In this document: piece after piece, positions 1 through 64,000 of the stretch
How positions within the stretch are numbered: position 1 is the first letter of the stretch
Layout: each line of letters begins with the position of its first letter
Assembly: GCA_963715925.1 (NCBI GenBank)
Contig: OY970282.1
Coordinates: 365,891-429,890, forward strand
DNA from: an uncultured Solirubrobacterales bacterium
GTDB lineage: Bacteria > Actinomycetota > Thermoleophilia > Solirubrobacterales > Solirubrobacteraceae
Direction: 5' to 3'
Length of the DNA: 64,000 bases
The notes under the pieces: model-generated
Database searches by the model: none
What the model was told of the DNA's origin: nothing
Seen by the model: the letters and a program-made list of their open reading frames with translations, nothing else
Program-made: the position numbers and the translations under genes

Positions 1-2
1 GC

Positions 3-203
3 CGACACGATCGCCAAACACGCGAGCGCACGATCGTGGACGCGCTGCAGGCAGGAACCCAGCCTGAGCAGATCGAATTCGCTGTACACCAGGCACTCGA
101 CCGTGTGCTCACAACCCCCCGCCGGCTTCGCTCCGCCGCCGCGGAGCGTCCCGCCCGCGTTCGGAGCCTCATCGAACACGCTCTTGCTGGAGGCCACGCT
201 TGA
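3..203 (+). CDS. AbiEi-like (type IV TA) antitoxin, C-terminal part; 5' end outside the window
   Basis: Frame 3 reads RHDRQTRERTIVDAL...HALAGGHA*. The T-x-ERTIVD motif is typical of AbiEi C-terminal domains. Not in the ORF track. Confidence 0.55.
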   Translation, partial: RHDRQTRERTIVDALQAGTQPEQIEFAVHQALDRVLTTPRRLRSAAAERPARVRSLIEHALAGGHA

Positions 204-237
204 GATACAGCGACGGTGGCCTTCCGTCGATTCTGCT

Positions 238-269
238 CAAAAGTAGACATTTTGGGGTAAACTAAGCGC
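238..269 (+). promoter_or_regulatory. Candidate leaderless promoter/operator of the AbiEi gene
   Basis: TAAACT (-10-like, 258-263) lies 6 nt before ATG 270. Imperfect inverted repeat CAAAA-gtagaca-TTTTG at 238-254. AbiEi proteins autorepress at inverted repeats. Confidence 0.4.
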
Positions 270-842
270 ATGCCTACGGAGCGGTTCATCGATTTGACCG
301 AGATCGCGGCAGACCAGTTTGGCTTGATCACTATCGATGACGCCCACGGGGTCGGCTACCAGCCCAAGACGCTCGCCAAGCTCGCCAGCCGCGGGCAGTT
401 GGAGCACGTCAGCCGAGGGGTCTACCGAGTCCCGTTCCTGCCCAGCGGGCAGATGGCGCCCTACATGGCCGCCACACTATGGCCCCAGGGCACCCGGGGT
501 GTACTCACGCACGAGACGGCGCTCGACCTGTGGGACGTCAGCGACGTCAACCCCGCGAAGATCCACATCGCCGTCCCACGTACGCACCGCCCCCAGCGAC
601 AGGTTCCCAAGGCGTACGTGATCCACCGCGAAGACCTCGACCCAGATGAGATCACCGCGATCGAGGGAGTCCCGGTCGTCAAGCTCGCATGCGCGCTGCA
701 CCAGTGCGCGCAGGCTCACCTCGCGCGCGATCTGCTCGATCAGGCCGTACGTCACGGCCGCAGCCGCGGGCTGCTAGGCGCCGATGAGCACGCCGCGCTC
801 GTGCGCGAACTCGATCTGGAAAGGGTCGGCGGGCGAGCATGA
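270..842 (+). CDS. Type IV TA AbiEi-family antitoxin (Rv1044/MenA3-like)
   Basis: N-terminal wHTH (QFGLIT...LEHVSRGVYR), LTHETALDLW, KIHIAVP, EGVPV. Confidence 0.85.
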   Translation: MPTERFIDLTEIAADQFGLITIDDAHGVGYQPKTLAKLASRGQLEHVSRGVYRVPFLPSGQMAPYMAATLWPQGTRGVLTHETALDLWDVSDVNPAKIHIAVPRTHRPQRQVPKAYVIHREDLDPDEITAIEGVPVVKLACALHQCAQAHLARDLLDQAVRHGRSRGLLGADEHAALVRELDLERVGGRA

Positions 843-1516
843 GCGATAGCGACGCACCCAAAACCCCCGATCTGCGCTCCGATCTTGCCCGCGCGGCACA
901 GATGACCGACGTCGTTGAACGCACGCTTGAAGTCGTCGCGTTGATCGAGGCTGTTGCGGCGCCATTCGGTATCCACCCGGTCGTTGTCGGAGGCATGGCC
1001 GTCTACTTCTGGGTTGAGAGCGAGGCATTCCTGACCTACGACATCGATGTCGTAATGGAAGTCCCCGCCGAGCTCGACGCGAAGCTGGCTGAACTCGGGT
1101 TCGCGCGCGCCCCAGACGGTAGGCACTGGGAACTCCCAGGCACCGAAGTCTTCTTCGAGGCGCCGAGCGCTAATCTGGATCCAGATGTCGTCGTGGCCGA
1201 GGTCGAGTTGCCATCGGGCCGAACGGCGAAGGTCCTCTCGCGTGTCGACGTGCTCATTGACCGCCTCGCCGAGTTCCAAGCAATGGGCCACCAGATCATC
1301 GGACAGCAGGCGCTCATGCTCCTATCCGGCATCTCCGATGACGAAGCTCACGACCTCGACGCGCGAGCCTCCAGCCATCGCGTGGGAACCATTCTCAAGG
1401 CCCTGCGTGACCTCGCCAATGACCTCGCGGCAGGCCGCGAAACGCCGGAGAGCGACGAACTGCACGACATTGCCAGTGCAGCACTCGAAGCCGAGTACTC
1501 TCCAGAGAAGCCATGA
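839..1516 (+). CDS. Pol-beta-superfamily nucleotidyltransferase, probable TA toxin
   Basis: VVVGGMAV...TYDIDVV (GG...DxD) motif. ATGA overlap with the antitoxin stop. Confidence 0.7.
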   Translation: MSDSDAPKTPDLRSDLARAAQMTDVVERTLEVVALIEAVAAPFGIHPVVVGGMAVYFWVESEAFLTYDIDVVMEVPAELDAKLAELGFARAPDGRHWELPGTEVFFEAPSANLDPDVVVAEVELPSGRTAKVLSRVDVLIDRLAEFQAMGHQIIGQQALMLLSGISDDEAHDLDARASSHRVGTILKALRDLANDLAAGRETPESDELHDIASAALEAEYSPEKP

Positions 1517-1695
1517 AGACGCAGACGATCTCACTTGAGCAGTGGCGCCGCGAAGCGCCCGAGCGCCGCGCGCAGAGCGCACGGGTTCTCGCGCGCCTTG
1601 GACCGATCCAACGCGACAAGCCCCGTGCGGCCGCCGAGGCGCAGTTCCTACGTCGGATCGGCACGCCCGAGCATCTGATCGGACCCTCGCGCTGA
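1513..1695 (+). CDS. Small basic hypothetical protein (60 aa)
   Basis: ATGA overlap with the upstream stop. Ends 77 bp before the convergent helicase stop. Confidence 0.5.
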   Translation: MKTQTISLEQWRREAPERRAQSARVLARLGPIQRDKPRAAAEAQFLRRIGTPEHLIGPSR

Positions 1696-1772
1696 GACTC
1701 ACATGCGCAGTAGCGAGGACGGCACTCCGGTACTCGTCTCAAGGACGGGGTCTGATATCACCCTTGCCATGA

Positions 1773-4700
1773 TCACGACCGTCGCCGGTACACCTCGCCG
1801 GGGCGCCGGTCGAGGTTGAACACATCGAACACCTTCGCTAGTCCTGCACCAGTCATCATTGCCCCATCGAGCCACGGGTCCACATCGGCTAGGGGGTGCA
1901 CTATGACCAGCAGCTCGTCGCTTCCGCCCACCTCGTGGCGCCCCGTGCTAAGCACCGGCTGCAGTCCGTCGTCGACTATCTCCCACCCGAAGTCGCGTTG
2001 GACTCCCCGGAGAGCGGCCGCCCGGATTCCTTCCCACCGATCGCGGGTCGGCGCGCCGTGCAGCAGAACTTCAAGGGTGTCAGCCGCAAGCCGCCAGTCG
2101 AGCAGTGGATGGAAGCGGAGATTAGAGAAGTCACGCAGGCACCGTGGGCATGACGCCTCACAGCCGTGGTCGCTGCCCTCCCAACGCTCATGGATCATGC
2201 ACTCCGTCTCAACTAGCAGTTCCTCAAAGTGCTGACGCTCGGCGAGCCATGTGACGAAGCCCGCACCATTCTCGATGGCATCCGCCAGGAACACCTCGGG
2301 GATGAATGCACGCACCGCCGTGGACGCAGCGTCGTCGCGCAGCATACGTAGGCCCGTCTCAAGCTCGCGGGGCTCTATGTCGAGAGTCACGGCAGCCCGG
2401 ACACGCAAGGCGAACCCGAGGCTTGTCCATGCTGCGCGCCGCGCAACGCTCAGCAGTCGCGCGCGCGGCCCGGACTGGGGATACAGGAGATGGCTGTGAC
2501 CATCATGTTGCTTGCGGGCCGGCTGCGCGACGACCGTATCGGTCTTCCACATCGCCCCAAGCACTAACTGCTGCTCGGAGCCCGATCGCACCTTGCTCGA
2601 CATGGTCACAGGGTCTAACCACCCCTCGCCGGGCTCGTTGGCAGCGGCCAGCTCAAAGCCCGCGCCCCCGCGGTCATTCACCGAGTAGATCTCCGAGTTG
2701 CCCGACGCGACCCGGAGACCGCCAGTCACGTGCCGATTCCCCAGAGAGGGAGTTACAAGCTTCGGCGATGACGCGCGCGAAAGGCGCTGTGTGACACCCT
2801 CGTATGGCTCCGCATCGTGAAACCAGCTAGTGCGGAAGCCGGTCGGCCGGGCCATAAGCTGGATACGGTAATGCTGCGGGTCACGCTCCCTGCACTCGGA
2901 GCAAACCGGATTTACCGGGTCGGGATGCAGATCGATGGTCTTGCAGGTTTCACACAGGCCGACCGATACCGTGGGCCCGCGCCCATCCAATGGCTCTGGC
3001 TGCCTGCTGCCCATCGGTCGGAAGCCCGCGAGGCCCACAACCGTATAGACCAGCTTGTCGAGCACAATCTCGTTCCCGATCGCGAACTCCGACACAGCCA
3101 CGCGCAGGTCGCGGTCGATTGCCCCTGGCGGTGGCCAATTACGTGAGTACTGCGGCGCCCGCGTGAACAGATAGCGAACCTGCGTCGGGAACCCGTACAT
3201 CGGCAAGAGTCCGTGCTCGGCCAGTCGCTGGGAAAGATCCGGCGCCTCGTCCACCAGGGCGGCCAAATGCGTGATCCGTGCCCCGAGACCATCGAGCGCC
3301 CCCTCAACAAGTTCCGCGGGGGACTTTGCGACGCGAGTAAAGTGGCTGATCTTGGCCGTGAACTCCTCAAGGGAGTCGCGGATCGCCTCGATACGCTCGA
3401 CGATCTGCCTGGCATGGACTGGCCAATGAGACGCGTCACCGAAGTGCCCATGCACGTTGAAACCGGCCTCGTCCCACCCAGTCGTCTCCTCGAGCCACGC
3501 GAAGGCACACCGCAGCGCCTCGGCACGGATGACGCGATGGAAGATCGGCTCGGAGTCTGATACGAGATACGGCGCGGGAGGCGCCGCCGCTGTCATCTCC
3601 TCGGGTGCACCGAAGTAATACTGGTCGTGCGTACGGTCGCGACAGACGGTGACAGCCAACGAGAGCGGATTATCACGCCGGCCGGCGCGGCCAACACGCT
3701 GCTGGTAGTTGTGGCGCTGGGGCGGCATGTTGCCTAGCAGGACAGCCAGTAGGTTGCCGATATCGACGCCGGCCTCCATCGTCGTTGTAACCGAGAGCAT
3801 GTCGATGCCGTTGGGTCGTGGCGGCTCGTTGCGTAGGAAGATGTCCTGAAACAGCGCCTGGCGCTTCTGGGACCGCGTCCGACCTGTCTGCCCCGTTAGC
3901 TCCTCTACCGCGAGCCGAATGACCGGCCGCTTCTCGTGCGCCAGGCGGGCGTAGTAATCGTCGGCGAGTCCGTCACGCGGGATCTTGGCATCGTCGCCAA
4001 GCGAGCTGAGACAGTGCTGGCAGACGCCTGCGTTGCCGTGCAGGTGCGCCCATCCGCAGCGCAGGCATCGCCAAGCGTACTCCACGTCGTGGCGGCGAAT
4101 GACCAGCCGGTCCAGAGCGAGCACCCAGCGTGGCGCTGGCTGCGCAGGGTCGTTGGGAAGGCTGCGTCGCGCCCAGTCGATGATGTCGTCGTAGCTGCTG
4201 TCATGGGTGGCGCAGACCTTCCTCAGCCACGATGCCAGCTCAGCTGGTGGCCCCCTGTGGACATCGCGCCCATCGCGGCCGCGCTGGTAGAAGCGGTGAA
4301 GGGAGAGGTTGCGCAGCGCGCCCCACACGACCTCCTGTGCGATCAACTCGTCGCCAAAGCCTGGCGGCGGCGTCACCTCGTGACCTGAGGCGGGTACGAC
4401 AAACCCGAAGCCAAGGGACTCGATGTCTCGCCCACCACCGGCAAAGACCGCCTTTGCGAGCTGAGCGACGGTCTGCACGTATAACGCGTCGATCTGATCC
4501 CGTGCCCGCGGATCCTCGTCACGCCGCCGTGGAGGCGACGGGGGCTCGGTGGGTGTATCGGCTGGCCATTCGAAGTGCTTCCACCAGTCGTCATCGCTGC
4601 CGTCGGACGGACGACCGGCCGGCCCTGCCGGGTTGCGGCCGATATTCACCAGATCGTTGAATACGCGCTGCCCGATCAGTGCCAGCGGCGCGTCGCCGGC

Positions 4701-7289
4701 CAGCGCCTGATCGCGGCTGGCCTCGATGCGGCGGATCTCCTCCGGATTGTCGAACACCCCGTCGTGGAGGTCCTGGAGTTGGCGCAGCAGGGGATGGCCA
4801 TCGTGGCGCAAGCGGCGCACCGTTTGCAGTTGCTCAGGATCGCGGGTGTCCAACCAGTGCAGATAGGTACGCAGGTCGTCGACGAAGGAGGTTGCCCGCT
4901 CGATCTCATGCACAACGAGTTGGCGCACCGCGTCGCGGTAGTGCGCGGTGTCCATCCCACCCGCGAGCTTGGCGGCGTCCTGACGACTGTCGCTAAATGC
5001 GATCAACCCGCGGTTGGGTTGCCCTGCGGGATAGATGCGGTGTAGTACCTCCTCCGCGAGGATCTGGCTGACGCGGTCGGCACTGGCTCGCATGCCCCAG
5101 ATCGGTGAGCGCATGCGGCGCGGGCTGGTCACGGGCAGCGCCCGCGCCGCTCCCCGAGGAACGCTGGATTTCTCCCAGTCGTCGTTGCAGTTGGGGCAGT
5201 GCGTAGGGATACCCGGGATGACCTCCAGTCGGCCGTCGCTGCCGCTGCCGCGCGGAGCGCGGATTACGTACTGCCATCCTGTGCGTTGCTCATCGAGGAG
5301 GCCACGTACCTGCCCGGCACCCGGTACGAGCACCGCCTCCACGAACGCGAACGTGAACCCGAGGTGACCCCAGGACGCCTCGATGGGTGTCTTGTCCGGC
5401 CCGGACGGCCAGTAGACCTTGTAATTGCTGTAGGTCTGGTCCGCATAGCTGCGGTCTGGGACATCCTCGAAGTTCGGGACATCGGGCAGCAGGTCGAACC
5501 CGCCGCCACGGTCGGCATCGGCGCGTGCTGCGTAGCCGCCGAGCAGGACGTCGCCACACGTCTGGCAGCACAGGAGATCGAGCACGCGCGCGCCACACTC
5601 GCACCGGATCCGCGGCTGCGCGTATAGCTTGCCGATCCTGCGATCCGCGTCCTCGAACTGCCTGTCGATCTCCGAGCAGGCTGGGTCGCAGCAAGCCCAC
5701 CAACCTGTTCCGGTGCGAAAGAAGTAGTGCGCGCGAACGTTTGGACCGTTGCCCGCAGCCATTGCCGACAGCACTCCCGTGAGCACGTGGCGCGCCTGCG
5801 GGTCGTCTGGCCGCAGGCGCTCGGCAAGCTCCTCAGCACTCGTGGCCAGAATGGCATTTCCCGTCCGGCATGCGGTGCTCACCACGTCGCCGAGCGCGGT
5901 CGTGCCAAGTTGCGCCGCGTCACTGCTGTCGCCGCCTGCCGCGACGCGTCGGCCGAGGTCAGCAAGCTGCGCCGCCTGGTCGTCATCGATCGTGGAAGCC
6001 GCTACGTCGGGCGGGAGCACCTGCCGGCCACTGAGAACCTCGAAGCGCGTGCGGTCGCGACCAAAGAACTCCTGCAAATAGTTCTTGATGTCGTCTACCT
6101 CGGCACCCAGCGACGCGCTGGCGCCAATCACAGTCAGCTGGCCATCTTGTACGTCGATGCGGTCGAGCAGCTTGCGCAACAGTAGCCCGACCTCCGTGCC
6201 GGCGGTGCCCCGGTAGGGATGCAGCTCATCGACCACAAGGAAGAAACGGTGATTACCCCGGTCGGCGTCGAGGTATCGACGCGTCTGCTCGAAGATCTCG
6301 GCCTCGTCGCGACGCATCAGCATTACGTTGAGCATCGAGAAGTTGGTGATGAGGATGTCCGGGGCGTGGTTCTTCATCTCGGGGCGCGACAGCTGCTCGG
6401 CCCCGAGAGGGCGGGGCACATACGGGCGATAGCGCCCGAGCAGCCCTGGCTCCATTCCTACCTCCTGCTCCCGCTCGGCGGTGAGGCGGTCCCGCGCGGC
6501 CGCGCTGTCCCATAGATCCTGTGCGTCGCCGTAGAAGCTCTTCAGATCCTTGTCGGGGGTCTGCCCGGTATAGCGCCCGAAGGTGAAGCGGTGGCCGTGG
6601 CGCTCGCGATTCATCCACGCTTCAGCGTGGTCGGAGTCCAACGTTGCGCGAAGTCGCACGATCTGGTCCTCGACGAGGGCATTCATCGGATACACCACCA
6701 GAGCACGCATGCCTGGATCACGGCCCGTCTCATCCTTGCGGGCCGGACGGAAGCGCCCACTCCCGCCGCGCCACCAAGCGGTTGGGGTAGCCGCCCCTGG
6801 TAGCCAGGCTCGCGACTCTCCGACCAGTTGGGTAAGTACCGGAAGCCAGAATGCCTCCGTCTTGCCCGAGCCAGTGCCACCCGTCACCACCACATCGCGG
6901 CCGTTGAGCGCATGGCGGAGACTGTCCCACTGGTGGGCGTAAAGCTTGTTCTCACCCATGAGCGGCCCGAGCAGCTCGGCAGCGTCCTCCGCCACTCCAG
7001 GTTCCAGCCCGAGGTCAGGGTGGCGGAGCGCGTCGGCAAGGCTCAGCTCGCTTGAGACGAACCCCGGAACCGGCTCGATCAGCGTCGCCGAGGCCAGCTG
7101 CTCGCCAGCCTCCAGCAGTGCGCGCCGCTCGCGGTCAACACCCCGATTGCTGACCGCGTAGTTGGACACGTAGAAATTGCGGTAGTTCTGTGTCAGCTCG
7201 TCGGCAAGAACCAGTGGGTTGGGCGGCATCACTGATCTGGGCTCGCGGCCAACGGCAATGGCGGCGTCGATCGAGTCGGCGAGCGTCAT
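1773..7289 (-). CDS. 1838-aa SF2 DExH helicase with Zn-binding inserts and C-terminal DUF1998-like domain (Druantia DruE-like)
   Basis: Q motif LYAHQ, Walker A GGTGSGKTE, Ia YPMNALVEDQ, II VVDELH, IV AFSDSRQDAA, V TTTMEAGVDIG, VI YQQRVGRAGR. Several CxxC pairs. Terminal CEASCPRCLRDFSNLRFHPLLDWRLA. Confidence 0.85.
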   Translation of the reverse strand: MTLADSIDAAIAVGREPRSVMPPNPLVLADELTQNYRNFYVSNYAVSNRGVDRERRALLEAGEQLASATLIEPVPGFVSSELSLADALRHPDLGLEPGVAEDAAELLGPLMGENKLYAHQWDSLRHALNGRDVVVTGGTGSGKTEAFWLPVLTQLVGESRAWLPGAATPTAWWRGGSGRFRPARKDETGRDPGMRALVVYPMNALVEDQIVRLRATLDSDHAEAWMNRERHGHRFTFGRYTGQTPDKDLKSFYGDAQDLWDSAAARDRLTAEREQEVGMEPGLLGRYRPYVPRPLGAEQLSRPEMKNHAPDILITNFSMLNVMLMRRDEAEIFEQTRRYLDADRGNHRFFLVVDELHPYRGTAGTEVGLLLRKLLDRIDVQDGQLTVIGASASLGAEVDDIKNYLQEFFGRDRTRFEVLSGRQVLPPDVAASTIDDDQAAQLADLGRRVAAGGDSSDAAQLGTTALGDVVSTACRTGNAILATSAEELAERLRPDDPQARHVLTGVLSAMAAGNGPNVRAHYFFRTGTGWWACCDPACSEIDRQFEDADRRIGKLYAQPRIRCECGARVLDLLCCQTCGDVLLGGYAARADADRGGGFDLLPDVPNFEDVPDRSYADQTYSNYKVYWPSGPDKTPIEASWGHLGFTFAFVEAVLVPGAGQVRGLLDEQRTGWQYVIRAPRGSGSDGRLEVIPGIPTHCPNCNDDWEKSSVPRGAARALPVTSPRRMRSPIWGMRASADRVSQILAEEVLHRIYPAGQPNRGLIAFSDSRQDAAKLAGGMDTAHYRDAVRQLVVHEIERATSFVDDLRTYLHWLDTRDPEQLQTVRRLRHDGHPLLRQLQDLHDGVFDNPEEIRRIEASRDQALAGDAPLALIGQRVFNDLVNIGRNPAGPAGRPSDGSDDDWWKHFEWPADTPTEPPSPPRRRDEDPRARDQIDALYVQTVAQLAKAVFAGGGRDIESLGFGFVVPASGHEVTPPPGFGDELIAQEVVWGALRNLSLHRFYQRGRDGRDVHRGPPAELASWLRKVCATHDSSYDDIIDWARRSLPNDPAQPAPRWVLALDRLVIRRHDVEYAWRCLRCGWAHLHGNAGVCQHCLSSLGDDAKIPRDGLADDYYARLAHEKRPVIRLAVEELTGQTGRTRSQKRQALFQDIFLRNEPPRPNGIDMLSVTTTMEAGVDIGNLLAVLLGNMPPQRHNYQQRVGRAGRRDNPLSLAVTVCRDRTHDQYYFGAPEEMTAAAPPAPYLVSDSEPIFHRVIRAEALRCAFAWLEETTGWDEAGFNVHGHFGDASHWPVHARQIVERIEAIRDSLEEFTAKISHFTRVAKSPAELVEGALDGLGARITHLAALVDEAPDLSQRLAEHGLLPMYGFPTQVRYLFTRAPQYSRNWPPPGAIDRDLRVAVSEFAIGNEIVLDKLVYTVVGLAGFRPMGSRQPEPLDGRGPTVSVGLCETCKTIDLHPDPVNPVCSECRERDPQHYRIQLMARPTGFRTSWFHDAEPYEGVTQRLSRASSPKLVTPSLGNRHVTGGLRVASGNSEIYSVNDRGGAGFELAAANEPGEGWLDPVTMSSKVRSGSEQQLVLGAMWKTDTVVAQPARKQHDGHSHLLYPQSGPRARLLSVARRAAWTSLGFALRVRAAVTLDIEPRELETGLRMLRDDAASTAVRAFIPEVFLADAIENGAGFVTWLAERQHFEELLVETECMIHERWEGSDHGCEASCPRCLRDFSNLRFHPLLDWRLAADTLEVLLHGAPTRDRWEGIRAAALRGVQRDFGWEIVDDGLQPVLSTGRHEVGGSDELLVIVHPLADVDPWLDGAMMTGAGLAKVFDVFNLDRRPGEVYRRRS

Positions 7290-8191
7290 GCGGTGGTCTG
7301 GTTAAGGGTACTGGAGATGGCCGTAGCGAGATCGTTGGGAACATTGACATATTGATCGACACCCGCGTCGACGGCCGTGGGAACATCGGCCGGCATACGT
7401 CCTGAGCACAAGCATGCTGCCCGGGCGTGCAGCGCAGGCAGTGGTGCGCGACGGTCGACGAGCAGCTTGGACTCTGCTGGCTCATATGTGATGAGTGGGT
7501 CCAGTTCCCGGTCGCGCTTCAAGAGATATGGGCCCCACTCAGGCGCAACGAGACGCCGCCACTCTCCCCCATGGAGGAGCCAGCCCTCGCGTCGGCGACC
7601 GTGAGTCTCCCAGCGCCACAGCCCACTGGTGCTCTCGGGCACATCGGGATCGGCCCACCGGGGACGCAGGTCGGCCGGGTCAATCAGGCAGTGCGCAAAG
7701 CGGTCGTCGGGCCACGCCGTCTCGGAGACCTCATCCACCCGTGCAGAGGGAAGCATCTGCCCCAAACGCAGCGCCGCGTCGGCCGTCAGCGGGATCCCAG
7801 CCGCGGCGGCAAGATGCGGCGCATCCTCGGGGTTCACCTGCAGTAGCACGGTGCTCGGCCCACGGTCCTGCGCTACGGGATCGTCGAGCTCGGCGTCGAT
7901 GTCAGCCGCGATGATGACTGCGTCGAGCTCGTGCAGCAGCCCGGCGGGACGGGCGCCGGTCAGCAGCAAACGTCCCGGAAGGCCTGGGATAGAGACCAGA
8001 CACGTCGCCGCGGTACTAAAGCGACTGGAGCCCCAATCCCACTCGACGTGGGCCAGTTGGCTCAGCGCCCGCGCCGCCGGCCCTGGCTTCAGCCCGAGGT
8101 ACCGACAGCCATCCGCGAACTGCTTGTGCGTTCCAGATCCGAGCTCCGAAACCCAGATCAGCAGCATGTCGTAGACGTCAGCCTTGGGCAT
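7286..8191 (-). CDS. Hypothetical 301-aa accessory protein of the helicase operon
   Basis: Start re-called to ATG 8191 (MPKADVYDMLLIWVSELGSG), overlapping the upstream stop by 14 bp. Its stop overlaps the helicase ATG (ATGA). Confidence 0.75.
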   Translation of the reverse strand: MPKADVYDMLLIWVSELGSGTHKQFADGCRYLGLKPGPAARALSQLAHVEWDWGSSRFSTAATCLVSIPGLPGRLLLTGARPAGLLHELDAVIIAADIDAELDDPVAQDRGPSTVLLQVNPEDAPHLAAAAGIPLTADAALRLGQMLPSARVDEVSETAWPDDRFAHCLIDPADLRPRWADPDVPESTSGLWRWETHGRRREGWLLHGGEWRRLVAPEWGPYLLKRDRELDPLITYEPAESKLLVDRRAPLPALHARAACLCSGRMPADVPTAVDAGVDQYVNVPNDLATAISSTLNQTTA

Positions 8192-10160
8192 CCGAGCTCT
8201 CATAGATAGCTCGGCCCAGCAGACGCACCCAGGCAGTACCGCCGCTTTTGTCTGCGGTGCGGTCAGCGACTTCGCCGTTCTCGTAACTGGCGATGAGGTC
8301 GAGCAGCGACTCGGATGGCTCGACGTCAACATCGGCGTAGCACACAATCTGGGCATGTCGGCCGCGTAGCAGGACATACGCGATGTCCTCAGGCCGTGGT
8401 AGCTCCCACGGCTCACCCGTGCCGATGCCCATGCGCCGATGCCAACCATCCTCGAGCGGCGGCCCGCAGGTGGTCCATGTTCCGTCGCGAAAGATCACAT
8501 CGACGAGATCCTGGTGGCGGGTCAGGAGCGATGAACGCCATGGATGATCTTCACCATCGTTGATGATCGTCGCGCCGCGGATCTTGGGTCCGCCTTCGTC
8601 GCCACGACACTGCGATGTCGCCGACGCCTTGGCCCACACTTGCCCTGCGGGCAGCCAGTGGTAGGCATCTGTGCCCTTGCGTGGACCATGCTCAGCAAGC
8701 TCGATGGTCTGCTCCCACACGTCGCCGACGGCAATGTGATGCACACCCCGGTCGGCGACGGCGGGGCGAAGGTCGAAAGGCACGCCGGGCAGCGCCTCGC
8801 CGCACTCGACGCCGTCGACCTCCACACGCGCCGGCTCGCCCAGCTCCGAAAGCAGCGCGGGCGGGTGATCGGCGAGGTAGGCACCAAAGTTCAGCGGCAG
8901 ACCTCCGACAAGGCGCACCTCCTCGACGTCCTCCGCGGGATCCGCCGAGCGCAGATGGGTCGGCAGGCCGTCCGGGTCGACCCCGAACGCCAACTGCCAG
9001 CCATGCGGCAACGGCGGTCCGCTCATCCCATCCTCCCGCGCGTTCGCGAGCAGCGTAGCGTCGCATGTCAGCACTGCCACTATCTCCGAGGTCGCTGCCG
9101 GGACGCGCCTCAGGCCCGCATCGGAGCCCTCAAAGAGCGTCGTGGTGCCCGGTAGGACGCTCACCCGCGCGCGCCGATGCGTGAGACTGATGGATACCGG
9201 GCCGAGCGTCGCCTTCTCGAGCCAGGTAAGCGGGACGCCGAACTCCTGGCCACCGCCGGGCAGCACGAGCGGGCCGTCGGGCCCGTCGGCTACAGCATCC
9301 TCGTCGAGCCCAGGCACCACCAGCCGCAGCGCGACGCGCGGACCCATGATGCGCAGATACAGATCGGCATCGAGGTGGCAGTATCCGTCCTCGTCCAGCA
9401 CGGCACCGTCCCACGCGGTCATGGCACTGCGCAGCGCGGCACGCATGACGTCCTCGAGCTCAGAGTCCTCGAGCTTTTCGCGAGTGGGCGTTGTCAGCAT
9501 GGATGCGTAGCCCCACCGGCGCAGCAGCCGTACAGGATCGTGCCCAGCCTCGAGTGCTGGTCGTGCACTGCGGAAGAAGCGGCCCAGCAGCGCACGGTCC
9601 CGGCCGCGCAGCGGCGCTTGGCCGATCGCCACACCCACAACGCTCAGGTTGCGCGGCGGCTCGCGCAGCACCAGCACGCCGCGCCTGCCCCCCTTCTCAA
9701 CTGCTAGCCAGTCCTGCAGGTCAGCGAAGAACGTCATGAGCATCTCGAAACCCGCAACACCAGGCCACTCGTCCCGCTTGGGTATGTCGAAGATGTCGCA
9801 TAAGCGCGTGTAGTAGGAGTTGGTCGATATGTTCTCGTCGCGGTCCATGCGGCTGGCCGCAACGACCGCCAACGCCAGGCCCGACATGAAGCTGGGCAGC
9901 GGGCGTGGGCGCGAGAGCCGCCTCCAGCGACGGCCGTGGTTGACGATCCCGCGGACGCCGCCCTCGAATGTGATCTCGTAAGAGCCCTTCAGGCATTCCG
10001 CAAGCGCCGTGACCGCATCCCCTCGAATCTCAAGCCGTGCCGCCGCATGTTCGACAGCGAGGTCATCGCAGGAAAGCAAGACAGAAAACAGGCCCTCGAT
10101 TTGGCGCTCGGGTAGTAGAAGGTCCAGGAGCGCCGCGTTCCAGTCCTCAACGGTAGCCAT
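8178..10160 (-). CDS. Hypothetical 660-aa accessory protein (helical N-terminus, beta-rich C-terminal half)
   Basis: Start re-called to ATG 10160 (MATVEDWNAALL), in a TGATG overlap with the nuclease stop. N-terminus LALAVVAASRM...NSYYTRL...DRALLGRFF. Confidence 0.75.
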   Translation of the reverse strand: MATVEDWNAALLDLLLPERQIEGLFSVLLSCDDLAVEHAAARLEIRGDAVTALAECLKGSYEITFEGGVRGIVNHGRRWRRLSRPRPLPSFMSGLALAVVAASRMDRDENISTNSYYTRLCDIFDIPKRDEWPGVAGFEMLMTFFADLQDWLAVEKGGRRGVLVLREPPRNLSVVGVAIGQAPLRGRDRALLGRFFRSARPALEAGHDPVRLLRRWGYASMLTTPTREKLEDSELEDVMRAALRSAMTAWDGAVLDEDGYCHLDADLYLRIMGPRVALRLVVPGLDEDAVADGPDGPLVLPGGGQEFGVPLTWLEKATLGPVSISLTHRRARVSVLPGTTTLFEGSDAGLRRVPAATSEIVAVLTCDATLLANAREDGMSGPPLPHGWQLAFGVDPDGLPTHLRSADPAEDVEEVRLVGGLPLNFGAYLADHPPALLSELGEPARVEVDGVECGEALPGVPFDLRPAVADRGVHHIAVGDVWEQTIELAEHGPRKGTDAYHWLPAGQVWAKASATSQCRGDEGGPKIRGATIINDGEDHPWRSSLLTRHQDLVDVIFRDGTWTTCGPPLEDGWHRRMGIGTGEPWELPRPEDIAYVLLRGRHAQIVCYADVDVEPSESLLDLIASYENGEVADRTADKSGGTAWVRLLGRAIYESSDAQG

Positions 10161-13075
10161 CAGCCTGCGAGCTCGGGCACCCAGGGCGTCTGGCGTTGCA
10201 GGCTGTGGGCGGTCGCATGTTGGTCCTTGAGGTTCTGGTCGATCCAGGTCGCGAGCTCGCGTTGCGCGGCGGGCTCCCCGTGCACGATCCCGAATACCGT
10301 CGCATCGTGCGCTCGCGTCATACGCTCGGCGAAGGCGTGTAGATCGGACGTCGGTGCGTGCGCTGAGAGGCCAACGCGCTGGAATAGACACTTGATCTTC
10401 GGGTTCTCGTCACCGAGGCGGATCGTGTCGCCAGTCGTGAGCCGATTGATGCCTGGAATGCCACCGGCAGCACGAGGCATGTAGCCGGTGAAGACAACTC
10501 CGTGCTGCTTGTGGCGTACCATCTCGCGCAGGAAGGCGCGCGACCAGCCTCCAGACAGCATCGCGGGACTGGCGATGATGTAACCCGGCTTCTCACTGCT
10601 GAGGATGTCCAGTATGGCTTCATCGAGCGTCCCGCTGTTGGAGAGCCACTCGTTGGGGTTGCGGACGGAGGGAAACGACCCGATGGCAGCCCAGCCACCG
10701 TTACGGGCCTGGCTGTATTGGTCGTAGACATCCATGATCTTGTTACCCATGCCCGCAACATAGAGTGGCCCGTCGGGCATCTCGCGGCCGCGTCGGGCCT
10801 CGATAATCTTCACCAACTCCTGTGTACGCCCGAGGCTGAAGCTGGGCAGGAGCAGGAACCCCCCCTCTCCAACCGTCTTCATCGCGTAGTCCGAGAGGCG
10901 CTGGGCAGCCTGCTCGCGACCATGAAGATTACGGCGACCCTGTTGCAGCATCTGGTCCGGTACGCCGTAGGTCGACTCCATGATCACCAAGTCGGCGAGC
11001 TCGATCTCGTCTAACCCCCACGTCGGGAGAGTGTGCTGGGGGTCCGCGATCGGGCCTAGGTCGCCTGTGTAGAGCAATGTGTGGCCCGACTCCTCCTCGG
11101 TAACGTGGATCGCGCAGCTACCGAGTACGTGTGCGACGGGCAGGTAGCGGACGAGCAGAGTTGTATCCCCTACGCGGAACTTGGCGCCCTTCTCGGCTGG
11201 CCGGACGCGCTCCATGATGTTCTTGACGTCTTGCTGCGTATACGCCGGCCGCATGGAGCCCTCGTAGTAATCAGAGTCCGACACCGCCATCGCCGTCATC
11301 CGCTCCTCGCGGGAATGCTGGATCTTCGCCGAGTCCAAGAGCATGATCTCAGCCAGCTGGATGGTGGGCGGGGACATCCACACCGGGACGTCGCGCTCAG
11401 AGGTGGCCTCCAAAGCGTCCAGGATGGTCGGCAGCGAGCCGACGTGGTCGACATGAGCATGACTGATCAGCACGCCGTCGAGCGCCTCGGTGGGCACGCG
11501 AAAGTGGAAGGGCTGAGCGTTTGGGTCGCCGTACTCCCCCTTGACTCGCTGGCCGGCATCCAAGAGTACGCTGTAGCCGTTGTGGGTTTGGACGAGGATC
11601 GCGCTTCCCCCAACCTCCTCAGCACCACCTAGGGCACGGATCGTGAACGGCTGGCTGTGTCGGCGGGTCCGCCGCCGGCGCGGCCGCGATGCCTCGGCCG
11701 GTTCCGATTGATCCGCTATCGTAGCGGCCTCCTCGGCCGCACTGTCAGGGGGTTGAGGCGTCGCCTCGTCGATCTCCGGAGTGGCGATCTCCGCCACCTT
11801 CGCGACGGGGATCTCGGCGGCGCCGCCGGGGACAGCCGGCACTGGTGTGACCGCCTGGCTGAGTTCGCTGAATACAGCGGTCAGCCGCAGCAGGTGTTGG
11901 TCGTCTGGCAGCGCTGCGCCCGACGCGATGCGTTCAGCCGCCATGGAAGTCGCCTGGCCGACGACAGGAGCAAGTGCGCGGAATAGAGAGTGGGGGGAGT
12001 CGACCGGCAGCAGTTCCTCGGGGCCAGTCGGGCGCGCGCGCTGAGACTGGCTGATCTGTCGCAGGCGCTCCGCCTGGCGATCGGCCTGCTCTTGCGCCTC
12101 GAGGCGCAAGCGGCGCTCACCGTCGCGCTCGGATCGCAGCTCGTCCAGGTCAGCCTGGAGGCGATCCATCTCCCCAGCGCGCTCCTCCAGCTCGCGCAAC
12201 CGCTCGCGGTCGGCCTTGGCGGCACTGAGTTGGCCATCCAACGAGGCGATCCGCTTTGCGTTCTCGGCCAGCTTGGCCCGCGCTCCCGCCAGCTGAGCGT
12301 CGGCGTCTCCGGCACGCTGCTGAGCGGTTTCGAGCTCATTCAAGGATGCCTCCAGCGTGCCGACCTTCTTCTCGGCAGCAGCGAGTTGCTTGTCGCGATC
12401 CTTAATATCGCGCTCGAGTGCCTTGACGAGCTCCTCGAGCCCATGGATTCGGTGGCGCTCGGCATCCTCGTCCTCTGTGCCATCGCCTCCGCGCGCGGCA
12501 AGCCGCTCGGCAAGCTCGTCCTCGATTAGTTCGAGCTCCTCCCGGTCATTCGTGTGCAGCATGTACACCGCGGCGGCCACGAACTCCTCGGGGCAGGCGG
12601 AGCGGGAGTCAAGGAACGCGGCGGGATCATCGGCAAGCGCCACCAGCGTCGCATCCGCAATCCGCGCTTTGCGGTTGTCGTAGTGATGGAGCACCGACTG
12701 CAGTGCGATGTCCCACAGCGTACGCTCGCGGCGCAGCAGCTGGGCGAGCGCGCGAGCGGTCTGGCTCGACGGTCCGTAGTTAGCCTTGCGGGTCACTCCC
12801 GCGCGGATGAGCAGGCGCCGCTGAGTCGAGCGGTCCAGTCCAGTGCGCCAGGCTTTCTTCGCGGCTGGGAGGACGGCAATGTGCCGCAGCACCGTGTCGG
12901 GGATCTCGTCAGGGGCCGGCGTGTCGGGCTGAAACTTCTCGAGGTGCTCGCGAAGATCGGCAGCGCGAGCGACTATGTCGCTATCGACGTTTCCGTTGCG
13001 ACCACCGGCCGGCGGCGCATCCGAGGTCGTAGTAGTCAGGTCGTCTCGCTCGTGGAGAGTCACTTCACAGACCAC
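10160..13075 (-). CDS. beta-CASP metallo-beta-lactamase-fold nuclease (CPSF73/YSH1-like) with N-terminal helical domain and long coiled coil
   Basis: LGGAEEVGGS, LLDAG, SHAHVDH (HxHxDH), AHVLGS, YTGD, MESTYG, SFSLGRTQE, LSAHA, IVHGE. About 150 residues of heptad-like E/K/R/A/L sequence. GTG start uncertain. Confidence 0.88.
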   Translation of the reverse strand: MVCEVTLHERDDLTTTTSDAPPAGGRNGNVDSDIVARAADLREHLEKFQPDTPAPDEIPDTVLRHIAVLPAAKKAWRTGLDRSTQRRLLIRAGVTRKANYGPSSQTARALAQLLRRERTLWDIALQSVLHHYDNRKARIADATLVALADDPAAFLDSRSACPEEFVAAAVYMLHTNDREELELIEDELAERLAARGGDGTEDEDAERHRIHGLEELVKALERDIKDRDKQLAAAEKKVGTLEASLNELETAQQRAGDADAQLAGARAKLAENAKRIASLDGQLSAAKADRERLRELEERAGEMDRLQADLDELRSERDGERRLRLEAQEQADRQAERLRQISQSQRARPTGPEELLPVDSPHSLFRALAPVVGQATSMAAERIASGAALPDDQHLLRLTAVFSELSQAVTPVPAVPGGAAEIPVAKVAEIATPEIDEATPQPPDSAAEEAATIADQSEPAEASRPRRRRTRRHSQPFTIRALGGAEEVGGSAILVQTHNGYSVLLDAGQRVKGEYGDPNAQPFHFRVPTEALDGVLISHAHVDHVGSLPTILDALEATSERDVPVWMSPPTIQLAEIMLLDSAKIQHSREERMTAMAVSDSDYYEGSMRPAYTQQDVKNIMERVRPAEKGAKFRVGDTTLLVRYLPVAHVLGSCAIHVTEEESGHTLLYTGDLGPIADPQHTLPTWGLDEIELADLVIMESTYGVPDQMLQQGRRNLHGREQAAQRLSDYAMKTVGEGGFLLLPSFSLGRTQELVKIIEARRGREMPDGPLYVAGMGNKIMDVYDQYSQARNGGWAAIGSFPSVRNPNEWLSNSGTLDEAILDILSSEKPGYIIASPAMLSGGWSRAFLREMVRHKQHGVVFTGYMPRAAGGIPGINRLTTGDTIRLGDENPKIKCLFQRVGLSAHAPTSDLHAFAERMTRAHDATVFGIVHGEPAAQRELATWIDQNLKDQHATAHSLQRQTPWVPELAG

Positions 13076-13324
13076 CCGCAGGATGAAACCGCCATTCCGG
13101 CTACAGACACTATCGTGACGAGCGGCTTGGAGCCGTCCCGTGCGTAGTGCATACGTCCAATTGATGCCGCACCTTCCGAACAGGTGGTCGGGCCATGTCG
13201 GGAAACTCCAGCCCCACCTCCTCGACGGGTCGCATCAACACCGCCAGTGCGCGGCGCGCAGAGCACGAGGACAGCTTCGTGCCTTCCGCTTCATCGCCTC
13301 GACCATCGCTATCTGCGAAAAGTC

Positions 13325-13344
13325 TCGTTCCGCGTTTCGTTCCG
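13325..13344. repeat. Direct repeat TCGTTCCG x2 (12-bp period), possible integrase arm-type sites
   Basis: Copies at 13325-13332 and 13337-13344, about 65 bp from the tRNA 3' end. Confidence 0.35.
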
Positions 13345-13408
13345 TGTCCGCGATCCGTCGCCAGCTCGATCATCGCAAAAGGTACCGATTTCTAGGCAAT
13401 TCCTGAAG

Positions 13409-13482
13409 GGTGAGCGAGGGGACTCGAACCCCCGACCGCCGGGACCACAACCCGGAGCTCTACCAGCTGAGCTACGCCCACC
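13409..13482 (-). tRNA. tRNA-His (GTG); CCA not encoded
   Basis: Reverse complement GGTGGGCGTAGCTCAGCTGGTAGAGCTCCGGGTTGTGGTCCCGGCGGTCGGGGGTTCGAGTCCCCTCGCTCACC shows G-1, C73 discriminator, D-loop AGCTGGTA, anticodon loop TTGTGGT and T-loop TTCGAGT. Confidence 0.97.
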
Positions 13483-13544
13483 AGGCTGGGCTCCGAAGTG
13501 TAGCGGCGGGTCTGTGGACCCTGCGGGCGCCGCACCGAGCCCGC

Positions 13545-14288
13545 TCACGCCCTGCGCATCCAGACTTGCGCGGCCTGCCGATCTCCGGTCCAACTCTCGG
13601 GCGCCCGCAGGACGAACGCCGTGTCCTCCGCGCCCACCGGCGCGGGGGCGGCCTCCGGTCCGGTGGCGCGCAGCAGCACAATCAGGCGCGCGCGTAGCAG
13701 CGAGGCGACCGCGCGTTCTGCGAGGCCCAGGGCGTCGCTCGCGCTCGCCTGGCCGCTCGGGTCGCGGGTGGCAGCCAGCTCCCACGCGCGGTGCAGTGGG
13801 ATCTGCTCGAGGCCCATCTGCGCGAGCAGCTCAAGGCCAAGGGAGTCCGCCTTCAGGTCCGTCGCGCCGCCGCCCGCTGGTCCCTGCACCGCCGCGGGAG
13901 CCGATGCGTCGCTCGCTCCTGGCGCCCTCCCTGCCACCTCTGCTCCGCCCGACGGGGCCGGTGGACCCTGCGCCTCGCCCCCACCACTCGCGAGGGCCTC
14001 CCCTGCCGCCGCCAGCAGCTGCGCCGTCACGTCCTTGCTCTGGCGCTGCGCGGTGCGCCAGCCGCGGCCCATCGAGAGCTGCGCCGGGGGGATGGGCAGT
14101 CCTTCGAGCACCGTGAGCCGCGCGTGGCGCGGGTCCCACTTGAGCTCTCCCAGCTCGAATGGCCGGTCGGCCACCCACGGCCCCAGCACCGTGGCCCGCA
14201 GCTCCTCCCCGCTCAGGTTGAAGCGGCACACGTTGCGCGGGAAGTGGCGCAGCTCCACGTGGTAGACGGTTTCACCCAGGGTCCCCAA
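13545..14288 (-). CDS. Hypothetical protein
   Basis: GC3-biased ORF overlapping the ridA stop. Protein-like N-terminus (YHVELRHFPRNVCRFNL), Ala/Pro-rich linker. Confidence 0.65.
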   Translation of the reverse strand: MGTLGETVYHVELRHFPRNVCRFNLSGEELRATVLGPWVADRPFELGELKWDPRHARLTVLEGLPIPPAQLSMGRGWRTAQRQSKDVTAQLLAAAGEALASGGGEAQGPPAPSGGAEVAGRAPGASDASAPAAVQGPAGGGATDLKADSLGLELLAQMGLEQIPLHRAWELAATRDPSGQASASDALGLAERAVASLLRARLIVLLRATGPEAAPAPVGAEDTAFVLRAPESWTGDRQAAQVWMRRA

Positions 14289-14685
14289 GCGCCACCACCG
14301 CGTCGATCTCCACCAGTGCCCCGCGCGGCAACGCCGCCACCCCGACCGTCACCCGCGCCGGCGGCGCCGCGGCGAAGAACTCGGCGTACACCTCGTTCAC
14401 CTCCCCGAAGCGCTCCAGGTCGGTCATGTACACCGTCAGGCGCACCGCCTGCTCGAGCGTGGCCCCTGACGCGGCACACACCGCCTGCAGGTTCTCCAGG
14501 CACTGTCGCGCCTGCTCCGCCGCGCTCGCGCCCACCAGCTCGCCGCTCGCCGGGTCGAGCGGGATCTGGCCCGAGCAGAACAGCAGCCCCCCCGCCGCTC
14601 GCAGGTCGACCCTCACCGCGTGGCTGTACGGGCCGATCGCCGCGGGCGCGCCCGCGGCCGTCACGGTGTGGCGAGAGCGGTCCAC
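14272..14685 (-). CDS. ridA: RidA/YjgF/UK114 enamine-imine deaminase
   Basis: AIGPYSHAV, LFCSGQIPLDP, PPARVTVGVAALPRGALVEIDAV. C-terminal part of track ORF 14272..17526; GTG at 14685. Confidence 0.93.
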   Translation of the reverse strand: MDRSRHTVTAAGAPAAIGPYSHAVRVDLRAAGGLLFCSGQIPLDPASGELVGASAAEQARQCLENLQAVCAASGATLEQAVRLTVYMTDLERFGEVNEVYAEFFAAAPPARVTVGVAALPRGALVEIDAVVALGDPG

Positions 14686-14752
14686 GCGCCGGAGCCTACT
14701 ACCGGCTCTCCCCCGGCCCCGGCGCCACGGCCGAGCACGCGAGGGAGCCCGA

Positions 14753-15035
14753 GGACGGAACCTCGGCGGGACCTCGGCTGGCCGGCGTCCCCGCACGGCG
14801 GCGCGTCGTCGGGACGGAACCTCGGCGGGACCTCGGCTGGCCGGCGTCCCCGCACGGCGGCGCGTCGTCGGGACGGAACCTCGGCGGGACCTCGGCTGGC
14901 CGGCGTCCCCGCACGATGGCGCGTCGTCGGGACGGAACCTCGGCGGGACCTCGGCTGGCCGGCGTCCCCGCACGATGGCGCGTCGCCGGGACGGAACCTC
15001 GGCTAGCCGGCGTCCCCCACGGTGGCGCGTCGTCG
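14753..15035. repeat. 59-bp intergenic tandem repeat: 4 full copies plus 1 internally deleted copy
   Basis: Unit GGACGGAACCTCGGCGGGACCTCGGCTGGCCGGCGTCCCCGCAC(GGC/GAT)GGCGCGTCG(T/C)CG starts at 14753, 14812, 14871, 14930 and 14989. Confidence 0.95.
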
Positions 15036-15060
15036 CGCCCGATCGGCTAGATTCCAACTG

Positions 15061-17055
15061 GTGCGACCCTCCGTCAGGAAGCTCGCCGTCGCATTCCTGA
15101 CGGCCACGATCATCGCCGTGGGCGCACTTCCCGCGTCCGCCGGAGCGCAGATTGCGTGGGGCCCGTGCGGCACCAGCAACGACTTCGCCTGCGGCCACCT
15201 CACCGTCCCGCTCGATCCCTCCGGGGGTACGCCGGGAACGATCACGCTTGCGCTCCGCCGCCACCGCGCGCCTGTGGGAGAAGCGAGCTCCGCGGTGATC
15301 GCGCTCGCCGGCGGCCCCGGGCAGTCCGCAATCCCGTTCGCCGAAGACTTCACCGAACTGCTCGGGCCGATCCTCGCCACGCGCGACTTGATCGTCTTCG
15401 ACCAACGCGGCACCGGCAACTCGCACCCGCTCTCCTGCCACGCCTTGGAACACCCTAGCGTCCCCCGCTCCGCCGGGCAGCTGATCACTGCCTGCGCCAA
15501 CCAAATCGGGACCGAACGCGCCTTCTACACAACCCCCGACACCGTCGCCGACATCGAGGCGATCCGTCGCGCGGGGGGATATGAAAAGCTCGTCCTCTAC
15601 GGCACCTCCTACGGCACGAAGGTCGCCGAGGAGTATGCCCAGGAGTACCCCCAACACGTCGAAGCGCTGGTGCTCGACTCGGTCGTGCCGCCCACCGGGC
15701 CCGAACCGCTCGACCGCTCGACGTTCGAAGCGGTGCCCCGCATCCTGCGCCAGCTGTGCGAGTACCACCTGTGCGCCCACATCACCCCCAACCCCGTCGG
15801 CGACCTCGCGCGGCTCGTGCGGCGCATGAGTCGGGGCCCGCTGCGCGGGCGCTACATCGCCGACCACGGCCATCCCCACACCATCCCCATCTCCTCCAAC
15901 GAGCTCCTCGACATCCTGCTCGCGGGCGACTTCGACCCGATCGTGCGCGCCGAATTCCCCGCCGCGGTGCGCGCCGCGGCCGACGGCGACACGGCGGCGC
16001 TCGCGCGGCTGCTCGTGCGCGCCTCGGGAGGCGAAAGCGAAGAAGGTGAAGGGATCGACGTGCCGCTCTACTACGCCACCACCTGCGAAGAGGAGGACTT
16101 CCCGTGGAGCCGCACGGCGAGCCCCTCCGAACGCCTCGCGCAAGTGGCCGCCTCGATCAGGGCGCTGCCCGCCGGCTCGATCGGCCCGTTCGCACCCGCC
16201 AACATGCTCGACTTCAGCGACGCCTCCTCGTGCGCCTTCTGGCCCTTCGCGACGCCCGCGCCGCCGTCCGTGCCGGCCACGATGCCCGACGTCCCCACGC
16301 TGATCCTCTCCGGCGCCGACGACCTGCGCACCCCCACCGCGAACGCACGCGCGGTTGCCGCGCAGATCCCCGGCTCGCACCTGGTGGTGGTGCCCAACAC
16401 CGGCCACTCGGTGCTCGGGACCGAGCCCACCCACTGCGCGCGCAAGGCGCTGCTGGCGATGTTCGCCGACGACGCGATCGCGCCCTGCCCCGCTGGGCCG
16501 CCCTCGCCCTTCCTGCGCCCCACTCCCCTGCCGCCCGAGCGGCTCGCCGACGTCTCCCCGGCCCATGGCTACCACGGCCGGGCGGGACGGACGCTGCAGG
16601 CGGTCAAGCTCACGCTCGCCGACTTCTCCCGCCAGCTCCTGCTGCAGCTCCTCGAAACCGCCGGCGAGACCGGCGGGCGCTCCGCCAGCCTCATCTCGCT
16701 CAACAGCGGCGGCCTGCGCGCCGGGTGGGTACAGCTCACCAAAGGCGGCCTGCGCTTCCACCGCTACTCCTACGTGCCCGGCGTGACCATCTCCGGCGCC
16801 GTCAAGGCCGAAAGCATCGTGCTGCGCATCGGCGGGTCCGCCGCGGCGCACGGCACGCTGCGGCTGGGAGCCCGCAAAGCCCTGGTCGGAACGTTGGCTG
16901 GGCAGCACGTCCACCTCCGCCCGAGCTCCACGGCGAGTGCCGCTATTGTCGGTGCCGATGCGCAGGCGAGCCCCGATCTCGGTCTTGGCGGCTCTGCTGC
17001 CCGCACTATTGTTCGCCAGCTCGCCGTCGTCCTCGGCCGGCTCCCCTGGCTCTGA
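15061..17055 (+). CDS. Secreted alpha/beta hydrolase (TAP-like peptidase family)
   Basis: Signal peptide, LAGGPGQ, FDQRGTG, GTSYG nucleophile, LSGADDLRTP, TGHSVLG. Confidence 0.88.
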   Translation: MRPSVRKLAVAFLTATIIAVGALPASAGAQIAWGPCGTSNDFACGHLTVPLDPSGGTPGTITLALRRHRAPVGEASSAVIALAGGPGQSAIPFAEDFTELLGPILATRDLIVFDQRGTGNSHPLSCHALEHPSVPRSAGQLITACANQIGTERAFYTTPDTVADIEAIRRAGGYEKLVLYGTSYGTKVAEEYAQEYPQHVEALVLDSVVPPTGPEPLDRSTFEAVPRILRQLCEYHLCAHITPNPVGDLARLVRRMSRGPLRGRYIADHGHPHTIPISSNELLDILLAGDFDPIVRAEFPAAVRAAADGDTAALARLLVRASGGESEEGEGIDVPLYYATTCEEEDFPWSRTASPSERLAQVAASIRALPAGSIGPFAPANMLDFSDASSCAFWPFATPAPPSVPATMPDVPTLILSGADDLRTPTANARAVAAQIPGSHLVVVPNTGHSVLGTEPTHCARKALLAMFADDAIAPCPAGPPSPFLRPTPLPPERLADVSPAHGYHGRAGRTLQAVKLTLADFSRQLLLQLLETAGETGGRSASLISLNSGGLRAGWVQLTKGGLRFHRYSYVPGVTISGAVKAESIVLRIGGSAAAHGTLRLGARKALVGTLAGQHVHLRPSSTASAAIVGADAQASPDLGLGGSAARTIVRQLAVVLGRLPWL

Positions 17056-18994
17056 GCTCAGCTTCTCTCCCTGCCCGCACGCGACAGGCTTCGCCTGCAC
17101 CACCGTCACCGTCCCGCTCGACCGCACCGGCGCGGTGCCCGGCACGATCGCGTTGAGCGTGGAGCGCCTGCAGGCCGGCCCCGCCCCAAGCTCGAGCGCC
17201 GTGATCGGGCTCGCCGGCGGGCCCGGCCAGGCCGCCAACCCACTCGCGGGCTTCATCGCCAAGGCGATCGCCCCCGCACTGCTCGGACGCGACCTGATCG
17301 TCTTCGACCAGCGCGGCACCGGGCGCTCGGACCCGCTGAACTGCCCGGCGCTGGGGAGCGCCGCGGCGCTCGAAAGCGCTGGCCCCACCACGGTCGGCCG
17401 CCTCGCCGAACAGTGCGCCCTGCAGCTCGGGCCCGCGCGCGCGGCATTCACGAGCGAGGAATCGGTGCAGGACATCGAGGCGATCCGCCAGGAGATGGGG
17501 TACGAAAAGCTCGTGCTGTACGGCACCTCCTACGGCACCAAGGTCGCGCTGCAGTACGCCGAACAGTACCCCGCACACGTCGAAGCGCTGGTGCTCGACT
17601 CCGTCGTGCCCCCCGAAGGCCCCGACCCCTTCGGGCTGTCCACCCTCCAGGCGCTGGGGCCGGTGCTCGGGGAGCTCTGCTCGGAAGGGGCGTGCGCGCA
17701 CATCACCGCCAACCCCCTCGGCGACATCGCGCGCCTCGCCTCCCTCCTGCGCCGCCACCCGCTCAGCGGGTCGGTGTACGACGGCTCCGGGCACCGCCAC
17801 TCCGCGACGCTCGGCGAGGCCGACCTGCTCGGCATCCTGGAGGCCGGCGACCTCAACCCAGCGTTGCGCGCGCTACTGCCCGCCGCGGTGCAGTCCGCGC
17901 TGCGCCACGACCCCGACCCGCTGCTGCGCCTCGACGCGCTCTCGGAAGGGCTGATCCCCAACCTGCCCACACCTCCGCGGGGGACCTCAGCCGAACGGGA
18001 AGCGCGCGAAGAAGAAGACGACGCGCTGTTCCTCGCGACCTCCTGCGAGGAGAAGCCCTTCCCCTGGCAGCGCGCTGCGGCGCCTGCCACCCGTGACGCG
18101 GAAGCGCTCGCCGCGCTGCACGCGCTGGGAAGCTCGGCCTTCTACCCCTTCGACGCTGCCACCGCGTGGGCCACCAGCCTCGTGCCCGACTGCGTCGACT
18201 GGCCCGACGCCTCGCCGCCGCCGCTCGCCCCGAGCCCGCTGCCGAACGTGCCGACGCTGATCCTCTCCGGCGCACAGGACCTGCGCACCCCCACCTCGGG
18301 CGCGCACGCCGTCGCCGCGCGGATCCCCGACGCGCAGCTGCTCGTCGTCCCCTACACCGGGCACTCGGTGCTCGGCAGCGACTTCACCAACTGCGCCGAA
18401 GACGCCGTCAGCGCCTTCTTTCAGGGCGGAGTGGGCGGGTATCCAATCCAGCCGTGCCAACCGACTCCCGACATTTTCACCCCGACCCCCATCACCCCCA
18501 CCCGCCTGGCCTCCGTGCAGTCGATCCCCGGCCTGTCCGGCCGACCCGGCCGCACGCTCACCGCGGTGCTCGACACGCTCGTGGACCTCGACCGCCAGGT
18601 GATCGGGGCCACACTGCAAGTCGAGCAGGAACTGCCCTCCGGCTCGAGCTTCGGCGGCCTGCACGGGGGCTACGCGAGGCTCAGCGCCTCCGCGGTGCGC
18701 CTCTCGAGCCTCACCTTCGTGCCCGGCGTCGCGCTCAGCGGGACCCTCCCCGCCAGCAATGGCAAGCTCCACAGCGTCACCGTTCGCGTCGGTGGCAGCG
18801 CCGCCGCGCGCGGCACCGTCACACTCGCCTCCGGGGGGCGCGCCCTCGGCACCCTCGGCGGCAGGCGCTTCGACGTGAGCATCGCCCACGCTCAACTTTC
18901 GCGCGCGAGTGCCGCCCTCGCCGCAACATGGCAGGGGGACGGAACGCTGCTGCCGATCCACTTCCCGCTGCCGGCGCTGGCGCGGTTGGGCTGA
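16958..18994 (+). CDS. Secreted alpha/beta hydrolase (TAP-like), tandem paralog
   Basis: Same motifs ([36 protein letters not shown]). Its signal peptide is encoded inside the upstream gene's 3' end. Confidence 0.88.
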
Positions 18995-19075
18995 GGCCGC
19001 GAGGCTCCCCGCGCGAAGCCGCCGCGGCCGCGCCGACCCCGCGTAGGCGCGCGGAGGCACCGACTACGCTGAACC

Positions 19076-19129
19076 CAAGAGGGTGGCGCAGTCGGCCGCA
19101 GGCCGACAAGCCGTGCCCCTCGCTCTCGA
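19076..19129 (+). repeat. Intergenic copy of a 54-bp palindromic (REP/RPE-like) element
   Basis: Ungapped 39/44 identity (element positions 3-46) to the reverse complement of 38733-38786. Inner hairpin GTCGGCC-GCA-GGCCGAC. Confidence 0.8.
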
Positions 19130-19131
19130 TC

Positions 19132-21132
19132 ATGCCCAACGCGCTCGCCCACGAGACTTCGCCGTACCTGCGCCAGCACGCCTTCAACCCGGTGGACTGG
19201 CTGCCCTGGGGGCCCGCGGCGCTGGCGGCTGCCCGCGAGCGCGACGTGCCGCTGCTGGTCTCGATCGGGTACTCCTCCTGCCACTGGTGCCACGTGATGG
19301 AGCACGAGTCCTTCGAGGACCCCCGCGTGGCGGCGCTGATGAACGAGGAGTTCGTGTGCGTGAAGGTCGACCGCGAGGAGCGCCCCGACGTCGACGCGCT
19401 CTACATGGAGGCCGTGCAGGGGATGACCGGCCGCGGGGGGTGGCCGCTGAACGTCTTCCTCACCCCCGAGCAGCTGCCCTTCTACGGCGGCACCTACTTC
19501 CCCCCGGAGTCCCGCCACGGGATGCCCTCGTGGAGCCAGGTGCTGCAGGCGATCGCCGAGACGTGGCGCGAGCGCGCGGCGGAGATCCGCGCGGGGGGCG
19601 AGCGGATCCGCGCGCAGCTTTCCGGAGGCGCGCGCCTGTCACCCTCCGCGGAGCCCTTCGACGCTGGTGCGCTGGACGTCGCGGTAGCGCGGCTGCGAGA
19701 GTCCTTCGACCCGGTCAACGGCGGATTTGGAGGCGCGCCGAAGTTCCCGCAGGCCCCCGTCGTCGAGTTCCTGCTGCGCCACGGCGAGCGCGAGATGTCG
19801 CTCGCGACGCTGCGCGCGATGGCGCGCGGGGGCCTCTGCGATCAGCTCGGCGGGGGCTTTCACCGCTACGCGGTGGACGCCTCGTGGACGGTGCCCCACT
19901 TCGAGAAGATGCTCTACGACAACGCCCTGCTCGCGCGCGCGTACCTGCATGGGCACCGTTTGGGCAACGGCGCTGATGGTGAGGGCACAAACGGCGAGGA
20001 GGACCTGAGTGGGAGCGAGGGCGGCCGGAGTCCGGGCAGCGGGGAAGACTTCGCCCGCGTGTGCCGTGCAACGCTCGACTGGGCGCTGCGCGAGATGCGG
20101 GGGCCCGAGGGCGGCTTCTACTCGGCGCTCGACGCCGACTCCGAGGGTGTGGAGGGCCGGTATTACGTGTGGACGGCGAAGGAACTGCAGGACATCCTCG
20201 GCGAGGACGCGGACGCCGCGATCCGCTGGTTGGGCGTCAGCGAGCAGGGCAACTTCGTCGATGGGGTGGGTGGGCCTCAAATCTCCGAGCCGGGGCTCAA
20301 CGTGCTCACCGACCGAGGCCGTGGGCGGGCACCCGATCACATCACCCGTGAGCGCATCCGCGCGCGGCTGCTCGAGGCACGCGCGGCTCGCACCCGGCCC
20401 GGCCTCGATGACAAGCGCCTGACGAGCTGGAACGCGCTGATGATCGCCGCGCTCGCCGACGCGGGGGCGGTCCTGGGGGAGCCGTGCTACCTCGACGCGG
20501 CGGAGCGCTGCGCCGAGTTCGTCCTGCGCGAGCTGCGCGACGGCGAGGGGCGGCTGCTGCGCACCTACAGCGAGGGCCGCGCGCGGATCGGCGCGTACCT
20601 GGAGGACCACGCCTTCCTGCTGGAAGCGACGGTGGTCCTCTTCGAAGCGAGGTGCGAGGAGCGCTGGCTGACCGAGGCCCGCGCGCTCGCTGAGCAGACG
20701 ATCGAGCGCTTCGCCGACCCCGAGCGCGGGGGTTTCTTCTCAACGCCCTCCGACGGCGAGGCGCTGATCGCGCGGCGCAAGGACCTCGAGGACTCGCCGA
20801 TCCCCTCCGGGGCCTCCTCGGCCGCGTTCGGCCTGCTGCGTCTCGCGCAGATCTCAGGCGTCGAGCGCTACGAACAGCACGCGCTGGGGGTATTGCGCCT
20901 CATGCACGAGATCGCCCCCCGTCATCCCGCGGCGTTCGGCCACCTCCTGCAGGCGCTCCAGCTGCACCTCTCACCGGCCGAGGGCCTTGCGTGTGCCACG
21001 CCGCTCGCCCGTTCGGCAGCCACCGACCCAGAAAGCGCCACCGCCACGCCGCCCGCCGGAGCACCTTTAGGTGCGGAGGCTGATCCAGCGGTCAGAGAAT
21101 CGACAGGTACCGGTCGAGCTCCCACTGGGTGA
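19132..21132 (+). CDS. Thioredoxin-domain protein, YyaL/SSP411 (DUF255) family
   Basis: [65 protein letters not shown]. Confidence 0.92.
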
Positions 21133-22438
21133 CCTGCACGCGGTAGTCCTCCCACTCCTGGCGCTTGATCTCCACATAACGGTTGAACATGTGCTCGCCG
21201 AGCGTGCGCAGCACAAGCTCCGACTCCGCGGTCAGCTCGATCGCGTCGCCGAGCGTCTCGGGCAGCTGCTCGACCCCGAGGCGCGCGCGCTCGGCGCCGG
21301 AGAGGTGGTAGAGGTTCTGCTCCATCGGCTCGGGCAGCTCGTACCCCTTCTCGATCCCCTCCAGGCCCGCCTGCAGCAGCACGGCGAACGTGAGGTAGGG
21401 GTTGCACGCGGGGTCGGGGCAGCGCAGCTCCATGCGTGTCGCGCGCTCGCGGCCGGGGTGGTAGAGGGGGACGCGCACCAGGGCCGAGCGGTTGCGCCGC
21501 GACCACGCCACGTACACCGGCGCCTCGTAGCCGGGGACGAGGCGCTTGTAGGAGTTGACCCACTGCGCGAACACGGAGCAGATCTCCCGCGCGTGCTTGA
21601 GCTGGCCCGCTATGAACGCCTTGCCGACATCCGAGAGAAAGTAGGCGTCGTCGGGGTCGAAGAACGCGTTGCGGCCCTCCTTGAACAGCGACTGGTGGGT
21701 GTGCATCCCCGAGCCGTTCTCGCCGAACAGCGGCTTCGGCATGAACGTCGCGTGCCACCCGTACTTCATCGCGTACTCCTTCACGGTGATGCGGTACGTC
21801 ATGCAGTCGTCGGCCATCTTCAGCGCGTCGGCGTAGCGCATGTCGATCTCGTGCTGGGAGGGGCCGACCTCGTGGTGGGTGTACTCGACGTGGATCCCCA
21901 ACTGCTCCAGCGCCAACACCGTCTCGCGGCGCACGTCCGAGCCGGCGTCGAGCGTCGTCAGGTCGAAGTACCCGCCGTGGTCGAGCACCTCCGTGGAGTG
22001 GGAGTCGCGGAACAGGAAGTACTCGAGCTCGGGGCCCACGTTGAACGTCTCGAAGCCCATGCTCTGCGCGCGCTGCACGGCGCGGCGCAGCACGTGGCGG
22101 GGGTCGCCCTCGTAGGGGGTGCGCTCGGGGGTGATGACGTCGCAGAACATCCGCCCCACCCCCTGCTCCTCCGGGCGCCAGGGCAACACCGCGAAGGTGG
22201 TGGGGTCGGGCAGCGCGATCATGTCGGACTCCTCGATCGCGTTGAACCCGGTGATCGAAGACCCGTCGAAGCCCATCCCCGCCTCGAACGCGTCCTCCAA
22301 CTCGGCGGCGTTGATCGAGAACGACTTCAGTTGGCCGAGGACGTCGGTGAACCAGAAGCGGATGAAGCGGATTGCGCGCTCCTCCACGAGCGCCCGCACG
22401 TCCGCGGCGGTCTTGGGCATGTCGGGCTGCTCGGCCAT
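21092..22438 (-). CDS. glnA: Glutamine synthetase type I family
   Basis: [49 protein letters not shown]. Confidence 0.93.
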
Positions 22439-22509
22439 CCCGGCCGGACCTTAGTCGATGGCGGGCGGGCGGGCGTCCAATCCGGTATCGACGGATGGCC
22501 AAACCGTTG

Positions 22510-22546
22510 GTCGTCCACCACTGGTCGTCAACTGCATGTCGTCAAC
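22510..22546. promoter_or_regulatory. Three 9-bp direct repeats GTCGTC(C/A)AC at 14-bp spacing upstream of glnA
   Basis: Copies at 22510, 22524 and 22538, 72-108 bp upstream of the glnA start. Confidence 0.4.
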
Positions 22547-22611
22547 CACAGCGGCCGCCGCAGCAGCCAGCCGTGGTTCGCCATCGCTGCCGCCGGGATC
22601 CGATTCGCCGC

Positions 22612-22758
22612 CTACCCGTGCGCGCTGAGCAGCGCCGCGAGCACCAGCAGGAACCCCATCACCACCGCCCACGAGGCGATCCTGTCGGGGTGCGGCCCCA
22701 CCCACTCTGTCGGCGTGCGACGCGGCCTGCGCCGGTGGCGCAAGGTCCTCTCGACCAT
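22612..22758 (-). CDS. Small membrane protein (48 aa)
   Basis: MVERTLRHRRRPRRTPTEWVGPHPDRIASWAVVMGFLLVLAALLSAHG*: basic N-terminus plus one TM helix. Below the ORF-track cutoff. Confidence 0.55.
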   Translation of the reverse strand: MVERTLRHRRRPRRTPTEWVGPHPDRIASWAVVMGFLLVLAALLSAHG

Positions 22759-22789
22759 GCCGGGCATGTTGACGACGCGTTCGGACGGC

Positions 22790-23323
22790 TCAGTGGCCCG
22801 CTACGGTCGCAACGAAGTTCGCCACGTCTTCGGCTTCCTTGCCCTGGTAGAGCAGCGCGGGCATCTGGCCGCGGCCGCGCGCGCGCCCTTCGAGGATCGC
22901 GCTCAGCACGAACGCCATGCGGTCGGCGTGCGCTTCCTTGTCCGGCAGGGTCGGGGCGATCGTGGGGATCAGCACGTCGAGGTTCGGGCCGATCCGGCCC
23001 ACCGCGTTCGCGCCATTCAGAGTGTGACAGAGGTTGCAGGCGTGCGAGAACAGTTCGCGGCCCTTCTGCTGCTCGGAGTTCAGGCTCAGGCCCCCCACCT
23101 CCACGCTCGCCTTGTGCTCACCGTTGAAGGCCAGCACCAGCGCGGGCACCACTAGGCCGAACGCGCACACCACCACGATCACCGCGGTCAGCGCGCGCTG
23201 GGTGGCCTTCGATTCGGAATGCAGCGCGTTGCGCGCCCCGCGGGGGCCGCCGCGCATCGCGACGAAGAACACGCCGAGGCCGAGGCTCAGGATGATGATG
23301 ACGACGATGACGACCAGTCCCAT
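22790..23323 (-). CDS. Membrane-anchored c-type cytochrome
   Basis: Two N-terminal hydrophobic helices, CNLCH heme motif, distal Met in GQMPA. Confidence 0.88.
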   Translation of the reverse strand: MGLVVIVVIIILSLGLGVFFVAMRGGPRGARNALHSESKATQRALTAVIVVVCAFGLVVPALVLAFNGEHKASVEVGGLSLNSEQQKGRELFSHACNLCHTLNGANAVGRIGPNLDVLIPTIAPTLPDKEAHADRMAFVLSAILEGRARGRGQMPALLYQGKEAEDVANFVATVAGH

Positions 23324-23402
23324 GTCGGCCGGCACGATATCGGTTGGCGGCGCTGGAACGCTCGCCCAGGGAGACCCCTGGCCAGGGGGGACGGCAGGTT
23401 TA

Positions 23403-23530
23403 CGGTTGAAGGCCCAGTGCGCGCGTGCAAGCGAGGACCACGAATTGGAGCCAGCGACCGACGCCGAGCGGCCACGACCCAAGCTTGAGGGCGGGCGTGG
23501 CACAGGTCGCGGTTGAAGGCCCAGTGCGCG
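23403..23530. repeat. 21-bp exact direct repeat CGGTTGAAGGCCCAGTGCGCG x2 in a divergent promoter region
   Basis: Copies at 23403-23423 and 23510-23530. Confidence 0.8.
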
Positions 23531-23650
23531 GGCGCCCGCGCCCGCGTTGGGGGCAGAAATAAGAATCTCCCCACCCGACCTTCAGGTTCCCTTGATCCAC
23601 CGCGCTAGCCTTAGTTGTGCACGTTCAACCGTGACTCACGCACAGCCCCC

Positions 23651-24802
23651 ATGAGCAACTTCCTGCGCCGCCTACCGCTCTCCCGCCTGCTGCTTCTGTG
23701 CGGAGTACTCGTGGGCGTCGGCATCGCCGCGACCGCGCTCGCATCGGCGCTGGGCGTCGGCCCCACGCCCCCGCCCAAGCCGCTTGCCGAGGCGGTCCAC
23801 GACGCGCTCGCCGCGGGGGCGGGTGGGAATCGAATCCAGGGTGTCAGCGCCCAGGTCCAGCTGACCAACCACCTGCTCGAAGGGGCCAGCCTCGCCAGCG
23901 GCGGCGGCGAAGCCAGTCAGCTCACCTCCAGTCCGCTGCTCTCGGGTGCCTCCGGGCGGCTGTGGATCTCCAAGGATGGGCACGTGCGCCTGGAGTTGCA
24001 GTCCGAAAAGGGAGACACTCAGGTGTACTACGACGGGCACACCGTCTCGATGTACGACGCCTCGTCGAACACGCTCTACCGCTACACGCCGCCGCAGGAA
24101 TCGGACACCCACCCACCCGCCGCGGGCTCCGGCTCGACGAGCAGCTCCGACACCCTCGGCACCATCACCCTCTACAAGATCCCCACCGTGGCCAAGATCG
24201 AAGAAGCGCTCTCGCATCTCTCCAAGCACGCGAACGTCTCCGGCGCGACGCCCACCGACGTCGCCGGCCAGGCCGCCTACACCGTGCGCGTCGCCCCGAA
24301 GGAAAGCGGCAGCCTGCTGGCAGGCGCCGAGCTGTCGTGGGACGCTGTCCACGGCGTGCCGCTGCGCGCGGCGATCTACTCCACCGAGAGCGCCGCGCCG
24401 GTGCTCGAACTGGCCGCCACCTCGATCTCCTACGGCCCGGTGGAACCGTCAGTGTTCGAATTCACGCCGCCCGCCAACGCGAAGGTCGAAGAAGTGGCGC
24501 TGCCCAAGCCCGGCGCACAGGGCGGCTCGGCGCAGGGCGACGAACACGAACACCCGCACGTCACCACGCACGGCGACGGGCCCGGCGCGATCGCGGTGCT
24601 CGAAAGCAAGGCCAAGTCCGGCGCCTCCTCGCAGACGCCGCTGCCCGAAGGGCTCCAGCAGGTCAAGATCAACGGCGTCACGGCCAGCGAGTTGCCGACC
24701 GAGCTCGGCACGCTGCTCACCTTCGAGCGCTCCGGCGTGCGTTACCTGCTCGCCGGCGCGGTCGCCCCCGGCGCCGTCGAAGCGGTCGCCAAGGGCCTTT
24801 AG
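23651..24802 (+). CDS. Exported LolA/RseB-like fold protein
   Basis: N-terminal TM/signal. GRLWISKDGHVRLELQ...DTQVYYDG, VPLRAAIY, VFEFTPPANAKV. Precedes an ABC exporter. Confidence 0.6.
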   Translation: MSNFLRRLPLSRLLLLCGVLVGVGIAATALASALGVGPTPPPKPLAEAVHDALAAGAGGNRIQGVSAQVQLTNHLLEGASLASGGGEASQLTSSPLLSGASGRLWISKDGHVRLELQSEKGDTQVYYDGHTVSMYDASSNTLYRYTPPQESDTHPPAAGSGSTSSSDTLGTITLYKIPTVAKIEEALSHLSKHANVSGATPTDVAGQAAYTVRVAPKESGSLLAGAELSWDAVHGVPLRAAIYSTESAAPVLELAATSISYGPVEPSVFEFTPPANAKVEEVALPKPGAQGGSAQGDEHEHPHVTTHGDGPGAIAVLESKAKSGASSQTPLPEGLQQVKINGVTASELPTELGTLLTFERSGVRYLLAGAVAPGAVEAVAKGL

Positions 24803-24803
24803 C

Positions 24804-25755
<952 letters not shown>

Positions 25756-25769
<14 letters not shown>

Positions 25770-26637
25770 GGCCTCCCCGGTACTGGCTCCCGCGGCGGGC
25801 GCAATCCACGGTAGGCGCCCCTCGATCGTGACCGTGTGGCGCTGGGAGCTGCGCAAGCTCGTCTCCCAGAAGCGCACCTACCTCGGCCTCGGCCTGGCCG
25901 CGATCCTGCCCGTGATCTTCGTGGTCGTGCAGAACCTGCGCGGAGGTCGCGGCCACGACCAGGGCAACATCTTCGCCTCGCACATCACCCAGTCCGGCCT
26001 TGCCACGCCGGTGCTGATGCTGCTGTTCCTGTCGGTGTTCATGCTGCCCCTGATCGCCGCCCTGGTCGCCGGCGACATCGTCGCGGCCGAGGACGGCAAC
26101 GGCACGCTGAAGACGATTCTCACGCGCTCGGTCGATCGCGGCCAGGTGTTCGCCGCGAAGGCGCTCGCGGCGATGACCTACGGGACCATCGCGGTGTTCC
26201 TCTCAGCGGTGGTGGCGACCGTCGCGGGCGTGGCGTCGTGGGGCTTCAACCACGTGGTCACGTTCTCGGGCACGGTGGTGTCCGCGCCCGAAGGCCTGCT
26301 GCTGGTGTTCGCCGCCAACGCCTGCTACCTGATCCCGCTGCTGACGGTCGTCACGATCGGCGTGCTGCTGTCGACCACCACCCGCAACAGCGCCGCGGCG
26401 GTCGTCGGCACGGTCGGCTTCACGATCCTGCTGTTCATCGTCGGGCAGATCCCGGGCCTCGAAAGCATCAAGCCCTACCTGCTCACCGAACAGTACGAGA
26501 ACTGGCACGGCCTGCTGCGCACCCCCACCGACTGGGCGCCGATCGGGCACTCGGCCTGGGTCTGCGCGCTGTACGCGGGACCCGCGCTCCTCGCCGCGTA
26601 CCTCGTATTCCTGCGCCGCGACGTAGCCGGCGGCTGA
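25756..26637 (+). CDS. ABC-2 type transporter permease
   Basis: Six TM segments, AAEDGNGTLKTILTR motif, overlaps the ATPase gene. Confidence 0.9.
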
Positions 26638-26638
26638 C

Positions 26639-27601
26639 TCAGCTCCCCGTCGCCGCCGGTAGCTCCACCGGCGTCAGCTCGACCTCGTGCTCCAGGCGGT
26701 GCACCTCGCGCTTCTCGATCAGACCCGCGCCGAGGCGACCAGTGGACTCCGCGCCACAGGCGACGCCAAAGCGCAGGCACTCCGCGGGGGCGCTGCCGGC
26801 GTAGCGCGCCGAGACGTAGCCCGCCAGGAAGGCGTCGCCGGAGCCGCGTTTGGCGATCGGCTCGCGCTCCTCGATGCGGGCGCGCAGCAGCGTGGGCTGG
26901 CCGTCGATCTGCAGCTGCGCGAAACAGCCATCGGGGAGCGTCATGATCGCTTCACGGGCGCCCAGCGCGACGAGCTCGCGCACCGCCAGCGAGCGCTCCT
27001 GCTCGTCGGCGAACTCGTGGCCCACCAGCTCCTCGGCCTCGAGCACGTTGGGCGAAACCACGTCCGGCTCGGCGCGTACCGCATGGCGTAGGGGGTCGCC
27101 GTCGGTGTCGATCACCGTGGTGACATCCGCGCGGTGCAGCTCGCGGATCAGCGAGGCGTACACGTCGGGCTCCACCCCGCGGGGGATCGAGCCCGCGAAC
27201 ACCACGATCGCCGCGCCGCGCGCGAGGTACAGAAGCTTGTCGCGGAACAGCTCCACCTCGCGTTCGGTGACGCGCGGGCCGCGCTCGTTGATCTCGGTCT
27301 GCTCGCCGGTAGTGGGGTCGAGCACTGAGGTGTTGGTGCGCGACTCCTCGCGGATGCGCACGAAGTCGTTGAGGATCGACTCCTCGGTGAGCTGCTCGAC
27401 GATGTGCGTGCCGGTCGCTCCCCCGGCCATGCCGGTCGCGATCACCGGCTGCCCCAGCGCCTTCAGCGCGCGCGCGATGTTGACGCCCTTGCCCCCCGCC
27501 ATCGTGCGCTGCTCCACGGTGCGGTGGCGGCGGCCGAGGCGGAAGTTGGGGACCGAAAGCGACTTGTCGATCGCCGCGTTGAGCGTGACCGTGATGATCA
27601 T
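26639..27601 (-). CDS. 1-phosphofructokinase-family hexose kinase (PfkB)
   Basis: ITVTLNAAID, GGKGVNIA, GSGDAF. Confidence 0.93.
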   Translation of the reverse strand: MIITVTLNAAIDKSLSVPNFRLGRRHRTVEQRTMAGGKGVNIARALKALGQPVIATGMAGGATGTHIVEQLTEESILNDFVRIREESRTNTSVLDPTTGEQTEINERGPRVTEREVELFRDKLLYLARGAAIVVFAGSIPRGVEPDVYASLIRELHRADVTTVIDTDGDPLRHAVRAEPDVVSPNVLEAEELVGHEFADEQERSLAVRELVALGAREAIMTLPDGCFAQLQIDGQPTLLRARIEEREPIAKRGSGDAFLAGYVSARYAGSAPAECLRFGVACGAESTGRLGAGLIEKREVHRLEHEVELTPVELPAATGS

Positions 27602-27681
27602 GCTTCGCTCACACTACCCCAACGACCATGCCGCTGTGCGCAGCCGCTCCGCCTCGGCACGGAGTGCCACCGCATGTTCGC

Positions 27682-28587
27682 CTATCCCAATGCCCAGGCC
27701 GCGGCGCGCATACGCTCCGCCTCGGCGCGCGCGGCCTCCGCGGGGTCCTCGCCCGTGGCGCGGTGCGCGCCGGCGATGCTGCGCGAGGCCGTGATCAGGC
27801 CGCCTGCCCGGCCCGGGGCGAACGCCGCGGCCAGCTCCTCCACGCGGCCTCCCTGCGCCCCGACGCCCGGCAGCAGCAGCACCGCGTGGGGCATCAGCTC
27901 GCGCGCCCGCGCCACATGCCGCGGCTCGGTGGCCCCCATCACCGCGCCCACGTCGCTGAGGCCCGACCGTCCCACCCCGGGGGCGCCCAGCTCCGCGACG
28001 AACCCCGCCAAGTGTTCCCACACCGTGCCTGCCCCCGCTAGCTCGAGGTCCTGCACGTCGGCCGCGCCCGGGTTGGAGGTGCGCACCAACACCAGCACGC
28101 CGGCCCCCGCCGCGCGCGCGGCGCTCACGAACGGCTCGAGCGCATCCCTGCCGAGCAGCGGGTTGACCGTCGCCAGATCCACCCCGAGGCCGTGGGCGAA
28201 CAGCGCCTGTCCGTACGCGGCGGCCGTCACAGGCACGTCCCCGCGCTTGCCGTCGGCGATCACCAGCAGGCCGCGCCGGCGCGCGTGCTCGACCACGTCG
28301 CCAAGCGCCTCCCACCCGGGCGCCCCCAGCCGCTCGAAGCAGGCGAGCTGGGGCTTGACCGCCACGCACGCCGGCCCCGCCGCGTCGATCAGTGCGCAGC
28401 AGTGGACGTGGACCGCCACCGCCGTGCGCCACGCCGGCGAGGCGTCCGCGCGCGAGCCGCGTGCCCGCTCGTGCACCCCCGGCCACAGCGCCTGCGGGTC
28501 GGGGTCGAGGCCGAGCACGATCTGCGACTCCCGCTCCGCCACGCGCTGCGCCAACATGTCGCCGAACCCGGAGCTCGTCGTCACCAT
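27682..28587 (-). CDS. pyrF: Orotidine-5'-phosphate decarboxylase
   Basis: LGLDP, AVKPQLACFE, DGKRGD, VRTSNPG, LLPGVGAQGG, ASRSI. Confidence 0.93.
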   Translation of the reverse strand: MVTTSSGFGDMLAQRVAERESQIVLGLDPDPQALWPGVHERARGSRADASPAWRTAVAVHVHCCALIDAAGPACVAVKPQLACFERLGAPGWEALGDVVEHARRRGLLVIADGKRGDVPVTAAAYGQALFAHGLGVDLATVNPLLGRDALEPFVSAARAAGAGVLVLVRTSNPGAADVQDLELAGAGTVWEHLAGFVAELGAPGVGRSGLSDVGAVMGATEPRHVARARELMPHAVLLLPGVGAQGGRVEELAAAFAPGRAGGLITASRSIAGAHRATGEDPAEAARAEAERMRAAAWALG

Positions 28588-28612
28588 CGTGGCGCGAGGA
28601 TATCCTCCGCCG

Positions 28613-28753
28613 ATGGACCTCCCTCGCGTCGGCTGGACGACGACGGTGCTGATCGCGCTGCTCACGGCCGCGCTGCTGCTGCTCGCCGGCTACACCGGCT
28701 ACGCGGTGCTGTCAGTCGCGGTGGGGGCGTCCGCGGCGATCAACCTCTTTTGA
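28613..28753 (+). CDS. Small two-helix membrane protein (46 aa)
   Basis: MDLPRVGWTTTVLIALLTAALLLLAGYTGYAVLSVAVGASAAINLF*, divergent from pyrF. Confidence 0.6.
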   Translation: MDLPRVGWTTTVLIALLTAALLLLAGYTGYAVLSVAVGASAAINLF

Positions 28754-29315
28754 GCAGCCATGCCTCCAGCGCACGGGCGGCGCGCCCGCGGTGGCTGATC
28801 GCGTCCTTCTGCTCCGCGCTCAACTGCGCCATCGTCAGACCCGGCGGCCCGTCATCCGGCAGGAAGGCGGGGTCGTAGCCGAAGCCGCCCTCCCCGCGCG
28901 GCTCGGCGGCGAGGCGGCCGGTGCAGCGGCCCTCGAACAGTCGCTCGACCTCGCCGGCGGGGTCCACGTAGGCGAGCGCGCATACATAGGCCAGCGCGCT
29001 GCCCGCGGGGGCCTCGTGGAGCAGCTTGTCGAGGTTCTGCTCGTCGGTCGCCCGCTCCCCCGCGTAGCGCGCGGAGCGCACCCCCGGCGCTCCGCCTAGC
29101 GCTGCCGCTTCGATGCCGGAGTCATCGGCGATCGTCACCTCGCCGGTGGCAGCAGCCGCCGCGCGCGCCTTGCCGAACGCGTTCTCCGCGAACGTGTCCC
29201 CATCCTCCGGGGGGAGCTGCACGGCGTCGGGCAGGCTCGCGACCTCGTGGCGAGGCAGCAGGCGCGCGAGCTCGCGGCGCTTGTGCTCGTTGTGAGTCGC
29301 CAGCAGCAGCCTCAC
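28740..29315 (-). CDS. rdgB: Non-canonical purine NTP pyrophosphatase (RdgB/HAM1)
   Basis: LATHNEHK, ADDSG, GFGYDP, SHRGRA. GTG overlaps the rph stop. Confidence 0.93.
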   Translation of the reverse strand: MRLLLATHNEHKRRELARLLPRHEVASLPDAVQLPPEDGDTFAENAFGKARAAAAATGEVTIADDSGIEAAALGGAPGVRSARYAGERATDEQNLDKLLHEAPAGSALAYVCALAYVDPAGEVERLFEGRCTGRLAAEPRGEGGFGYDPAFLPDDGPPGLTMAQLSAEQKDAISHRGRAARALEAWLLKRG

Positions 29316-30124
29316 GGCGTCGCGATCGCCCGCTCCTGCGCGGCGCGCAGCTGCACGATCCCGTCCGCCGCCAGCGCCAGCAGCTCGTCGAGGCTCGCTC
29401 GCGAGAGCGGCGTGCGCTCCGCCGTGGCCTGCACCTCCAGCAGGTCCCCCTCCCCGGTCATCACCACGTTGGCGTCGACCTCCGCGGTGGAGTCCTCGGA
29501 GTAGTCGAGATCGAGCAGCGCGGTCCCGGCGACCATCCCACAGGAGACCGCCGCCACGGAGCCCGTCAGCGGGATTCGCTCCAGCGAACCCTCCTTCTGC
29601 AGGCGCGCGCAGGCCAGCGTGAGCGCCACGTACGCACCCGTGATCGACGCACAGCGTGTGCCCCCGTCGGCCTGCAGCACGTCGCAGTCGAGGTAGACGG
29701 TGCGTTCCCCCAGCGCCTCGAAGTCCACCACGCCGCGCAGTGCGCGCCCGATCAGGCGTTGGATCTCGACCGAGCGCCCGTCCAGGCGCCCACGGGTGGC
29801 GTCGCGCTGCTTGCGCTCGCCGGTGGAGGCGGGCAGCATCCCGTACTCCGCCGTCACCCACCCCCGGCCCTTGCCGGCGAGCCAGCGCGGCACGGACTCC
29901 TGCGCGGAGGCGGTACAGATCACGCGGGTCTCCCCGATCGAGATCAGCGCCGAGCCGGTCGCGGTGCGCACGAACCCCGGCTCGATCGCCACCGGGCGCA
30001 GCCCGTTCGGCGCGCGGCCGTAGCTGCGCGCGGGGGCGCCTCCGCCTGCGTCCGCCCCACTCGCCGGCAAAGAGCCGGCATCCTCCCCGCCCCCCGCGGG
30101 TCGGTCCTGAGGAGGCGTGCTCAC
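29312..30124 (-). CDS. rph: Ribonuclease PH
   Basis: GWVTAEYGMLP, GRSVEIQRLIGR, DGGTRCASITG, DLDYSEDS. Confidence 0.96.
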   Translation of the reverse strand: MSTPPQDRPAGGGEDAGSLPASGADAGGGAPARSYGRAPNGLRPVAIEPGFVRTATGSALISIGETRVICTASAQESVPRWLAGKGRGWVTAEYGMLPASTGERKQRDATRGRLDGRSVEIQRLIGRALRGVVDFEALGERTVYLDCDVLQADGGTRCASITGAYVALTLACARLQKEGSLERIPLTGSVAAVSCGMVAGTALLDLDYSEDSTAEVDANVVMTGEGDLLEVQATAERTPLSRASLDELLALAADGIVQLRAAQERAIATP

Positions 30125-30993
30125 GCGACCGCCTCTACCGAGGCCAGCCGCACCTGCTCGACCGGGCCGAGGGGCATCTGCAAGAAGCGCGTGCCCTGCT
30201 CCCGAAACGCCTCGGCGTCGCCGGTACAGAGGAAGCGGTAGTCGCCCTCCTCCCCCGCCCCGCGGGCGTTGCGCAGGCCACGCGTTGAGAGCGCGTGCTC
30301 AACCTGGCGCGCCAGCGCCGCGCCGGAGCTGACGAGCGTAACCGACGGGCCGAGCATCCGCTGGAGCATCGGCGCGATCAACGGGTAGTGGGTGCAGCCG
30401 AGGATCACGGTGTCAACCTCGGCCTCCTTCAACGGGGCGCACGCCTCGCGCACGCTGCACACGGCGCGCTCGTCGAACTGCTCCCCGGCCTGGATGATCG
30501 GCGCGAGCGTCGGGCACGCGACCGCGGTCAGCGTGACGTGGGGGTCGACCGCGCGCACCGCGCGCTCGTAGGCGCGGCTGGAGACCGTGGTGGGCGTCGC
30601 CAGCAGCCCGATGCGCCCGGTGCGGGTCGCCGCGACCGCCTGTACGGCCTCGGGGCGCACGACCCCGAGCACGTCCACGCCCAAGGTGGTCTCCATCATC
30701 CTGCGCTGCAGCGCCTCCGACGCGGCGGCGGTCGCGGAGTTGCAGGCCACCACCAGCAGCTTCACCCGCCTGCCCAAGAGCTCCTCGGCGATCTCCACCG
30801 AGAAGCGCTCGAGCTCCTCGGGAGAACGCTCGCCGTAGGGAAAGCGCGCGGTGTCGCCGAGGTACACGAAGTCCTCCTGCGGCAGCGCCACGAGCAGCTC
30901 GTGCAGCACCGTGAGACCCCCGACGCCCGAGTCGAACACGCCGACGGGGCGCGCGCGGTTGCTTGCGGGGAGGCTCGCCACGCGGCCCATCAT
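30121..30993 (-). CDS. murI: Glutamate racemase
   Basis: GVFDSGVGGLTV, ACNSAT, LGCTHYP. Confidence 0.96.
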   Translation of the reverse strand: MMGRVASLPASNRARPVGVFDSGVGGLTVLHELLVALPQEDFVYLGDTARFPYGERSPEELERFSVEIAEELLGRRVKLLVVACNSATAAASEALQRRMMETTLGVDVLGVVRPEAVQAVAATRTGRIGLLATPTTVSSRAYERAVRAVDPHVTLTAVACPTLAPIIQAGEQFDERAVCSVREACAPLKEAEVDTVILGCTHYPLIAPMLQRMLGPSVTLVSSGAALARQVEHALSTRGLRNARGAGEEGDYRFLCTGDAEAFREQGTRFLQMPLGPVEQVRLASVEAVA

Positions 30994-31101
30994 CCCAGGG
31001 AAGGCGGCGTGAAGCGCCGCCGGTCAAGGACGGCTGGAAGCCGTCCCTTGTTCTCAGACCGCGGGGCTGGATGCCCCGCGGAGCCGCTACCTTCAGCGGT
31101 C

Positions 31102-32247
31102 TTGCGGGTGCTGGTGGTCTCCAACATGCTTCCCGACGCCGCCCATCCCGAGCGGGGGGGCTTCGTGCGCGATCAAGTCGCGGCTCTGCGTGCGCTGGGC
31201 GACTTGGAGGTCGAGCTGTACGAGTTCGCCCCCGGGGCGCGCGCGCTGCTCGGCGCCGCGCGGGAGCTTCACCGCCGCTACGGACTAGGAATCCGCCCGC
31301 CCCGGCGCCTGGACGTGGTGCACGCCCACTTCGGCCTCACCGCATGGCCAGCACTCGTGGTGCGCGCGCGCGTGCGGGGGCTGACAGTGCACGGGACCGA
31401 CGTGCGCCACCCCCGCACCCGCCTCGCCACACGCGCAGTACTGCCCCTGATGGACCTGCTCGCCGCCCCCACGGCGAAGCTCGCAGACGGGCTGCCGGGG
31501 CGAGCGGCTCGACGGCGCGCACAGGTGCTCCCTTGCGGAGTGGACATGGAGCGCTTCCATCCGGTCCCCCGCACGCAGGCCCGCGCCGCGCTCGGCCTCG
31601 ATCCGCAGAGGCCCTGCCTGCTGTTCGGAGCCGACCCAGCGCGCGAGGGCAAGCGCTACGACCGGGCGCTCGCGCTCGTCCGGGCGCTCGCGCCCGGCGG
31701 CGATCCCCTCCGTGCTAGCACGCGCGCCCCCGCGGCTCCCTCCTCCACAAGCACGCCCGCTCCCACGGGCGCACCCTCCACGGGGAGCGCGATCCCCCTG
31801 CACACCCTCGGCGGGGTCCCCCCGGAGCGGGTGCCGTTGTGGGTGAACGCGGCGAACGCCGTGGTGGTGCCCTCGGAAGCGGAGGGCTTCGGCTTGGCCG
31901 TGCTGGAGGCCCTGGCGTGCGACGTGCCGGTGGTGGCGACCCCCGTGGGCGTGCACCCGCAGGCGCTCGAGGGCGTGGCGGGCACGTTGTGCGCACCCTT
32001 CGAGGAGGACCGCTGGCGGGCCGCCGTGGAACCCCACCTGCGCGATCCGGACCCCCGGATCGCGGGCCGCGCGCACGCCGAGCCGTTCTCCGCCGCGCGC
32101 ATGGCGGAGCGCCTGGAGGAGGCGTGGCGAGTGCTGTTGGAGCGCCCGGCGGCGGGCAGGGTTGAGCGCTCTGCGGAGAGTGCGAAGGAGGCGGGAGCGA
32201 GGCACAGGGAGAGCCGAGCGGGCGGAGGACGGCAGCGCGGTGAGTAG
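31102..32247 (+). CDS. Glycosyltransferase family 4 (GT-B)
   Basis: RVLVVSNMLP, VHAHFG, PSEAEGFGLAVLEALACDVPVVATPVG. TTG start approximate. Confidence 0.88.
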   Translation: MRVLVVSNMLPDAAHPERGGFVRDQVAALRALGDLEVELYEFAPGARALLGAARELHRRYGLGIRPPRRLDVVHAHFGLTAWPALVVRARVRGLTVHGTDVRHPRTRLATRAVLPLMDLLAAPTAKLADGLPGRAARRRAQVLPCGVDMERFHPVPRTQARAALGLDPQRPCLLFGADPAREGKRYDRALALVRALAPGGDPLRASTRAPAAPSSTSTPAPTGAPSTGSAIPLHTLGGVPPERVPLWVNAANAVVVPSEAEGFGLAVLEALACDVPVVATPVGVHPQALEGVAGTLCAPFEEDRWRAAVEPHLRDPDPRIAGRAHAEPFSAARMAERLEEAWRVLLERPAAGRVERSAESAKEAGARHRESRAGGGRQRGE

Positions 32248-32248
32248 C

Positions 32249-33067
32249 ATGGGTGGGTCGATGGACGCTCAAGCCACGAGTCCCGCTGGCCAACCCGCGA
32301 CCGGACAGGCGGGTCCTGAGGTTCCCGCCGGCGTGGAGATCCCCACGGAGCCCCACGCCCCGGGCTTCCGCGAGCGTGGCCGGATGCACCGGCGGGTGCG
32401 CTTCCTGCGCAAGGCGCGGGAGCTCGCGTACCGCGACCTGGGAGGCTTGGTGTTCGAGATGCACCGCCTCGGCCAGCGCCACGACGACCTGGCGGCGGCG
32501 AAGCTCGCGGTGCTCAGCCGCTTCGACGAGGAACTGCGCGCGCTGGAGGCGGCTCTCGGGGCGCACCTCCCGATCACGGTGCTGCGCGAGGCGGGCATCG
32601 CGGCGTGCCCCCGGTGCGCGGCGATCCACGGTAGCGGAGACCGCTTTTGCCCGGCGTGCGGGCAGCCGCTGGGCCACCACGCGGACCTGCCGATCGCTGG
32701 GACTCCGGCTGCCGCACCGCCCGTGGCCACGACGACGGCCGCTCCCACACCTCCGGCTGCCCCCCCACCCGCTCCCCCGCCGTCTGCCTCCCCCGCAGCC
32801 CCCACACCCCCTCCCACACCTCCGGCCTCCCCCACACCCCCCTTCCCGCCGTCTGCCTCCCCCGCAGCCCCCACACCCACGCCCACACCTCCGGCCTCCC
32901 CCACACCCCCTTTCCCGCCGTCTGCCTCCCCCGCGGCCGCTCCCCCTCCAGTGAGCTCTCGACCCTCCCCGCCGCCGCAGACGGCCAACCCACCGGTCGC
33001 AGCACCCAAGGCCACGGAGGAGGACCAGCCCACGGAGATCATCCGCCCGCCGGACGGCTCCATGTGA
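32249..33067 (+). CDS. Zinc-ribbon protein with Pro-rich repeat tail
   Basis: CPRC...CPAC double motif followed by PPSASPAAPT repeats. Confidence 0.7.
   Translation: MGGSMDAQATSPAGQPATGQAGPEVPAGVEIPTEPHAPGFRERGRMHRRVRFLRKARELAYRDLGGLVFEMHRLGQRHDDLAAAKLAVLSRFDEELRALEAALGAHLPITVLREAGIAACPRCAAIHGSGDRFCPACGQPLGHHADLPIAGTPAAAPPVATTTAAPTPPAAPPPAPPPSASPAAPTPPPTPPASPTPPFPPSASPAAPTPTPTPPASPTPPFPPSASPAAAPPPVSSRPSPPPQTANPPVAAPKATEEDQPTEIIRPPDGSM
32776..32934 (+). repeat. 69-bp coding tandem repeat (23-aa Pro-rich unit, about 2.3 copies)
   Basis: CCCGCCGTCTGCCTCCCCCGC recurs near 32776, 32845 and 32914. Confidence 0.8.
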
Positions 33068-33747
33068 ACATTGAGACGCCCCTACCGCCCGCACGAGCCG
33101 CCGCGACGGCACCCACCCCCAGCAAGACGGCCGCCGCGGGGTGCCCGCTGTGCGGAGCGCCGCTGGGAGCCGAGCAGGAGTGGTGCATGCGGTGCGGTGC
33201 GGCGGCACGCACGCGCCTGGCGGCGATCCCCAACTGGCGCGCACCGGTAATCGCGCTGAGCGCGGTGATCGTGCTCTCCCTGGGCGCGCTGACCGCGGCG
33301 CTGGTGTCGCTGGCGGGCGATTCACCGACCCCGCCCCCCCGCACGGGTGCGAGCACACTGCCGGCGACGACGGCCACGACGCCCGCGGCGACGATCGGAG
33401 GAGCGGGCACTCAAGCCACGAGCACGCCGGGGACAACAATCCCGGGAGCGGGAGCCGCGACGACGGCGCCCGCGGGGACGAGCGCCGCGACGACAGGCGC
33501 CTCGGGTGCGGCGATTCACGGTGGATTCACCGTGCGCACGAGTGGGACGGGCTCCGTGAGTACCACCCCGGGCACGGGAGCGACCACCCCGGGCACGGGA
33601 GCGCCAAGCACCACGCCGGGGGCCCTCCCGAGGAGGAGCACGGGCAGCGGAGCGAGCGGGAAAGCCAACAAGGCCAACCCACTGGAAAAGCTGACGCGGG
33701 AATACGAACGCCTCCACGGCCACGCCACGGGCGCGCCGGCGAAATAG
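33064..33747 (+). CDS. Zinc-ribbon membrane protein with Thr/Gly-rich extracellular tail
   Basis: CPLC...CMRC, one TM helix. GTGA overlap with the upstream stop. Confidence 0.7.
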   Translation: MNIETPLPPARAAATAPTPSKTAAAGCPLCGAPLGAEQEWCMRCGAAARTRLAAIPNWRAPVIALSAVIVLSLGALTAALVSLAGDSPTPPPRTGASTLPATTATTPAATIGGAGTQATSTPGTTIPGAGAATTAPAGTSAATTGASGAAIHGGFTVRTSGTGSVSTTPGTGATTPGTGAPSTTPGALPRRSTGSGASGKANKANPLEKLTREYERLHGHATGAPAK

Positions 33748-33749
33748 CG

Positions 33750-35360
33750 GTGCAGGCAACGCGGGGGGGCGTGGTGGAGGTGGACGTGGCCGTGGTAGGG
33801 GCTGGCGCGGCGGGCCTCTATGCCGCGCTGTGCGCGGCGCGCGCAGGCGGGCGGGTCGCGCTGGTGTCGGCGGCCCCCCTGGCGCAGACAGCGAGCTACT
33901 GGGCGCAGGGCGGACTGGCGGCGGCGCTCGCAGAAGACGACAGCCCCGAGTTGCACCTACAGGACACCGAGCGCGCGGGCCGGGGCGCGATGCGGCGCTC
34001 CGCGGCGCAGGTGTTGGTGGCGGAGGCGCCGGAGTGCGTGCGCGACCTGCAGGCGCTGGGGGTGCGCTTCGACGCGGACCGCTTCGGGCGCTTGGCACTG
34101 GGCTTGGAGGGGGGGCACTCGGTGCGCAGGGTGGTGCACGCGGGGGGCTCCGCGACGGGCAGGCGCCTGCTGCGCCAGCTCTCGGCGCTGGCGGTGCAGG
34201 AGCCGCGGATCGCAGTGCTGGAGAACGTGCGCGCACAGGCGCTGTGGCGGCGGGGCGAAGACGGGGAGGGCCGCTGCGGCGGGGTGGTGTGTGAGGACGG
34301 GCGTACGATCGCGGCGCGCGCGGTGGTGCTGAGCACGGGCGGCGCAGCGGCGTTGTGGGCGCGCACGACGAACCCGCCCGGCTCGCAGGGCACGGGGCTG
34401 CTACTGGGGCACGCCCTGGGAGCGAAGCTGGCGGACCTCGAGTTCGTGCAGTTCCACCCCACCGCGGTCATCGGGGTACCGGGCCGGGAAGGCTTCCTGA
34501 TCACCGAGGCGATCCGCGGGGAGGGCGCGACACTGCACGACGCGCAGGGGGAGCGGTTCGTGGACGAGTTGGCCCCGCGCGACGAGGTGGCGCGCGCGAT
34601 TTGGGTGCGCCTGCGGGAGACGGGGGCGGAGTCGGTGGGCCTCGACATGCGCGGGATCGACCACGCGCTGTTCCCCAACGTGGTGGGGGCGCTGCGCGAG
34701 GCGGGGGTGGACCCGGCGCGGGAGCTGGTGCCGGTGGCGCCGGCGGCGCACTACACGATGGGGGGGATCGTGACCGACCTGCACGGGCGCTCATCGGTGG
34801 AGGGGTTGTACGCGGTGGGCGAGACCTCGTGCACCGGCCTGCACGGGGCGAACCGGCTGGCGTCGAACTCGTTGAGCGAGTGCTTCGTGTGGGCGCGCCG
34901 CGCGGCGGCGAGCGCGCTGGCGGAGCCCGCCGCGCCGGCCGCCCGAACAGCGCCACCCCCCCACCCGGCGGCGCTGGCGGAGCTTCAGGCGCCGCCCCTC
35001 GTCACGGTGCAGACGCGCGAAGCGCTGTGGCGAGACGCCGGCATCGAGCGCTCCACGGAGGGCCTGGAGCGCCTGGCGCGGGAGGGCGGGCAGGCGGGCG
35101 GGCGGGCCTCCCATCCTTTGGCGCGCCTGATCGCGAGGTGCGCGCTGGAGCGCAGGGAGAGCAGGGGGGCACACCGGCGCGTGGAGCACCCCGAGATGGA
35201 CCCGGCGCTCGAGCGTCGCCATGCGGTGGTGGGCGCGGGGGGGAGCTCGCGTGGGAGACGTGGGATTAATGGGCCTCTAACAATCCGCTTTACCACGCTT
35301 TATGTACGGGGTGGATACTCGAAGACCCGGAGGGGTCGGGAGCTTTATGAAGCTTTATGA
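33750..35360 (+). CDS. nadB: L-aspartate oxidase; natural stop probably at 35269 (1-bp indel in a G7 run)
   Basis: GAGAAG, SYWAQGG, FVQFHPT, AHYTMGG, GLHGANRLASNSLSE, RRESRGAH. Confidence 0.9.
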   Translation: MQATRGGVVEVDVAVVGAGAAGLYAALCAARAGGRVALVSAAPLAQTASYWAQGGLAAALAEDDSPELHLQDTERAGRGAMRRSAAQVLVAEAPECVRDLQALGVRFDADRFGRLALGLEGGHSVRRVVHAGGSATGRRLLRQLSALAVQEPRIAVLENVRAQALWRRGEDGEGRCGGVVCEDGRTIAARAVVLSTGGAAALWARTTNPPGSQGTGLLLGHALGAKLADLEFVQFHPTAVIGVPGREGFLITEAIRGEGATLHDAQGERFVDELAPRDEVARAIWVRLRETGAESVGLDMRGIDHALFPNVVGALREAGVDPARELVPVAPAAHYTMGGIVTDLHGRSSVEGLYAVGETSCTGLHGANRLASNSLSECFVWARRAAASALAEPAAPAARTAPPPHPAALAELQAPPLVTVQTREALWRDAGIERSTEGLERLAREGGQAGGRASHPLARLIARCALERRESRGAHRRVEHPEMDPALERRHAVVGAGGSSRGRRGINGPLTIRFTTLYVRGGYSKTRRGRELYEAL

Positions 35361-35504
35361 AGCCCTTCGATCCTTTGGGGAAAGCAGCGTGTTGATGAAA
35401 GTGGAAGGTCTTGGGAGCAAACGGAGCCCCTGAGAGCGGCGGAGGTGCGGCGACACAGTCGGAAGCCTTGGTCGATACGAAGAGAAGGAGGCGAAGGGGT
35501 CGCC

Positions 35505-35954
35505 ATGTATCAGTTCAGTCGAGCTATCTACAGGGAGCTGGCCCCCTACATCGCCAGCCCCGGGCGGGCGGGATCCAATCCCGCGGTGGCGGGCACGAGC
35601 AACCACGAGCACGTGCTGCGCGCGTGTGAGGCGGCAATCGAGCGGTTGGCGACGGATCGTCACTACTTCGCGCGGCCCGAACGGACGTTGTTCTGGGACA
35701 TCCGCATGTACTTCCCGATGAGCGCGCAGGCGCGGGTGCTCCAGGTGGTGTGCCGTTACATGGAGTTCGCACAGCGCTACCTCGAGCAGAACCCGCGGGC
35801 GGCGCACGCGTCGGTGACCGACAAGCCGCTGCAGTGCCGGGCGATGACCCGCAAGGGCGCGGCCTGCCAGCGCACGCCGTTGGCGCGCAACGGGTACTGC
35901 CCATCGCATCAGCACCTCGCGGACACCGAGAACCGGGAGTCGCTGGCGGCCTGA
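35505..35954 (+). CDS. Hypothetical protein with C-terminal C-C-C-H zinc-finger-like motif
   Basis: MYQFSRAIYREL... QCRAMTRKGAACQRTPLARNGYCPSHQH. Purine-rich RBS upstream. Confidence 0.75.
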   Translation: MYQFSRAIYRELAPYIASPGRAGSNPAVAGTSNHEHVLRACEAAIERLATDRHYFARPERTLFWDIRMYFPMSAQARVLQVVCRYMEFAQRYLEQNPRAAHASVTDKPLQCRAMTRKGAACQRTPLARNGYCPSHQHLADTENRESLAA

Positions 35955-36156
35955 GGTAGTCATTTGGGATCGTCCGCGCGGGGAGGGGCGGAGACCCAAG
36001 GTGGTGGGCGCTGGGCCTCCATGCCCCGCGTCAGCGGTTACGTCGGCCCGGGGCCGGCTTGCATGGCAGCGTCATGCAAACGGTGCAGAGCGCGAAGGCC
36101 GCGGGCGCGTCGCCAACGCGCGACTGAAACGTCCCAGCGACCCGTAGGCTGCGGGA

Positions 36157-38268
36157 GTGCTGTTGGGCGTGGACGTAGGCGGAACCTTCACGGACGCGGT
36201 GCTCGTGGTCGAAGAGCGCTCCCCCGGCGGGCGCATCGCCCAAGCGGGCACGCGCTCCGCTGCGGGCGGGTCCTCCGTCGCGATGTACACAGCGAAGGTC
36301 CCCAGCACCCCCGGGGAGCAGTCCCGCGGGGTCATGGAGGCGGTGCGCTTGGTCCTTGCAAGCGCGAGCGCCCAGCCGTCGGAGGTGGAGCGCTTCGCGC
36401 ACGGGATGACGGTTGCAACCAACGCCCTGCTGGAGTTCTCGGAGGCCCCCCCGGGGGCGCCCGGGCTCCCGATCACGGCGTTGATCGCCACGGAGGGCTT
36501 TACCGACGTGGTCGCCCTCGGCCGCCAGGCGCGGGCGAGCCTGTACCGGCTGTGCGAGCGGGGGCCCACCCCCCTGGCCCCGCCGGAGCTGCGCTTCGGG
36601 GCGCCCGAGCGGATGACCCCCGACGGCCCCCTGCGGGCGCTCGATCCCGAGCGGGCGCGAGCGCTCGTGGAGGAGCTGGCCGAAGCGGGACGGGCAGGGG
36701 CGGGCATCGAGTCAGTGGCGGTGGTGCTGCTGCACTCCTACGCGCACCCCGAGCACGAGCGCCTGGTGGGGGAGCTGATCGCCGAGCGCCTGCCCACGGT
36801 GCACGTGTCGCTCTCGCACGAGCTCGTCGGCACGTTCCGCGAGTACGAGCGGGCGGCGACCACCGAGGTGGACGCGGCAGTCTCCCCGCTGGTGGGCGCC
36901 TACCTGCGCCGCCTCGGCGCGGAGGCCGACACGGTGGGCCTGACGCGGCCCGCGGTGATGCAGTCCTCGGGCGGGCTCACCGACGCGCAGGGCGCGGCGG
37001 CGCACGCGGCGTTGACGGTGCTCTCCGGTCCCGCGGGCGGCGTGCAGGGCGCGCTCGCGCTGGCGCGGCTGGCGGGGGAGCGCGACGTGGTGTGCTTCGA
37101 CATGGGCGGCACCTCGTGCGACGTGTGCGTGATCGAAGGGGGCCGCGTGGCGGAGACCGCGGAGGGCGTCGTGGCCGGCCGGCCGCTGGCGTTGGCGATG
37201 CTCGACATCCACACCGTCGGCGCGGGCGGCGGCTCGATCGCGTGGCGGGACCCGGGGGGAGCGCTGCGCGTGGGCCCGCGCTCCGCGGGCGCCGACCCCG
37301 GCCCGGCGTGCTACGGGCGCGGCGGGGAGGACCCGACGGTGACCGACGCCAACCTGCTGGTGGGGCGCCTGCCCGCGGACGCCCCGCTCGCGGGGGGCCT
37401 GGAGCTCGACCGCGACGCCGCCCAGCGCGCGATCGCGGGCCTTGCCGTCACGCTCGGGCTCACCGCGCAGCGCTGCGCGGAGGGGATCGTGCGGGTCGCG
37501 GAGGCCGAGATGGCAAGGGCGCTGCGCACGATGACCGTTGAGCGCGGCATCGACCCCCGCGGCTTCGCGCTGATGCCCTTCGGCGGCGCGGGCCCCCTGC
37601 ACGCGACGGCGCTCGCACGGGCGCTGGGGATGCGACGCATTCTCTGCCCGCGGGCATCCGGGGTGCTATGCGCGCTCGGCCTCGCCGCCGCGGCGCCCCG
37701 CCGGGACGCGGCGCGCACGGTAATGCTCGCCGGGGAGGCGCTCGACGCCGGGCGCCTGACCGCGGAGCGCGACGCGCTGGTGGCGCGGGCGTGCGCGGGA
37801 TTGAATACCCACCCACCCACGCCCGAGCGGGTGGCGGTCCGCTACGAGCTGCGCTACCGCGGACAGTCCTTCGAGTTGGCGGTCGACGAGGACGGCGAGC
37901 CTGCGGAGATCGGGCGGCCGAGCGCCCCGACGGGGACGGAAGCGGCGCGGCCATCCACGGGCGACCCCCGTCCGGCGCCCCACCCGGACGCCCTCCGCGA
38001 GGCGTTCGCGCAGGCTCACGAGCAGCGCTACGGCTACCGCGACGACGGCGCGGAGGTGGAGCTGGTCACGATCCGCGCCTCCGCGTGGGGCGCCGCCCCT
38101 CGGTTGTCCCTGGCTCCAGCCGCCGGCGAGCCCGCGCCGGGCACCAGGATCGAGGGGCCCACGGTCTGCGCGCTGCCGGGGTCCACGCTGTTCGTGCCCC
38201 ACGGCTGGGAGGGCGAGGTCGACGCCCAGGGCACGGTATGCCTGCGCGACGTAAAGGAGCAGACGTGA
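36157..38268 (+). CDS. Hydantoinase/5-oxoprolinase subunit A
   Basis: GVDVGGTFTD, HGMTVATNA, LSGPAGGV, DMGGTS, GAGGGSIA, GPACYG, FGGAGPLH. Confidence 0.92.
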   Translation: MLLGVDVGGTFTDAVLVVEERSPGGRIAQAGTRSAAGGSSVAMYTAKVPSTPGEQSRGVMEAVRLVLASASAQPSEVERFAHGMTVATNALLEFSEAPPGAPGLPITALIATEGFTDVVALGRQARASLYRLCERGPTPLAPPELRFGAPERMTPDGPLRALDPERARALVEELAEAGRAGAGIESVAVVLLHSYAHPEHERLVGELIAERLPTVHVSLSHELVGTFREYERAATTEVDAAVSPLVGAYLRRLGAEADTVGLTRPAVMQSSGGLTDAQGAAAHAALTVLSGPAGGVQGALALARLAGERDVVCFDMGGTSCDVCVIEGGRVAETAEGVVAGRPLALAMLDIHTVGAGGGSIAWRDPGGALRVGPRSAGADPGPACYGRGGEDPTVTDANLLVGRLPADAPLAGGLELDRDAAQRAIAGLAVTLGLTAQRCAEGIVRVAEAEMARALRTMTVERGIDPRGFALMPFGGAGPLHATALARALGMRRILCPRASGVLCALGLAAAAPRRDAARTVMLAGEALDAGRLTAERDALVARACAGLNTHPPTPERVAVRYELRYRGQSFELAVDEDGEPAEIGRPSAPTGTEAARPSTGDPRPAPHPDALREAFAQAHEQRYGYRDDGAEVELVTIRASAWGAAPRLSLAPAAGEPAPGTRIEGPTVCALPGSTLFVPHGWEGEVDAQGTVCLRDVKEQT

Positions 38269-38398
38269 GACGGTCCTCACCGTGCGCGCCGACGCGGGGC
38301 ACGGAGGCCACGCGCCCACGACCCTCGCGCACACACTCACTCACGCGGACGATCCCCTACGACTCCCTCCCGTACACCCCGCGCCACGGGATCGACGC

Positions 38399-40297
38399 AT
38401 GACCCTCGACCCGATCGAATTGCAGGTCCTCACCGGGGCGCTGCGGGCCGCCTGCGAGGAGATGGGCGCCGCGCTGGTACGCGCCGCGCACTCGCCCAAC
38501 ATCAAGGAGCGCCGCGACTGCTCGACCGCGCTGTTCGACGCGCGCGGGCAGATGGTGATGCAGGCCGAGCACATCCCCGTGCACCTCGGCTCGATGCCCG
38601 CCGCGGTCGCCGCCGTGCTCGGCGAGGACCACTCTGCGGGGCACTCGTGGGTGCTCAACGACCCCTTCGCCGGGGGCACGCACCTGCCCGACATCACGCT
38701 CATCACCCCGGTGCTCGTGGACGGTGCTCTAACTGAAAAAGAGGGGCCCAGCTCGCCGGCCTCCGGCCGACTGCGCCACCCTCTAACTGAAAAAGAGGGG
38801 CCCAACCGAAGCCGAGAGACACTCGCCTCCGGCGAGCATCCCCGTTTCGGCCAGCCGGCCTCCGGCCGACTGCGCCACCCTCTAATTGGCTTCGCCGCCT
38901 CCCGCGCCCACCACGCCGACGTGGGCGGGCGCGTGCCGGGGTCGATGCCCGCCGACTCGCGCACCCTGGAGGAGGAGGGCATCGTGATCTCACCTCGCCC
39001 CGCGACCCCGGAGGCGATCGAGGAGATCGTCGCCCTGATGCGCCAGCCCGAGGAGCGCCGTGCCGACCTGCGCGCCCAGCTCGCCGCCAACCGCATCGGC
39101 GCCCTGCGCCTCACCGAGCTCGCGCGGGAGGGCGGACAGCCATTCCTCCGCGAAGGGTTCGACGCGGTGCTCGACTACGCCGAGCGCCGCACCCGCGCCT
39201 GCCTCGCGGCGCTCCCCGACGGGACCCGCGAGGCGCAGGACGTGCTGGAGGCGATCGAGGGCGACCTCGTGCTGCGCCTGCGTGCCACCGTGGAAGGGGA
39301 GCGGGTGGTACTCGACTTCGCCGGCTCCGCCCCCCAACACTCCGGCAACCTCAACTGCCCCCTCGCCGTCACCCGCTCGGCGTGTTACTTCGCGGTGCGC
39401 GTCCTCACCGACCCCGACATTCCTCCCTGCGCCGGCGCCTACCGGCCCGTGGAGGTGCGCGTTCCCGAGGGATGCCTCTTGAACGCGCGCGGGGTGGGCG
39501 GATCCGAATCCCTCGGGGCGGGCGGGTCCAAGGCCGCTCCCGCGGTGGCCGCCGGCAACGTCGAGACCTCCTCGCGCGTCGCCGACCTCGTGCTCGCCGC
39601 CTTCGGGCGCGCGCTGGGACAGGGCACGATGAACAACCTGACCCTCGGGGACGAGCGCTTCAGCTACTACGAGACCCTCGGGGGCGGCCAGGGCGCCTGC
39701 CCCGACGCCGACGGCCCCGACGGGGTGCACGTGGCGATGAGCAACACCCTCAACACCCCCGTCGAGGCGCTCGAGCGCGAGCTGCCGCTGCGCGTCAGGA
39801 GTTACGCGCTGCGCCGCGGCTCCGGGGGCGCGGGCGCCTACCGCGGCGGCGAGGGAGTCGTGCGCGAGATCGAGGCGCTGCGCGAGATGACCTTCTCGCT
39901 GATCACCGAGCGCCGTCGCCACCCCCCGCCGGGCGCGCACGGCGGGCAGCCCGGGGCGCGCGGGCGCAACCTGCTGATCGCGCCTCCCACCCTCGACACC
40001 CCCAACACCACCGGCACCCCCGGCACTCCCGGCACCCCCGGCACTCCCGGCACCCCCGGCACTCCCGGCACCCCCGGCACTCCCGGCACCCCCGGCACCC
40101 TCGACACCCCCGCCGAGACCCCCAACCACGACGCCCACCGACGGCACGACACCCACACCGCCGCGACGGAGGCACTGGAACCAGAGAGCCGCGAGCTGCC
40201 CGGGAAGACCACGGGGGTCCTGCGCCCGGGGGAGCGCCTGCGCATCGAGACCCCCGGCGGAGGGGGCCATGGCCCCCCTGAGCGGCCCTCCACGTGA
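38399..40297 (+). CDS. Hydantoinase B/5-oxoprolinase subunit, with two in-frame insertions
   Basis: HSPNIKERRDCS, HIPVHLG, NDPFAGGTHLPD, HHADVGG, GQGTMNN, NTLNTPVE, ETPGGGG. Confidence 0.92.
   Translation: MTLDPIELQVLTGALRAACEEMGAALVRAAHSPNIKERRDCSTALFDARGQMVMQAEHIPVHLGSMPAAVAAVLGEDHSAGHSWVLNDPFAGGTHLPDITLITPVLVDGALTEKEGPSSPASGRLRHPLTEKEGPNRSRETLASGEHPRFGQPASGRLRHPLIGFAASRAHHADVGGRVPGSMPADSRTLEEEGIVISPRPATPEAIEEIVALMRQPEERRADLRAQLAANRIGALRLTELAREGGQPFLREGFDAVLDYAERRTRACLAALPDGTREAQDVLEAIEGDLVLRLRATVEGERVVLDFAGSAPQHSGNLNCPLAVTRSACYFAVRVLTDPDIPPCAGAYRPVEVRVPEGCLLNARGVGGSESLGAGGSKAAPAVAAGNVETSSRVADLVLAAFGRALGQGTMNNLTLGDERFSYYETLGGGQGACPDADGPDGVHVAMSNTLNTPVEALERELPLRVRSYALRRGSGGAGAYRGGEGVVREIEALREMTFSLITERRRHPPPGAHGGQPGARGRNLLIAPPTLDTPNTTGTPGTPGTPGTPGTPGTPGTPGTPGTPGTLDTPAETPNHDAHRRHDTHTAATEALEPESRELPGKTTGVLRPGERLRIETPGGGGHGPPERPST
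38727..38885. mobile_element. 153-bp in-frame insertion of two tandem palindromic elements (54 + 99 bp) bounded by CTCTAA
   Basis: CTCTAA at 38727, 38781 and 38880. Both units start CTGAAAAAGAGGGGCCCA and end GCCGGCCTCCGGCCGACTGCGCCACCCTCTAA. Removing them restores VLVDGALIGFAASRAHHADVGG. Confidence 0.8.
39989..40111 (+). repeat. In-frame 9/18-bp tandem repeat encoding (PGT)n
   Basis: Alternating GGCACCCCC/GGCACTCCC units, flanked by the direct repeat ACCCTCGACACCCCC. Confidence 0.9.
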
Positions 40298-40456
40298 CTT
40301 TGTGCGCGGAAAGGGATCAAAAAAACCCGCCATTTGCAGGTGATTTGGCATTTCCGCTAGGATTTCGTATCTTAAGCAGACGGTTCGCCATCCTCGAGGC
40401 GCCGTAGTTGCAGGCATCATCCCCCAGAGAACTTCTTCCCCTTACATTCATTCGCC

Positions 40457-41095
40457 ATGCCAATTGCTTTGAAGGAATGGGCGGTTACCGTCCGCGCCCT
40501 CGCCGAAGGCGAGCAGCTCATCACCCTGCGCAAGGGTGGCATCCGCGAGGCCGACAAGCACTTCCGGCTCGAGCACGATCGCTTCTTCCTGTACCCCACC
40601 TTCGACCACCAACGCAACGACCTCGTGCGCGAGTCCCACCAGCCTGAGCTGCGTCGCGCACTCGAGGAGGGCGTGTGGAGCGAGGGCGAGCCCTCCCTGC
40701 AGGCGCTCGCCGCCCACGGCCACCTCCAACAGCCCGACCGCGTGCGCATCCGCGCGTGGGCCGAAGTCGCGGGCCACTTCACGATCAACGACCCCCGCTG
40801 CGTGGACGCCCTCTCCCCCTTCTACGTGTGGCGCACCGACTACGCCGAGAAGCGCCTCGCCTGGAAGCCCCGCCACCCGCTGCACGTGCTGCTGCTGCGC
40901 ACCTACCGCATCCCGCGGCCCGTCACCGTGAAGGTCCGCGAGGAGTACCTCGGCTGCCACTCCTGGTTGGAGCTCCAGCGCGATCTCCCCTTCGAGGGCA
41001 CCCCCGTGCTCTCCGACGACGAGTTCGAGCGCGCCTCCGAGGAAATCGAGACCATCACCCGCGAGGTCGGCACGCCCCAGCCCGTATTGGCGTAG
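40457..41095 (+). CDS. DUF1802-family protein
   Basis: ALKEWAV...LRKGGIRE...FFLYPT; YLGCHSW. Confidence 0.8.
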   Translation: MPIALKEWAVTVRALAEGEQLITLRKGGIREADKHFRLEHDRFFLYPTFDHQRNDLVRESHQPELRRALEEGVWSEGEPSLQALAAHGHLQQPDRVRIRAWAEVAGHFTINDPRCVDALSPFYVWRTDYAEKRLAWKPRHPLHVLLLRTYRIPRPVTVKVREEYLGCHSWLELQRDLPFEGTPVLSDDEFERASEEIETITREVGTPQPVLA

Positions 41096-41098
41096 CGC

Positions 41099-41608
41099 CT
41101 ACGGGTGCAACCAAGCCAGGATCGCGAGCACCGCGAGGCCCAGCAGCAGTCCCGCCAACACCCGCCACGCGGTGGGGCCCCACAGCAGGGCGGCCTGCCC
41201 GGTGGGGAGCAGCTCGCTCTGCAGCAGCACGTCGCGCGCGGCGGCGACGCCGGAGGCCGGGACGAGGATGTCGCGGGGGCCGGCCGCGAGGAAGTCCGGC
41301 ACGTCGAAGCCGCGCGCGCGGCGCTGCATCGAGGGGATGCCCTCCTCCAGCAGGAGGTTCTGGATGAAGTCGGCCTCGGTCAGGTTGCGCGCCCCCACCA
41401 CCCGCACGAGCGCACCCTCGGAGTACTGGGGCTTGACCCTCCTCGCCCGCTGCCACATCTCCCCCAAGGGCACATGAGATCCGCCTGCCCCGCCGGCGGC
41501 ACCCTCGCCCTCGGCGTACACCAATGGCATCCCGCAGCGCGGGCAAAAGCGCTCACTCGGGGGGTGGGCGTCGCCGCACGACGGGCACACGAGGGGAGCC
41601 TCGGCCAT
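41099..41608 (-). CDS. Zinc-ribbon plus DUF2007-like membrane protein
   Basis: CPSC...CPRC; EADFIQNLLLEEGIPS; C-terminal TM. Confidence 0.7.
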   Translation of the reverse strand: MAEAPLVCPSCGDAHPPSERFCPRCGMPLVYAEGEGAAGGAGGSHVPLGEMWQRARRVKPQYSEGALVRVVGARNLTEADFIQNLLLEEGIPSMQRRARGFDVPDFLAAGPRDILVPASGVAAARDVLLQSELLPTGQAALLWGPTAWRVLAGLLLGLAVLAILAWLHP

Positions 41609-41679
41609 CACCCCGCCTCTGGCGAGACCTCCCCGGCCTCCCGCAGGAGGTCGCGTGGTGTGTCGCGGAACCCCGCCAT
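41608..41679 (-). CDS. 23-aa mini-ORF bridging two genes
   Basis: MAGFRDTPRDLLREAGEVSPEAG*, with TGATG overlaps at both ends. Confidence 0.4.
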   Translation of the reverse strand: MAGFRDTPRDLLREAGEVSPEAG

Positions 41680-42116
41680 CACCGCACCTCGAGCGAGACC
41701 TCCCTGACTTCGCCCTCTTCGATCAGGTACGAGCGCACCTCCGGCTCCCCCTTGGCGAGCCCGACGATCACCCACTCCACGCCCGGCCACTTGGCGGCGA
41801 AGTTGATGTCGGTCTGCGAGGGGTAGGGCTCGGTGTGCGTGTGCGAGTGGTAGATCACGCCCAGCTCCAACCCTGCTTCCTCGCACTCGTTCCAGACCCT
41901 CAACACTTCCTTGCCGTCGATCTCGAAGCGCTTGCGGCCGGTATCGTTGCCTGCTGCGTCCCTGTTGCCCGCGAAGACGTTCACAGCGCGATGGACGCGC
42001 ACCGCGCGCCGCTGATCGCCGTCCCGCTCGCATACGACCATGCCGCAGCACTCCGCGTCGTACTCCGCACGCGCGTGTGCGATCACGTCGTCCAGCAGAT
42101 CGGGAGCTATGACCAT
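41679..42116 (-). CDS. mec: JAB/MPN (M67) metallopeptidase, Mec-like CysO-cysteine peptidase
   Basis: ECCG...YHSHTHTEPYPSQTD JAMM motif, next to cysteine synthase. Confidence 0.85.
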   Translation of the reverse strand: MVIAPDLLDDVIAHARAEYDAECCGMVVCERDGDQRRAVRVHRAVNVFAGNRDAAGNDTGRKRFEIDGKEVLRVWNECEEAGLELGVIYHSHTHTEPYPSQTDINFAAKWPGVEWVIVGLAKGEPEVRSYLIEEGEVREVSLEVR

Positions 42117-42165
42117 CGTCGCTACCGGCGGGAGCGGGTGGGCCGGCGGGGGCGGGCGTGAGCCC

Positions 42166-43137
42166 TCACCACCACACAGTGGAGTCGAGGTTCTCGATCT
42201 CGTCCACCGGCAGCGTGTAGATCCCGCTGGAGAGGTACTTCCAGCCGTCGTCCGCGACGATGAACACCACGTTGCCCTCGTCGAGCTCCCCGGCGATGCG
42301 CACCGCCACGCGGGCGATCGCGCCCGAGGAGACGCCGGCGAATACGCTCTCCTCGTCGAGCAGCTTGCGCGTCCACAGGATCGCGTCGCGGTTGGTCACG
42401 AAGATCTTGCGGTCCAGTAGTGCGAGGTCGATGATCGGCGGGATGAAGCCGTCGTCGAGCGAGCGCAGCCCCTGCACCGGCTCGCCCTGCATCGGCTCCG
42501 CCGCGACGATCTTCACGGCGTCCCCGAAGGTCTCCTTCAGGCGGCGGCCGTTGCCCATCAACGTGCCCCCCGTCCCGAGGCCCGCGACGAACGCCGACAC
42601 CTCGTCGAGCTCCTCGAGGATCTCCAGGGCCGTGCCGTTGTAGTGCGCGCCCGGGTTGGCGGGGTTGCCGTACTGGTAGGGCATGTAGTAGGAGGAGTCC
42701 GCCTGCGCCATCTTCAGGGCCTTCTCGACCGCTCCGTTGGAGCCCTTGGAGCCCTCGGAGTACACGATCTGCGCGCCGAACATCTTCAGCAGCTGCGTGC
42801 GCTCCGGGGTCACGTTCTCAGGCATCACCACCTTCAGGCGGTAGCCCTTGCGCGCGCAAATCATCGCCAGCGAGATCCCCGTGTTGCCCGAGGTCGGCTC
42901 GAGGATCGTCTGCCCCGGGCTGAGCGCCCCCTTCTCCTCGGCGTCCTCGATCAGCGCACGCGCCACCCGGTCCTTGACCGAGCCCGTCGGGTTGCGCGAC
43001 TCGAGCTTCGCCCAGATCCGCACCCCCGGCTTCGGCGAGAGGCGCGGCAGCTCGATCAGCGGCGTGTTGCCGATCGACTGCACGATGTCGCCGTAGCGAC
43101 CCCCGCAGGGCTTGTTGCGCAGACCCTCCGCAGCCAT
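42166..43137 (-). CDS. cysM: PLP-dependent cysteine synthase (CysM-like)
   Basis: IGNTPL, KLESRNPTGSVKDR, EPTSGNTG, GLGTGGT. Confidence 0.88.
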   Translation of the reverse strand: MAAEGLRNKPCGGRYGDIVQSIGNTPLIELPRLSPKPGVRIWAKLESRNPTGSVKDRVARALIEDAEEKGALSPGQTILEPTSGNTGISLAMICARKGYRLKVVMPENVTPERTQLLKMFGAQIVYSEGSKGSNGAVEKALKMAQADSSYYMPYQYGNPANPGAHYNGTALEILEELDEVSAFVAGLGTGGTLMGNGRRLKETFGDAVKIVAAEPMQGEPVQGLRSLDDGFIPPIIDLALLDRKIFVTNRDAILWTRKLLDEESVFAGVSSGAIARVAVRIAGELDEGNVVFIVADDGWKYLSSGIYTLPVDEIENLDSTVWW

Positions 43138-43358
43138 AGCTTTAGCGTGAGGGGGACAGGGCGGGCGGGCCCCCCTCCCGGCCTCCCCCCGGTGGTGTAC
43201 CAAGGCCGGGCCGGCGAAGCGGGCCCTTGTGGCAAAGACGATCGCCAGCCATTACTTCACGGAATATAGCGGCGTTCGACGATCCCGCACACAATCCCAC
43301 CCGGCGTGGCCACTCGCTCCCCCTCTGGCCGAGCGGCCAGGCACTAGGATGCCAGAGG

Positions 43359-44996
43359 ATGTCTCGCCACGACTACGACTGGCTCGTGATCGGCTCCGGC
43401 TTCGGCGGCAGCGTCTCCGCGCTGCGCCTCTCCGAGAAGGGTCACCGCGTCGGCGTGCTGGAGTGCGGGCGGCGCTTCGCCGATCACGAGTTCCCGAAGA
43501 ACACCGCAGACGTGCGCCGCTACTCGTGGCGCCCGCACCTGGGGATGAAGGGCATCTTCCGCCTGACGATCTTCCGCGACGTCGTGGTCGTCTCCGGCTG
43601 CGGCGTCGGCGGCGGCAGCCTCGGCTACGCCAACACCCTGTACGTGCCCCCCACCCAGTTCTTCGAGGACCGCCAGTGGGCGGAGCTGGAGGAGTGGGAG
43701 AGCGCGCTCGCGCCCCACTACGCCGAGGCCCAGCGAATGTTGGGGGTCGTGCAGAACCCCCACGACGACCCCGCCGACCAGCTGCTGCGCGAGCTCGGCG
43801 AGCACCTCGGTGTCTCCGACACCTACCAGAAGACGCCCGTCGGGATCTTCTTCGGCGGGGAGGGCGAGGCGGGCAAGACCGTGCCCGACCCCTTCTTCGG
43901 CGGCGAGGGGCCCGAGCGCACCGCCTGCAAGCTGTGCGGGCGCTGCATGGTCGGCTGCCCCCACGGCGCCAAGAACACGCTCGTGAAGAACTACCTGTAC
44001 CTCGCCGAGCGCCACGGCGCGCAGGTGATGCCCGAACGCACCGTGATCGACGTCCGCCCGCTCGGCCCCGCCGACGGCAGCGAGGGCTACGAGGTCGAAA
44101 GCGTCCGCTCCGGCGCGTGGCTGCGCAAGGAACGCCGGGTGCACCGCGCCCGCGGGGTGGTGCTCGCCGCGGGGCCGCTCGGCACCAACACGCTGCTCCA
44201 GCGCTGCCGGCTCGGCGGCTCGCTGCCGCGCATCTCTCCTCGCCTGGGAGAGCTCGTGCGCACCAACAGCGAGGCGATCCTCACGGTGACCGTCCCCGAA
44301 GAGCAGGCCGCCAACTTCACCAAGCGCGTGGCGATCACCTCCAGCATCTACCCCGACCCCCACACGCACATCGAGACCGTCAGCTACGGCGAGGACGGCG
44401 ACTCGATGCGGATGTTCTACACCCTGCTCGTCGGGGACGGCACCCGCGTGACGCGCCCGCTGAAGCTGCTCGGGCAGATCCTGCTCCACCCCCGGCGGTT
44501 CGCGCAGGTGCTCCTCGCCAAGCGCTGGTCGCGGCGCACGATCATCCTGCTCGTGATGCAGACGCTCGACAACGCGATCGCCCTGCGTCCCCGCCGCGGT
44601 CCCTTCGGCACCATGTGGCTGCGCACCGAACAGGACCCCGAGCGCCCCAACCCGACCTTCATCCCCGTTGCCAACGAGGCGGCCGAATGGATGGCCAAGC
44701 GCACCGGCGGGATCGCCCAGAGCGCGGTCACCGAGGCGCTCTTCAACATCCCCACCACCGCCCACATCCTCGGCGGCGCCGTGATCGCCGCCGACCCCTC
44801 CCGCGGCGTCGTGGACGCCCGCCAGCGCGTGTTCGGCTACGAGAACCTGCTCGTGTGCGACGGCTCGGCGATCCCCGCCAACGTCGGCGTCAACCCCTCC
44901 CTCACGATCACCGCGCTGGCCGAGCGCGCGATCAGCTTCGTGCCCGCCGCGGCGCAGGACGCCGGGGAGCGCACGGGCGAGCGGGCCGCGGCGTAG
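43359..44996 (+). CDS. GMC oxidoreductase, cholesterol-oxidase (ChoD)-like
   Basis: GSGFGG, GVGGGS, CGRCMVGC, TAHILGG, NPSLTITA. Confidence 0.88.
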   Translation: MSRHDYDWLVIGSGFGGSVSALRLSEKGHRVGVLECGRRFADHEFPKNTADVRRYSWRPHLGMKGIFRLTIFRDVVVVSGCGVGGGSLGYANTLYVPPTQFFEDRQWAELEEWESALAPHYAEAQRMLGVVQNPHDDPADQLLRELGEHLGVSDTYQKTPVGIFFGGEGEAGKTVPDPFFGGEGPERTACKLCGRCMVGCPHGAKNTLVKNYLYLAERHGAQVMPERTVIDVRPLGPADGSEGYEVESVRSGAWLRKERRVHRARGVVLAAGPLGTNTLLQRCRLGGSLPRISPRLGELVRTNSEAILTVTVPEEQAANFTKRVAITSSIYPDPHTHIETVSYGEDGDSMRMFYTLLVGDGTRVTRPLKLLGQILLHPRRFAQVLLAKRWSRRTIILLVMQTLDNAIALRPRRGPFGTMWLRTEQDPERPNPTFIPVANEAAEWMAKRTGGIAQSAVTEALFNIPTTAHILGGAVIAADPSRGVVDARQRVFGYENLLVCDGSAIPANVGVNPSLTITALAERAISFVPAAAQDAGERTGERAAA

Positions 44997-45100
44997 CCCT
45001 CACTCACAGCAGACTGCGACCCCCGCAGCGTAGCCCTCACTCACAGCAGACTGCGACCCCCGCAGCGTAGCCCTCACTCACAGCAAACTGCGACCCCGCG
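44991..45100. repeat. 37-bp tandem repeat x3 at a convergent gene junction
   Basis: GCGTAGCCCTCACTCACAGCA(G/A)ACTGCGACCCC starts at 44991, 45028 and 45065. Confidence 0.93.
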
Positions 45101-46766
45101 GCACCCGCTCCGCCGCGCTGCAGAGCGTCCCGCTCACCACCCGCAGGCTCGCCGCGCCGCGGAGCGGGACGAGCCTGTTGAGTACGGCGTAGCCGTCGGC
45201 GCGCAGGCGGGCGATCGTCCGCCACGCGGCGCCCCGCGTCCGGCGTTGCAGGAGGACCTGCTGCCCGGGGCGCTTCAAGAGCGCCCACACCCGCACGTGC
45301 GCGCGGTCCACGCGCAACGGGTCGAAGGGGAGCGTGAAACCCTGGAGGAACGGCTTGGGGACGGCGTCGGCGGGGTTGCCGCCTGGAGCGGCGCTGTAGA
45401 GGCCCGCCGGTCGGGAGACCGTGATCGTGCCGCCGGTCGGGGTGGCGAGCGACAGGTCGGGGTAGGGGTCGATCAGGAACTGCCAGTCGGCGAGCCCCAC
45501 GCCCGCGACCCACAGCCGGTGCAGAGCGCGCGAGATCCACAGCGCCTGCAGACGGCCGGGCACGCCGTGCGCGGATTGCGGGGCGCTTTCCCAGTTGAGC
45601 TCCGTCACCCACACCGGCTTGGGTCCCCGTGGCAGCGCGGTGCGCAGACGCTCGGCCCGCGCGAGCAGCCCGGCGACCTTCTCGATGTCGGAGATCGCCA
45701 CGTCCTGCGAGGAGTGCGCCGGGAGGTCGGGGTCTTCGAAGGACAGCGGGTGGAAGGCGAGCACGTCGAAGTGCGGCGGATCCGAGCAGGCGCTGCGGGC
45801 ACCGCCCCTACCGGCACGCGCACCGCGAAGCAACACGCCGAGCGGGTGACGGCGAGGGGGCGGTTGAGCACCGCTTTCAAGGCAGAGCATCCCGCTCAGG
45901 AACCGCAGCGGGGTCATCCGCCCGACGCCCGCCGGTTCCCCGTTGGGGGCGATGCCGGCCGCGAGCACCACGTCGCTCGGCGCGACCGCCTTGACGGCGG
46001 CGTAAAAAGCGTTGAGCAGCTGGCGGTAGAGCAGCGGCGAGAAGGCCTGCCACCGTCCGCCCTCCACGACCCACTGCGGCTCCAGGTAGCGGGCGAGGTT
46101 GGGCTCGTTCCACGCTTCGAGGAGCCGCACGCGCGGAAGCGCGCGGCCGGGCTCCAGCGGGTCCGGGAAGGAGCCGTCGTAGCGGCGTGCCACGGCCGTC
46201 GCGAACTCGCCAAACGCAGCCGGGTCGGGTGCCCAGCTGCCCGGGTAGGCGTAGGGCCAGCGATTGTGAGCTTCCGCGAAGGCCGGCGCGCGAGTCACCA
46301 CCAGCAGCGGCGTCAGCCCGGCGGCGACCGTGTCACGCACCGCGGCGTCGACCGTGTCGAAGTCGTAGGCGGGGCTGGCCGGGTCGCTTGCGTCGAAGCC
46401 CGCCGGCGGGTCGGGGCTCACGATGTAGCGCCATTCCACGGGGATGCGGGCCACGCTCGCGCCCGTCGCGCGGATGCGCCTCAGTGTCAGTTCCCGAACC
46501 TCGGCTTCCTTGCTCAAGAGCAGCGTCGGGTCGGAGACCCCTCGCGTCAGCCCACCGCGCGGGAAGGGACCGTAGAGCAACGCGTGGTTTTGAGCGCGCA
46601 CGAAGCGCGGGCTCGTGGGCAGTGGCGAGATCCCCGGCGAGGGTTCCGCACCGTACGGCCGCGGCGGCCCTTCCGCACCGCCGGGCGAGGGCAGCGGCAG
46701 AACCGGCGGAGGTTGCAGCCAGGCGGCGGTCGTCAGGGCAAGTGCGAGCGTCGCACTAGCGATCAA
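45078..46766 (-). CDS. Secreted clan GH-A glycoside hydrolase (GH39/GH5-like)
   Basis: Signal peptide, AWNEPN acid/base, VWVTELNW nucleophile. Confidence 0.75.
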   Translation of the reverse strand: MIASATLALALTTAAWLQPPPVLPLPSPGGAEGPPRPYGAEPSPGISPLPTSPRFVRAQNHALLYGPFPRGGLTRGVSDPTLLLSKEAEVRELTLRRIRATGASVARIPVEWRYIVSPDPPAGFDASDPASPAYDFDTVDAAVRDTVAAGLTPLLVVTRAPAFAEAHNRWPYAYPGSWAPDPAAFGEFATAVARRYDGSFPDPLEPGRALPRVRLLEAWNEPNLARYLEPQWVVEGGRWQAFSPLLYRQLLNAFYAAVKAVAPSDVVLAAGIAPNGEPAGVGRMTPLRFLSGMLCLESGAQPPPRRHPLGVLLRGARAGRGGARSACSDPPHFDVLAFHPLSFEDPDLPAHSSQDVAISDIEKVAGLLARAERLRTALPRGPKPVWVTELNWESAPQSAHGVPGRLQALWISRALHRLWVAGVGLADWQFLIDPYPDLSLATPTGGTITVSRPAGLYSAAPGGNPADAVPKPFLQGFTLPFDPLRVDRAHVRVWALLKRPGQQVLLQRRTRGAAWRTIARLRADGYAVLNRLVPLRGAASLRVVSGTLCSAAERVPRGRSLL

Positions 46767-47859
46767 GCGTGACCACGCGCGTTTCGAGGTTCAGCTTCGC
46801 GCCGGAGGTGGCTTTCAGCGTCGTGATCAGCTCCGCTCGCACACGGTGGCTGTGGCCGAGCGCGCGCCGGCCCTTCGCGGTGACGTGCAGCATCACCTTC
46901 ACCTGACCCGCGGCGGCGGCGGACGCCGACCCGCGCGCCAGCAGCACGGCGGGGGGCCTGTGCTTGTGCCGGTGTCGAGTCTCGTGCGCCGCAGCGTACG
47001 CCGGCACCACGCCTCCCAGCTGGTAGAGGTCCTGCGTGACCGTTCCCGGCTGGTTGATCGTGACCTGGTCCAGCCACCCCGACTTCAACAGCTTGAGGAT
47101 CGTGGTTCGCACGAGCTTGAAGATCGAGCCCTGCAGCGCCGGCACTGGCGGGGGCGGCGGGGGCGCGGGAGGCACCGGACACGCGCCCACCGGGCGGTCG
47201 TTCTCGCTGGAGTAGGTGAACGTCGCCCCACCGGCAAGCGACGTCTTCAGGTGCTCCACCGCTCGAACGGTCTCCCCAAGCGCCAGAGGCGTCAGGAAGT
47301 TGCCAGCGAAGGACGCGCCGGCGAGCGAGGTGATCTGCGCTTCGCCGCCCCGGCGTTTCGCCGTATAAGAGGGATGAGTCACCAGCGTGTAGTAGCTGCC
47401 TTCGACTTCCTCGTTGGCCGAGCGCTGGCCGGAGAAGTTCGTGGAGCCCGCACAGACCGTCGGTTCCATCGAGGGCAGGCCGTCGTAGACGATCGAGCCC
47501 ACGATGTCCCCGGACTCCGACGGGGATTCGAGCTCGACTACTTCCCCCACCTGCGGCACCTGCGAGAGCCAGGCGTGTTCCGTGCCAGTTTCTTCTGCCA
47601 CGGTCAAGCCGTTGCGGACGATCCGCAGGGCGACTTCGACTTCCTGACCGTGCGGCAGGCGGACGGAGCCGCTGGTGGAGAGGATCGATTCTTGGGGGTG
47701 CGTGGACTCTCCCTCGACCACCGAGATCGAGTATTCGGGCGCCTTGGGTTCTTCCCACGCCGCGGCTGGGGCGGCGGACACCGCGCCCGCGCCGAGCACG
47801 AGCAGCGCTGCGCACGAGACACGCCTGAGCCGGGGTATGAAAATGCCGCTGACCACCAT
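46756..47859 (-). CDS. Secreted hypothetical protein
   Basis: Signal peptide, beta-rich body, poly-Pro linker, basic C-terminal domain. Confidence 0.7.
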   Translation of the reverse strand: MVVSGIFIPRLRRVSCAALLVLGAGAVSAAPAAAWEEPKAPEYSISVVEGESTHPQESILSTSGSVRLPHGQEVEVALRIVRNGLTVAEETGTEHAWLSQVPQVGEVVELESPSESGDIVGSIVYDGLPSMEPTVCAGSTNFSGQRSANEEVEGSYYTLVTHPSYTAKRRGGEAQITSLAGASFAGNFLTPLALGETVRAVEHLKTSLAGGATFTYSSENDRPVGACPVPPAPPPPPPVPALQGSIFKLVRTTILKLLKSGWLDQVTINQPGTVTQDLYQLGGVVPAYAAAHETRHRHKHRPPAVLLARGSASAAAAGQVKVMLHVTAKGRRALGHSHRVRAELITTLKATSGAKLNLETRVVTLDR

Positions 47860-47908
47860 GCCGATGCGATCCAATCGTTCGGCAGGCCGACACGATTGAG
47901 CTTTGCAA

Positions 47909-48006
47909 GGAATCTTGGACGCGGTGCGTAGCGGGGACCGCGGCGGACGACCGCGCGGGAATCTTGGACGCGGTACCTAGCGGCGTCTGCGGCGGACGAC
48001 CGCGCG
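47909..48006. repeat. 49-bp imperfect tandem duplication downstream of the MoaD/CysO gene
   Basis: GGAATCTTGGACGCGGT...GCGGCGGACGACCGCGCG starts at 47909 and 47958. Confidence 0.85.
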
Positions 48007-48282
48007 CTAACGCCCGCCGGCCATCGCCGGCAGGATCACCAAGGTGTCGCTGTCGCCCACAGCCGTGTCGAGGCCGTCGAGCACGCGCACGTCCTCGTCG
48101 TTGAGGTAAACGTTGACGTAGCGGTTGAGCTCGCCCTCCGTGGAGAACAGCTGGCTACGGGTGGCGGGGTAACTGGAGGCGAGGTCGCGCAGCACGTCGC
48201 CGACGTTCTCGCCGGAGGCGCTCACCTGCTTCTCGCCGCCCACTGAGGCGCGCAGAACCGGGGGGATCTTGATCGTGGCCAT
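48007..48282 (-). CDS. MoaD/ThiS/CysO ubiquitin-like sulfur carrier
   Basis: IKIPPVLR, RYVNVYLNDEDVR, C-terminal AMAGGR (GG plus one residue, as trimmed by JAB proteases). Confidence 0.9.
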   Translation of the reverse strand: MATIKIPPVLRASVGGEKQVSASGENVGDVLRDLASSYPATRSQLFSTEGELNRYVNVYLNDEDVRVLDGLDTAVGDSDTLVILPAMAGGR

Positions 48283-48301
48283 CGGCCGTGCAGCCTAGCG
48301 C

Positions 48302-49483
48302 CTAGCCAGCGGCCGCGCAGAACGCCTCGTAGTCGGGAAACACGCCGAGCTCCTCGTCGCGGATCTCATCCGGCGCGCGCGAGCAGATCGGGCACTCGGG
48401 GTCGCGGTGGACCTTGACCTCAGTGAGCGTCGCCCCCAACGCGTCGTAGAGCAAGAGGCGCCCGATCGCGGGCTCGCCGATGCCGAGCAGGAGCTTGACC
48501 ACCTCGGTGGCCTGCAGCAGGCCCATCGTGCCCGGCAGCACGCCCAGCACGCCGTTGGCTCCGCAGGAGGGCGCGAGCTCCGCGGGCGGGGGCTCGCGGA
48601 ACAGGCAGCGGTAGCAGGGGCCCTCGTAGGGCTTGAACACCGACAGCTGCCCGTCGAAGCCGAGGATCGAGGCGGAGACGACGGGGATCTGCAGGCGCAC
48701 GGTGGCGTCGTTGAGCAGGTAGCGCGTGGGGAAGTTGTCGACGCCGTCGACGATCACGTCCCACCCCTCGATGATCTCCATGATGTTCTGAGCATCCAGG
48801 CGGACGGGGTACTTGACGACCTTCACGTCGGGGTTCAGACCGTGGATCGTCTCCTCGGCGGAGTCCACCTTGGGGATGCCGATCCGCTGGGTGGAGTGGA
48901 TCACCTGGCGCTGGAGGTTGGAGAGGTCGACCTCGTCGTCGTCCACGATCCCCAGCGTGCCCACGCCGGCGGCGGCCAGGTACAGCGCGGTGGGAGAGCC
49001 GAGGCCTCCGGCGCCGAGCAGCAGGACCTTGGCGTCGAGCAGCTTCTGCTGGCCCTCGGCGCCGATCTCCGGGATCAGCAGGTGGCGCGAGTAGCGCTCG
49101 CGCTGCTCGGCGGAGAGGGCGCGCGGGATCTCGACCTCGTAGCCACGGTCCTTCCACAGCGTGATCCCGCCGGTCATCGAGCGCACGCGCTCGTAGCCCA
49201 TGTCCTCGCTCAGCGTGCGCGCCGCATAGGCCGAGCGGGCGCCGGAGGCGCAGTAGAGGATCACCTCGGCGGAGCGGTCCGGCACCGCGCTCTCGATGCG
49301 CGACTCCAGATGGCCCCGCGGGATGCTCTTCGCGCCGGGGAGGTGCCCGGTGGCGAACTCTTCGCTGCCACGTACATCCACGATCGCCACGCCCTCTCCG
49401 ATCAGCTCCTTGACCTCGGAGGGGTCGACCTCATCGATGCGGCTCTTGATCTGGCGGAGCAGCTCCGCTGAGGACACGCTCAT
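48302..49483 (-). CDS. moeB: Rhodanese-ThiF/MoeB sulfur-carrier adenylyltransferase/sulfurtransferase
   Basis: N-terminal rhodanese YCASGARS; RYSRH, GAGGLGS, SNLQRQ, CYRC, CPIC. Confidence 0.92.
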   Translation of the reverse strand: MSVSSAELLRQIKSRIDEVDPSEVKELIGEGVAIVDVRGSEEFATGHLPGAKSIPRGHLESRIESAVPDRSAEVILYCASGARSAYAARTLSEDMGYERVRSMTGGITLWKDRGYEVEIPRALSAEQRERYSRHLLIPEIGAEGQQKLLDAKVLLLGAGGLGSPTALYLAAAGVGTLGIVDDDEVDLSNLQRQVIHSTQRIGIPKVDSAEETIHGLNPDVKVVKYPVRLDAQNIMEIIEGWDVIVDGVDNFPTRYLLNDATVRLQIPVVSASILGFDGQLSVFKPYEGPCYRCLFREPPPAELAPSCGANGVLGVLPGTMGLLQATEVVKLLLGIGEPAIGRLLLYDALGATLTEVKVHRDPECPICSRAPDEIRDEELGVFPDYEAFCAAAG

Positions 49484-49487
49484 CTGG

Positions 49488-49554
49488 AAACTCCCGAACG
49501 TTGGTCGGATTTCATGGACTTCAGAAAGTATAGCGCCGATGTGACGTGATTCAA
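49488..49554 (-). promoter_or_regulatory. Sigma70-type promoter plus candidate Rrf2 operator for moeB-cysO
   Basis: On -: TTGAAT (49554-49549)-N16-TATACT (49532-49527), then the imperfect palindrome AAATCCGACC-AACGT-TCGGGAGTTT (49512-49488). Confidence 0.5.
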
Positions 49555-49557
49555 AGC

Positions 49558-50946
49558 CTACGCCCACCGCTGCCGGCGCCCGCCGAGCCAGGTCTCGATC
49601 ACCTGCAGCTCGTGCAGCCGTTCGGGGGCCACCTCGCGGGGATCGCGGTCGAGCACTACCAGGTCGGCGAGCATCCCGGGGCGCAGCGAGCCGACGCGGT
49701 CGCCGAGCAGAACTTGGCGGGCGGGATTGCAGGTGACGGTGCGCAGCGCCTCGTTGAGCTTCAGCTGCTGGAAGGGCCCGAGCACGTCGTCGCTGTCCTG
49801 CATCAGGCGGGTCGTCGCGGTGCGCAAGACCAGGCACGGATCGAGCGGGAAGGCGGGCGAGTCGCTGTGACAGGAGCTGAGGAGGCCGTGCTCGAGATCC
49901 CGGCGCAGCGAGTGCATCAGCGCAGCGCGCTCAGAGTCGAGCACGTGGTCGCGGAAGCTTTCCCCCCGGTAGTAGACCTGGTTGATCGTGTGGCTCACCG
50001 AGAGGCCGAGCTCGGCGGCCTTAGCGATCTGCTCGTCGCGGGCGACCGTGAAGTGCTCGATGCGGTGAGGCGTTCGCGCGGGGGGATCCTCTGCGAGGAC
50101 CGCCTCGTAGCAGCCCAACACCTGCTCGACGGCACGGTCGCCGGTGGCGTGCGCCACCAGCTGCCACCCGGCGCGGTGCCACCCGCGCAGCGCCTCGCGC
50201 AGCTCGGCCTCCTCGTGGTTGAGCCTCCCGGTCCCGTGCCCGTTCAGGTAGGGCTCGCCCAGCGCCGCTGCGTAATCCTCGATCGAGCCATCCACCCAGT
50301 AGGCGATCCCGACCACGTCGTAGCGCTCATCCCCGCCCCCGGGGGCCGCCTTGAGCGAGGTGGCGAGCTCGGGGGTGAACGCCCCGCGCACGCGGACCGG
50401 GGCGTCGGGGGCACGAGCGAGCGAGCGCAGCAGCTCGTGCTCGGCCGCGCCCGCCAGGAGACCGATCCCGGGGTCGTAGACGGTGGTGCAGCCGCGCACG
50501 GCGCACTCGCGCAGCGCGCTGGCGCCCAGCTCCGCGAGGCGCTCGGGAGCGTCATTGAAGAGGTCGGCCCTGTCCGCCTGCAGGCCGGCGGCCGCCAGCG
50601 CGCTCTTCAGCACGTGCACATGCGGCTCCACGAACCCCGGCAGCACCGCGTGCCCTTCGAGGTCGACGATCTCGGTGCCGGGGGTGTAGTGACGTTTGAC
50701 CTCCGTGAGGGAGCCCACCCCGAGGATCGTGGAGCCGCGAATCGCAAGCGCCTCGCCGACCGGATTGGCGTCGTCGACGGTGAGGATCGGCCCGCCGCGT
50801 AAGATCACCGCGCGCTCGGGATCGGTTGCGCGCGCGAGCCCCGCGCCGTCAGCGGGCGCCACCGCAGGAGCGTATGTCGGGACCGTCAGGTTGGCCAACA
50901 CGCCGTGCGCGAGCGCAGCGACGCCAGGCCAGCACGCGACGCGCAT
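49558..50946 (-). CDS. Amidohydrolase (Amidohydro_3/YtcJ-like)
   Basis: PGFVEPHVH, AHATGDRA, HRIEH, HSDSP, LRPGMLADLVVLD. Start uncertain. Confidence 0.85.
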   Translation of the reverse strand: MRVACWPGVAALAHGVLANLTVPTYAPAVAPADGAGLARATDPERAVILRGGPILTVDDANPVGEALAIRGSTILGVGSLTEVKRHYTPGTEIVDLEGHAVLPGFVEPHVHVLKSALAAAGLQADRADLFNDAPERLAELGASALRECAVRGCTTVYDPGIGLLAGAAEHELLRSLARAPDAPVRVRGAFTPELATSLKAAPGGGDERYDVVGIAYWVDGSIEDYAAALGEPYLNGHGTGRLNHEEAELREALRGWHRAGWQLVAHATGDRAVEQVLGCYEAVLAEDPPARTPHRIEHFTVARDEQIAKAAELGLSVSHTINQVYYRGESFRDHVLDSERAALMHSLRRDLEHGLLSSCHSDSPAFPLDPCLVLRTATTRLMQDSDDVLGPFQQLKLNEALRTVTCNPARQVLLGDRVGSLRPGMLADLVVLDRDPREVAPERLHELQVIETWLGGRRQRWA

Positions 50947-51065
50947 CGTTGGAGCACCTCTTCCGTGAGCCAGTCTGCCAGGGGCGCCCAACAATACCGT
51001 GCAGCGGGTTACACAACCTCGCCCGCCGCGAGTGAGCGTTCGTCTCCTACGCTCCATGCTGCTTT

Positions 51066-51755
51066 ATGCGTCCGCAACCCCGCCTTCGGCTCACTCCCGC
51101 CTCAGAACGTTCAAGACCCGGGTCCCTCGCCGTCGCGCTCGCCGCGGCGGCGCTGGCGCTCGCGGGGCTGGCGGGGTGCTCTTCCTCGGCCCGGCCAGGC
51201 GACGGCACGGGGGATGCCTCCACCGACACTGCCTCGGTGGGCGCCTCCTCGGCCACCGGGTTCGACGGAGCGCTGCTGCCGGGCAACCTGCGCCCGCGCG
51301 AGTTCACACTCACCGACCAGTACGGGCGGCGCGTCTCACTGCACGACTTCCGCGGGCAGGTGGCGATCCTCACGTTCCTGTACACCGCCTCGAGGACCAC
51401 CGCGCCGCTGATCGCCCAGCAGATCCGGGGTGCCCTGGACGAACTTCCCCGCGGCGTGCCTGCGCTCGCGGTCAGCGTCGACCCCGTCGGGGACACACCC
51501 GCGCGCGTGCGGGTGTTCCTGCGTGAGAACTCTCTCACCGGACGCCTCGAGTACCTCACGGGCACCCTCGCCCAGCTGCGCGCGGTGTGGCGCGCCTACG
51601 CGGTCGTGCCCGCCAGCGCCGGTGCAGTTGCCTACGAACGCTCCGCGTTGGTGGTGCTGCTCGACAGGGCCGGAGCGGAGCGTGTGGACTTCCCCGTGGA
51701 AGAGCTCACCCCCGAAGCGCTCGCGCACGACATCCGCAGGCTCCAGAGCGAATAA
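51066..51755 (+). CDS. SCO1/SenC-family lipoprotein lacking copper ligands
   Basis: Lipobox LAGC. FTLTDQYG...TFLYT, AVSVDPVGDT, YLTG. CxxxC replaced by SRTTA. Confidence 0.75.
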   Translation: MRPQPRLRLTPASERSRPGSLAVALAAAALALAGLAGCSSSARPGDGTGDASTDTASVGASSATGFDGALLPGNLRPREFTLTDQYGRRVSLHDFRGQVAILTFLYTASRTTAPLIAQQIRGALDELPRGVPALAVSVDPVGDTPARVRVFLRENSLTGRLEYLTGTLAQLRAVWRAYAVVPASAGAVAYERSALVVLLDRAGAERVDFPVEELTPEALAHDIRRLQSE

Positions 51756-51764
51756 CGACCCCTG

Positions 51765-51788
51765 ATATCCTACCGGGGAGGTAGGTAT
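51765..51788. promoter_or_regulatory. Palindromic operator upstream of rrf2-sufC-sufD
   Basis: ATATCCTACC-GGGGA-GGTAGGTAT. Rrf2/IscR proteins typically autoregulate at such palindromes. Confidence 0.65.
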
Positions 51789-51875
51789 TCGTCCTTTATG
51801 GGTGAGGGGAGCTGGTGGCGCTGTGAGAAGTTTGATCGACATCGCGGGAGGGCCTGCCCTCCCCTCGCTGAAGCG

Positions 51876-52397
51876 ATGATGTTCTCGACCAAGGCCGAGT
51901 ACGGCGTGCGCGTAATGGTCGCCCTGGCGCAGCGGGCGGCGCAAAGCCCCGCGGGCGAGGAGCCGGTCGTGCCGCTCGCGGAGATCGCCGAGCGCGACGG
52001 GCTGCCGCTGGCCTACCTAGAGCACCTGGTGGCGCGACTGCGCAAGGCGGAGCTGATCGAGAGCCGGCGGGGCTCGCGCGGGGGATATATGCTCGCACGC
52101 GCGCCGCAGGAGATCACGATGGCCGAAGTGGTCGAGGCACTCGAGGGGTCGATCGCGCCGATCGAGTGCATCTCGCAGGGCCCGGACGGGAGCATCGTGT
52201 GCTCGCGCGAGTCCGATCCTAACCATGTCTGCCCAACCAAGCTGCTGTGGACACGGGTGCGCTTCGCGATCGTGAGCACCCTGATGCAGACCACGCTCGC
52301 CGATCTGCTGCCGGCCGAAACGGGGATGCCGGCCACAGGCCGGCGTCTACCGGCTTCGGCACCGCTCGCGGCAGAGCCACTGCCGACAATCGCCTGA
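51876..52397 (+). CDS. Rrf2-family Fe-S transcriptional regulator
   Basis: FSTKAEYG, YLEHLV, SRRGSRGGY, three Cys (IEC...VC...VC). Confidence 0.93.
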   Translation: MMFSTKAEYGVRVMVALAQRAAQSPAGEEPVVPLAEIAERDGLPLAYLEHLVARLRKAELIESRRGSRGGYMLARAPQEITMAEVVEALEGSIAPIECISQGPDGSIVCSRESDPNHVCPTKLLWTRVRFAIVSTLMQTTLADLLPAETGMPATGRRLPASAPLAAEPLPTIA

Positions 52398-52409
52398 CCG
52401 AAGGAGACT

Positions 52410-53172
<763 letters not shown>

Positions 53173-53180
<8 letters not shown>

Positions 53181-54654
53181 GGCGGACGCACCGGCGGGCG
53201 GGGCACCGGGCGCGAACGGCGGGGTGGCCGCCGATGCGAGGAGTGCGGTCGCCGCCAAGCCGGGGCGCCACCGCGACGCGACCCTCTACCACGCGCTGCA
53301 CGGGGCAGGGGCCGGCGACGGCCGCACGCTCGCCGAGCTGCGTGAGGCGGCGCTGAGGGCGTACGAGTCGCAGGAGCTGCCGGTGTGGCGGCGCTCGGGC
53401 TTCTGGACGACGAGCTTCGAGGGCCTCGACCTCGACGCGCTGGAGGTGCGCCACCACGCCCCGGCGCGCGCGCACGGCGGGGACGACGACACGGGCGCCG
53501 ACATCGCCGGGGACCCCCTGCCGAAGATCGTGCGCGACACCCTCCCCGAGCGCCCGCGCGCGGGGCGGATCGTGCAGCGCGACGGGACGGTGGTGCACGT
53601 GGAGCTCGACGCGGGGCTGGCCGAGCGCGGGGTGGTCCTCTGCTCCCTGGAGGACGCGGCGCGCGAGCACGCGGAGGTGTTCACACAGTGGTACTCCAAG
53701 CGCCTGACGTATGACCGCCACAAGCTGGAGGCCGCGAACGCGGCGCTGTGGACAGGCGGGGCCTTCCTGCACGTCCCGGCGGGCCTCGCGATCGAGGAGC
53801 CGTTCGAGATCGTGTACGCGATCGACGGCGCCGGCGTGGCGCAGTACGGGCGCACGCTGATCGTGGGCGAGCGCTCGTCTGACTTCCGCGTGCACGAGTA
53901 CGACCTCGCGGGCGACTTCGAGGGCCAGGCGCTGCACGCGGGCGCGTTCGAGATGTACCTCAAGGACGGCGCGCGCTGCCGCCTCGCGCAGGTGCAAGAC
54001 TGGAATCCCGCCCACTCGCGAGGCGAAGTGTTCGACGCCTCGACGCGGTTCGTGGGCGTCGGGCGGGACGCTTACTGCCACTGGCTGCCGGCCCTGCTCG
54101 GGGGCCATCTGGTGCGCCAGCACCTCGAGCTGGCCGTCAGCGAGCCGGGCGGGGACATGGCGTTCCGCGGGGTGTTCTTCGCGCAGGAGCAGGAGCTGCT
54201 GGACGTGTTCGCGGTGGACCTGCACGAGACGGGCCCCTCGGGCGGGGACGTGCACTGGCGCGGCGCCGCGAGCGGCTCCAGCCGCGCGAGCTTCGAGGGG
54301 CTGATCCAGATCGACCCGGGCGCGCAGCAGACCCACACCTACCTGCAGATCCACACGATGATGCTCTCCCCGAAGGCACGCCTGGACGCGATCCCCTCAG
54401 TGCTCGTCTCCGCGGACGACGTGTCGGCCTCGCACGGAGGCACGGTAGGAGAGCTCGACGAGGACGCGATCTTCTACATGCAGAGCCGCGGCCTGGACCG
54501 CGCGAGCGCGGTGCGGGTGATCGTGGAGGGCTTCTTCGAGCCGCTGGTGTCCGAGCTGCGGGACGAGCCGCTCGAAGAGCTGGTGCGCGCGAAGATCGCC
54601 GCGAAGCTGGCGGCCGCGCGCGCGGACATCGAGGCGTACGCGGCGAGCAGGTAG
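53173..54654 (+). CDS. sufD: SufD-type Fe-S assembly protein
   Basis: beta-helix body; DAIPSVLVSADDVSASHGGTVG, FYMQSRGL. Confidence 0.8.
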
Positions 54655-54693
54655 CGCCCCCCGGCCCCCTGCTCAGAGACCTTCCCTACTTCT

Positions 54694-57471
54694 CTAGAAG
54701 CCGCGCTGCTTCCCGGCGTGCTTGCGCCGCTTGGCGTGCCGCTTCCTGGCGTGCTTCTTCTTGACCGCTTTCTTCGGGCAGCCGGTGACCGTGACCTTGG
54801 TGGGCCGGGTGATCGTCGCGCCGTTCTGGGCGATGAATTCAGTCGGCATCTCCAGGTTGCTCTTGCAGAAGCTCCCATGCGCCGCGAGCGCCGAGTACGG
54901 ACCCTGCGGCAGCGTCAATTCGAACAGGCCGATCGGGACATCCGGGATTTCTTCGAACGTGGAGCTCGTGATCCCCGTCGTCGCGCTGATGAACGTCGAG
55001 CCGACCAAGTCGATCCTCACACCCGCGCCCTGCAACACGATCTCTAGCGACGGGAACGCCTGCCCACCATGCGAGACAAAGACCGCGGGCCCCACCAGCG
55101 GGGTACCGAGCACCGGCGTGAGGACCAGCGCGTGCCCCACCACCGACGCCGCCGGGCACGCCGCGGGATCCGTTTCAAACGTCACCGCTAGACACGCCTT
55201 CTGCAAAGTCGTCAACCGCGCCGGCAGCTGCTTGGGGAGTTCGACTTTGACCTTCTCGATGTTCGACTGCGAGCTCGCCTGGTTATGCCCCAGCGCACCC
55301 GCCGGATACACCACCTTCGCGGTCAGGCTCGCGCCATCCGCCCTGGAGTTCCGCCCCGACGTGGAGGCCTGGAAATCGGGGTTGAATACCAGGCTCCGGC
55401 ATGAGCCGACCTGGAAGTGGCTGTACAGCGCGGCGGTTGCGCCTTCGGTGCTGTACGCGGTCCCTGTGAACGCCAGCGGCGCGCAGCTCGTCGGGTTGAA
55501 CATGAATTCCGGCCGGTCGATCACCACATCGATATCGCGGATGTCCGCCGGCACACCGTTCAGGATCGTCGGTAGCGTCGCCGGGTTCGTCGTGATCGTC
55601 AACCGCGAAGTCCGCGGGTCCACTTCGATCCTTGCACGGACCACCACCACACCCAGATTGAACGGGCCCGCGACCACCGGCACCACGATCGCCAGCCCAT
55701 ACGGCGCGCCGTCGTAGGGGCCCGTCAGGTAGATCGGCGCCGGCGGATAACCAGGCTCCGGGACGAACAGCGGGAACGGACCCGGGCCCGCACCGACGAC
55801 CGTGTGCCCGATCTGCGACGCCGCGGGGCACGCACCCTGCGCAGCCTGCGGTTCTTCGCAGGGCGCGACCGTGCTGATCTTCCCCAACAGACCCTCCGGG
55901 GTCTTGAACTGCAAACCCGCGATCCGCTGCTCGCCGTCTTCGCGCTGCAACAGCATCGAGAACCCGGTGTACCCGCCGGCCTGGTCGCTCGTCGCGCCCG
56001 CGGTCAGCGTCGCGGCGAACGGCAGCTGCGTAGCCTGCGAGACACACGCACCGCCACCCACGCCGGCGGTGACCGGGAAGTTATCGGTCGAGTGCACGTC
56101 GGCTACGAACGGTGTGCTCCAGGGCGTGAAGTCTGAGCTGGTGCCGTATACCCCGCACGCGGGGGGCGTCACTAGCGCCGCCTTCGGGCCGCCGGCGAAG
56201 GTGATGTTGACGCTGCTGAGCGGGACCTGCGGCGTTTCAGCGAACGTCGCGGTCACCTGCCCGGTGTGTTCGTTGAGCTGCACGCTACCGACGAGCTTTA
56301 CGTACTGGCCCTCCGCGTAGGCGGAGAGCAGCAGCTTCAGGTTCGGCGGGGAGGATTGCAGCACGTACACGCTGCCTTCGAGCTTTTCCTTCAGCAGCGG
56401 CGTGGAGATCACGTCCGTCCCGACTTTCGAGGACGCCGGGCACGACGGCGGACCGGTCGTCCCGACGCCATCTTCGGAGAACTGGCAAGCCGCTAGCCCC
56501 GCCGCCGTACCGGGGTTGACCGTGACTCCTTCCGGGAGGACCACCGTCGTCGTCTTGATATCTGACTGCGACACGCCGACCGGGTCCGTGATGCCTTCCT
56601 GGGGCTCTTTCAATTCGACTGAGAGCCCGGTCGGGGTTTCCGCGTCGGCGGAGCCCGGCGTGACCGCGATCGACGGCGTGAAGCGCAGGTGTTCGCAGCC
56701 CGTGAACCCGAACGGCAGCCCTTCGCTTTCGCTCGGGAAGCTGACTTCTGAGAGTTCCGTTTCGTGGCCCCAGGCATCCCCGGTCGCGGTGGTCGTCACT
56801 GGCCCTCCGCACGACGTCGGCATCGTCCAGAAGGGTTTCCCGTCCGGGAACCCCCAGACGCGGACGAGGAAGTGGACGAACTCAAATTCGGGGATGTTGG
56901 GGACCCTCACCGTGATCCCATAATCGCCGTTGGTGCGCGCCGCCGTATTGAAGAACGTCCTGATGCCTTTGAAGACGACGCCGAGCTGCGCCGGCTGGTT
57001 GGCGGGAGGAACCAAGTTCCACAGGGCAAGCGTCGGTTCGGTGATTTCCGCGATGTGCACGGTGACGGTACCGACCTGTGAGTCGGGGGGACAGTCGCCC
57101 TCTTCGCCCAGGTCGAGCTGTTCGCGGGTGCACTGCGGCAGCGTGTCGGGGGCGGCGACCAGGCCCACCGGCAGGTTCGTCACGACTTCCCTGACCTCCC
57201 CGACCGGTTTTTCGTTTTCCGGCTCGTGGGTCTTGAAGTAGATGTTGAAGGTCGCTTCGCTGGGGTGCGAGCCCGCCTGCGAATCGACCGATCCGTCCGC
57301 GTTAGTGAATGTGCTCTGGAAGCCTGTGAACCCGAACCCCAACGGCGTGAGCGTGATCGCCGCGCTGGCGCCGCTCGCCGCCACCGCCGAGGCGCCCACC
57401 GCGAGCAGGGCCGCGGCCGCCGCCGCGTATACCCTGCGCCGTCCCGCACGCACCCGCGGGATTGCGCTCAT
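54694..57471 (-). CDS. Large secreted Cys-rich repeat protein, family A (about 925 aa), basic tail
   Basis: Signal peptide; QAGSHP, CPASSKVG, YLTGPYDGAPYG, FNPTSC, RLTTLQKAC; tail KKKHARKRHAKRRKH. Confidence 0.8.
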   Translation of the reverse strand: MSAIPRVRAGRRRVYAAAAAALLAVGASAVAASGASAAITLTPLGFGFTGFQSTFTNADGSVDSQAGSHPSEATFNIYFKTHEPENEKPVGEVREVVTNLPVGLVAAPDTLPQCTREQLDLGEEGDCPPDSQVGTVTVHIAEITEPTLALWNLVPPANQPAQLGVVFKGIRTFFNTAARTNGDYGITVRVPNIPEFEFVHFLVRVWGFPDGKPFWTMPTSCGGPVTTTATGDAWGHETELSEVSFPSESEGLPFGFTGCEHLRFTPSIAVTPGSADAETPTGLSVELKEPQEGITDPVGVSQSDIKTTTVVLPEGVTVNPGTAAGLAACQFSEDGVGTTGPPSCPASSKVGTDVISTPLLKEKLEGSVYVLQSSPPNLKLLLSAYAEGQYVKLVGSVQLNEHTGQVTATFAETPQVPLSSVNITFAGGPKAALVTPPACGVYGTSSDFTPWSTPFVADVHSTDNFPVTAGVGGGACVSQATQLPFAATLTAGATSDQAGGYTGFSMLLQREDGEQRIAGLQFKTPEGLLGKISTVAPCEEPQAAQGACPAASQIGHTVVGAGPGPFPLFVPEPGYPPAPIYLTGPYDGAPYGLAIVVPVVAGPFNLGVVVVRARIEVDPRTSRLTITTNPATLPTILNGVPADIRDIDVVIDRPEFMFNPTSCAPLAFTGTAYSTEGATAALYSHFQVGSCRSLVFNPDFQASTSGRNSRADGASLTAKVVYPAGALGHNQASSQSNIEKVKVELPKQLPARLTTLQKACLAVTFETDPAACPAASVVGHALVLTPVLGTPLVGPAVFVSHGGQAFPSLEIVLQGAGVRIDLVGSTFISATTGITSSTFEEIPDVPIGLFELTLPQGPYSALAAHGSFCKSNLEMPTEFIAQNGATITRPTKVTVTGCPKKAVKKKHARKRHAKRRKHAGKQRGF

Positions 57472-57547
57472 GACCGACCCACCCTTCCGGCTTGCAAGCC
57501 CGGCTCCGCTCATGACCGCTCACCCTTCCGGCTTGCAAGCCCGGCTC
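57466..57547. repeat. About 42-bp duplication of the family B-to-A gene junction
   Basis: GCTCATGACCG...CACCCTTCCGGCTTGCAAGCCCGGCTC at 57466 and 57508. Confidence 0.85.
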
Positions 57548-60032
57548 GCGCTGTGCCCGCCCGCGCCCGCTTGGCGTGCCTCGCCCCACCGGCCTTCCTG
57601 TGCCTCTTGGCCCTGTGCCGCTTCTTCGCCGGGCGCTGCTTCTTCGTCGTGCGCTTCTTCGGTGGCGGCTTCGTTGCTTGCGGCTGTGGCGGCGGGAAGT
57701 TGCCGACGCCATCGAAGGTCACGCTCGCGGGGGCTTCGAAGGCCGTCGGCGGGAATGGCGCTCCCTGACAGCCCGTGCCCGTGCACTGCGCTTCGGACGG
57801 CGGCCGCATACCACCGACGTGCGCATCGTAGACGTCCAGGTTGTCGTTGCCGTCCTGCTGCACGAGCTGCGCGCGGGTCACGAAGAACACGTCGTCGCCG
57901 CTGGCGCTCGCGCCGATGAAATACGACGGGTTGGGGCTCGCGCCGCCCGAGAGCAAAAAGATGCAGCCCTTGCTGTTCAGGCAGCTGCCGGTGCCCTCGC
58001 GCTCCCACTCGTACACGTCCACCTTGCCGTTGGTGTCTTCCGGGACCAGCGCTTCGTTGGTCTCAAAGAACACACGGCTGCCGTCATCGGTGATCCACCG
58101 CGGCTGATAGGTGGGATGGTGCCTCCCGCTGGTGGGCAGATAGCTCACCCCGGACGGCGGTTCCCCGGAGGGATTGCACGACGCGCACGAGAGCTGGCCC
58201 GATACCGCGTCGTACACGTACACCTCGCTCGAGCCCCTGCTGTCATAGCCGGTGGGGTTGGTTTCCGACTCGAACACGACAGCCTGACCGTCCGGCGTCA
58301 CCTCGGCCGTACGGACTCCCAGATCGGGCCACCAGTCACCGACATAGAAACAGGCGTAGGTGACTTCGTTGAAGTCCGACGTGGCGATGAAGCTCGTCGT
58401 GCCGTCGTGGCTCAGGTAGATGTTGTGCTGGCCGGCGGTCGCGCCCGCGGCGAGCTTGGCGTCAGCGACGAAGTAGACGTATTCGCCGTTTTCGCTCGCG
58501 CCGATCACTCCCTGCACTTCGCCGCCGGGCGCGAGATCGCTCGTCTGTTCGTTGTTCACGTCGAACTCATAAAGCGCTCCCGCCTTGATGAAGAACGCCC
58601 GCGAGCCGTCCGCGCTCGCCGCCCAGTATTCCCCGCCGCCTCCGACCGCCGCGTCGACCTGAACCGTCTTCGCCGCGGGGGTGCCGCCGTTCTCCTGGAC
58701 GAACAGCCTTGTCGTCCCCGCCGGATTTTCCGCTGTCACCGCGGTACTCAGATCGGTCCAGAAGACACGCGAGCCATCCGCGGAGATGACACCACTCAAG
58801 TTAGGCCGTTTTGAGGCGAACCCGCCGCATCCGCTGGGTTCGCCGGGCTCCGGCGGGTAGCTGCCGAACGTCGCTTCCGGCGCAGGCTTGCCGTCCGGCA
58901 GCACGTTGACCGAGGTCAGCTGGCCTTCGACAGAATCGTAGAGATTGTTGTTTCCCGCTGGATTGTATTCGGCTTGCGCCGTCAGGGCGTCGTCCTCCTC
59001 GAACAGGACATGACTGAAATCCGAGGAGGCGCCCGCGTATAGGGGCAAGTATGTAGCTCCAAATCCATGTTTTTCTTCTTCTTTCAGCCAGCTTCCGCCA
59101 GCCCCTGCTCCTTCTTCGATCCAACCATATCCATCTTTGGGACCGCGATGTGGCGGTTTCTCCGCGATCAGCGCCCGGTAGCTGCCGTCGCTGTTCTCGC
59201 GCGCATAGAGTTCGTGGTATGCAACCTGCCCCCCCGGCGCAAGCGGAGGCTTTTCCGAGTTGAAAAAGCCGCCCTCGGTGAGGGCCCCGACCGACAGGTC
59301 GGGGGAGAATTCCTCATATTCCGGGAGGACGTAGCCGAGCGGCGTGAGGTTCTGAGTCTTCCAGCCGTTCGCGGTGCGGGTCGACAGGTACTCGTTGCCA
59401 CCGTCTTCACCGACATTGCCGTCTCCTTCGAAGGACGGATCGCCGGCGTACGCCACCCCGTCGCCGTCGACCGACACCTGGAATGGTTCTTCGGTGACGG
59501 TTTCCCCTTCCACGGGGGACCTATGGTTAAAGGTGTTTCCCTGCGGCACGTAGGCGTCCGCATTGTTGTTTTCGGGGGGGGTGACCATTTCGAAGATACG
59601 GTTGTCGGGCAGGGCAGCGCTGGATGCCGGGTATGTGGTAAAGGCCGTGTCGGGGCCGTCCGTCGTGCCGCCCGCGCCCGTCGTATCGGCCGCGACGAAA
59701 CGGAAGTGATATTCGGTTTCCGGTTGCAGACCGCTCAGCAGCGCCCGTGCTTGCACCTGCCCACTCTGTCCTTCAGCGACGCTTACCTGCGCCGTCTTGG
59801 ACCCGTACTGAGCGGTCGGCCCGTATTCGAAGTAGTAAGCGCTCGCGAGCCCTTCGGGTTCGAACTGGGCGCGCACCGTAGCCGCGGCCGAGCCGACTTT
59901 TTCGAAGGTCTCGCTGTTTTCGAGGATCAGCGGTCCGGCTAGCGCCCTCGCGCTCCCGAGCGCGAGCAGGCAGGCGAACGCGAGCAGCACACTCGCGAGC
60001 GCGCAGCGGGCCGTGTGGTGGTGCTGGGTCAT
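57510..60032 (-). CDS. Large secreted FN3 plus beta-propeller-like protein, family B (840 aa), basic tail
   Basis: Signal peptide; YYFEYG...GLQPETEYHFRFVA (FN3-like); repeated S-x-DGSR/VFF blades; tail rich in K/R. Confidence 0.78.
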   Translation of the reverse strand: MTQHHHTARCALASVLLAFACLLALGSARALAGPLILENSETFEKVGSAAATVRAQFEPEGLASAYYFEYGPTAQYGSKTAQVSVAEGQSGQVQARALLSGLQPETEYHFRFVAADTTGAGGTTDGPDTAFTTYPASSAALPDNRIFEMVTPPENNNADAYVPQGNTFNHRSPVEGETVTEEPFQVSVDGDGVAYAGDPSFEGDGNVGEDGGNEYLSTRTANGWKTQNLTPLGYVLPEYEEFSPDLSVGALTEGGFFNSEKPPLAPGGQVAYHELYARENSDGSYRALIAEKPPHRGPKDGYGWIEEGAGAGGSWLKEEEKHGFGATYLPLYAGASSDFSHVLFEEDDALTAQAEYNPAGNNNLYDSVEGQLTSVNVLPDGKPAPEATFGSYPPEPGEPSGCGGFASKRPNLSGVISADGSRVFWTDLSTAVTAENPAGTTRLFVQENGGTPAAKTVQVDAAVGGGGEYWAASADGSRAFFIKAGALYEFDVNNEQTSDLAPGGEVQGVIGASENGEYVYFVADAKLAAGATAGQHNIYLSHDGTTSFIATSDFNEVTYACFYVGDWWPDLGVRTAEVTPDGQAVVFESETNPTGYDSRGSSEVYVYDAVSGQLSCASCNPSGEPPSGVSYLPTSGRHHPTYQPRWITDDGSRVFFETNEALVPEDTNGKVDVYEWEREGTGSCLNSKGCIFLLSGGASPNPSYFIGASASGDDVFFVTRAQLVQQDGNDNLDVYDAHVGGMRPPSEAQCTGTGCQGAPFPPTAFEAPASVTFDGVGNFPPPQPQATKPPPKKRTTKKQRPAKKRHRAKRHRKAGGARHAKRARAGTARAGLASRKGERS

Positions 60033-62815
60033 CGCTTCCTCCTGCGCTTAGCCTTCTGCTTGTGGCGCTCACGCCTGTGCTTTGCGCGCTTGGCTTTCGG
60101 GCAGCCGCTGACGGTGAGCTTGGTCGCCTGGTCGATCACGGCGCCGTTGTGAGCGGCCAGTTCGGTGGGGGCCGTGAGCGCGCCCTTGCAGAGGCTCCCG
60201 TTCGCCGCGAACGCGGAGTGCGGACCCTCGGGGAGCACCAGTTCCAGGGAGGAGATCGGGACGTCGGGGAGCACTGTGAACGCGACCGTCGTCACCTGGT
60301 TCTTGCTGATCGATGTCGTGGCGTCCAGGTCGAGGGTGAGCCCGCCCCCTTGCAGCACGATGTTCAGCGAGGGGTACGTTTCGCCGGTGTGCGCGACGAG
60401 ATACGCGGGGCCGCTCAGCGGGGCTCCCAGTATCGGTGTGGCAGCGCTCGCGTGCCCGACGAGCGACGCGGCGGGGCACCCCGCGGGGTCCGCTTCGAAG
60501 ACCCCAGCAGCGCAGGCCTGCCTCAGCGTCGCCTGGCGCGAGGGCAGCTGCTTGGGCAGCTGCAGCTTGACGCCCCGCAGGTTCGACTGGTTACTCGCGA
60601 GGACCGTCCCTTCCCGGTCGGGCGGATAGGAGATCGTCGCCTGCAGGCTCGCGCCCTGCTGCTTTGAGGTCTTCGCTGAGGTGGAGAGCGCCAGCGAGGG
60701 CGTGAACTTCAGGCTCTGACAGGAGCCGACCCCGAACGGTGTGGAGATCGCGACAGTCGCGCCTTCAACGCTGCTCGCAGTCCCCTGGAAAGACGACGCG
60801 CCGCAGTCGGTCGGGTTGAAAATGAACCCGGGGCGGTCGAGGACCGCATACAGCGTACGCAGATCCAACGGGACACCGTCGAGGATCGTCGGCAGCGCGT
60901 CAGTGGTGATCGTCAGCTGCGCGGTGTGGGGGTCCACTTCGATCCGGGCGCGTAGGACCCTCGCCCCCAGGTCATACGGGCCCGCGATGAACGGCACGAC
61001 GACCGCCAACCCATACGGCGCGCCCTCATACGGGCCCGTCAAGTAGATCGGGATCTGCGCCTGCCCAGGCCCCGGCAGGAACAACGGGTAGCCACCCGGG
61101 CCCATACCAAGAACGGCGTGCCCGACCTGCGAGGCCGCGGGGCACGCGCCCTGCGCGGCCTGCCCTTCACCGCACAACGGGACGCTACCGATCATCCCCA
61201 ACACGCCCGGCGGCGCCTTCACCTGGAAGCCCGAGAGACGCTGCTGCCCGTCGGGGCGCGCCAGCAGAATCGAGAGGCTCGCGAAACCACCCGCGCCATC
61301 GTTGCTGGACCCCGCCGTCAACGACGGTGTGAACGGCGGCGGAAAGACACACGCGCCGCCTCCCGGGCCACGCGTAACTTCGATACTGCTCGTTTCCAGG
61401 ACATCCAGCACTCCGGGTGTCGCCCACGGCGTCAAATCCGAACTAGCCGTATACACGCCGCACGCCCTAGGCGTCACGAGCGCGGCCTGCCCGCCGCCGC
61501 TGAGGGAGACCCGCAGTTCGCTGATCGGCAGCAGCGGCGCCTGCGGGAAAGACAACGTCACCCGGCCAGTCGCTTCATCAAGCGCTACGACACCCCGCAG
61601 CTTCATGTTCACGCCGTCCGCGGACCCCGAGAGCAGCAGCTGCAAGTCGGGCGGGCTCGACGGCAGCGCATACACCCCGCCTTCCAAGGTATCCGGGAGC
61701 ATCGGCGTGGAGATCTGCACCGTCCCGACCTGCGAGGTCCCCGGGCACGACGGCGGACCTTCACCCCCAAGCCCACTCTGCGCCAACGGACACGACACCA
61801 ACCCCTCCGCGCGCACAGGGTCAAACACGAGACCTTCAGGGAGCACCACCGTCGCATCCTGAATATCCGAGGGGCCCAACTGCCCCCCCACCAGCAAGCC
61901 TTCCGGGGGCGCCTTCACATCGAGCGTCAACCCCGTCGCAGTATCCGCGTCTTCGGTTTCCGTCGACACCGACACCGTCGGCGCGAACCTCAAACGATTA
62001 CAACCCCCAACCCCGATCAGGCCACCACCGCTACCCGGCGCTTCGTGCGAGAGGAATGACGCTTCGGCGTACTGCGCTTCGTCCTGCCACGTGTTCGCGC
62101 TCACCGCGAACCCGAGCGGTTCCCCGCACGCGGTCGGCAGCGTCAGGAACGGCCCGCCGAACAGCGTGATCCGCCCCCCCACGATCCGCTTCGAGGGGAG
62201 ATCCGGGAGATCAAGAACGTCCAGATCGATCCCGCCTTCAGCGGGGCTCAGCGCGCCGGTGCGCAGGCTGATGTACGCCAGCACGTCCGCGCCGGCGAAC
62301 CTGAACGCGAGCTCCGCCGGCGCCGACCCCGGCGGGACCATGTTATACACCGCGCTCCGTTCTTCACCAGGCACCCCCGCGGAAACCGTTTCCAGGGCGA
62401 CTTCACCGACCTGATCCCCGCAAGTCCCTTCGTCCAGTTCCCGCCGGGTGCAGCGCCCCACCGCGTCCGCGTTCACGACCAGACCCACCGGGAGGCTCAA
62501 CGTCAAATCCCGCAGATCCCCGCCCGCGCTACCCAACGCTTCACCGAACTGGCCCCGCTGGAGATTCAAACCGAACGAGAAACTCAACGCCCCCGGGTGC
62601 GACCCAGCCTGCATTTCACCTTCCCCGTTTTCACCCAGCGACCCATTGAAACCCCCTTCCCCATTCAAACCCTTGCCTTCTCCACGAAACCCAAACCCAG
62701 ACGGCGTCGCCGGGAACGCGAACACGGACGCCGGGCCGCACAGCGACACCACGAGCAGCGCACACAGCGCCAGCAGGCCGGCGGGCAGCGCCCTACGTAT
62801 GGAGCGCCCGCTCAC
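60029..62815 (-). CDS. Large secreted Cys-rich repeat protein, family A paralog (928 aa)
   Basis: Colinear with 54694..57471 (QAGSHP, YLTGPYEGAPYG, FNPTDC, LRQAC); basic tail. Confidence 0.8.
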   Translation of the reverse strand: MSGRSIRRALPAGLLALCALLVVSLCGPASVFAFPATPSGFGFRGEGKGLNGEGGFNGSLGENGEGEMQAGSHPGALSFSFGLNLQRGQFGEALGSAGGDLRDLTLSLPVGLVVNADAVGRCTRRELDEGTCGDQVGEVALETVSAGVPGEERSAVYNMVPPGSAPAELAFRFAGADVLAYISLRTGALSPAEGGIDLDVLDLPDLPSKRIVGGRITLFGGPFLTLPTACGEPLGFAVSANTWQDEAQYAEASFLSHEAPGSGGGLIGVGGCNRLRFAPTVSVSTETEDADTATGLTLDVKAPPEGLLVGGQLGPSDIQDATVVLPEGLVFDPVRAEGLVSCPLAQSGLGGEGPPSCPGTSQVGTVQISTPMLPDTLEGGVYALPSSPPDLQLLLSGSADGVNMKLRGVVALDEATGRVTLSFPQAPLLPISELRVSLSGGGQAALVTPRACGVYTASSDLTPWATPGVLDVLETSSIEVTRGPGGGACVFPPPFTPSLTAGSSNDGAGGFASLSILLARPDGQQRLSGFQVKAPPGVLGMIGSVPLCGEGQAAQGACPAASQVGHAVLGMGPGGYPLFLPGPGQAQIPIYLTGPYEGAPYGLAVVVPFIAGPYDLGARVLRARIEVDPHTAQLTITTDALPTILDGVPLDLRTLYAVLDRPGFIFNPTDCGASSFQGTASSVEGATVAISTPFGVGSCQSLKFTPSLALSTSAKTSKQQGASLQATISYPPDREGTVLASNQSNLRGVKLQLPKQLPSRQATLRQACAAGVFEADPAGCPAASLVGHASAATPILGAPLSGPAYLVAHTGETYPSLNIVLQGGGLTLDLDATTSISKNQVTTVAFTVLPDVPISSLELVLPEGPHSAFAANGSLCKGALTAPTELAAHNGAVIDQATKLTVSGCPKAKRAKHRRERHKQKAKRRRKR

Positions 62816-63999
62816 GACCGCCCGCCCTTCCGGCTTGCGGGCCGCTTGACGCTCTTGCGCCTCCCAGCAGCGGACTTCCGCGCATGCTTTGCCCGCCTGT
62901 GCCGCTTCGCTTTCCGCTTCGGCTTCGCTGGGGCTTCCACGGACGGCGGGAAGTTACCCACGCCAGCGAACGTCGCGCTCGGCGGCGCCGCAAAGATCGG
63001 CGGCGCGCTCAACGCCTCAACACACGCTTCGCCCGCACATCCCGCCGGGGAGGAAGGCGGCGCGCCTTCGACGCGATCGTCATACAGATGCTCGCTTTCG
63101 TCCTTGTCCTGGGAAACCAGCCGCGCATCGCTGACGAAGAACACGTCATCGCCGTTCGCGCTCGTATCCACCAGGTAGGAGCCCGTACGGCTAGTAGCAC
63201 CCGAGAGCAGATAGTCGCACCCCACGCCTTCCGCGCACGCGCCCTCACCGTCGCGCTCCCACTCGTACACATCCTGCTGGTTATTAGAGTCAGCGGCGAC
63301 CAGCGGCTCGAACGTGTCGAAGAACACACGGCTGCCGTCTTCGGAGATAAACCGCGGCATGTACGTACGACTCCACCCGACCGGCAGATACGCCGCCGCT
63401 TTGACTTTGACTTTGCCGCCCGCGGCTTCGACTTCGCTCACCGGCGGGCGCTCCCCACTACGATCACACGACGCGCAGAACAACCCCCCGCCCGGTTCAG
63501 AGTCATACACGAACACCTCCGCCAGCGCCCGGCCTTCACTGTTTTCACTGTCATAATGGGTGAGCGGGCGCACCGACTGAAAGACAACGCTGCCGCCGTC
63601 CGGGGTGAGCTCCGCCGTGCGATGCCCCAGACCGGGCTCCCAATCACCGAAGCTCCCCGCGCCCACCGCATACTGCGCCGTCCCCTCATCTTCAGGGGAC
63701 AGCGTCGCGACGAACCTCGTCACGCCCGCATGACGCAGATAGAGATTCGGCTGGCCCGCAGTCGGGCTTTCCTGCGTCTGCGCATTTTCGCCCGCCAGCA
63801 CACCACCAGCCACGAAATAAACATAGGAGCCGTCTTCACCGGTTTCGTTGACACCGACCACACCCAGCACTTCCGCATGTGCGGCAGACGTCAAATCCGT
63901 CAGTTCGCCTCCGGGGACATCGTATTCGTAGAGATTCACGCCGCTGCCCGTCTGCGTGCTCGCCGTCAGCCCCGCGGCGTCGCCGTCGGTGAAGAAGAC
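62812..63999 (-). CDS. Family B beta-propeller-like paralog, 5' end outside the window
   Basis: Frame open to the window edge. TAELTPDG, RFISEDGSRVFF, DVYEWER, SANGDDVFF match 57510..60032. Confidence 0.78.
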   Translation of the reverse strand, partial: VFFTDGDAAGLTASTQTGSGVNLYEYDVPGGELTDLTSAAHAEVLGVVGVNETGEDGSYVYFVAGGVLAGENAQTQESPTAGQPNLYLRHAGVTRFVATLSPEDEGTAQYAVGAGSFGDWEPGLGHRTAELTPDGGSVVFQSVRPLTHYDSENSEGRALAEVFVYDSEPGGGLFCASCDRSGERPPVSEVEAAGGKVKVKAAAYLPVGWSRTYMPRFISEDGSRVFFDTFEPLVAADSNNQQDVYEWERDGEGACAEGVGCDYLLSGATSRTGSYLVDTSANGDDVFFVSDARLVSQDKDESEHLYDDRVEGAPPSSPAGCAGEACVEALSAPPIFAAPPSATFAGVGNFPPSVEAPAKPKRKAKRHRRAKHARKSAAGRRKSVKRPASRKGGRS

Positions 64000-64000
64000 C

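Follow-up and report, generated by a model that had tools for sequence, protein, structure and literature searches.

The window, meaning the whole stretch of 64,000 nucleotides that was analysed, carries on its minus strand four co-oriented genes linked to one another by overlaps of 1, 14 and 4 bases. In reading order these are gene 1 (10160-13075, 971 aa, GTG start), encoding a β-CASP nuclease; gene 2 (8178-10160, 660 aa, ATG at 10160), encoding DruF4; gene 3 (7286-8191, 301 aa), encoding DruL4; and gene 4 (1773-7289, 1838 aa), encoding the helicase DruE4. The junctions were checked base by base. At the first one, GGC-TGA/ATG-GCT, a single A at position 10160 is common to both genes; genes 2 and 3 share the 14 nucleotides ATGCCCAAGGCTGA (8178-8191), and genes 3 and 4 share ATGA (7286-7289). 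An earlier note, made from the letters alone, had read this stretch as four co-oriented overlapping genes headed by a β-CASP nuclease of 971 residues, and its layout holds to the base. Six further independent loci have this order too, their junctions overlapping or almost abutting, so the four-gene arrangement is not due to chance. The scan for promoters and terminators was uninformative (0 promoters and one terminator-like site, under the mean of shuffled sequences).

The operon lies beside a tRNA-His gene (GUG; 13408-13481, minus strand, found by ARAGORN), which is the integration site of a genomic island. The 3′ part of this tRNA gene forms a 45-bp attachment-site repeat (13407-13451), a direct repeat matching at 45/45 positions, whose identical second copy is located at genome positions 362795-362839, 3.05-3.10 kb to the left of the window start. 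The two copies delimit a 16.5-kb island that carries the Druantia operon. Neighbouring the operon on the same island, two plus-strand genes appear to form an AbiE-type pair: an AbiEi_4-type antitoxin (270-842; Pfam AbiEi_4, 1e-10) and a DUF6036-like nucleotidyltransferase (839-1516; DUF6036 at 22 bits, just below the cut-off of 23.6). The tRNA-His and toxin-antitoxin genes placed next to the operon by the earlier note are thus both accounted for. The G+C content is 64-69% at 1-14 kb, 69-77% from there to about 54 kb, and 64-68% at the far end of the window. In the same genus, many genomes carry extra partial copies of the attachment site, 2-35 kb from tRNA-His. No integrase was recognised on the island, including its left 3 kb, and an empty tRNA-His site was not found in relatives, in which the left flank is non-syntenic and lies 0.25-1 Mb from tRNA-His. 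The attachment-site repeats, the low G+C of the island and the sparse distribution described below point to a mobile and patchy operon.

The four encoded proteins

The last gene of the operon is recognised by the PADLOC model DruE4 (PDLC00051) with E=0 and 1544 bits over profile positions 8-1821 of 1829; the second-best model is DruE2 (1387 bits), and the DruE3 models score 385 bits or less. Pfam detects DEAD and Helicase_C in it. The protein contains the Walker A motif GSGKT (K143), DELH (354-357) and QRVGRAGRR (from 1197), several Cys4 knuckles and a terminal H1708/C1710/C1714/C1717 cluster, and the helicase motifs, knuckles and terminal cluster are invariant in an alignment of 16 sequences. 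DruE4 is accordingly best described, as far as motifs can tell, as a giant YprA-like DExH helicase of SF2 that bears several zinc knuckles and, at its end, DUF1998-like Cys/His residues, and it is the sole motor of the operon. Such a helicase, with intact motifs and a Cys4 end, had been announced by the earlier note; for the DUF1998-like character that it also proposed, the H/C cluster is indeed invariant, whereas the Pfam family DUF1998 (PF09369), recorded for some homologues, gives no score at E <= 0.1 on gene 4.

Genes 2 and 3, which had been left as unknowns, are identified as DruF4 and DruL4. Gene 2 is matched equally by the PADLOC models DruF4 (PDLC00052) and DruF2 (both 1.1e-33) and has no match in Pfam or NCBIfam. 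The AF2 model of DruF4 (pLDDT 84.9), compared with known folds by Foldseek, yields Ig/BIg arrays only, and the protein would be a non-enzymatic partner with a helical N-domain and, after it, a tandem array of Ig-like β-sandwiches. Gene 3 matches DruL4 (PDLC00057) at 4.5e-39 over profile positions 3-304 of 309, and also the C-terminal end of the PADLOC DruF2 model (positions 959-1028 of 1030), and DruL4 is a homologue of the C-terminal portion of the long DruF2 proteins. Its AF2 model (pLDDT 94.6) depicts a compact α/β protein with a wHTH-like N-terminus, for which no significant fold was found in the PDB, only local wHTH- or ACT-like pieces. Against the sequences of the PDB, the profiles of DruF and DruL had no match with E under 0.1. 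In six related loci (L026, L027, L039, L060, L078, and L087) ORFs of about 1020-1140 aa occupy the position of DruF and DruL; these are apparently DruF-DruL fusions, and therefore both proteins probably act as one unit. Three other assignments were considered and discarded: a split DruH, as PADLOC calls DruF4 and DruL4 and no DruH; an McrC-like nuclease for DruL and an McrB-like ATPase for DruF, in view of the confident models and fold matches just given.

By their profile matches, genes 2-4 correspond to the PADLOC Druantia type IV trio, a core already catalogued in 2021 with 168 instances in 11 phyla (Payne et al., 2021, PMC8565338). The earlier note was right to see a Druantia operon. Its list of described partners (DruABCD, DruMFG or DruH) overlooked type IV, and its claim of an undescribed defence system is not supported: three of the four genes match catalogued type IV models, and only the β-CASP gene is new. 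Gene 1 is thus an undescribed accessory part, present in every judgeable locus of one rare branch of Druantia type IV. Against the PADLOC defence models it gives nothing except coiled-coil noise and no paper joining Druantia with a β-CASP was found in the literature search, in agreement with the statement of the note that no described Druantia type has one.

The product of gene 1 begins with a helical domain (residues ~35-190), a coiled coil (~195-345) and a conserved helical segment (~355-405), which are followed by an Arg-rich disordered linker and the MBL/β-CASP/RMMBL nuclease (478-960). The coiled coil, of about 160 residues, matches the SMC, JetC, and LmuB models, and the order of helical domain, coiled coil and β-CASP is kept across the alignment of the family. 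This family is rare (24 clusters among 1.8 billion representatives). Pfam returned nothing for the extra N-terminal domain of its longer members, and the possibility that the N-terminal domain is a modular adaptor used on other effectors was rejected, as every full-length match bears the same β-CASP. In the nuclease part, Lactamase_B_2 (3e-13), Beta-Casp (9.5e-12; 45.9 bits, cut-off 27.7), and RMMBL (4.9e-8) are all above the Pfam cut-offs. MBL motifs 1-4 and β-CASP motifs A-C are all intact, and D506, H539xH541xD543H544, H649, D672, E700, H906, and H932 are kept in an alignment of 16 β-CASP family members. With its seven catalytic motifs conserved, the nuclease looks active. The closest solved structures are aCPSF1 PH1404, TTHA0252, FttA, CPSF73, INTS11, and Cas14 (1e-16 to 3e-29), and there was no match to the DNA-specific Artemis/SNM1 branch at E <= 1e-5. 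Since the predicted structures of DruF and DruL have no enzyme fold, and neither protein has a Pfam or PDB sequence match, the β-CASP is the only recognisable nuclease of the operon.

Linkage and distribution of the nuclease gene

A tree of 86 DruE proteins, with SH-aLRT support, groups the seven loci that have the β-CASP gene, together with two contigs cut off upstream, in a single clade with a support of 100. The nuclease gene is present in all seven loci of this clade that can be judged, so the recurrence of β-CASP genes beside DruE, raised by the earlier note, is confirmed within one DruE clade. The gene is absent from the sister clade (L010, L012, and L124) and from all the other loci, of which there are more than 70. 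As this sister clade and most type IV loci are without the nuclease, the core does not need it. The order β-CASP-DruF-DruL-DruE is found in the window and in L008, L011, L089, L090, L122, and L123, with different flanking genes each time, and the junctions vary between an overlap of 22 nt and a gap of 26 nt. Between the window and L008, the identity is 48% for the β-CASP, 35% for DruF, 42% for DruL, and 54% for DruE; the four proteins have diverged from those of the window to a similar degree. Specific to the DruE proteins of the β-CASP clade are a 10-residue insertion at 267-276 and two gaps of 6 and 7 columns; the 10-residue stretch, which belongs to the RecA1 insertion of DruE (residues 245-295), is too little for a docking-site argument.

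The position before druF is a variable accessory slot. It is occupied by the C5 DNA methylase DruM2 in L049, L055, L062, L067, L071, and L073, and a large related DruE clade has the cytosine methylase DruM in the β-CASP position. The fourth gene was added before druF in one DruE4 branch. The nuclease can also persist without the helicase. In L007 an intact nuclease gene, the TGATG junction and the first ~40 codons of druF are kept, the rest of druF-L-E being lost; the junction and the druF remnant also count in favour of the linkage. Members of the β-CASP family occur without Druantia in L005 and L006 (after a gene for a LuxR-type regulator, which has no counterpart at the Druantia-linked loci) and in L132 (alone). 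In a quick tree of the β-CASP proteins, the Druantia-free group c is placed among Druantia-linked groups, on short branches. A dependence of the nuclease on the helicase is therefore something that we infer, since close relatives of the nuclease also occur without Druantia.

A close nuclease is found in 1 of 25 genomes of the genus and in 2 of 301 genomes of the class, the query for the class genomes being the nuclease domain alone. The hosts are mostly uncultured Thermoleophilia. With respect to the surroundings of related loci, the module in L123 is flanked by inverted serine-recombinase cassettes, and the relative in L124 adjoins HsdR and GmrSD on an ICE-like element.

Possible function of the operon

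We infer the defence role of the type IV core from its homology with the tested types I-III. On this basis, the locus is probably, although well short of certainly, a mobile operon directed against phages, belonging to the Druantia II/IV family and inserted in a tRNA-His island, in which the β-CASP serves as the nuclease effector of a helicase core. The role of DruF and DruL may be to sense the infection or to keep the complex on its substrate. DruE would load on phage nucleic-acid intermediates and translocate along them, by analogy with type III DruE, the only one for which this has been shown experimentally. The β-CASP, tethered or dimerised through its coiled coil, would then be the nuclease effector. 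Because every near relative cuts RNA and an RMMBL domain is present, the substrate is more likely RNA, either phage transcripts or bulk RNA, the latter leading to abortive infection. An RNase-driven abortive infection is plausible, given that the nearest relatives are all RNA-cutting β-CASPs.

The main alternative substrate would be the ssDNA unwound by DruE. In vitro, ssDNA is also a substrate of some β-CASPs of the RNase J/CPSF type. The architecture would then be the same, and the β-CASP would degrade the strand spooled by the helicase, destroying the phage DNA directly instead of attacking RNA. This is possible, if somewhat unlikely. It would make the operon a machine of the kind formed by HamAB or by Lhr and its β-CASP partner, to which the weak matches of gene 1 to the β-CASP exonuclease model TIGR04122 (5.7e-7; 28.6 bits, far under the cut-off of 325) and of gene 4 to the partner helicase model TIGR04121 (5.8e-10; 37.5 bits, cut-off 850) also point, and type III DruE has been reported as a helicase-nuclease acting on ssDNA-containing DNA intermediates (bioRxiv 10.64898/2026.05.12.724681). 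Nevertheless, the strong matches of gene 1 are all to RNA-cutting enzymes, its RMMBL "RNA specificity" domain is above the Pfam cut-off, and the DNA-specific SNM1/Artemis branch is missing from its matches at E <= 1e-5.

A second alternative is that the β-CASP is an independent neighbour, such as a single-gene defence or an RNA-processing enzyme, which was captured once and became linked to Druantia IV without any joint function. The Druantia-free members of the family, the survival of the nuclease in L007 after the loss of druF-L-E, and the short-branched group c, which resembles a vertically inherited gene, would all fit with this idea, as would the restriction of the N-terminal domain to this one effector, which gives no sign of a modular adaptor. 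However, the gene is kept throughout the judgeable loci of the clade, even where DruE identity falls to 49% and the surroundings are unrelated; its junction always overlaps or leaves a gap of 26 nt or less; the four proteins show similar divergence; and the gene sits where type II has DruM. Altogether, a mere neighbour is unlikely. That the operon is a DNA-repair or RNA-metabolism helicase-nuclease module resembling Druantia is very improbable: the YprA/MrfA and Lhr relatives of DruE do act in DNA repair (PMC12458937) and our literature search turned up no test of a Druantia type IV system, but the models of DruE4, DruF4, and DruL4 are matched over their whole length, the operon sits on a tRNA island of low G+C that has attachment-site repeats and an adjoining AbiE-like pair, it is very patchy in the genus and the class, its relatives lie beside HsdR/GmrSD or between recombinase cassettes, and the YprA tree places the DruE family in its defence branch (PMC12458937).

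Within the reading of the β-CASP as an RNA-directed effector of the Druantia core, a bolder and decidedly unlikely version would couple it to transcription: DruE would move on phage DNA and the tethered nuclease would cut nascent transcripts at the RNA polymerases met or displaced on the way. If true, bacterial immunity would here be using the "cleave and torpedo" chemistry of termination, so far seen in archaeal FttA and in eukaryotic CPSF73 and INTS11, with an immune role only in type VII CRISPR, and the operon would provide the first form of Druantia with a defined RNA-directed effector. To our knowledge, no mechanism is known for Druantia types I, II, and IV, and none was found in the literature search. 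A branch with a separate nuclease whose motifs are intact therefore offers a handle on the effector step of the Druantia family, the more so as sister systems with the nuclease, without it, and with a methylase in the same slot can be compared. The operon would also be the second case, following type VII CRISPR, in which prokaryotic immunity has enlisted a CPSF73-type β-CASP nuclease, and its first gene delineates a rare family of proteins whose layout (helical domain, coiled coil, β-CASP) is constant. In practice, the finding carries limited weight, since the hosts are mostly uncultured and the defence role is predicted.

Comparison with known systems

Bell et al. (2025) have read Druantia I and II as Type IV CoCoNuT, with an inactivated McrB-like (CnuB) AAA+ GTPase homologue and a coiled coil. 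In a fold comparison, the AF2 models of DruF and DruL had no AAA+/McrB match in the PDB, and the sole long coiled coil of the operon is that of the β-CASP protein. Hachiman HamAB and the Lhr plus β-CASP exonuclease pair of the ligase-associated repair operon also combine a helicase with a separate nuclease in a two-protein machine, but their families are unrelated or only distantly related to those of the window, and no ligase gene was present among the scanned ORFs of the island.

Concerning the nuclease itself, the CPSF73/aCPSF1 (FttA)/TTHA0252 branch, which gives the best PDB and NCBIfam matches of gene 1, shares with it the MBL, β-CASP and RMMBL core and the seven motifs. The aCPSF1 family TIGR03675 (173 bits, cut-off 580) covers the nuclease core only (profile positions 168-625); unlike aCPSF1, the gene 1 product has no KH domains, and it has its own helical domain, its coiled coil and its place in a putative defence operon. 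Cas14 of type VII CRISPR-Cas is a β-CASP immune effector directed against RNA, and its NCBIfam model NF045584 matches gene 1 at 3e-50 (171 bits, far under the cut-off of 800). Cas14 is coupled to a crRNA complex, whereas here the neighbours are Druantia genes and not cas genes, and the nuclease would be coupled to a helicase; no spacer-type CRISPR array is present in the first 20 kb, only two head-to-tail repeats.

Among the Druantia systems, type III (DruH-DruE) resembles the operon in joining a giant YprA-like helicase to a nuclease activity. Type III, however, has its nuclease within DruE, as a fused PLD domain, and DruH as partner, whereas here a separate β-CASP accompanies DruF and DruL; for the DruE of types I and II, a preprint reports no more than an inactivated Vsr-like domain. 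Type II (DruM-DruF-DruG-DruE; Doron et al., 2018) also has an accessory gene directly upstream of druF, and its likeness extends to the second-best score of the DruE2 model, the equal scores of DruF2 and DruF4, and the similarity of DruL4 to the C-terminal end of the long DruF2. The upstream gene of type II encodes a C5 cytosine methylase, in contrast to the nuclease of the window; the models of the DruM methylase and of DruG match none of the four operon proteins, as type IV requires. Type IV (DruF4-DruL4-DruE4) agrees with genes 2-4 in models, order and orientation. It consists of three genes by definition, whereas here, as in one clade of DruE4, a β-CASP gene heads the operon.

The type IV core and its variable upstream slot

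The operon lies on the minus strand and begins with gene 1, a β-CASP nuclease gene defined by ORF calling (10160-13075; 971 aa). The genes that follow, defined by ORF calls and PADLOC models, are druF4 (gene 2; 8178-10160; 660 aa from an internal ATG), druL4 (gene 3; 7286-8191; 301 aa) and druE4 (gene 4; 1773-7289; 1838 aa). Read directly, the junctions are a TGA/ATG with one base common to both genes at 10160, a 14-nt overlap (ATGCCCAAGGCTGA, 8178-8191) and an ATGA overlap (7286-7289). ORFs, translations and junctions all agree with the coordinates and gene descriptions of the earlier note. That note had also regarded genes 2 and 3 as unknown, which has to be corrected, since PADLOC models name them DruF4 and DruL4. 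Gene 2 matched the DruF4 and DruF2 models (1.1e-33 each), and gene 3 matched DruL4 (4.5e-39) as well as the long DruF2 models at their C-terminal end. Gene 4 matched DruE4 end to end (E=0, 1544 bits), compared with 1387 bits for DruE2, 583 for DruE1 and at most 385 for DruE3. By these model matches, genes 2-4 are exactly the DruE, DruF and DruL set of 'Druantia type IV', which was defined by Payne et al. (2021; PMC8565338) from 168 RefSeq instances in 11 phyla. In the literature searched, the term is used only by that paper and one review, and no experiment on this type was found.

Against Pfam and NCBIfam, DruF and DruL have no match and DruE matches generic helicase domains only. The DruE helicase motifs GSGKT (K143), DELH (354-357) and QRVGRAGRR are invariant in an alignment of 16 diverse homologues, as are several Cys4 knuckles and the terminal H1708/C1710/C1714/C1717 cluster. 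The RecA1 insertion region carries ten extra residues, DRLTAEREQE (267-276; about 6462-6491), which are present in the β-CASP-linked DruE clade and absent from its sister clade and most other DruE compared; the coiled coil of the nuclease may make contact here. The AlphaFold2 model of DruL is confident (pLDDT 94.6), and its comparison with PDB folds gave nothing better than E 0.017 (TM <0.2), with local wHTH-like and ACT-like pieces only. In the DruF model (pLDDT 84.9), a helical N-terminal domain is followed by consecutive Ig-like β-sandwiches, with a helix at the C-terminus, and the fold matches are BIg/Ig arrays only. No enzyme fold or AAA+/McrB fold was found in either model by comparison with the PDB. 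At six other loci (L026, L027, L039, L060, L078 and L087), the DruF and DruL position is filled by one ORF (1023-1138 aa) that runs up to the start of druE. Judged from length and position, it is apparently a DruF-DruL fusion, which fits the matches of DruL to the DruF2 models; if so, the separate DruF4 and DruL4 of PADLOC would be the split form of a long DruF2-type protein.

What occupies the 5′ slot varies across this operon family: a methylase, a β-CASP nuclease or no recognised large gene is found there, depending on the clade. In a large related, type II-like clade, a C5 cytosine methylase matching DruM2 lies directly upstream of druF (L049, L055, L062, L067, L071 and L073), while the clade of the window has the β-CASP nuclease. 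Among the other loci inspected (the sister clade and a few more), no conserved large gene was recognised in the slot apart from that of a Kitasatospora locus (L063, 2093-6682), a 1529-aa STAND-like AAA_22/AAA_16 ATPase with WD40-like repeats, which may be another alternative occupant.

The coiled-coil nuclease and its linkage to Druantia genes

In Pfam, the C-terminal 490 residues of gene 1 score above the thresholds of Lactamase_B_2, Beta-Casp and RMMBL. None of the seven catalytic motifs is missing, and all are conserved across 16 family members. The top NCBIfam matches, aCPSF1 (6.5e-51) and type VII Cas14 (3.2e-50), are both far below the equivalog cut-offs. The closest solved structures are all RNA-cutting β-CASP proteins (PH1404 aCPSF1, Thermus TTHA0252, FttA, CPSF73/Ysh1, INTS11 and Cas14), and no SNM1/Artemis DNA nuclease among solved structures reaches E 1e-5. 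The nuclease is preceded by a helical domain (about 35-190) and then a coiled coil spanning some 160 residues; between this and the nuclease come another conserved helical segment and a disordered linker rich in Arg. PADLOC defence models gave coiled-coil noise only (LmuB, JetC and DruC; E 4e-4 or weaker; residues 200-348). A word-based search with the nuclease recovered only 15 full-length relatives, and the N-terminal helical domain alone found 24 representatives among 1.84 billion proteins, every full-length match bearing the same β-CASP core. In a catalytic-domain tree the family (support 100) stands apart from the 460-570-aa β-CASP proteins that are widespread in the class and about 30% identical.

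For the gene linkage, 80 DruE loci were taken from one-genome-per-species contigs with 10-kb flanks and searched by tblastn with the window proteins. DruF and DruL are present in most of them, and the β-CASP gene lies directly upstream of druF in two only, from a Thermoleophilaceae MAG (L008) and a Solirubrobacterales MAG (L011). Gene tables of metagenomic DruE homologues (49-55% identity) added four four-gene loci (L089, L090, L122 and L123); a 46% homologue (L124) has DruF-DruL-DruE only. A maximum-likelihood tree built from 86 DruE proteins places the seven loci with the β-CASP gene in one clade (SH-aLRT support 100), in which the nuclease is present at every judgeable locus (7/7, leaving out L009 and L088, whose contigs end upstream); neither the sister clade (L010, L012 and L124) nor any other locus has it. 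The co-conservation of the nuclease with the other three genes, a point that the earlier note raised for checking, holds within a single DruE clade. Among the four-gene loci the flanking genes vary, neighbouring genes overlap by up to 22 nt or are separated by up to 26 nt, and the four proteins show similar degrees of divergence from those of the window.

Seen from the nuclease, 12 contexts comprise seven complete four-gene operons, two decayed and three Druantia-free. At L007 (85% identity) the TGATG junction is kept and is followed by a 47-codon druF remnant and then unrelated DNA; by its sequence, this locus once had the full operon and has since lost druF, druL and druE. L133 contains the nuclease, DruF and a truncated DruL, with no DruE in the last 0.9 kb of the locus, and L132 the nuclease alone. 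In L005 and L006 (55-68% identity), whose setting is chromosomal and lacks Druantia genes, the nuclease gene follows one for a LuxR-type regulator. That the nuclease is merely a linked neighbour of the Druantia genes is an unlikely reading, set beside the 7/7 linkage; in its favour are these Druantia-free relatives, because of which the nuclease may be self-sufficient. In this Druantia-free branch, the coiled-coil β-CASP and an atypical LuxR/GerE-type regulator form a two-gene unit (L005, 9293-12700; L006, 5083-8488), with a conserved neighbourhood of a histidine kinase, a response regulator and a STAS-PALP enzyme in Solirubrobacter-like genomes. The nuclease tree has three groups: that of the window, a long-branched Druantia-linked group (L008, L011, L089 and L090) and the Druantia-free group, short-branched and with the LuxR-type neighbour; the second and third of these are sisters in a quick tree rooted on a long branch. 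A close nuclease occurs in 1/25 genomes of the host genus and 2/301 of the class; the four-gene variant is rare and found mostly in uncultured Thermoleophilia.

Genomic island and mobility

Upstream of the operon, on the same strand, lies tRNA-His(GUG) (13408-13481). A perfect 45-bp copy of its 3′ part is found about 3.1 kb to the left of where the window begins (genome 362795-362839; window -3096 to -3052), and the two copies (the other at 13407-13451) bound a 16.5-kb island, on which no integrase was recognised. G+C is 64-69% in the first 14 kb of the window, 69-77% onward to about 54 kb and 64-68% again at the far end. The island also carries, on the plus strand (270-1516), an AbiEi_4-type antitoxin gene overlapping a DUF6036-like nucleotidyltransferase gene, probably a toxin-antitoxin or abortive-infection pair of the AbiE type. 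The tRNA-His gene is an integration hotspot in the genus, because extra partial 3′ copies occur 2-35 kb from it in many genomes (G002, G003, G004, G006, G007, G009, G011 and G013); two extra copies are present in G002 and G006, and the pattern implies that the islands differ or stand in tandem. Since the left flank is not syntenic in the genus relatives, a clean empty site could not be demonstrated. Just past the tRNA lie 4.3 head-to-tail copies of a 59-bp unit (14753-15003; 98% identity), inside a 1084-aa high-G+C ORF on the minus strand. The repeats are not a CRISPR array, since they have no spacers, and the ORF may be spurious there, as 59 is not divisible by 3.

At L123, a DUF5372-DUF6788-large-serine-recombinase cassette flanks the four genes on both sides, in opposite orientations (1-2243 and 16431-19188), which suggests that the module moves as a unit. 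These cassettes adjoin IS110- and Mutator-type transposases, and the whole looks like a composite mobile element with a defence operon. At L124, HsdR, a YgjP-like gene and GmrSD directly precede the β-CASP-free operon, which is followed by DUF932, ParB and a TrwC relaxase (1-6743 and 16015-21918); the region forms a defence island on an element of the ICE or plasmid kind.

Proposed mechanism and relation to known systems

The domains have been identified directly, the active site is intact and the linkage of the genes is conserved. Beyond these observations, we propose a mechanism in which DruF and DruL would be a non-enzymatic sensor or scaffold, DruE would load on phage nucleic-acid intermediates and the β-CASP protein, held or dimerised through its coiled coil, would be the effector nuclease. 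So far, only type III DruE, with its preference for 3′-tailed DNA, has been shown to load in this way (bioRxiv 10.64898/2026.05.12.724681). The DruE of types I and II is reported to have only an inactivated Vsr-like nuclease domain, and that of type III an active PLD domain (Bell et al., bioRxiv 2025; PMC12458937); if the inactivation also applies to the DruE of the window, the β-CASP protein would be the only nuclease of the operon. RNA would be the more probable substrate, because all near relatives of the nuclease are RNases and RMMBL is present; single-stranded DNA is also a substantial possibility, because DruE and the nuclease weakly resemble the pair of Lhr and a β-CASP repair nuclease. 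The operon offers a natural experiment on the identity of the missing effector in Druantia II/IV-type systems, and would be the second case, with type VII CRISPR as the first, of a CPSF73-type nuclease serving in immunity.

In the literature searched, no paper mentions Druantia with β-CASP, and those mentioning both Druantia and metallo-β-lactamase draw no link between them, in line with the earlier note, to which no described Druantia type with such a nuclease was known. The interpretation in that note stands only in part, as the trio is the catalogued type IV, while gene 1 matches no defence model and the four-gene form is new. Since no paper pairs the two and type IV in PADLOC has three genes, whereas the operon of the window adds a β-CASP nuclease as a fourth, this form is a new variant of a catalogued type and not a new system.

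Follow-up and report, generated by a model that had tools for sequence, protein, structure and literature searches.

Introduction

Druantia type IV is a set of three genes (DruE-DruF-DruL) that, in the available text of the PADLOC paper, is defined by gene association (Payne et al. 2021, PMC8565338). As far as the accessible text of the literature searched goes, no experimental test of type IV was found, and the mechanistic Druantia papers found there concern type III only, in which DruE has its own active nuclease. According to the accessible part of the report on it, the characterized type III system acts on ssDNA-containing replication intermediates (bioRxiv 10.64898/2026.05.12.724681). For types I and II, the nuclease domain of DruE is predicted to lack activity, and these two types have been regrouped as "Type IV CoCoNuT," within the coiled-coil nuclease systems that are predicted to target RNA (PMC12458937). 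No paper joining Druantia with beta-CASP nucleases appeared in the literature searched.

Here we describe a locus from an uncultured Solirubrobacterales bacterium in which a gene for a beta-CASP protein stands ahead of druF, druL, and druE. The window, by which we mean the whole stretch of DNA that was analyzed, comprises 64,000 nt (contig OY970282.1, positions 365,891 to 429,890). Its beta-CASP protein is, judged from sequence, a large nuclease, predicted to be metal dependent and related to RNA-cutting enzymes. We propose, with a probability of roughly 0.7, that this protein is the dedicated nuclease subunit of a new four-gene actinobacterial variant of Druantia type IV (beta-CASP, DruF, DruL, DruE), for which it may supply the cutting activity.

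Results

The nuclease gene overlaps a Druantia type IV gene set

The nuclease gene is an uninterrupted reading frame of 971 aa, counted from the GTG at position 13075 (Table 1). The deposited genome annotation starts it four codons later, at GTG 13063, for a protein of 967 aa, and conservation among homologs begins near residue 39 of the window protein. The TGA stop of the nuclease gene shares 1 nt with the ATG start codon of druF (ctgATGg); the 3' end of druF shares 14 nt with druL, and that of druL shares 4 nt (ATGA) with druE. Read from these junctions, the nuclease gene is translationally coupled to DruF-DruL-DruE. DruE, DruF, and DruL are adjacent, codirectional, and overlapping, the gene association by which type IV is recognized. 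A scan for promoters and terminators upstream of the nuclease gene found nothing.

DruE carries the Pfam domains DEAD and Helicase_C and matches a helicase of known structure (PDB 9wae, 6e-138), with further matches to YprA/MrfA-like DNA helicases in PADLOC, NCBIfam, and the PDB (YprA). It also scores 1387 bits on the DruE2 models, and its closest typed relatives are the DruE proteins of Druantia types I and II. The beta-CASP protein itself matched no PADLOC model beyond weak coiled-coil ones. The original prediction did not recognize its downstream neighbors as the type IV genes druF, druL, and druE, a context that is the key to the identity of the protein.

The Druantia set lies on a 16.5-kb island of lower GC content, bounded by attachment sites, at the tRNA-His gene. 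The second copy of the attachment site is 16.5 kb away, 3.1 kb before the window start. No integrase was found on the island copy in the window, which also holds an AbiEi-like/DUF6036 gene pair (Table 1). Defense or mobile-element genes are also neighbors of related loci elsewhere, namely, TIR/AbiEii in L006, the type I restriction-modification gene HsdR in L092, and an integrase, Xis, and ArdC in L186.

Table 1. Coordinates of the genes, protein segments, and attachment site described in the text (window positions unless stated otherwise)
Feature	Position	Strand	Basis or remark
AbiEi-like antitoxin (270-842) and DUF6036 nucleotidyltransferase (839-1516)	270..1516	+	Toxin-antitoxin/abortive-infection-type pair, same island
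DruE, 1838 aa, YprA-like SF2 helicase	1773..7289	-	PADLOC DruE4, 1544 bits, full length
DruL, 301 aa	7286..8191	-	PADLOC DruL4, 4.5e-39
DruF, 660 aa	8178..10160	-	PADLOC DruF4, 1.1e-33
Predicted beta-CASP/coiled-coil nuclease gene	10160..13075	-	ORF, Pfam domains, homolog alignment
MBL + beta-CASP + RMMBL nuclease domain, residues 476-971	10163..11650	-	Motifs 1-4 and A, B, C intact
Basic patch RPRRRRTRR, residues 464-472, just before the nuclease domain	11660..11686	-	
Ala/Pro/Glu-rich disordered linker, residues 409-463	11687..11851	-	
Small helical region after the coil, residues 361-408	11852..11995	-	Family-wide conservation, AlphaFold2
Long helical/putative coiled-coil segment, residues 200-345	12041..12478	-	AlphaFold2 helices, heptad periodicity, no proline
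All-helical N-domain, residues 39-195	12491..12961	-	Profile search, AlphaFold2, Foldseek
tRNA-His	13408..13481	-	
Attachment site, 3' 44-45 nt of tRNA-His	13408-13452; second copy, genome 362795-362839		

The protein joins a family-specific helical domain and a long rod to the nuclease

Domain, motif, and model analyses confirmed the architecture first proposed for this protein, in which a helical N-terminal domain is followed by a coil stretch, a linker, an Arg-rich patch, and a complete nuclease domain. The limits originally given for the coil (12040-12480) and the nuclease domain (10165-11650) agree with those in Table 1 to within a few bases. The Arg-rich patch ahead of the nuclease is conserved throughout the family, and the Ala/Pro/Glu linker is longer in the members linked to Druantia than in a clade of solitary members described below.

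Structure prediction and a Foldseek search of the N-domain, the check proposed with the original prediction, gave a confident all-helical AlphaFold2 model for residues 31 to 200 (pLDDT 90.3, pTM 0.86) and no fold relative in the PDB (best E value, 1.5) or in the viral structure library BFVD (best E value, 0.6). A profile search of the PDB likewise returned no sequence match. Profile searches of 1.84 billion representative proteins matched about 33 clusters, and a beta-CASP domain was present in all nine of the full-length matches checked. On these matches, the N-domain is known only in fusion to beta-CASP and is specific to this family.

Beyond the N-domain, AlphaFold2 predicts long helices at residues 203 to 253 and 259 to 345, and the 146 residues from 200 to 345 contain no proline. 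Hydrophobic residues recur with heptad (3.5-residue) periodicity more strongly than in shuffled sequences over residues 203 to 253 (p ~0.006) and over residues 200 to 345 (p ~0.02); residues 259 to 345 alone showed no excess over shuffles. The segment also has weak HMM matches to the coiled-coil regions of SMC, LmuB, and JetC. Residues 200 to 345 are thus well supported as a long helical rod, for which the supercoil implied by the original coiled-coil claim is putative. The full-length AlphaFold2 model is poor (pLDDT 57.5, and below 50 over much of the nuclease domain) and of too low a quality to read the domain arrangement, such as a hairpin versus a straight rod; its Foldseek matches merely restate beta-CASP homology.

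The nuclease domain resembles RNA-cleaving beta-CASP enzymes

Pfam places Lactamase_B_2/Lactamase_B at residues 488 to 727, Beta-Casp at 751 to 867 (45.9 bits; cutoff, 27.7), and RMMBL at 892 to 949 (33.3 bits; cutoff, 21.6). The four metallo-beta-lactamase motifs are D506 (LLDAGQ), H539xH541xD543H544, H649, and D672, and the beta-CASP motifs are E700 (A), H906 (B), and H932 (C; IVHGE, nt 10274 to 10288), which together assign the protein to the beta-CASP subfamily by sequence. None of the seven motifs varies among 18 homologs, whose identity to the window protein ranges from 39 to 86%. A histidine in motif C and an RMMBL "RNA specificity" domain at the C terminus are the features of RNA-acting members; both correlate with an RNA substrate and do not prove one.

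A search of the PDB returned PH1404 (3.4e-29), TTHA0252, aCPSF1/FttA, CPSF73, IntS11, and Cas14, so that all significant solved relatives of the nuclease domain are RNA-cleaving beta-CASP enzymes. No chain of SNM1, Artemis, or Apollo, nor any other DNA-type beta-CASP chain, was returned at an E value of 1e-3. The "RNA-type" label initially assigned on the IVHGE motif accords with these relatives. The equivalog cutoffs of the individual RNA-acting families were missed in each case, with 173 bits versus 580 for aCPSF1 (TIGR03675), 19.5 versus 400 for RNase J (TIGR00649), and 171 versus 800 for Cas14 (NF045584). Because of the homology to CPSF73, aCPSF1/FttA, IntS11, TTHA0252, and Cas14, the motif C histidine, and the RMMBL domain, RNA is the likelier substrate. 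Given membership in Druantia, we put the odds at even or slightly above that the substrate would be RNA, for instance, phage transcripts or RNA within R-loops or transcription complexes.

The best-surviving alternative keeps the nuclease within Druantia and has it degrade phage ssDNA, or fork or flap structures, exposed by DruE. It can draw on the PLD nuclease of type III DruE as a precedent, on the kinship of DruE-type helicases with the DNA helicases YprA and MrfA, on the ssDNA-containing intermediates that Druantia III engages in the accessible part of that report, and on a weak partial match to the ligase-associated DNA-damage exonuclease TIGR04122 (5.7e-7). Against these stand the invariant motif C histidine, an RMMBL match above its cutoff, and solved relatives that all cleave RNA, and we consider DNA cutting a serious but rather unlikely reading.

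The four-gene order is conserved among distant relatives

The order beta-CASP-DruF-DruL-DruE was found in 9 of 13 genomic contexts, all of them metagenomes or metagenome-assembled genomes chosen by availability, and it extends down to relatives of 39 to 42% identity. The same four genes occur at 85 to 96% identity in L005 and L006 and at 39 to 42% in L092, L094, L185, and L186. The operon in these distant relatives led us to reject the idea that linkage to Druantia in the clade of the window protein is one recent accident. Between the window and L092/L094, identity is 39 to 42% for the nuclease, 35% for DruF, 44 to 45% for DruL, and 54% for DruE. PADLOC confirmed the Druantia genes of L092 and L093, and DruE is disrupted in the latter.

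The remaining four contexts hold solitary copies, which are intact, conserve the motifs, lack DruF, DruL, and DruE, and adjoin LuxR/GerE-type or STAS-type regulators; three of these loci are syntenic. In the family tree, generic beta-CASP proteins fall outside a monophyletic family, the solitary members form a single derived clade (SH-aLRT, 96), and the Druantia-linked members span the deep branches sampled for context. The DruE proteins that have a beta-CASP partner also form one clade (support, 100), the internal topology of which matches that of the beta-CASP tree. The concern raised at the outset, that homologs might be mostly solitary housekeeping genes, was not borne out by these counts. 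The gene that follows the solitary homolog in L087 was tested as a candidate DruF and is not one, and the GerE-type partner of the solitary clade is not homologous to the extra 160 N-terminal residues of the long forms.

Solitary copies raise the possibility that the nuclease acts independently as a one-gene module, either as an RNase in regulation or stress responses or as a defense gene of its own, and that it merely travels beside Druantia genes. The intact homologs beside regulators, three of them in syntenic loci, favor such a module, as does the existence of a three-gene Druantia IV without the nuclease. It is at odds with the stop/start overlap with druF, with a gene order that persists at about 40% identity, with the congruence of the beta-CASP and DruE trees, with the confinement of the solitary copies to one derived clade, and with the gene in L001, which retains the first 110 nt of druF. 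We give it little credence. The solitary protein can presumably work alone, and because of this the N-domain and coil cannot serve only for docking to DruEFL.

Beyond these contexts, the family is rare and very patchily distributed. Of 401 genomes from the phylum, a single one has the N-domain. When the family alignment was used to scan 185,579 species genomes, no close full-length relative was found; the matches were generic beta-CASP proteins of about 450 aa, 23 to 33% identical over the nuclease domain only, and none adjoins DruE. The plasmid collection contained no full-length homolog, and a metagenome scan with the patterns HAH[IV]DH[VI]G and GGA.E.GGS returned, among the matches listed, only generic beta-CASP proteins. 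The nuclease gene is absent from the type IV-like loci examined on plasmids of Deinococcus and cyanobacteria and from four further Druantia-like loci of the phylum that have DruL, two of which carry the DruM methyltransferase. Since the other Druantia II/IV-like loci examined lack it, the nuclease is not needed for Druantia generally.

A role as the housekeeping RNA-processing enzyme of the lineage, as an RNase J/CPSF-like paralogue, might be read from the JGI label on homologs ("Cft2 family RNA processing exonuclease") and from the closeness of the nuclease domain to aCPSF1 and CPSF73, but it is already largely refuted and highly improbable, as the original prediction held, given a bona fide RNase J elsewhere in the same genome (541 bits; cutoff, 400), an N-domain missing from all 400 of the remaining genomes of the phylum (8 of them from the same family), the lack of a close full-length relative among the species genomes, the att-bounded tRNA-His island, and scores far under the equivalog cutoffs.

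Discussion

In the four-gene Druantia variant that we favor, DruE, DruF, and DruL would find phage nucleic acid and unwind it or translocate along it. The N-domain and rod would hold one or two beta-CASP domains on this complex, or dimerize them, and the nuclease would then cut the exposed single strand. The suggestion in the original prediction, that the protein would oligomerize and be recruited or activated through the coiled coil, is likewise conjectural. A nuclease acting in trans would fit the prediction, published for types I and II, of an inactive DruE nuclease domain. A more specific and decidedly speculative version, modeled on termination by FttA and Integrator, has DruEFL load at phage transcription or R-loops and the tethered nuclease cut the nascent or displaced RNA, with the N-domain as a sensor or docking module. 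Were this RNA-directed, cotranscriptional defense to prove true, unlikely as we rate it, it would provide the first concrete handle on the target of a Druantia other than type III and only the second known beta-CASP effector in prokaryotic immunity, after Cas14.

The locus resembles Druantia type IV in its DruE4, DruF4, and DruL4 matches, in its codirectional, overlapping genes, and in its location on an island. It differs in that the published set has no recognized nuclease, whereas the locus in the window adds a conserved, coupled first gene, and in that the DruE proteins with a beta-CASP partner are a clade of their own. Throughout this lineage, the same helicase core appears to be paired always with a separate, intact nuclease of the RNA type, which names a candidate effector and makes the question of what this branch of Druantia cuts a directly testable one. 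Affinity to type II (DruM-DruF-DruG-DruE) is also evident, as DruE scores nearly as well on DruE2 and as DruF4 and DruL4 between them span the N- and C-terminal portions of the long DruF2 profiles; unlike type II, however, the locus lacks the DruM cytosine methyltransferase and has the beta-CASP gene in first position (compare L101 and L103).

With the Druantia I/II CoCoNuT systems, the locus shares the theme of coiled coil, nuclease, and YprA helicase and the predicted targeting of RNA. The long putative coiled coil (residues 203 to 345) upstream of the nuclease, in a helicase-containing operon, is a resemblance only. A Pfam sequence search found no McrB/CnuB-type GTPase/AAA domain and no McrC domain in the four window proteins, and the nuclease is of the beta-CASP type. 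The locus may serve as a concrete example for the proposal that groups Druantia I/II-like systems with RNA-targeting coiled-coil nuclease systems.

Among nucleases, aCPSF1/FttA, CPSF73, IntS11, and TTHA0252 are the best matches in sequence and fold, with all motifs, the motif C histidine, and RMMBL in common. Unlike aCPSF1, the window protein has no KH domain by Pfam and carries a helical domain specific to its family, a rod about 145 residues long, and an acidic linker that is disordered; unlike aCPSF1-type enzymes, its gene is island borne and rare. RNase J shares the MBL/beta-CASP fold and differs in that the window protein gives only a marginal, N-terminal match to it (E ~1e-4).

To our knowledge, no beta-CASP nuclease of prokaryotic immunity other than Cas14 is well known. 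This effector of type VII CRISPR-Cas has a homologous nuclease domain (NF045584, 3.2e-50; PDB 8yhd chain, 2.6e-18) and is brought to its target by other proteins, as is predicted for the window protein. The two differ in their N-terminal halves and in their partners, which here are a helicase and two uncharacterized proteins rather than a crRNA complex, and no cas genes were found among the island ORFs scanned. If the assignment to Druantia holds, the locus would join Cas14 as a second instance in which prokaryotic immunity has recruited a CPSF73-like nuclease of the beta-CASP type.

Features of the nuclease protein and its surroundings (window positions unless stated)
Feature	Location	Remarks
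Nuclease gene	13075 to 10160, minus	971 aa, no interruption
Leader	residues 1-38	weakly conserved
Helical domain	residues 39-195	
Helical stretch without proline	residues 200-345	modelled as two long helices
Short helical region	residues 361-408	
Ala/Pro/Glu linker	between residues 408 and 464	shorter in the solitary clade than in Druantia-linked members
Patch RPRRRRTRR	residues 464-472	N-terminal to nuclease domain
Lactamase_B/Lactamase_B_2	residues 488-727	Pfam, above gathering score
Beta-Casp	residues 751-867	Pfam, above gathering score
RMMBL	residues 892-949	Pfam, above gathering score
DruF	8178-10160, minus	
DruL	7286-8191, minus	
DruE	1773-7289, minus	
tRNA-His	13408-13481, minus	same strand as nuclease gene, 330 nt upstream
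Direct repeat of tRNA-His 3' 44-45 nt	genome 362795-362839	3.1 kb before window start

An intact beta-CASP nuclease

Pfam domains, motifs and modelled helices bear out the domain order and coordinates of the original prediction, which described a helical domain, a coiled coil and a complete MBL/beta-CASP nuclease ending in IVHGE. The catalytic motifs are complete (D506, H539xH541xD543H544, H649, D672, E700 as motif A, H906 as motif B, and H932 within IVHGE as motif C) and invariant across 18 aligned homologs with 39-86% identity to the window protein. Judged by these motifs, the nuclease is an intact enzyme under purifying selection. The predicted coiled coil corresponds to the proline-free two-helix stretch, where heptad periodicity exceeded that of shuffles for residues 203-253 and for the entire segment. 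The full-length model was of too low quality to reveal how the domains are arranged.

The best NCBIfam models were aCPSF1 (6.5e-51) and Cas14 of type VII CRISPR-Cas (3.2e-50), although the protein scores far under both equivalog cut-offs; RNase J matched only marginally. PDB sequence matches were, in order, PH1404 (aCPSF1), TTHA0252, FttA, CPSF3/CPSF73, Ysh1, IntS11 and Cas14, with RNase J at only ~1e-4 and no SNM1/Artemis-type chain among them. We assign the nuclease to the RNA-cleaving branch because of these relatives, the motif C histidine and RMMBL, a correlation rather than a demonstration. The earlier interpretation is partly supported: "RNA-type" holds as homology, and the protein is not the housekeeping RNase J, as the genome's real RNase J was located elsewhere.

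A helical N-terminal domain confined to the family

Modelled alone from 11 sequences, the N-terminal domain was confidently all-helical (pLDDT 90.3, pTM 0.86). Its fold had no significant match among PDB (best E 1.5, TM <= 0.22) or BFVD structures, nor did its profile among PDB sequences. A profile search of 1.84 billion representative proteins matched 33, and a C-terminal beta-CASP domain was present in all nine full-length proteins checked. Among 401 genomes of the phylum, including eight of the same family, only the window's own matched. Identity in this domain is 50% in the solitary clade (homologs lacking DruF, DruL and DruE) and ~30% in long forms. The latter, many of 1070-1150 aa, carry ~160 further N-terminal residues (for example, 10001-10540 in the distant locus L092) that match neither Pfam nor the GerE protein paired with the solitary clade; the extension could be a winged-helix-like module.

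A four-gene operon on a tRNA-associated island

The nuclease TGA and the ATG of the next gene share one base (ctgATGg), and overlaps of 14 nt (DruF/DruL) and 4 nt (DruL/DruE) follow. PADLOC identified the three downstream genes as DruF4 (1.1e-33), DruL4 (4.5e-39) and full-length DruE4 (1544 bits), the set that defines Druantia type IV (PMC8565338). DruF4 (660 aa) and DruL4 (301 aa), encoded within 7286-10160, match the N-terminal part and the C-terminal end (profile positions about 806-1028 of 1011-1030), respectively, of long DruF2 PADLOC profiles; therefore, the type IV pair looks as if a long DruF2, rather than DruH, had been split.

The tRNA-His gene and its 44/45-nt repeat delimit a 16.5-kb island with ~65% GC versus ~72% outside, which also carries an AbiEi-like/DUF6036 pair and a Xis-like gene of the HTH_17 type. 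As the search for an integrase on it found none, this copy looks immobilised. In another assembly (L006), a near-identical 11.7-kb segment starts within the same tRNA fragment beside an integrase fragment and is followed by TIR and AbiEii genes; its DruL (14786-15945) is split over three frames, by frameshift or assembly error. Beyond the window's tRNA-His, an open frame of 1084 aa matches RidA/L-PSP in its C-terminal 120 residues (14272-14660, minus; 2.7e-35). High GC content probably accounts for the length of this frame, and the short RidA gene inside it would be the first gene of the chromosome past the tRNA.

Linkage to Druantia is probably ancestral in the family

Only 15 full-length homologs were recovered when 5.8 billion proteins were searched by word index. 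One large collection scan returned only generic beta-CASP proteins, as did, among the matches listed, a further metagenome collection. Nine of the 13 contexts examined, all metagenomic, were Druantia-linked, against the mostly solitary distribution that the original prediction had named as counting against it. The four-gene set recurs in two close relatives (L005 and L006; 85-96% identity). In a third (L001, 85%) the operon has decayed (12901-13044): the nuclease is left with the opening 110 nt of druF and no more, and a PIN gene follows. In all five distant relatives looked up, proteins of 643-675 and then ~302-332 aa are encoded downstream; four (L092, L094, L185 and L186) have a fourth gene of ~1810-1822 aa, and in L093 DruE is disrupted (11500-16975, broken by several small ORFs). 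PADLOC confirmed DruF4, DruL4 and DruE4 in L092 and L093. Identities between the window and L092/L094 are 39-42% (nuclease), ~35% (DruF), 44-45% (DruL) and 54% (DruE); the same operon in such distant relatives rules out linkage as one recent event. Divergent from the L092 operon is a three-gene unit (3244-9466, minus) for a DUF6361 protein, another of 604 aa and a DEAD/ResIII helicase of 1064 aa; it adjoins a type I restriction HsdR gene and is probably another defence system on that island.

Among solitary homologs, which retain all catalytic motifs, a LuxR/GerE-type gene (218-250 aa) lies immediately upstream in three (L002, L003 and L088; 55-62%), whose loci lack Druantia genes; L087 has a STAS gene in its place. 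Near the GerE-linked copies are genes for a GAF histidine kinase/response regulator and, in convergent orientation, for a trypsin-like protease. Nuclease and partner may form a separate two-gene module. Window positions 42166-43098 share 79% DNA identity with a PALP/STAS gene beside the homolog in L002, a Solirubrobacter sp. MAG, which suggests that the window comes from a fairly close relative; synteny ends at this stretch.

Trees of the nuclease domain and of DruE were built by a quick method. Rooted with generic beta-CASP proteins, the nuclease family was monophyletic, with Druantia-linked members covering the deep branches sampled for context; the four solitary members grouped in a single derived clade (SH-aLRT 96) that is sister to the clade of the window protein. 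Read most simply, Druantia linkage would be the ancestral state, with a single loss. In the DruE tree, the seven proteins paired with a beta-CASP nuclease formed one clade (100), apart from six without, and its internal topology is that of the nuclease tree; the four genes were therefore inherited as a unit. Together, gene overlaps and phylogeny indicate that the four genes are co-inherited and, by prediction, co-transcribed, and the set is carried on mobile or defence islands.

Proposed role and comparison with known Druantia systems

DruE helicases are described as YprA-like. For the DruE of types I and II an inactive nuclease domain has been predicted, and these types have been placed among coiled-coil nuclease systems with predicted RNA targets (PMC12458937). 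The type III DruE is itself reported to be a helicase-nuclease acting on ssDNA-containing intermediates (bioRxiv 10.64898/2026.05.12.724681). In the window's system, the beta-CASP protein would be the cutting subunit, with its N-terminal domain and rod either fixing it to the helicase complex or dimerising it, and would cut single-stranded nucleic acid that the helicase exposes, with RNA a somewhat more likely substrate than ssDNA given its homology. The intact solitary clade implies that the nuclease can function without DruEFL, which weakens a docking-only role for its N-terminal half.

The literature searched yielded no paper joining Druantia and beta-CASP; among the matches listed, type IV and DruL appear in the PADLOC paper alone. 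DruL-like matches occurred in 4 of 400 other genomes of the phylum, none with the nuclease nearby. Overall, we consider it likely (probability about 0.7) that the window nuclease belongs, as a conserved fourth component, to a four-gene form of Druantia type IV that has not been described before. This variant differs from two of those four loci, in which a C-5 cytosine methyltransferase (DruM-like) occupies the nuclease's position upstream of DruF, and from plasmid-borne type IV-like loci of Deinococcus and cyanobacteria, which comprise three genes preceded by unrelated ones, whereas the window's operon has four.

Follow-up and report, generated by a model that had tools for sequence, protein, structure and literature searches.

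Rickettsia palindromic elements (RPE-1 to RPE-10; Ogata et al., summarised in PMC10969869) are dispersed palindromic repeats without a known transposase. They form several families per genome, many of their copies lie in frame in unrelated conserved genes, to which they add a peptide compatible with the fold, and copies decay in place. The repeats that we describe here in a Solirubrobacterales genome share these features. They differ from RPEs in length (~54 nt, i.e. 18 codons, versus ~100-150 bp), in being very GC-rich, in their host, a free-living actinobacterium from soil and not an alphaproteobacterium with an obligate intracellular life, in having modules that nest, always in 3n steps, in showing gain and loss between sister species, and in having non-genic copies tied to start codons. 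The likeness drawn here is one of features, and the element may be viewed as an analogue of RPEs in a Solirubrobacterales host; we do not claim it as a member.

Mycobacterial interspersed repetitive units (MIRU; PMC12548453) are likewise actinobacterial repeats with ~50-nt units and longer variants differing by internal blocks, found in tandem arrays, in one orientation relative to the flanking genes and at start codons or between cistrons. Of these traits, our element displays ~50-nt tandem units with longer variants and a single orientation at start codons. Unlike it, MIRUs show no strong palindromic character, and they are described as containing a small ORF that is coupled through a -4 overlap to the gene downstream; no such ATGA or TGATG overlap was seen at the element-gene junctions inspected here, in which the start codons are predicted. 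Large-scale in-frame invasion of housekeeping genes is not known from MIRUs. Further details on them are reportedly found in Supply et al. 1997.

REP, BIME and REPIN elements, which are linked with RAYT transposases (PMC3733652, PMC3184786), are comparable in being short, GC-rich imperfect palindromes, single or clustered, with stems preserved by compensatory changes and without target duplications. SPRITEs are small repeats whose transcripts resemble intrinsic terminators and which insert into or beside other small repeats. The SPRITE-type combination of a GC hairpin and a T-run on the transcribed strand is present in our element, with a putative role in termination. SPRITEs are intergenic, whereas the element described here is common in ORFs and depleted in convergent (3'-3') regions.

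The window, i.e. the whole stretch of 64,000 nucleotides that was analysed, harbours a gene for a hydantoinase/oxoprolinase A subunit (36157..38268, + strand; Pfam Hydant_A_N and Hydantoinase_A), followed by its partner gene, which codes for HyuB of the hydantoinase B/oxoprolinase family (38399..40297, + strand; PF02538, Hydantoinase_B, E = 1.4e-160). The hyuB ORF is open from position 38282, with the ATG at 38399 as its likely start, and tblastn detected one copy of it in the genome. HyuB has relatives in the PDB (7hk5 and 6yra). Its Pfam match is broken into two stretches, and the gene contains an insert with the layout ...GGTGCTCTAA / CTGAAAAAGAGGGGCCCAGCTCGCCGGCCTCCGGCCGACTGCGCCACCCTCTAA (38733-38786, 54 nt) / CTGAAAAAGAGGGGCCCAACCGAAGCC...CCACCCTCTAA (38787-38885, 99 nt) / TTGGCTTC. 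The first unit (38733..38786, + strand), identified by nhmmer and by its imperfect-hairpin fold, is an element of a repeat family that we call A, and it encodes the in-frame peptide TEKEGPSSPASGRLRHPL. The second (38787..38885, + strand), delineated from the sequence, is a composite of a family-A element and a nested hairpin of another family, B, and encodes TEKEGPNRSRETLASGEHPRFGQPASGRLRHPL. The nested module, ACCGAAGCCGAGAGACACTCGCCTCCGGCGAGCATCCCCGTTTCG (38805..38849, + strand), was recognised by both blastn and nhmmer. The two units are identical over their first 17 and last 32 nucleotides (chance expectation ≤0.01). The ORF runs through both of them, and the encoded peptides immediately precede IGFAASRAHHADVGG.

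At the corresponding site, the sequence of G191, the closest of the relatives sampled, is GTGGACGGTGTCCTGGTCGGCTTCGCC, and the net gain is therefore 153 bp. The insert (38733-38885, 54 + 99 bp) is also missing at this site in G194, G233 and more than 12 other congeners. The motif CTCTAA is found at all three unit boundaries, and the flanking codons (GCT CTA / ATT) are unlike those of the relatives, so that the insert junction cannot be placed to a single base. The CTCTAA of the left flank (38727..38732, + strand) is the same as the element's own right end, and G191 has GTCCTG there; it may represent either target microhomology or the leftover of a further unit. An earlier note on this DNA had described an in-frame addition of 153 bp (54 + 99) to the oxoprolinase B gene with the above peptides, made of units that share their ends and carry a sub-terminal AGAGGG/CCCTCT repeat, TCC-loop hairpins and a nested CTCGCC-TCC-GGCGAG hairpin. 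All these features are present in the sequence, and the empty site of G191 agrees with the addition. That note also had the element inserted twice: the two units are indeed there, and separate insertions are indistinguishable from a tandem duplication. Since the minority CCC-A variant occurs in each of them, a tandem duplication, with the nested module gained or lost afterwards, is no less likely than two insertions.

The source genome (G000) is a 3.83-Mb MAG, 93% complete with 3.6% contamination, and element matches are also present in short-read MAGs of other, independent studies. Using nhmmer, we collected 99 family-A matches at 77 loci of this genome. Family A is a GC-rich imperfect palindrome of 54 nt (18 codons), YTGA-AAAAGAGGGGCCCGGCTCGCCGGCC-NNN-GGCCGGCTGCGCCACCCTCTA, with end profiles YTGA..AAAGAGGGG and CCACCCTCTA; its core pattern occurs 47 times, versus 0 for the reversed control. 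Some copies form arrays of three to six units with a 54-nt period. A copy 3.1 Mb away from HyuB, in a Ppx/GppA gene, equals unit 1 at 53 of 54 nt. Family B is a second dispersed hairpin family, 45-51 nt long, with 149 matches by blastn and nhmmer, mostly outside A elements. The 99-bp unit is thus a composite of two independent families, and composites of this type (A with a nested B) occur at no fewer than six further loci. Two other small hairpins, C and D, are able to nest as B does, and the resulting size classes of 54, 75, 99, 120 and 141 nt are all multiples of three. The family-A hairpin is maintained by compensatory changes: 92.7% of the cells pair, 17 cells show double-sided changes, and none of 500 shuffles equalled this covariation. 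A scan of the region with Rfam gave chance-level matches only.

Our searches with the A and B sequences detected them in a single subclade of a single genus. The element was absent from all 150 genomes sampled across the order. Within the genus, ~27 of 121 species have at least 15 copies and roughly 60 are element-free; nine of the element-rich species were placed in an rpoC tree, where they group as one clade (support 100/100). Among close species, the same sites alternate between empty, filled, variant-filled, decayed and footprint states, with the proviso that the species tree is based on the single gene rpoC and that inter-species recombination could mimic repeated gain and loss. The GAPDH site is filled in the source genome, G009 and G011 (a long variant in the last), and empty in G191, G002, G172 and G194. 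The ValRS site is filled in the source genome, G009 and G172, and empty in G191 and G194. At the UppS site, the copy of the source genome is fresh, those of G002, G172 and G011 are decayed, G191 has a ~15-nt footprint, and G009 and G194 are empty.

We consider it quite probable that the 153 bp of HyuB are two units, in tandem, of a selfish repeat that is non-autonomous, specific to this lineage and both RPE-like and MIRU-like in kind. The earlier note had proposed a non-autonomous palindromic family of this lineage, RPE-like and adding peptide loops to proteins, and had suggested searching for more genomic copies, looking for an empty site in orthologues and mapping the loop on a predicted structure. 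The 77 loci with their 99 matches, the in-frame hosts and the clean empty sites in congeners bear out this proposal, and in the structural model the loop falls at the tip of a beta-hairpin and is predicted to be disordered (see below).

The best-surviving alternative is that the element is primarily a regulatory device of the host, which selection would have kept upstream of genes as a terminator, attenuator or 5'-leader hairpin, and that its genic copies are accidental. On its reverse strand, the element folds with -15.5 kcal/mol (z = -3.3), and the hairpin is followed by TTTTT. In the orientation that gives this hairpin and T-run, 46 of 53 non-genic family-A loci face a co-directional downstream gene (p = 4e-8), and ~25 loci are located within 25 nt of a start codon. 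These properties are what such a device would show. Against it, convergent regions, the expected setting of terminators, hold only one non-genic locus, versus 16 in divergent regions, and the restriction to one subclade together with the variation between sister species is more in line with a parasite than with a conserved regulator. We therefore regard a primarily regulatory nature as unlikely.

The possibility that the element is an ordinary MITE on which a DDE or DEDD transposase of the same genome, of the IS630 or the IS110/IS1111 type, acts in trans appears distinctly improbable. The genome does contain a 10-copy, 1139-bp IS630-family IS and nine IS110-family genes (PF01548), and AGAGGG/CCCTCT could be sub-terminal inverted repeats. 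However, the ends of the IS630-family IS, CTAGTGTCGTG..., are unrelated to the element. Nine comparisons of filled with empty sites revealed overlaps of 0-2 nt, with neither a fixed target duplication nor a TA duplication, the ValRS site having an imperfect repeat of 6 nt. IS110-family genes are also present in element-free genomes, and no A or B copy has one within 3 kb; the IS110/IS1111 lead of the earlier note is not supported. No autonomous parent was detected as left and right element ends paired at 0.2-6 kb. We found no replichore bias of the kind left by IS200/IS605-type single-strand transposition, in a genome with an irregular GC-skew profile. Similarity of the target to the CCCTCT end of the element is present in HyuB, Ppx, MMPL and ValRS and lacking in GAPDH, ligase, aminotransferase and GT87, and we treat target microhomology as a lead only. 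As these searches yielded no mobilising enzyme or autonomous parent, the term 'mobile' rests on the distribution of the element and on the comparisons of filled and empty sites.

Copies located inside genes were delineated with our own codon-bias gene calls. By these calls, about one third of the family-A loci (about 25) and two thirds of the solo family-B copies (about 50) are in-frame and genic. Besides HyuB, the Pfam check covered 16 hosts and confirmed 10 for family A (GAPDH, MMPL, aminotransferase, ATP-dependent DNA ligase, Wzy-like protein, ValRS, GT87, AroE, Ppx/GppA and UppS) and six for family B (LeuA-like synthase, acyl-CoA synthetase, RNase E/G, CTP synthase with two copies, trigger factor and GlmU). 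GAPDH, ValRS, UppS and AroE are, like HyuB, single-copy in the genome. The hosts of these dispersed, in-frame elements include genuine housekeeping genes of which the genome has one copy. The 11 genic A copies in the same sense are all read in the sole stop-free frame, EKEGPGSPASGRLRHPL, and within genes stop-free frames only are found, those containing stops being absent. We infer that the genic inserts are translated within the host protein, as suggested by the frame and stop statistics and the single-copy hosts. It would otherwise be conceivable that they are untranslated, by ribosome skipping or RNA removal, a scenario in keeping with stable hairpins in single-copy essential genes. The 'byp' GC-hairpin elements of yeast mitochondria and T4 gene 60 are skipped by ribosomes. 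Nevertheless, neither 3n lengths nor open frames would be needed for bypass or excision, whereas the genic copies are, without exception, in frame and free of stops, and decayed ones have kept the frame, which makes this scenario very improbable.

Even less credit can be given to a REP/REPIN system, in which a RAYT (Y1 HUH) transposase would disseminate the hairpins as repetitive extragenic palindromes: its short, GC-rich, imperfectly palindromic, dispersed and at times tandem elements without target duplication are matched here, but no PF01797 match was obtained in the source genome with responding controls, only four of the 121 genomes of the genus have one, two of these being element-free, so that it does not track the element, the end profiles lack a GTAG/CGTC-type tag, and at least one third of the copies are genic. 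That reading, and with it the RAYT/IS200 lead of the earlier note, is largely refuted.

The site occupied in HyuB deserves separate consideration. The structural analysis covered one host, HyuB, in whose AlphaFold model insert residues 112-161 have pLDDT values below 50 and are flanked by confident strands (98-106 and 162-171), and the homologous position of PDB 7hk5 is a tight turn, FHDGELVGFAG. The insert is thus predicted to form a disordered loop at the tip of a beta-hairpin, in a surface position compatible with the fold. Unrelated inserts of 3-56 residues occur at the same turn in ~70 of the 121 closest homologues, several with tandem units of ~18 residues, and the loop is a general insertion hotspot that is hypervariable across the whole family. 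Tolerance at this position therefore says little about targeting. G002 and G009 have unrelated inserts of 20-25 residues at this site; considered as a decayed copy, that of G002 was marginal (score of 36 versus a null maximum of 34) and that of G009 had no similarity, and both were rejected. Slippage probably explains the tandem arrangement in HyuB, but a non-mobile, slippage-prone linker whose likeness to other loci is secondary is extremely improbable and, as the sole explanation of the insert, refuted by the near-identity of unit 1 to the distant Ppx/GppA copy, the sequence common to 77 loci and the clean empty site of G191.

In the selfish-repeat model that we favour, new copies would be made by a function supplied in trans, or would arise when the extruded hairpin is replicated or repaired, and no target duplication would be left. 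The genic copies that survive would be open-frame insertions at tolerant surface loops, transcribed and translated with their hosts as disordered loops of 16-19 residues, or 33 residues for the composite. Slippage would enlarge tandem arrays, and copies would be lost through deletions promoted by the hairpin or by short direct repeats, or else decay in place. Non-genic copies would be placed between an upstream stop codon, namely the element's own TAG, and the next start codon, to be read as a hairpin with a U-run; they might act as attenuators or terminators, or simply be tolerated. More speculatively, these hairpins might belong to a class of selfish DNA specialised for translated and translation-start regions, codon-phased through 3n modules, stop-free in the frames used, and able to enter a given site and be excised from it precisely without any known transposase family, possibly via host replication or repair on extruded hairpins. 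We put this forward as a tentative idea that we hold to be possible rather than probable. If it is true, such elements would keep creating and erasing surface loops of essential enzymes throughout a bacterial lineage.

Our searches of the literature retrieved nothing on repeats in Solirubrobacterales or Thermoleophilia, and within the literature searchable the element family is undescribed. Palindromic repeats that colonise genes in frame have hitherto been seen as a peculiarity of Rickettsia, being known mainly there. To our knowledge, the mechanism of this colonisation has been unsolved for 25 years. The present elements extend the phenomenon to free-living soil Actinomycetota, at a comparable or larger scale. 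Many sequenced congeners display fresh, variant, decayed, footprint and empty sites, which makes rates of gain and loss and the choice of targets testable by comparative and population genomics, as well as the mobilising function and the way in which enzymes respond to randomly inserted loops. In practical terms, MAG annotation and homology modelling will meet unexplained loops of 17-50 residues and shifted stop or start codons.

The window itself harbours two more copies. A second, non-genic family-A copy (19078..19122, - strand; nhmmer E = 1.2e-10) has its T-run end adjoining the ATG of the neighbouring gene (19132-19134, + strand). A solo family-B copy (52313..52359, - strand; nhmmer E = 3.8e-8) lies inside a weakly scoring ORF of 173 residues.

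The 153-bp insert in the hydantoinase B/oxoprolinase gene (hereafter HyuB; ORF 38282..40297, likely start at 38399, Pfam E = 1.4e-160) is located between the left flank GGTGCTCTAA, within 38700-38900, and the right flank TTGGCTTC, after 38885. It consists of units of 54 nt (38733-38786) and 99 nt (38787-38885), whose first 17 and last 32 nt are identical and have no other occurrence in the window (shuffle expectation <=0.01). The gene, preceded by a Hydantoinase_A gene (Pfam), is open across both units, and its Pfam match is broken into two parts around them. These data confirm the observation of the earlier note, which had described an in-frame insert adding two peptides, with TCC-looped hairpins and a nested hairpin, all of which are present. 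The insert clearly represents a repeat spread across G000, the genome carrying the window: a 54-nt dispersed hairpin family (hereafter called A), the 99-nt unit being A with a second hairpin family (B, 45-51 nt) nested inside.

Iterated nhmmer searches of G000 (a 3.83-Mb, 69% G+C MAG in one contig) yielded 99 A matches at 77 loci, in both orientations, including arrays of 3, 5 and 6 units with a 54-nt period. The consensus, nTnGAAAAAGAGGGGCCCGGCTCGCCGGCCTnCGGCCGGCTGCGCCACCCTCTA, is conserved over 54 nt, from ~3 nt ahead of GAAAAAG through CTCT(A/T). Its two-helix hairpin is maintained, with pairing in 92.7% of cells, both-side changes in 17 cells and 0 of 500 shuffles as good; the opposite strand reads a GC hairpin, then TTTTT. 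No Rfam family matches A. Measured between the conserved ends, size classes are 54, 75, 99, 120 and 141 nt, all multiples of three, the 54-nt base being enlarged by nested blocks of 21 (C), 45 (B), 45+21 or 45+42 (B+D) nt. Each type of block is also an independent repeat: for B (GACCGAAGCCGGGAGACACTCGCCTTCGGCGAGCATCCCCGTTTCGGCCAGC), nhmmer gave 149 matches in G000, 86 of them near full length (modal length 51 nt) and most outside A elements, and C and D are found alone too. Short and long forms with identical flanks occur at the same site in GAPDH (G009 versus G011) and in the shikimate dehydrogenase gene AroE (G000/G191 versus G009), indicating that B was gained or lost in place. B also forms 'ladder' arrays (genome 924563-924796, and similar ones such as 3692076-3692216 and 2941349-2941471, outside the window), in which a 27-nt left arm (ACCGAAGCCGGGAGACACTCGCCTTCG) is present up to seven times, followed by 18-nt right-arm repeats (GCCAGCATCCCCGTTTCG); some are inside ORFs.

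Our own codon-bias caller predicted 2989 genes in G000 (84% coding), with ~25 A loci inside ORFs. Other conserved genes hold A, within or between domain matches; the earlier note had proposed a family able to add peptide loops to proteins. The ten Pfam-confirmed hosts are GAPDH, an MMPL transporter, a class I/II aminotransferase, an ATP-dependent DNA ligase, a Wzy_C/TPR protein, ValRS, a GT87 glycosyltransferase, AroE, Ppx/GppA and UppS; GAPDH, ValRS, UppS, AroE and HyuB are single-copy in G000. Genic copies show no orientation bias. All 11 same-sense copies are in the sole stop-free frame (EKEGPGSPASGRLRHPL), and antisense copies use frames KRVAQPAGGRRAGPLFS, EGGAAGQGPAGRAPLS or RGWRSRPEAGEPGPS. 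Similarly, 52 of 77 solo near-full B copies are inside predicted ORFs, with a LeuA-like synthase, an acyl-CoA synthetase, RNase E/G, CTP synthase (two copies), trigger factor and GlmU as Pfam-confirmed hosts. Selection on translated inserts would give the observed 3n lengths and lack of stop-containing genic frames, and we infer that the genic inserts are translated.

At the HyuB site, most orthologues from 29 relatives showed alignments broken at query residues ~146-150 and ~200; G003, for instance, reads VLVDGALLGFAASRAHHADVGG against VLVDGAL[51 aa]IGFAAS in G000. The site is cleanly empty in G191, the closest relative sampled and the sister of G000 in an rpoC tree, which reads GTGGACGGTGTCCTGGTCGGCTTCGCC, a net difference of 153 bp; it is also empty in G194 and G233. 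At this turn, G002, G009, G172 and G200 harbour inserts of other, unrelated sequence. A compact loop is present in only ~50 of the 121 closest database homologues; ~70 have inserts of 3-56 residues of many kinds, some with tandem ~18-residue units. This turn is therefore a general hotspot. Recurring peptides of other lineages (e.g. ...DDRSASGERRDRADGRGGGGAGEGRQ...) are found at the same beta-turn in homologues including P0008, P0009, P0015, P0024, P0027, P0078 (with tandem 18-residue units) and P0109, suggesting that different repeat families of other Solirubrobacteraceae strike this loop. In the nearest solved relatives, 7hk5 and 6yra, the insert position is a tight turn, FHDGELVGFAG. An AlphaFold model built with the 121 homologues as input (mean pLDDT 80, pTM 0.81) predicts that the insert departs from the tip of a beta-hairpin as a disordered loop, with pLDDT <50 for residues 112-161 between confident strands 98-106 and 162-171. 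A second lineage-specific insert is present near the C-terminus (window 40010-40099, residues ~524-598): some 65 additional low-complexity residues, missing from the homologue consensus, include a (TPG)x9-10 tandem repeat, with pLDDT <50 at residues 545-587.

Outside genes, we classified 53 A loci on the strand reading the hairpin plus T-run. The downstream gene is co-directional in 46 of them (p = 4e-8). In co-directional intergenic regions, 30 copies run with and 6 against the flanking genes (p = 7e-5); divergent regions hold 16 loci, and convergent ones a single locus versus 9.6 expected by length (p = 3e-4). At ~25 loci a start codon lies <=25 nt from the T-run end, among them the copy at window 19078-19122, which adjoins the ATG of a gene. 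The TAG stop of ~12 upstream genes is the first triplet of A on that strand, and no stop/start overlap with the downstream gene was seen at the junctions inspected. The non-genic habit of A is closest to that of mycobacterial interspersed repetitive units, whose placement it resembles; these are reported to 'insert themselves at start codons' (PMC12548453). No replichore bias was found in G000. Its cumulative GC skew has a minimum at ~1.50 Mb and a maximum at ~0.18 Mb, and these very unequal arms reflect either a weak skew or a rearranged single-contig MAG.

A sample of 150 genomes from across the order, three of them belonging to the same genus, contained no match to the 19-nt A core, and the B core, with 87 matches in G000, is essentially missing elsewhere in that sample. 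Of 121 species in the genus, ~27 have >=15 A matches and ~60 have none. Nine element-rich species tested form one clade (100/100, rpoC tree), with G009 next after G191. We searched the flanks of ten genic sites in relatives; throughout, the genomes are MAGs, the gene calls our own and the tree that of a single gene. GAPDH is filled in G000, G009 and G011 and empty in G191, G002, G172, G194 and four element-free species; ValRS is filled in G000, G009 and G172 and empty in G191 and G194; the ligase is filled in G000, G009 and G194 and empty in G191, G011 and G172; AroE is filled in G000, G191 and G009 and empty in G194, G172 and G002. GT87 has a fresh copy in G000 and a decayed long form in G002 and G194, and is empty in G191, G009 and G172. 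UppS has a fresh copy in G000 and decayed ones in G002, G172 and G011, and is empty in G009 and G194; in G191 (L193, G191:C78:2300-2760) only ~15 nt are left, CAGGGTGG..ATCCCA, a remnant resembling the footprint of a hairpin deletion. The MMPL, aminotransferase and HyuB sites are filled in G000 only, the others being empty of A. Since several of these patterns cannot be explained on the rpoC tree by one gain and no losses, same-point re-insertion, precise or near-precise deletion, or inter-species allele exchange must occur, and this single-gene tree fits any of them. Precise deletion of palindromic inserts flanked by short repeats is a known process. No fixed target duplication was found at the junctions compared: Ppx (ATCT/CTAGGCG) and AroE (GGA/CTAG) show 2-nt overlaps, and ValRS has GGG(T/C)GG flanks.

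The mobilisation routes raised in the earlier note were not borne out. G000 has no Y1/RAYT transposase, and such genes, present in 4 of 121 genus genomes, are unrelated to element load; IS110-family genes occur in 14 of 14 genomes tested, element-free ones included, with none near the copies. No long element bearing A ends was found in G000, and the ends of its sole high-copy IS, of the IS630 family, are unrelated to A. The latter (1139 bp, 365-residue transposase, ends CTAGTGTCGTG.../...CACGACACTAG) is present in 10 identical copies, at genome 95348-96486 and nine other sites outside the window, indicating recent activity.

A failed the tests for a REP/RAYT element, a classical MITE and an IS1111-type element. 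The behaviour of A is closest to that of Rickettsia palindromic elements, described in a 2024 review as the extreme case of in-frame MITE-like insertion (PMC10969869). A differs from them by its 18-codon unit, its modules nesting in 3n steps, its free-living actinomycetotal host and its visibly rapid turnover between sister species. Our literature searches found no such repeats described in Solirubrobacterales, and we regard A as a real and well-supported element family, an undescribed variant of a known repeat type.

Finally, a ~14-kb segment starting in the window (54694-64000; genome 420584-434833) is followed directly downstream by a copy with 94-95% identity (genome 436245-450507). Further copies with 77-84% identity lie at genome 0.545-0.575 Mb and 1.367-1.380 Mb, and the segment looks like a multi-copy gene cluster.
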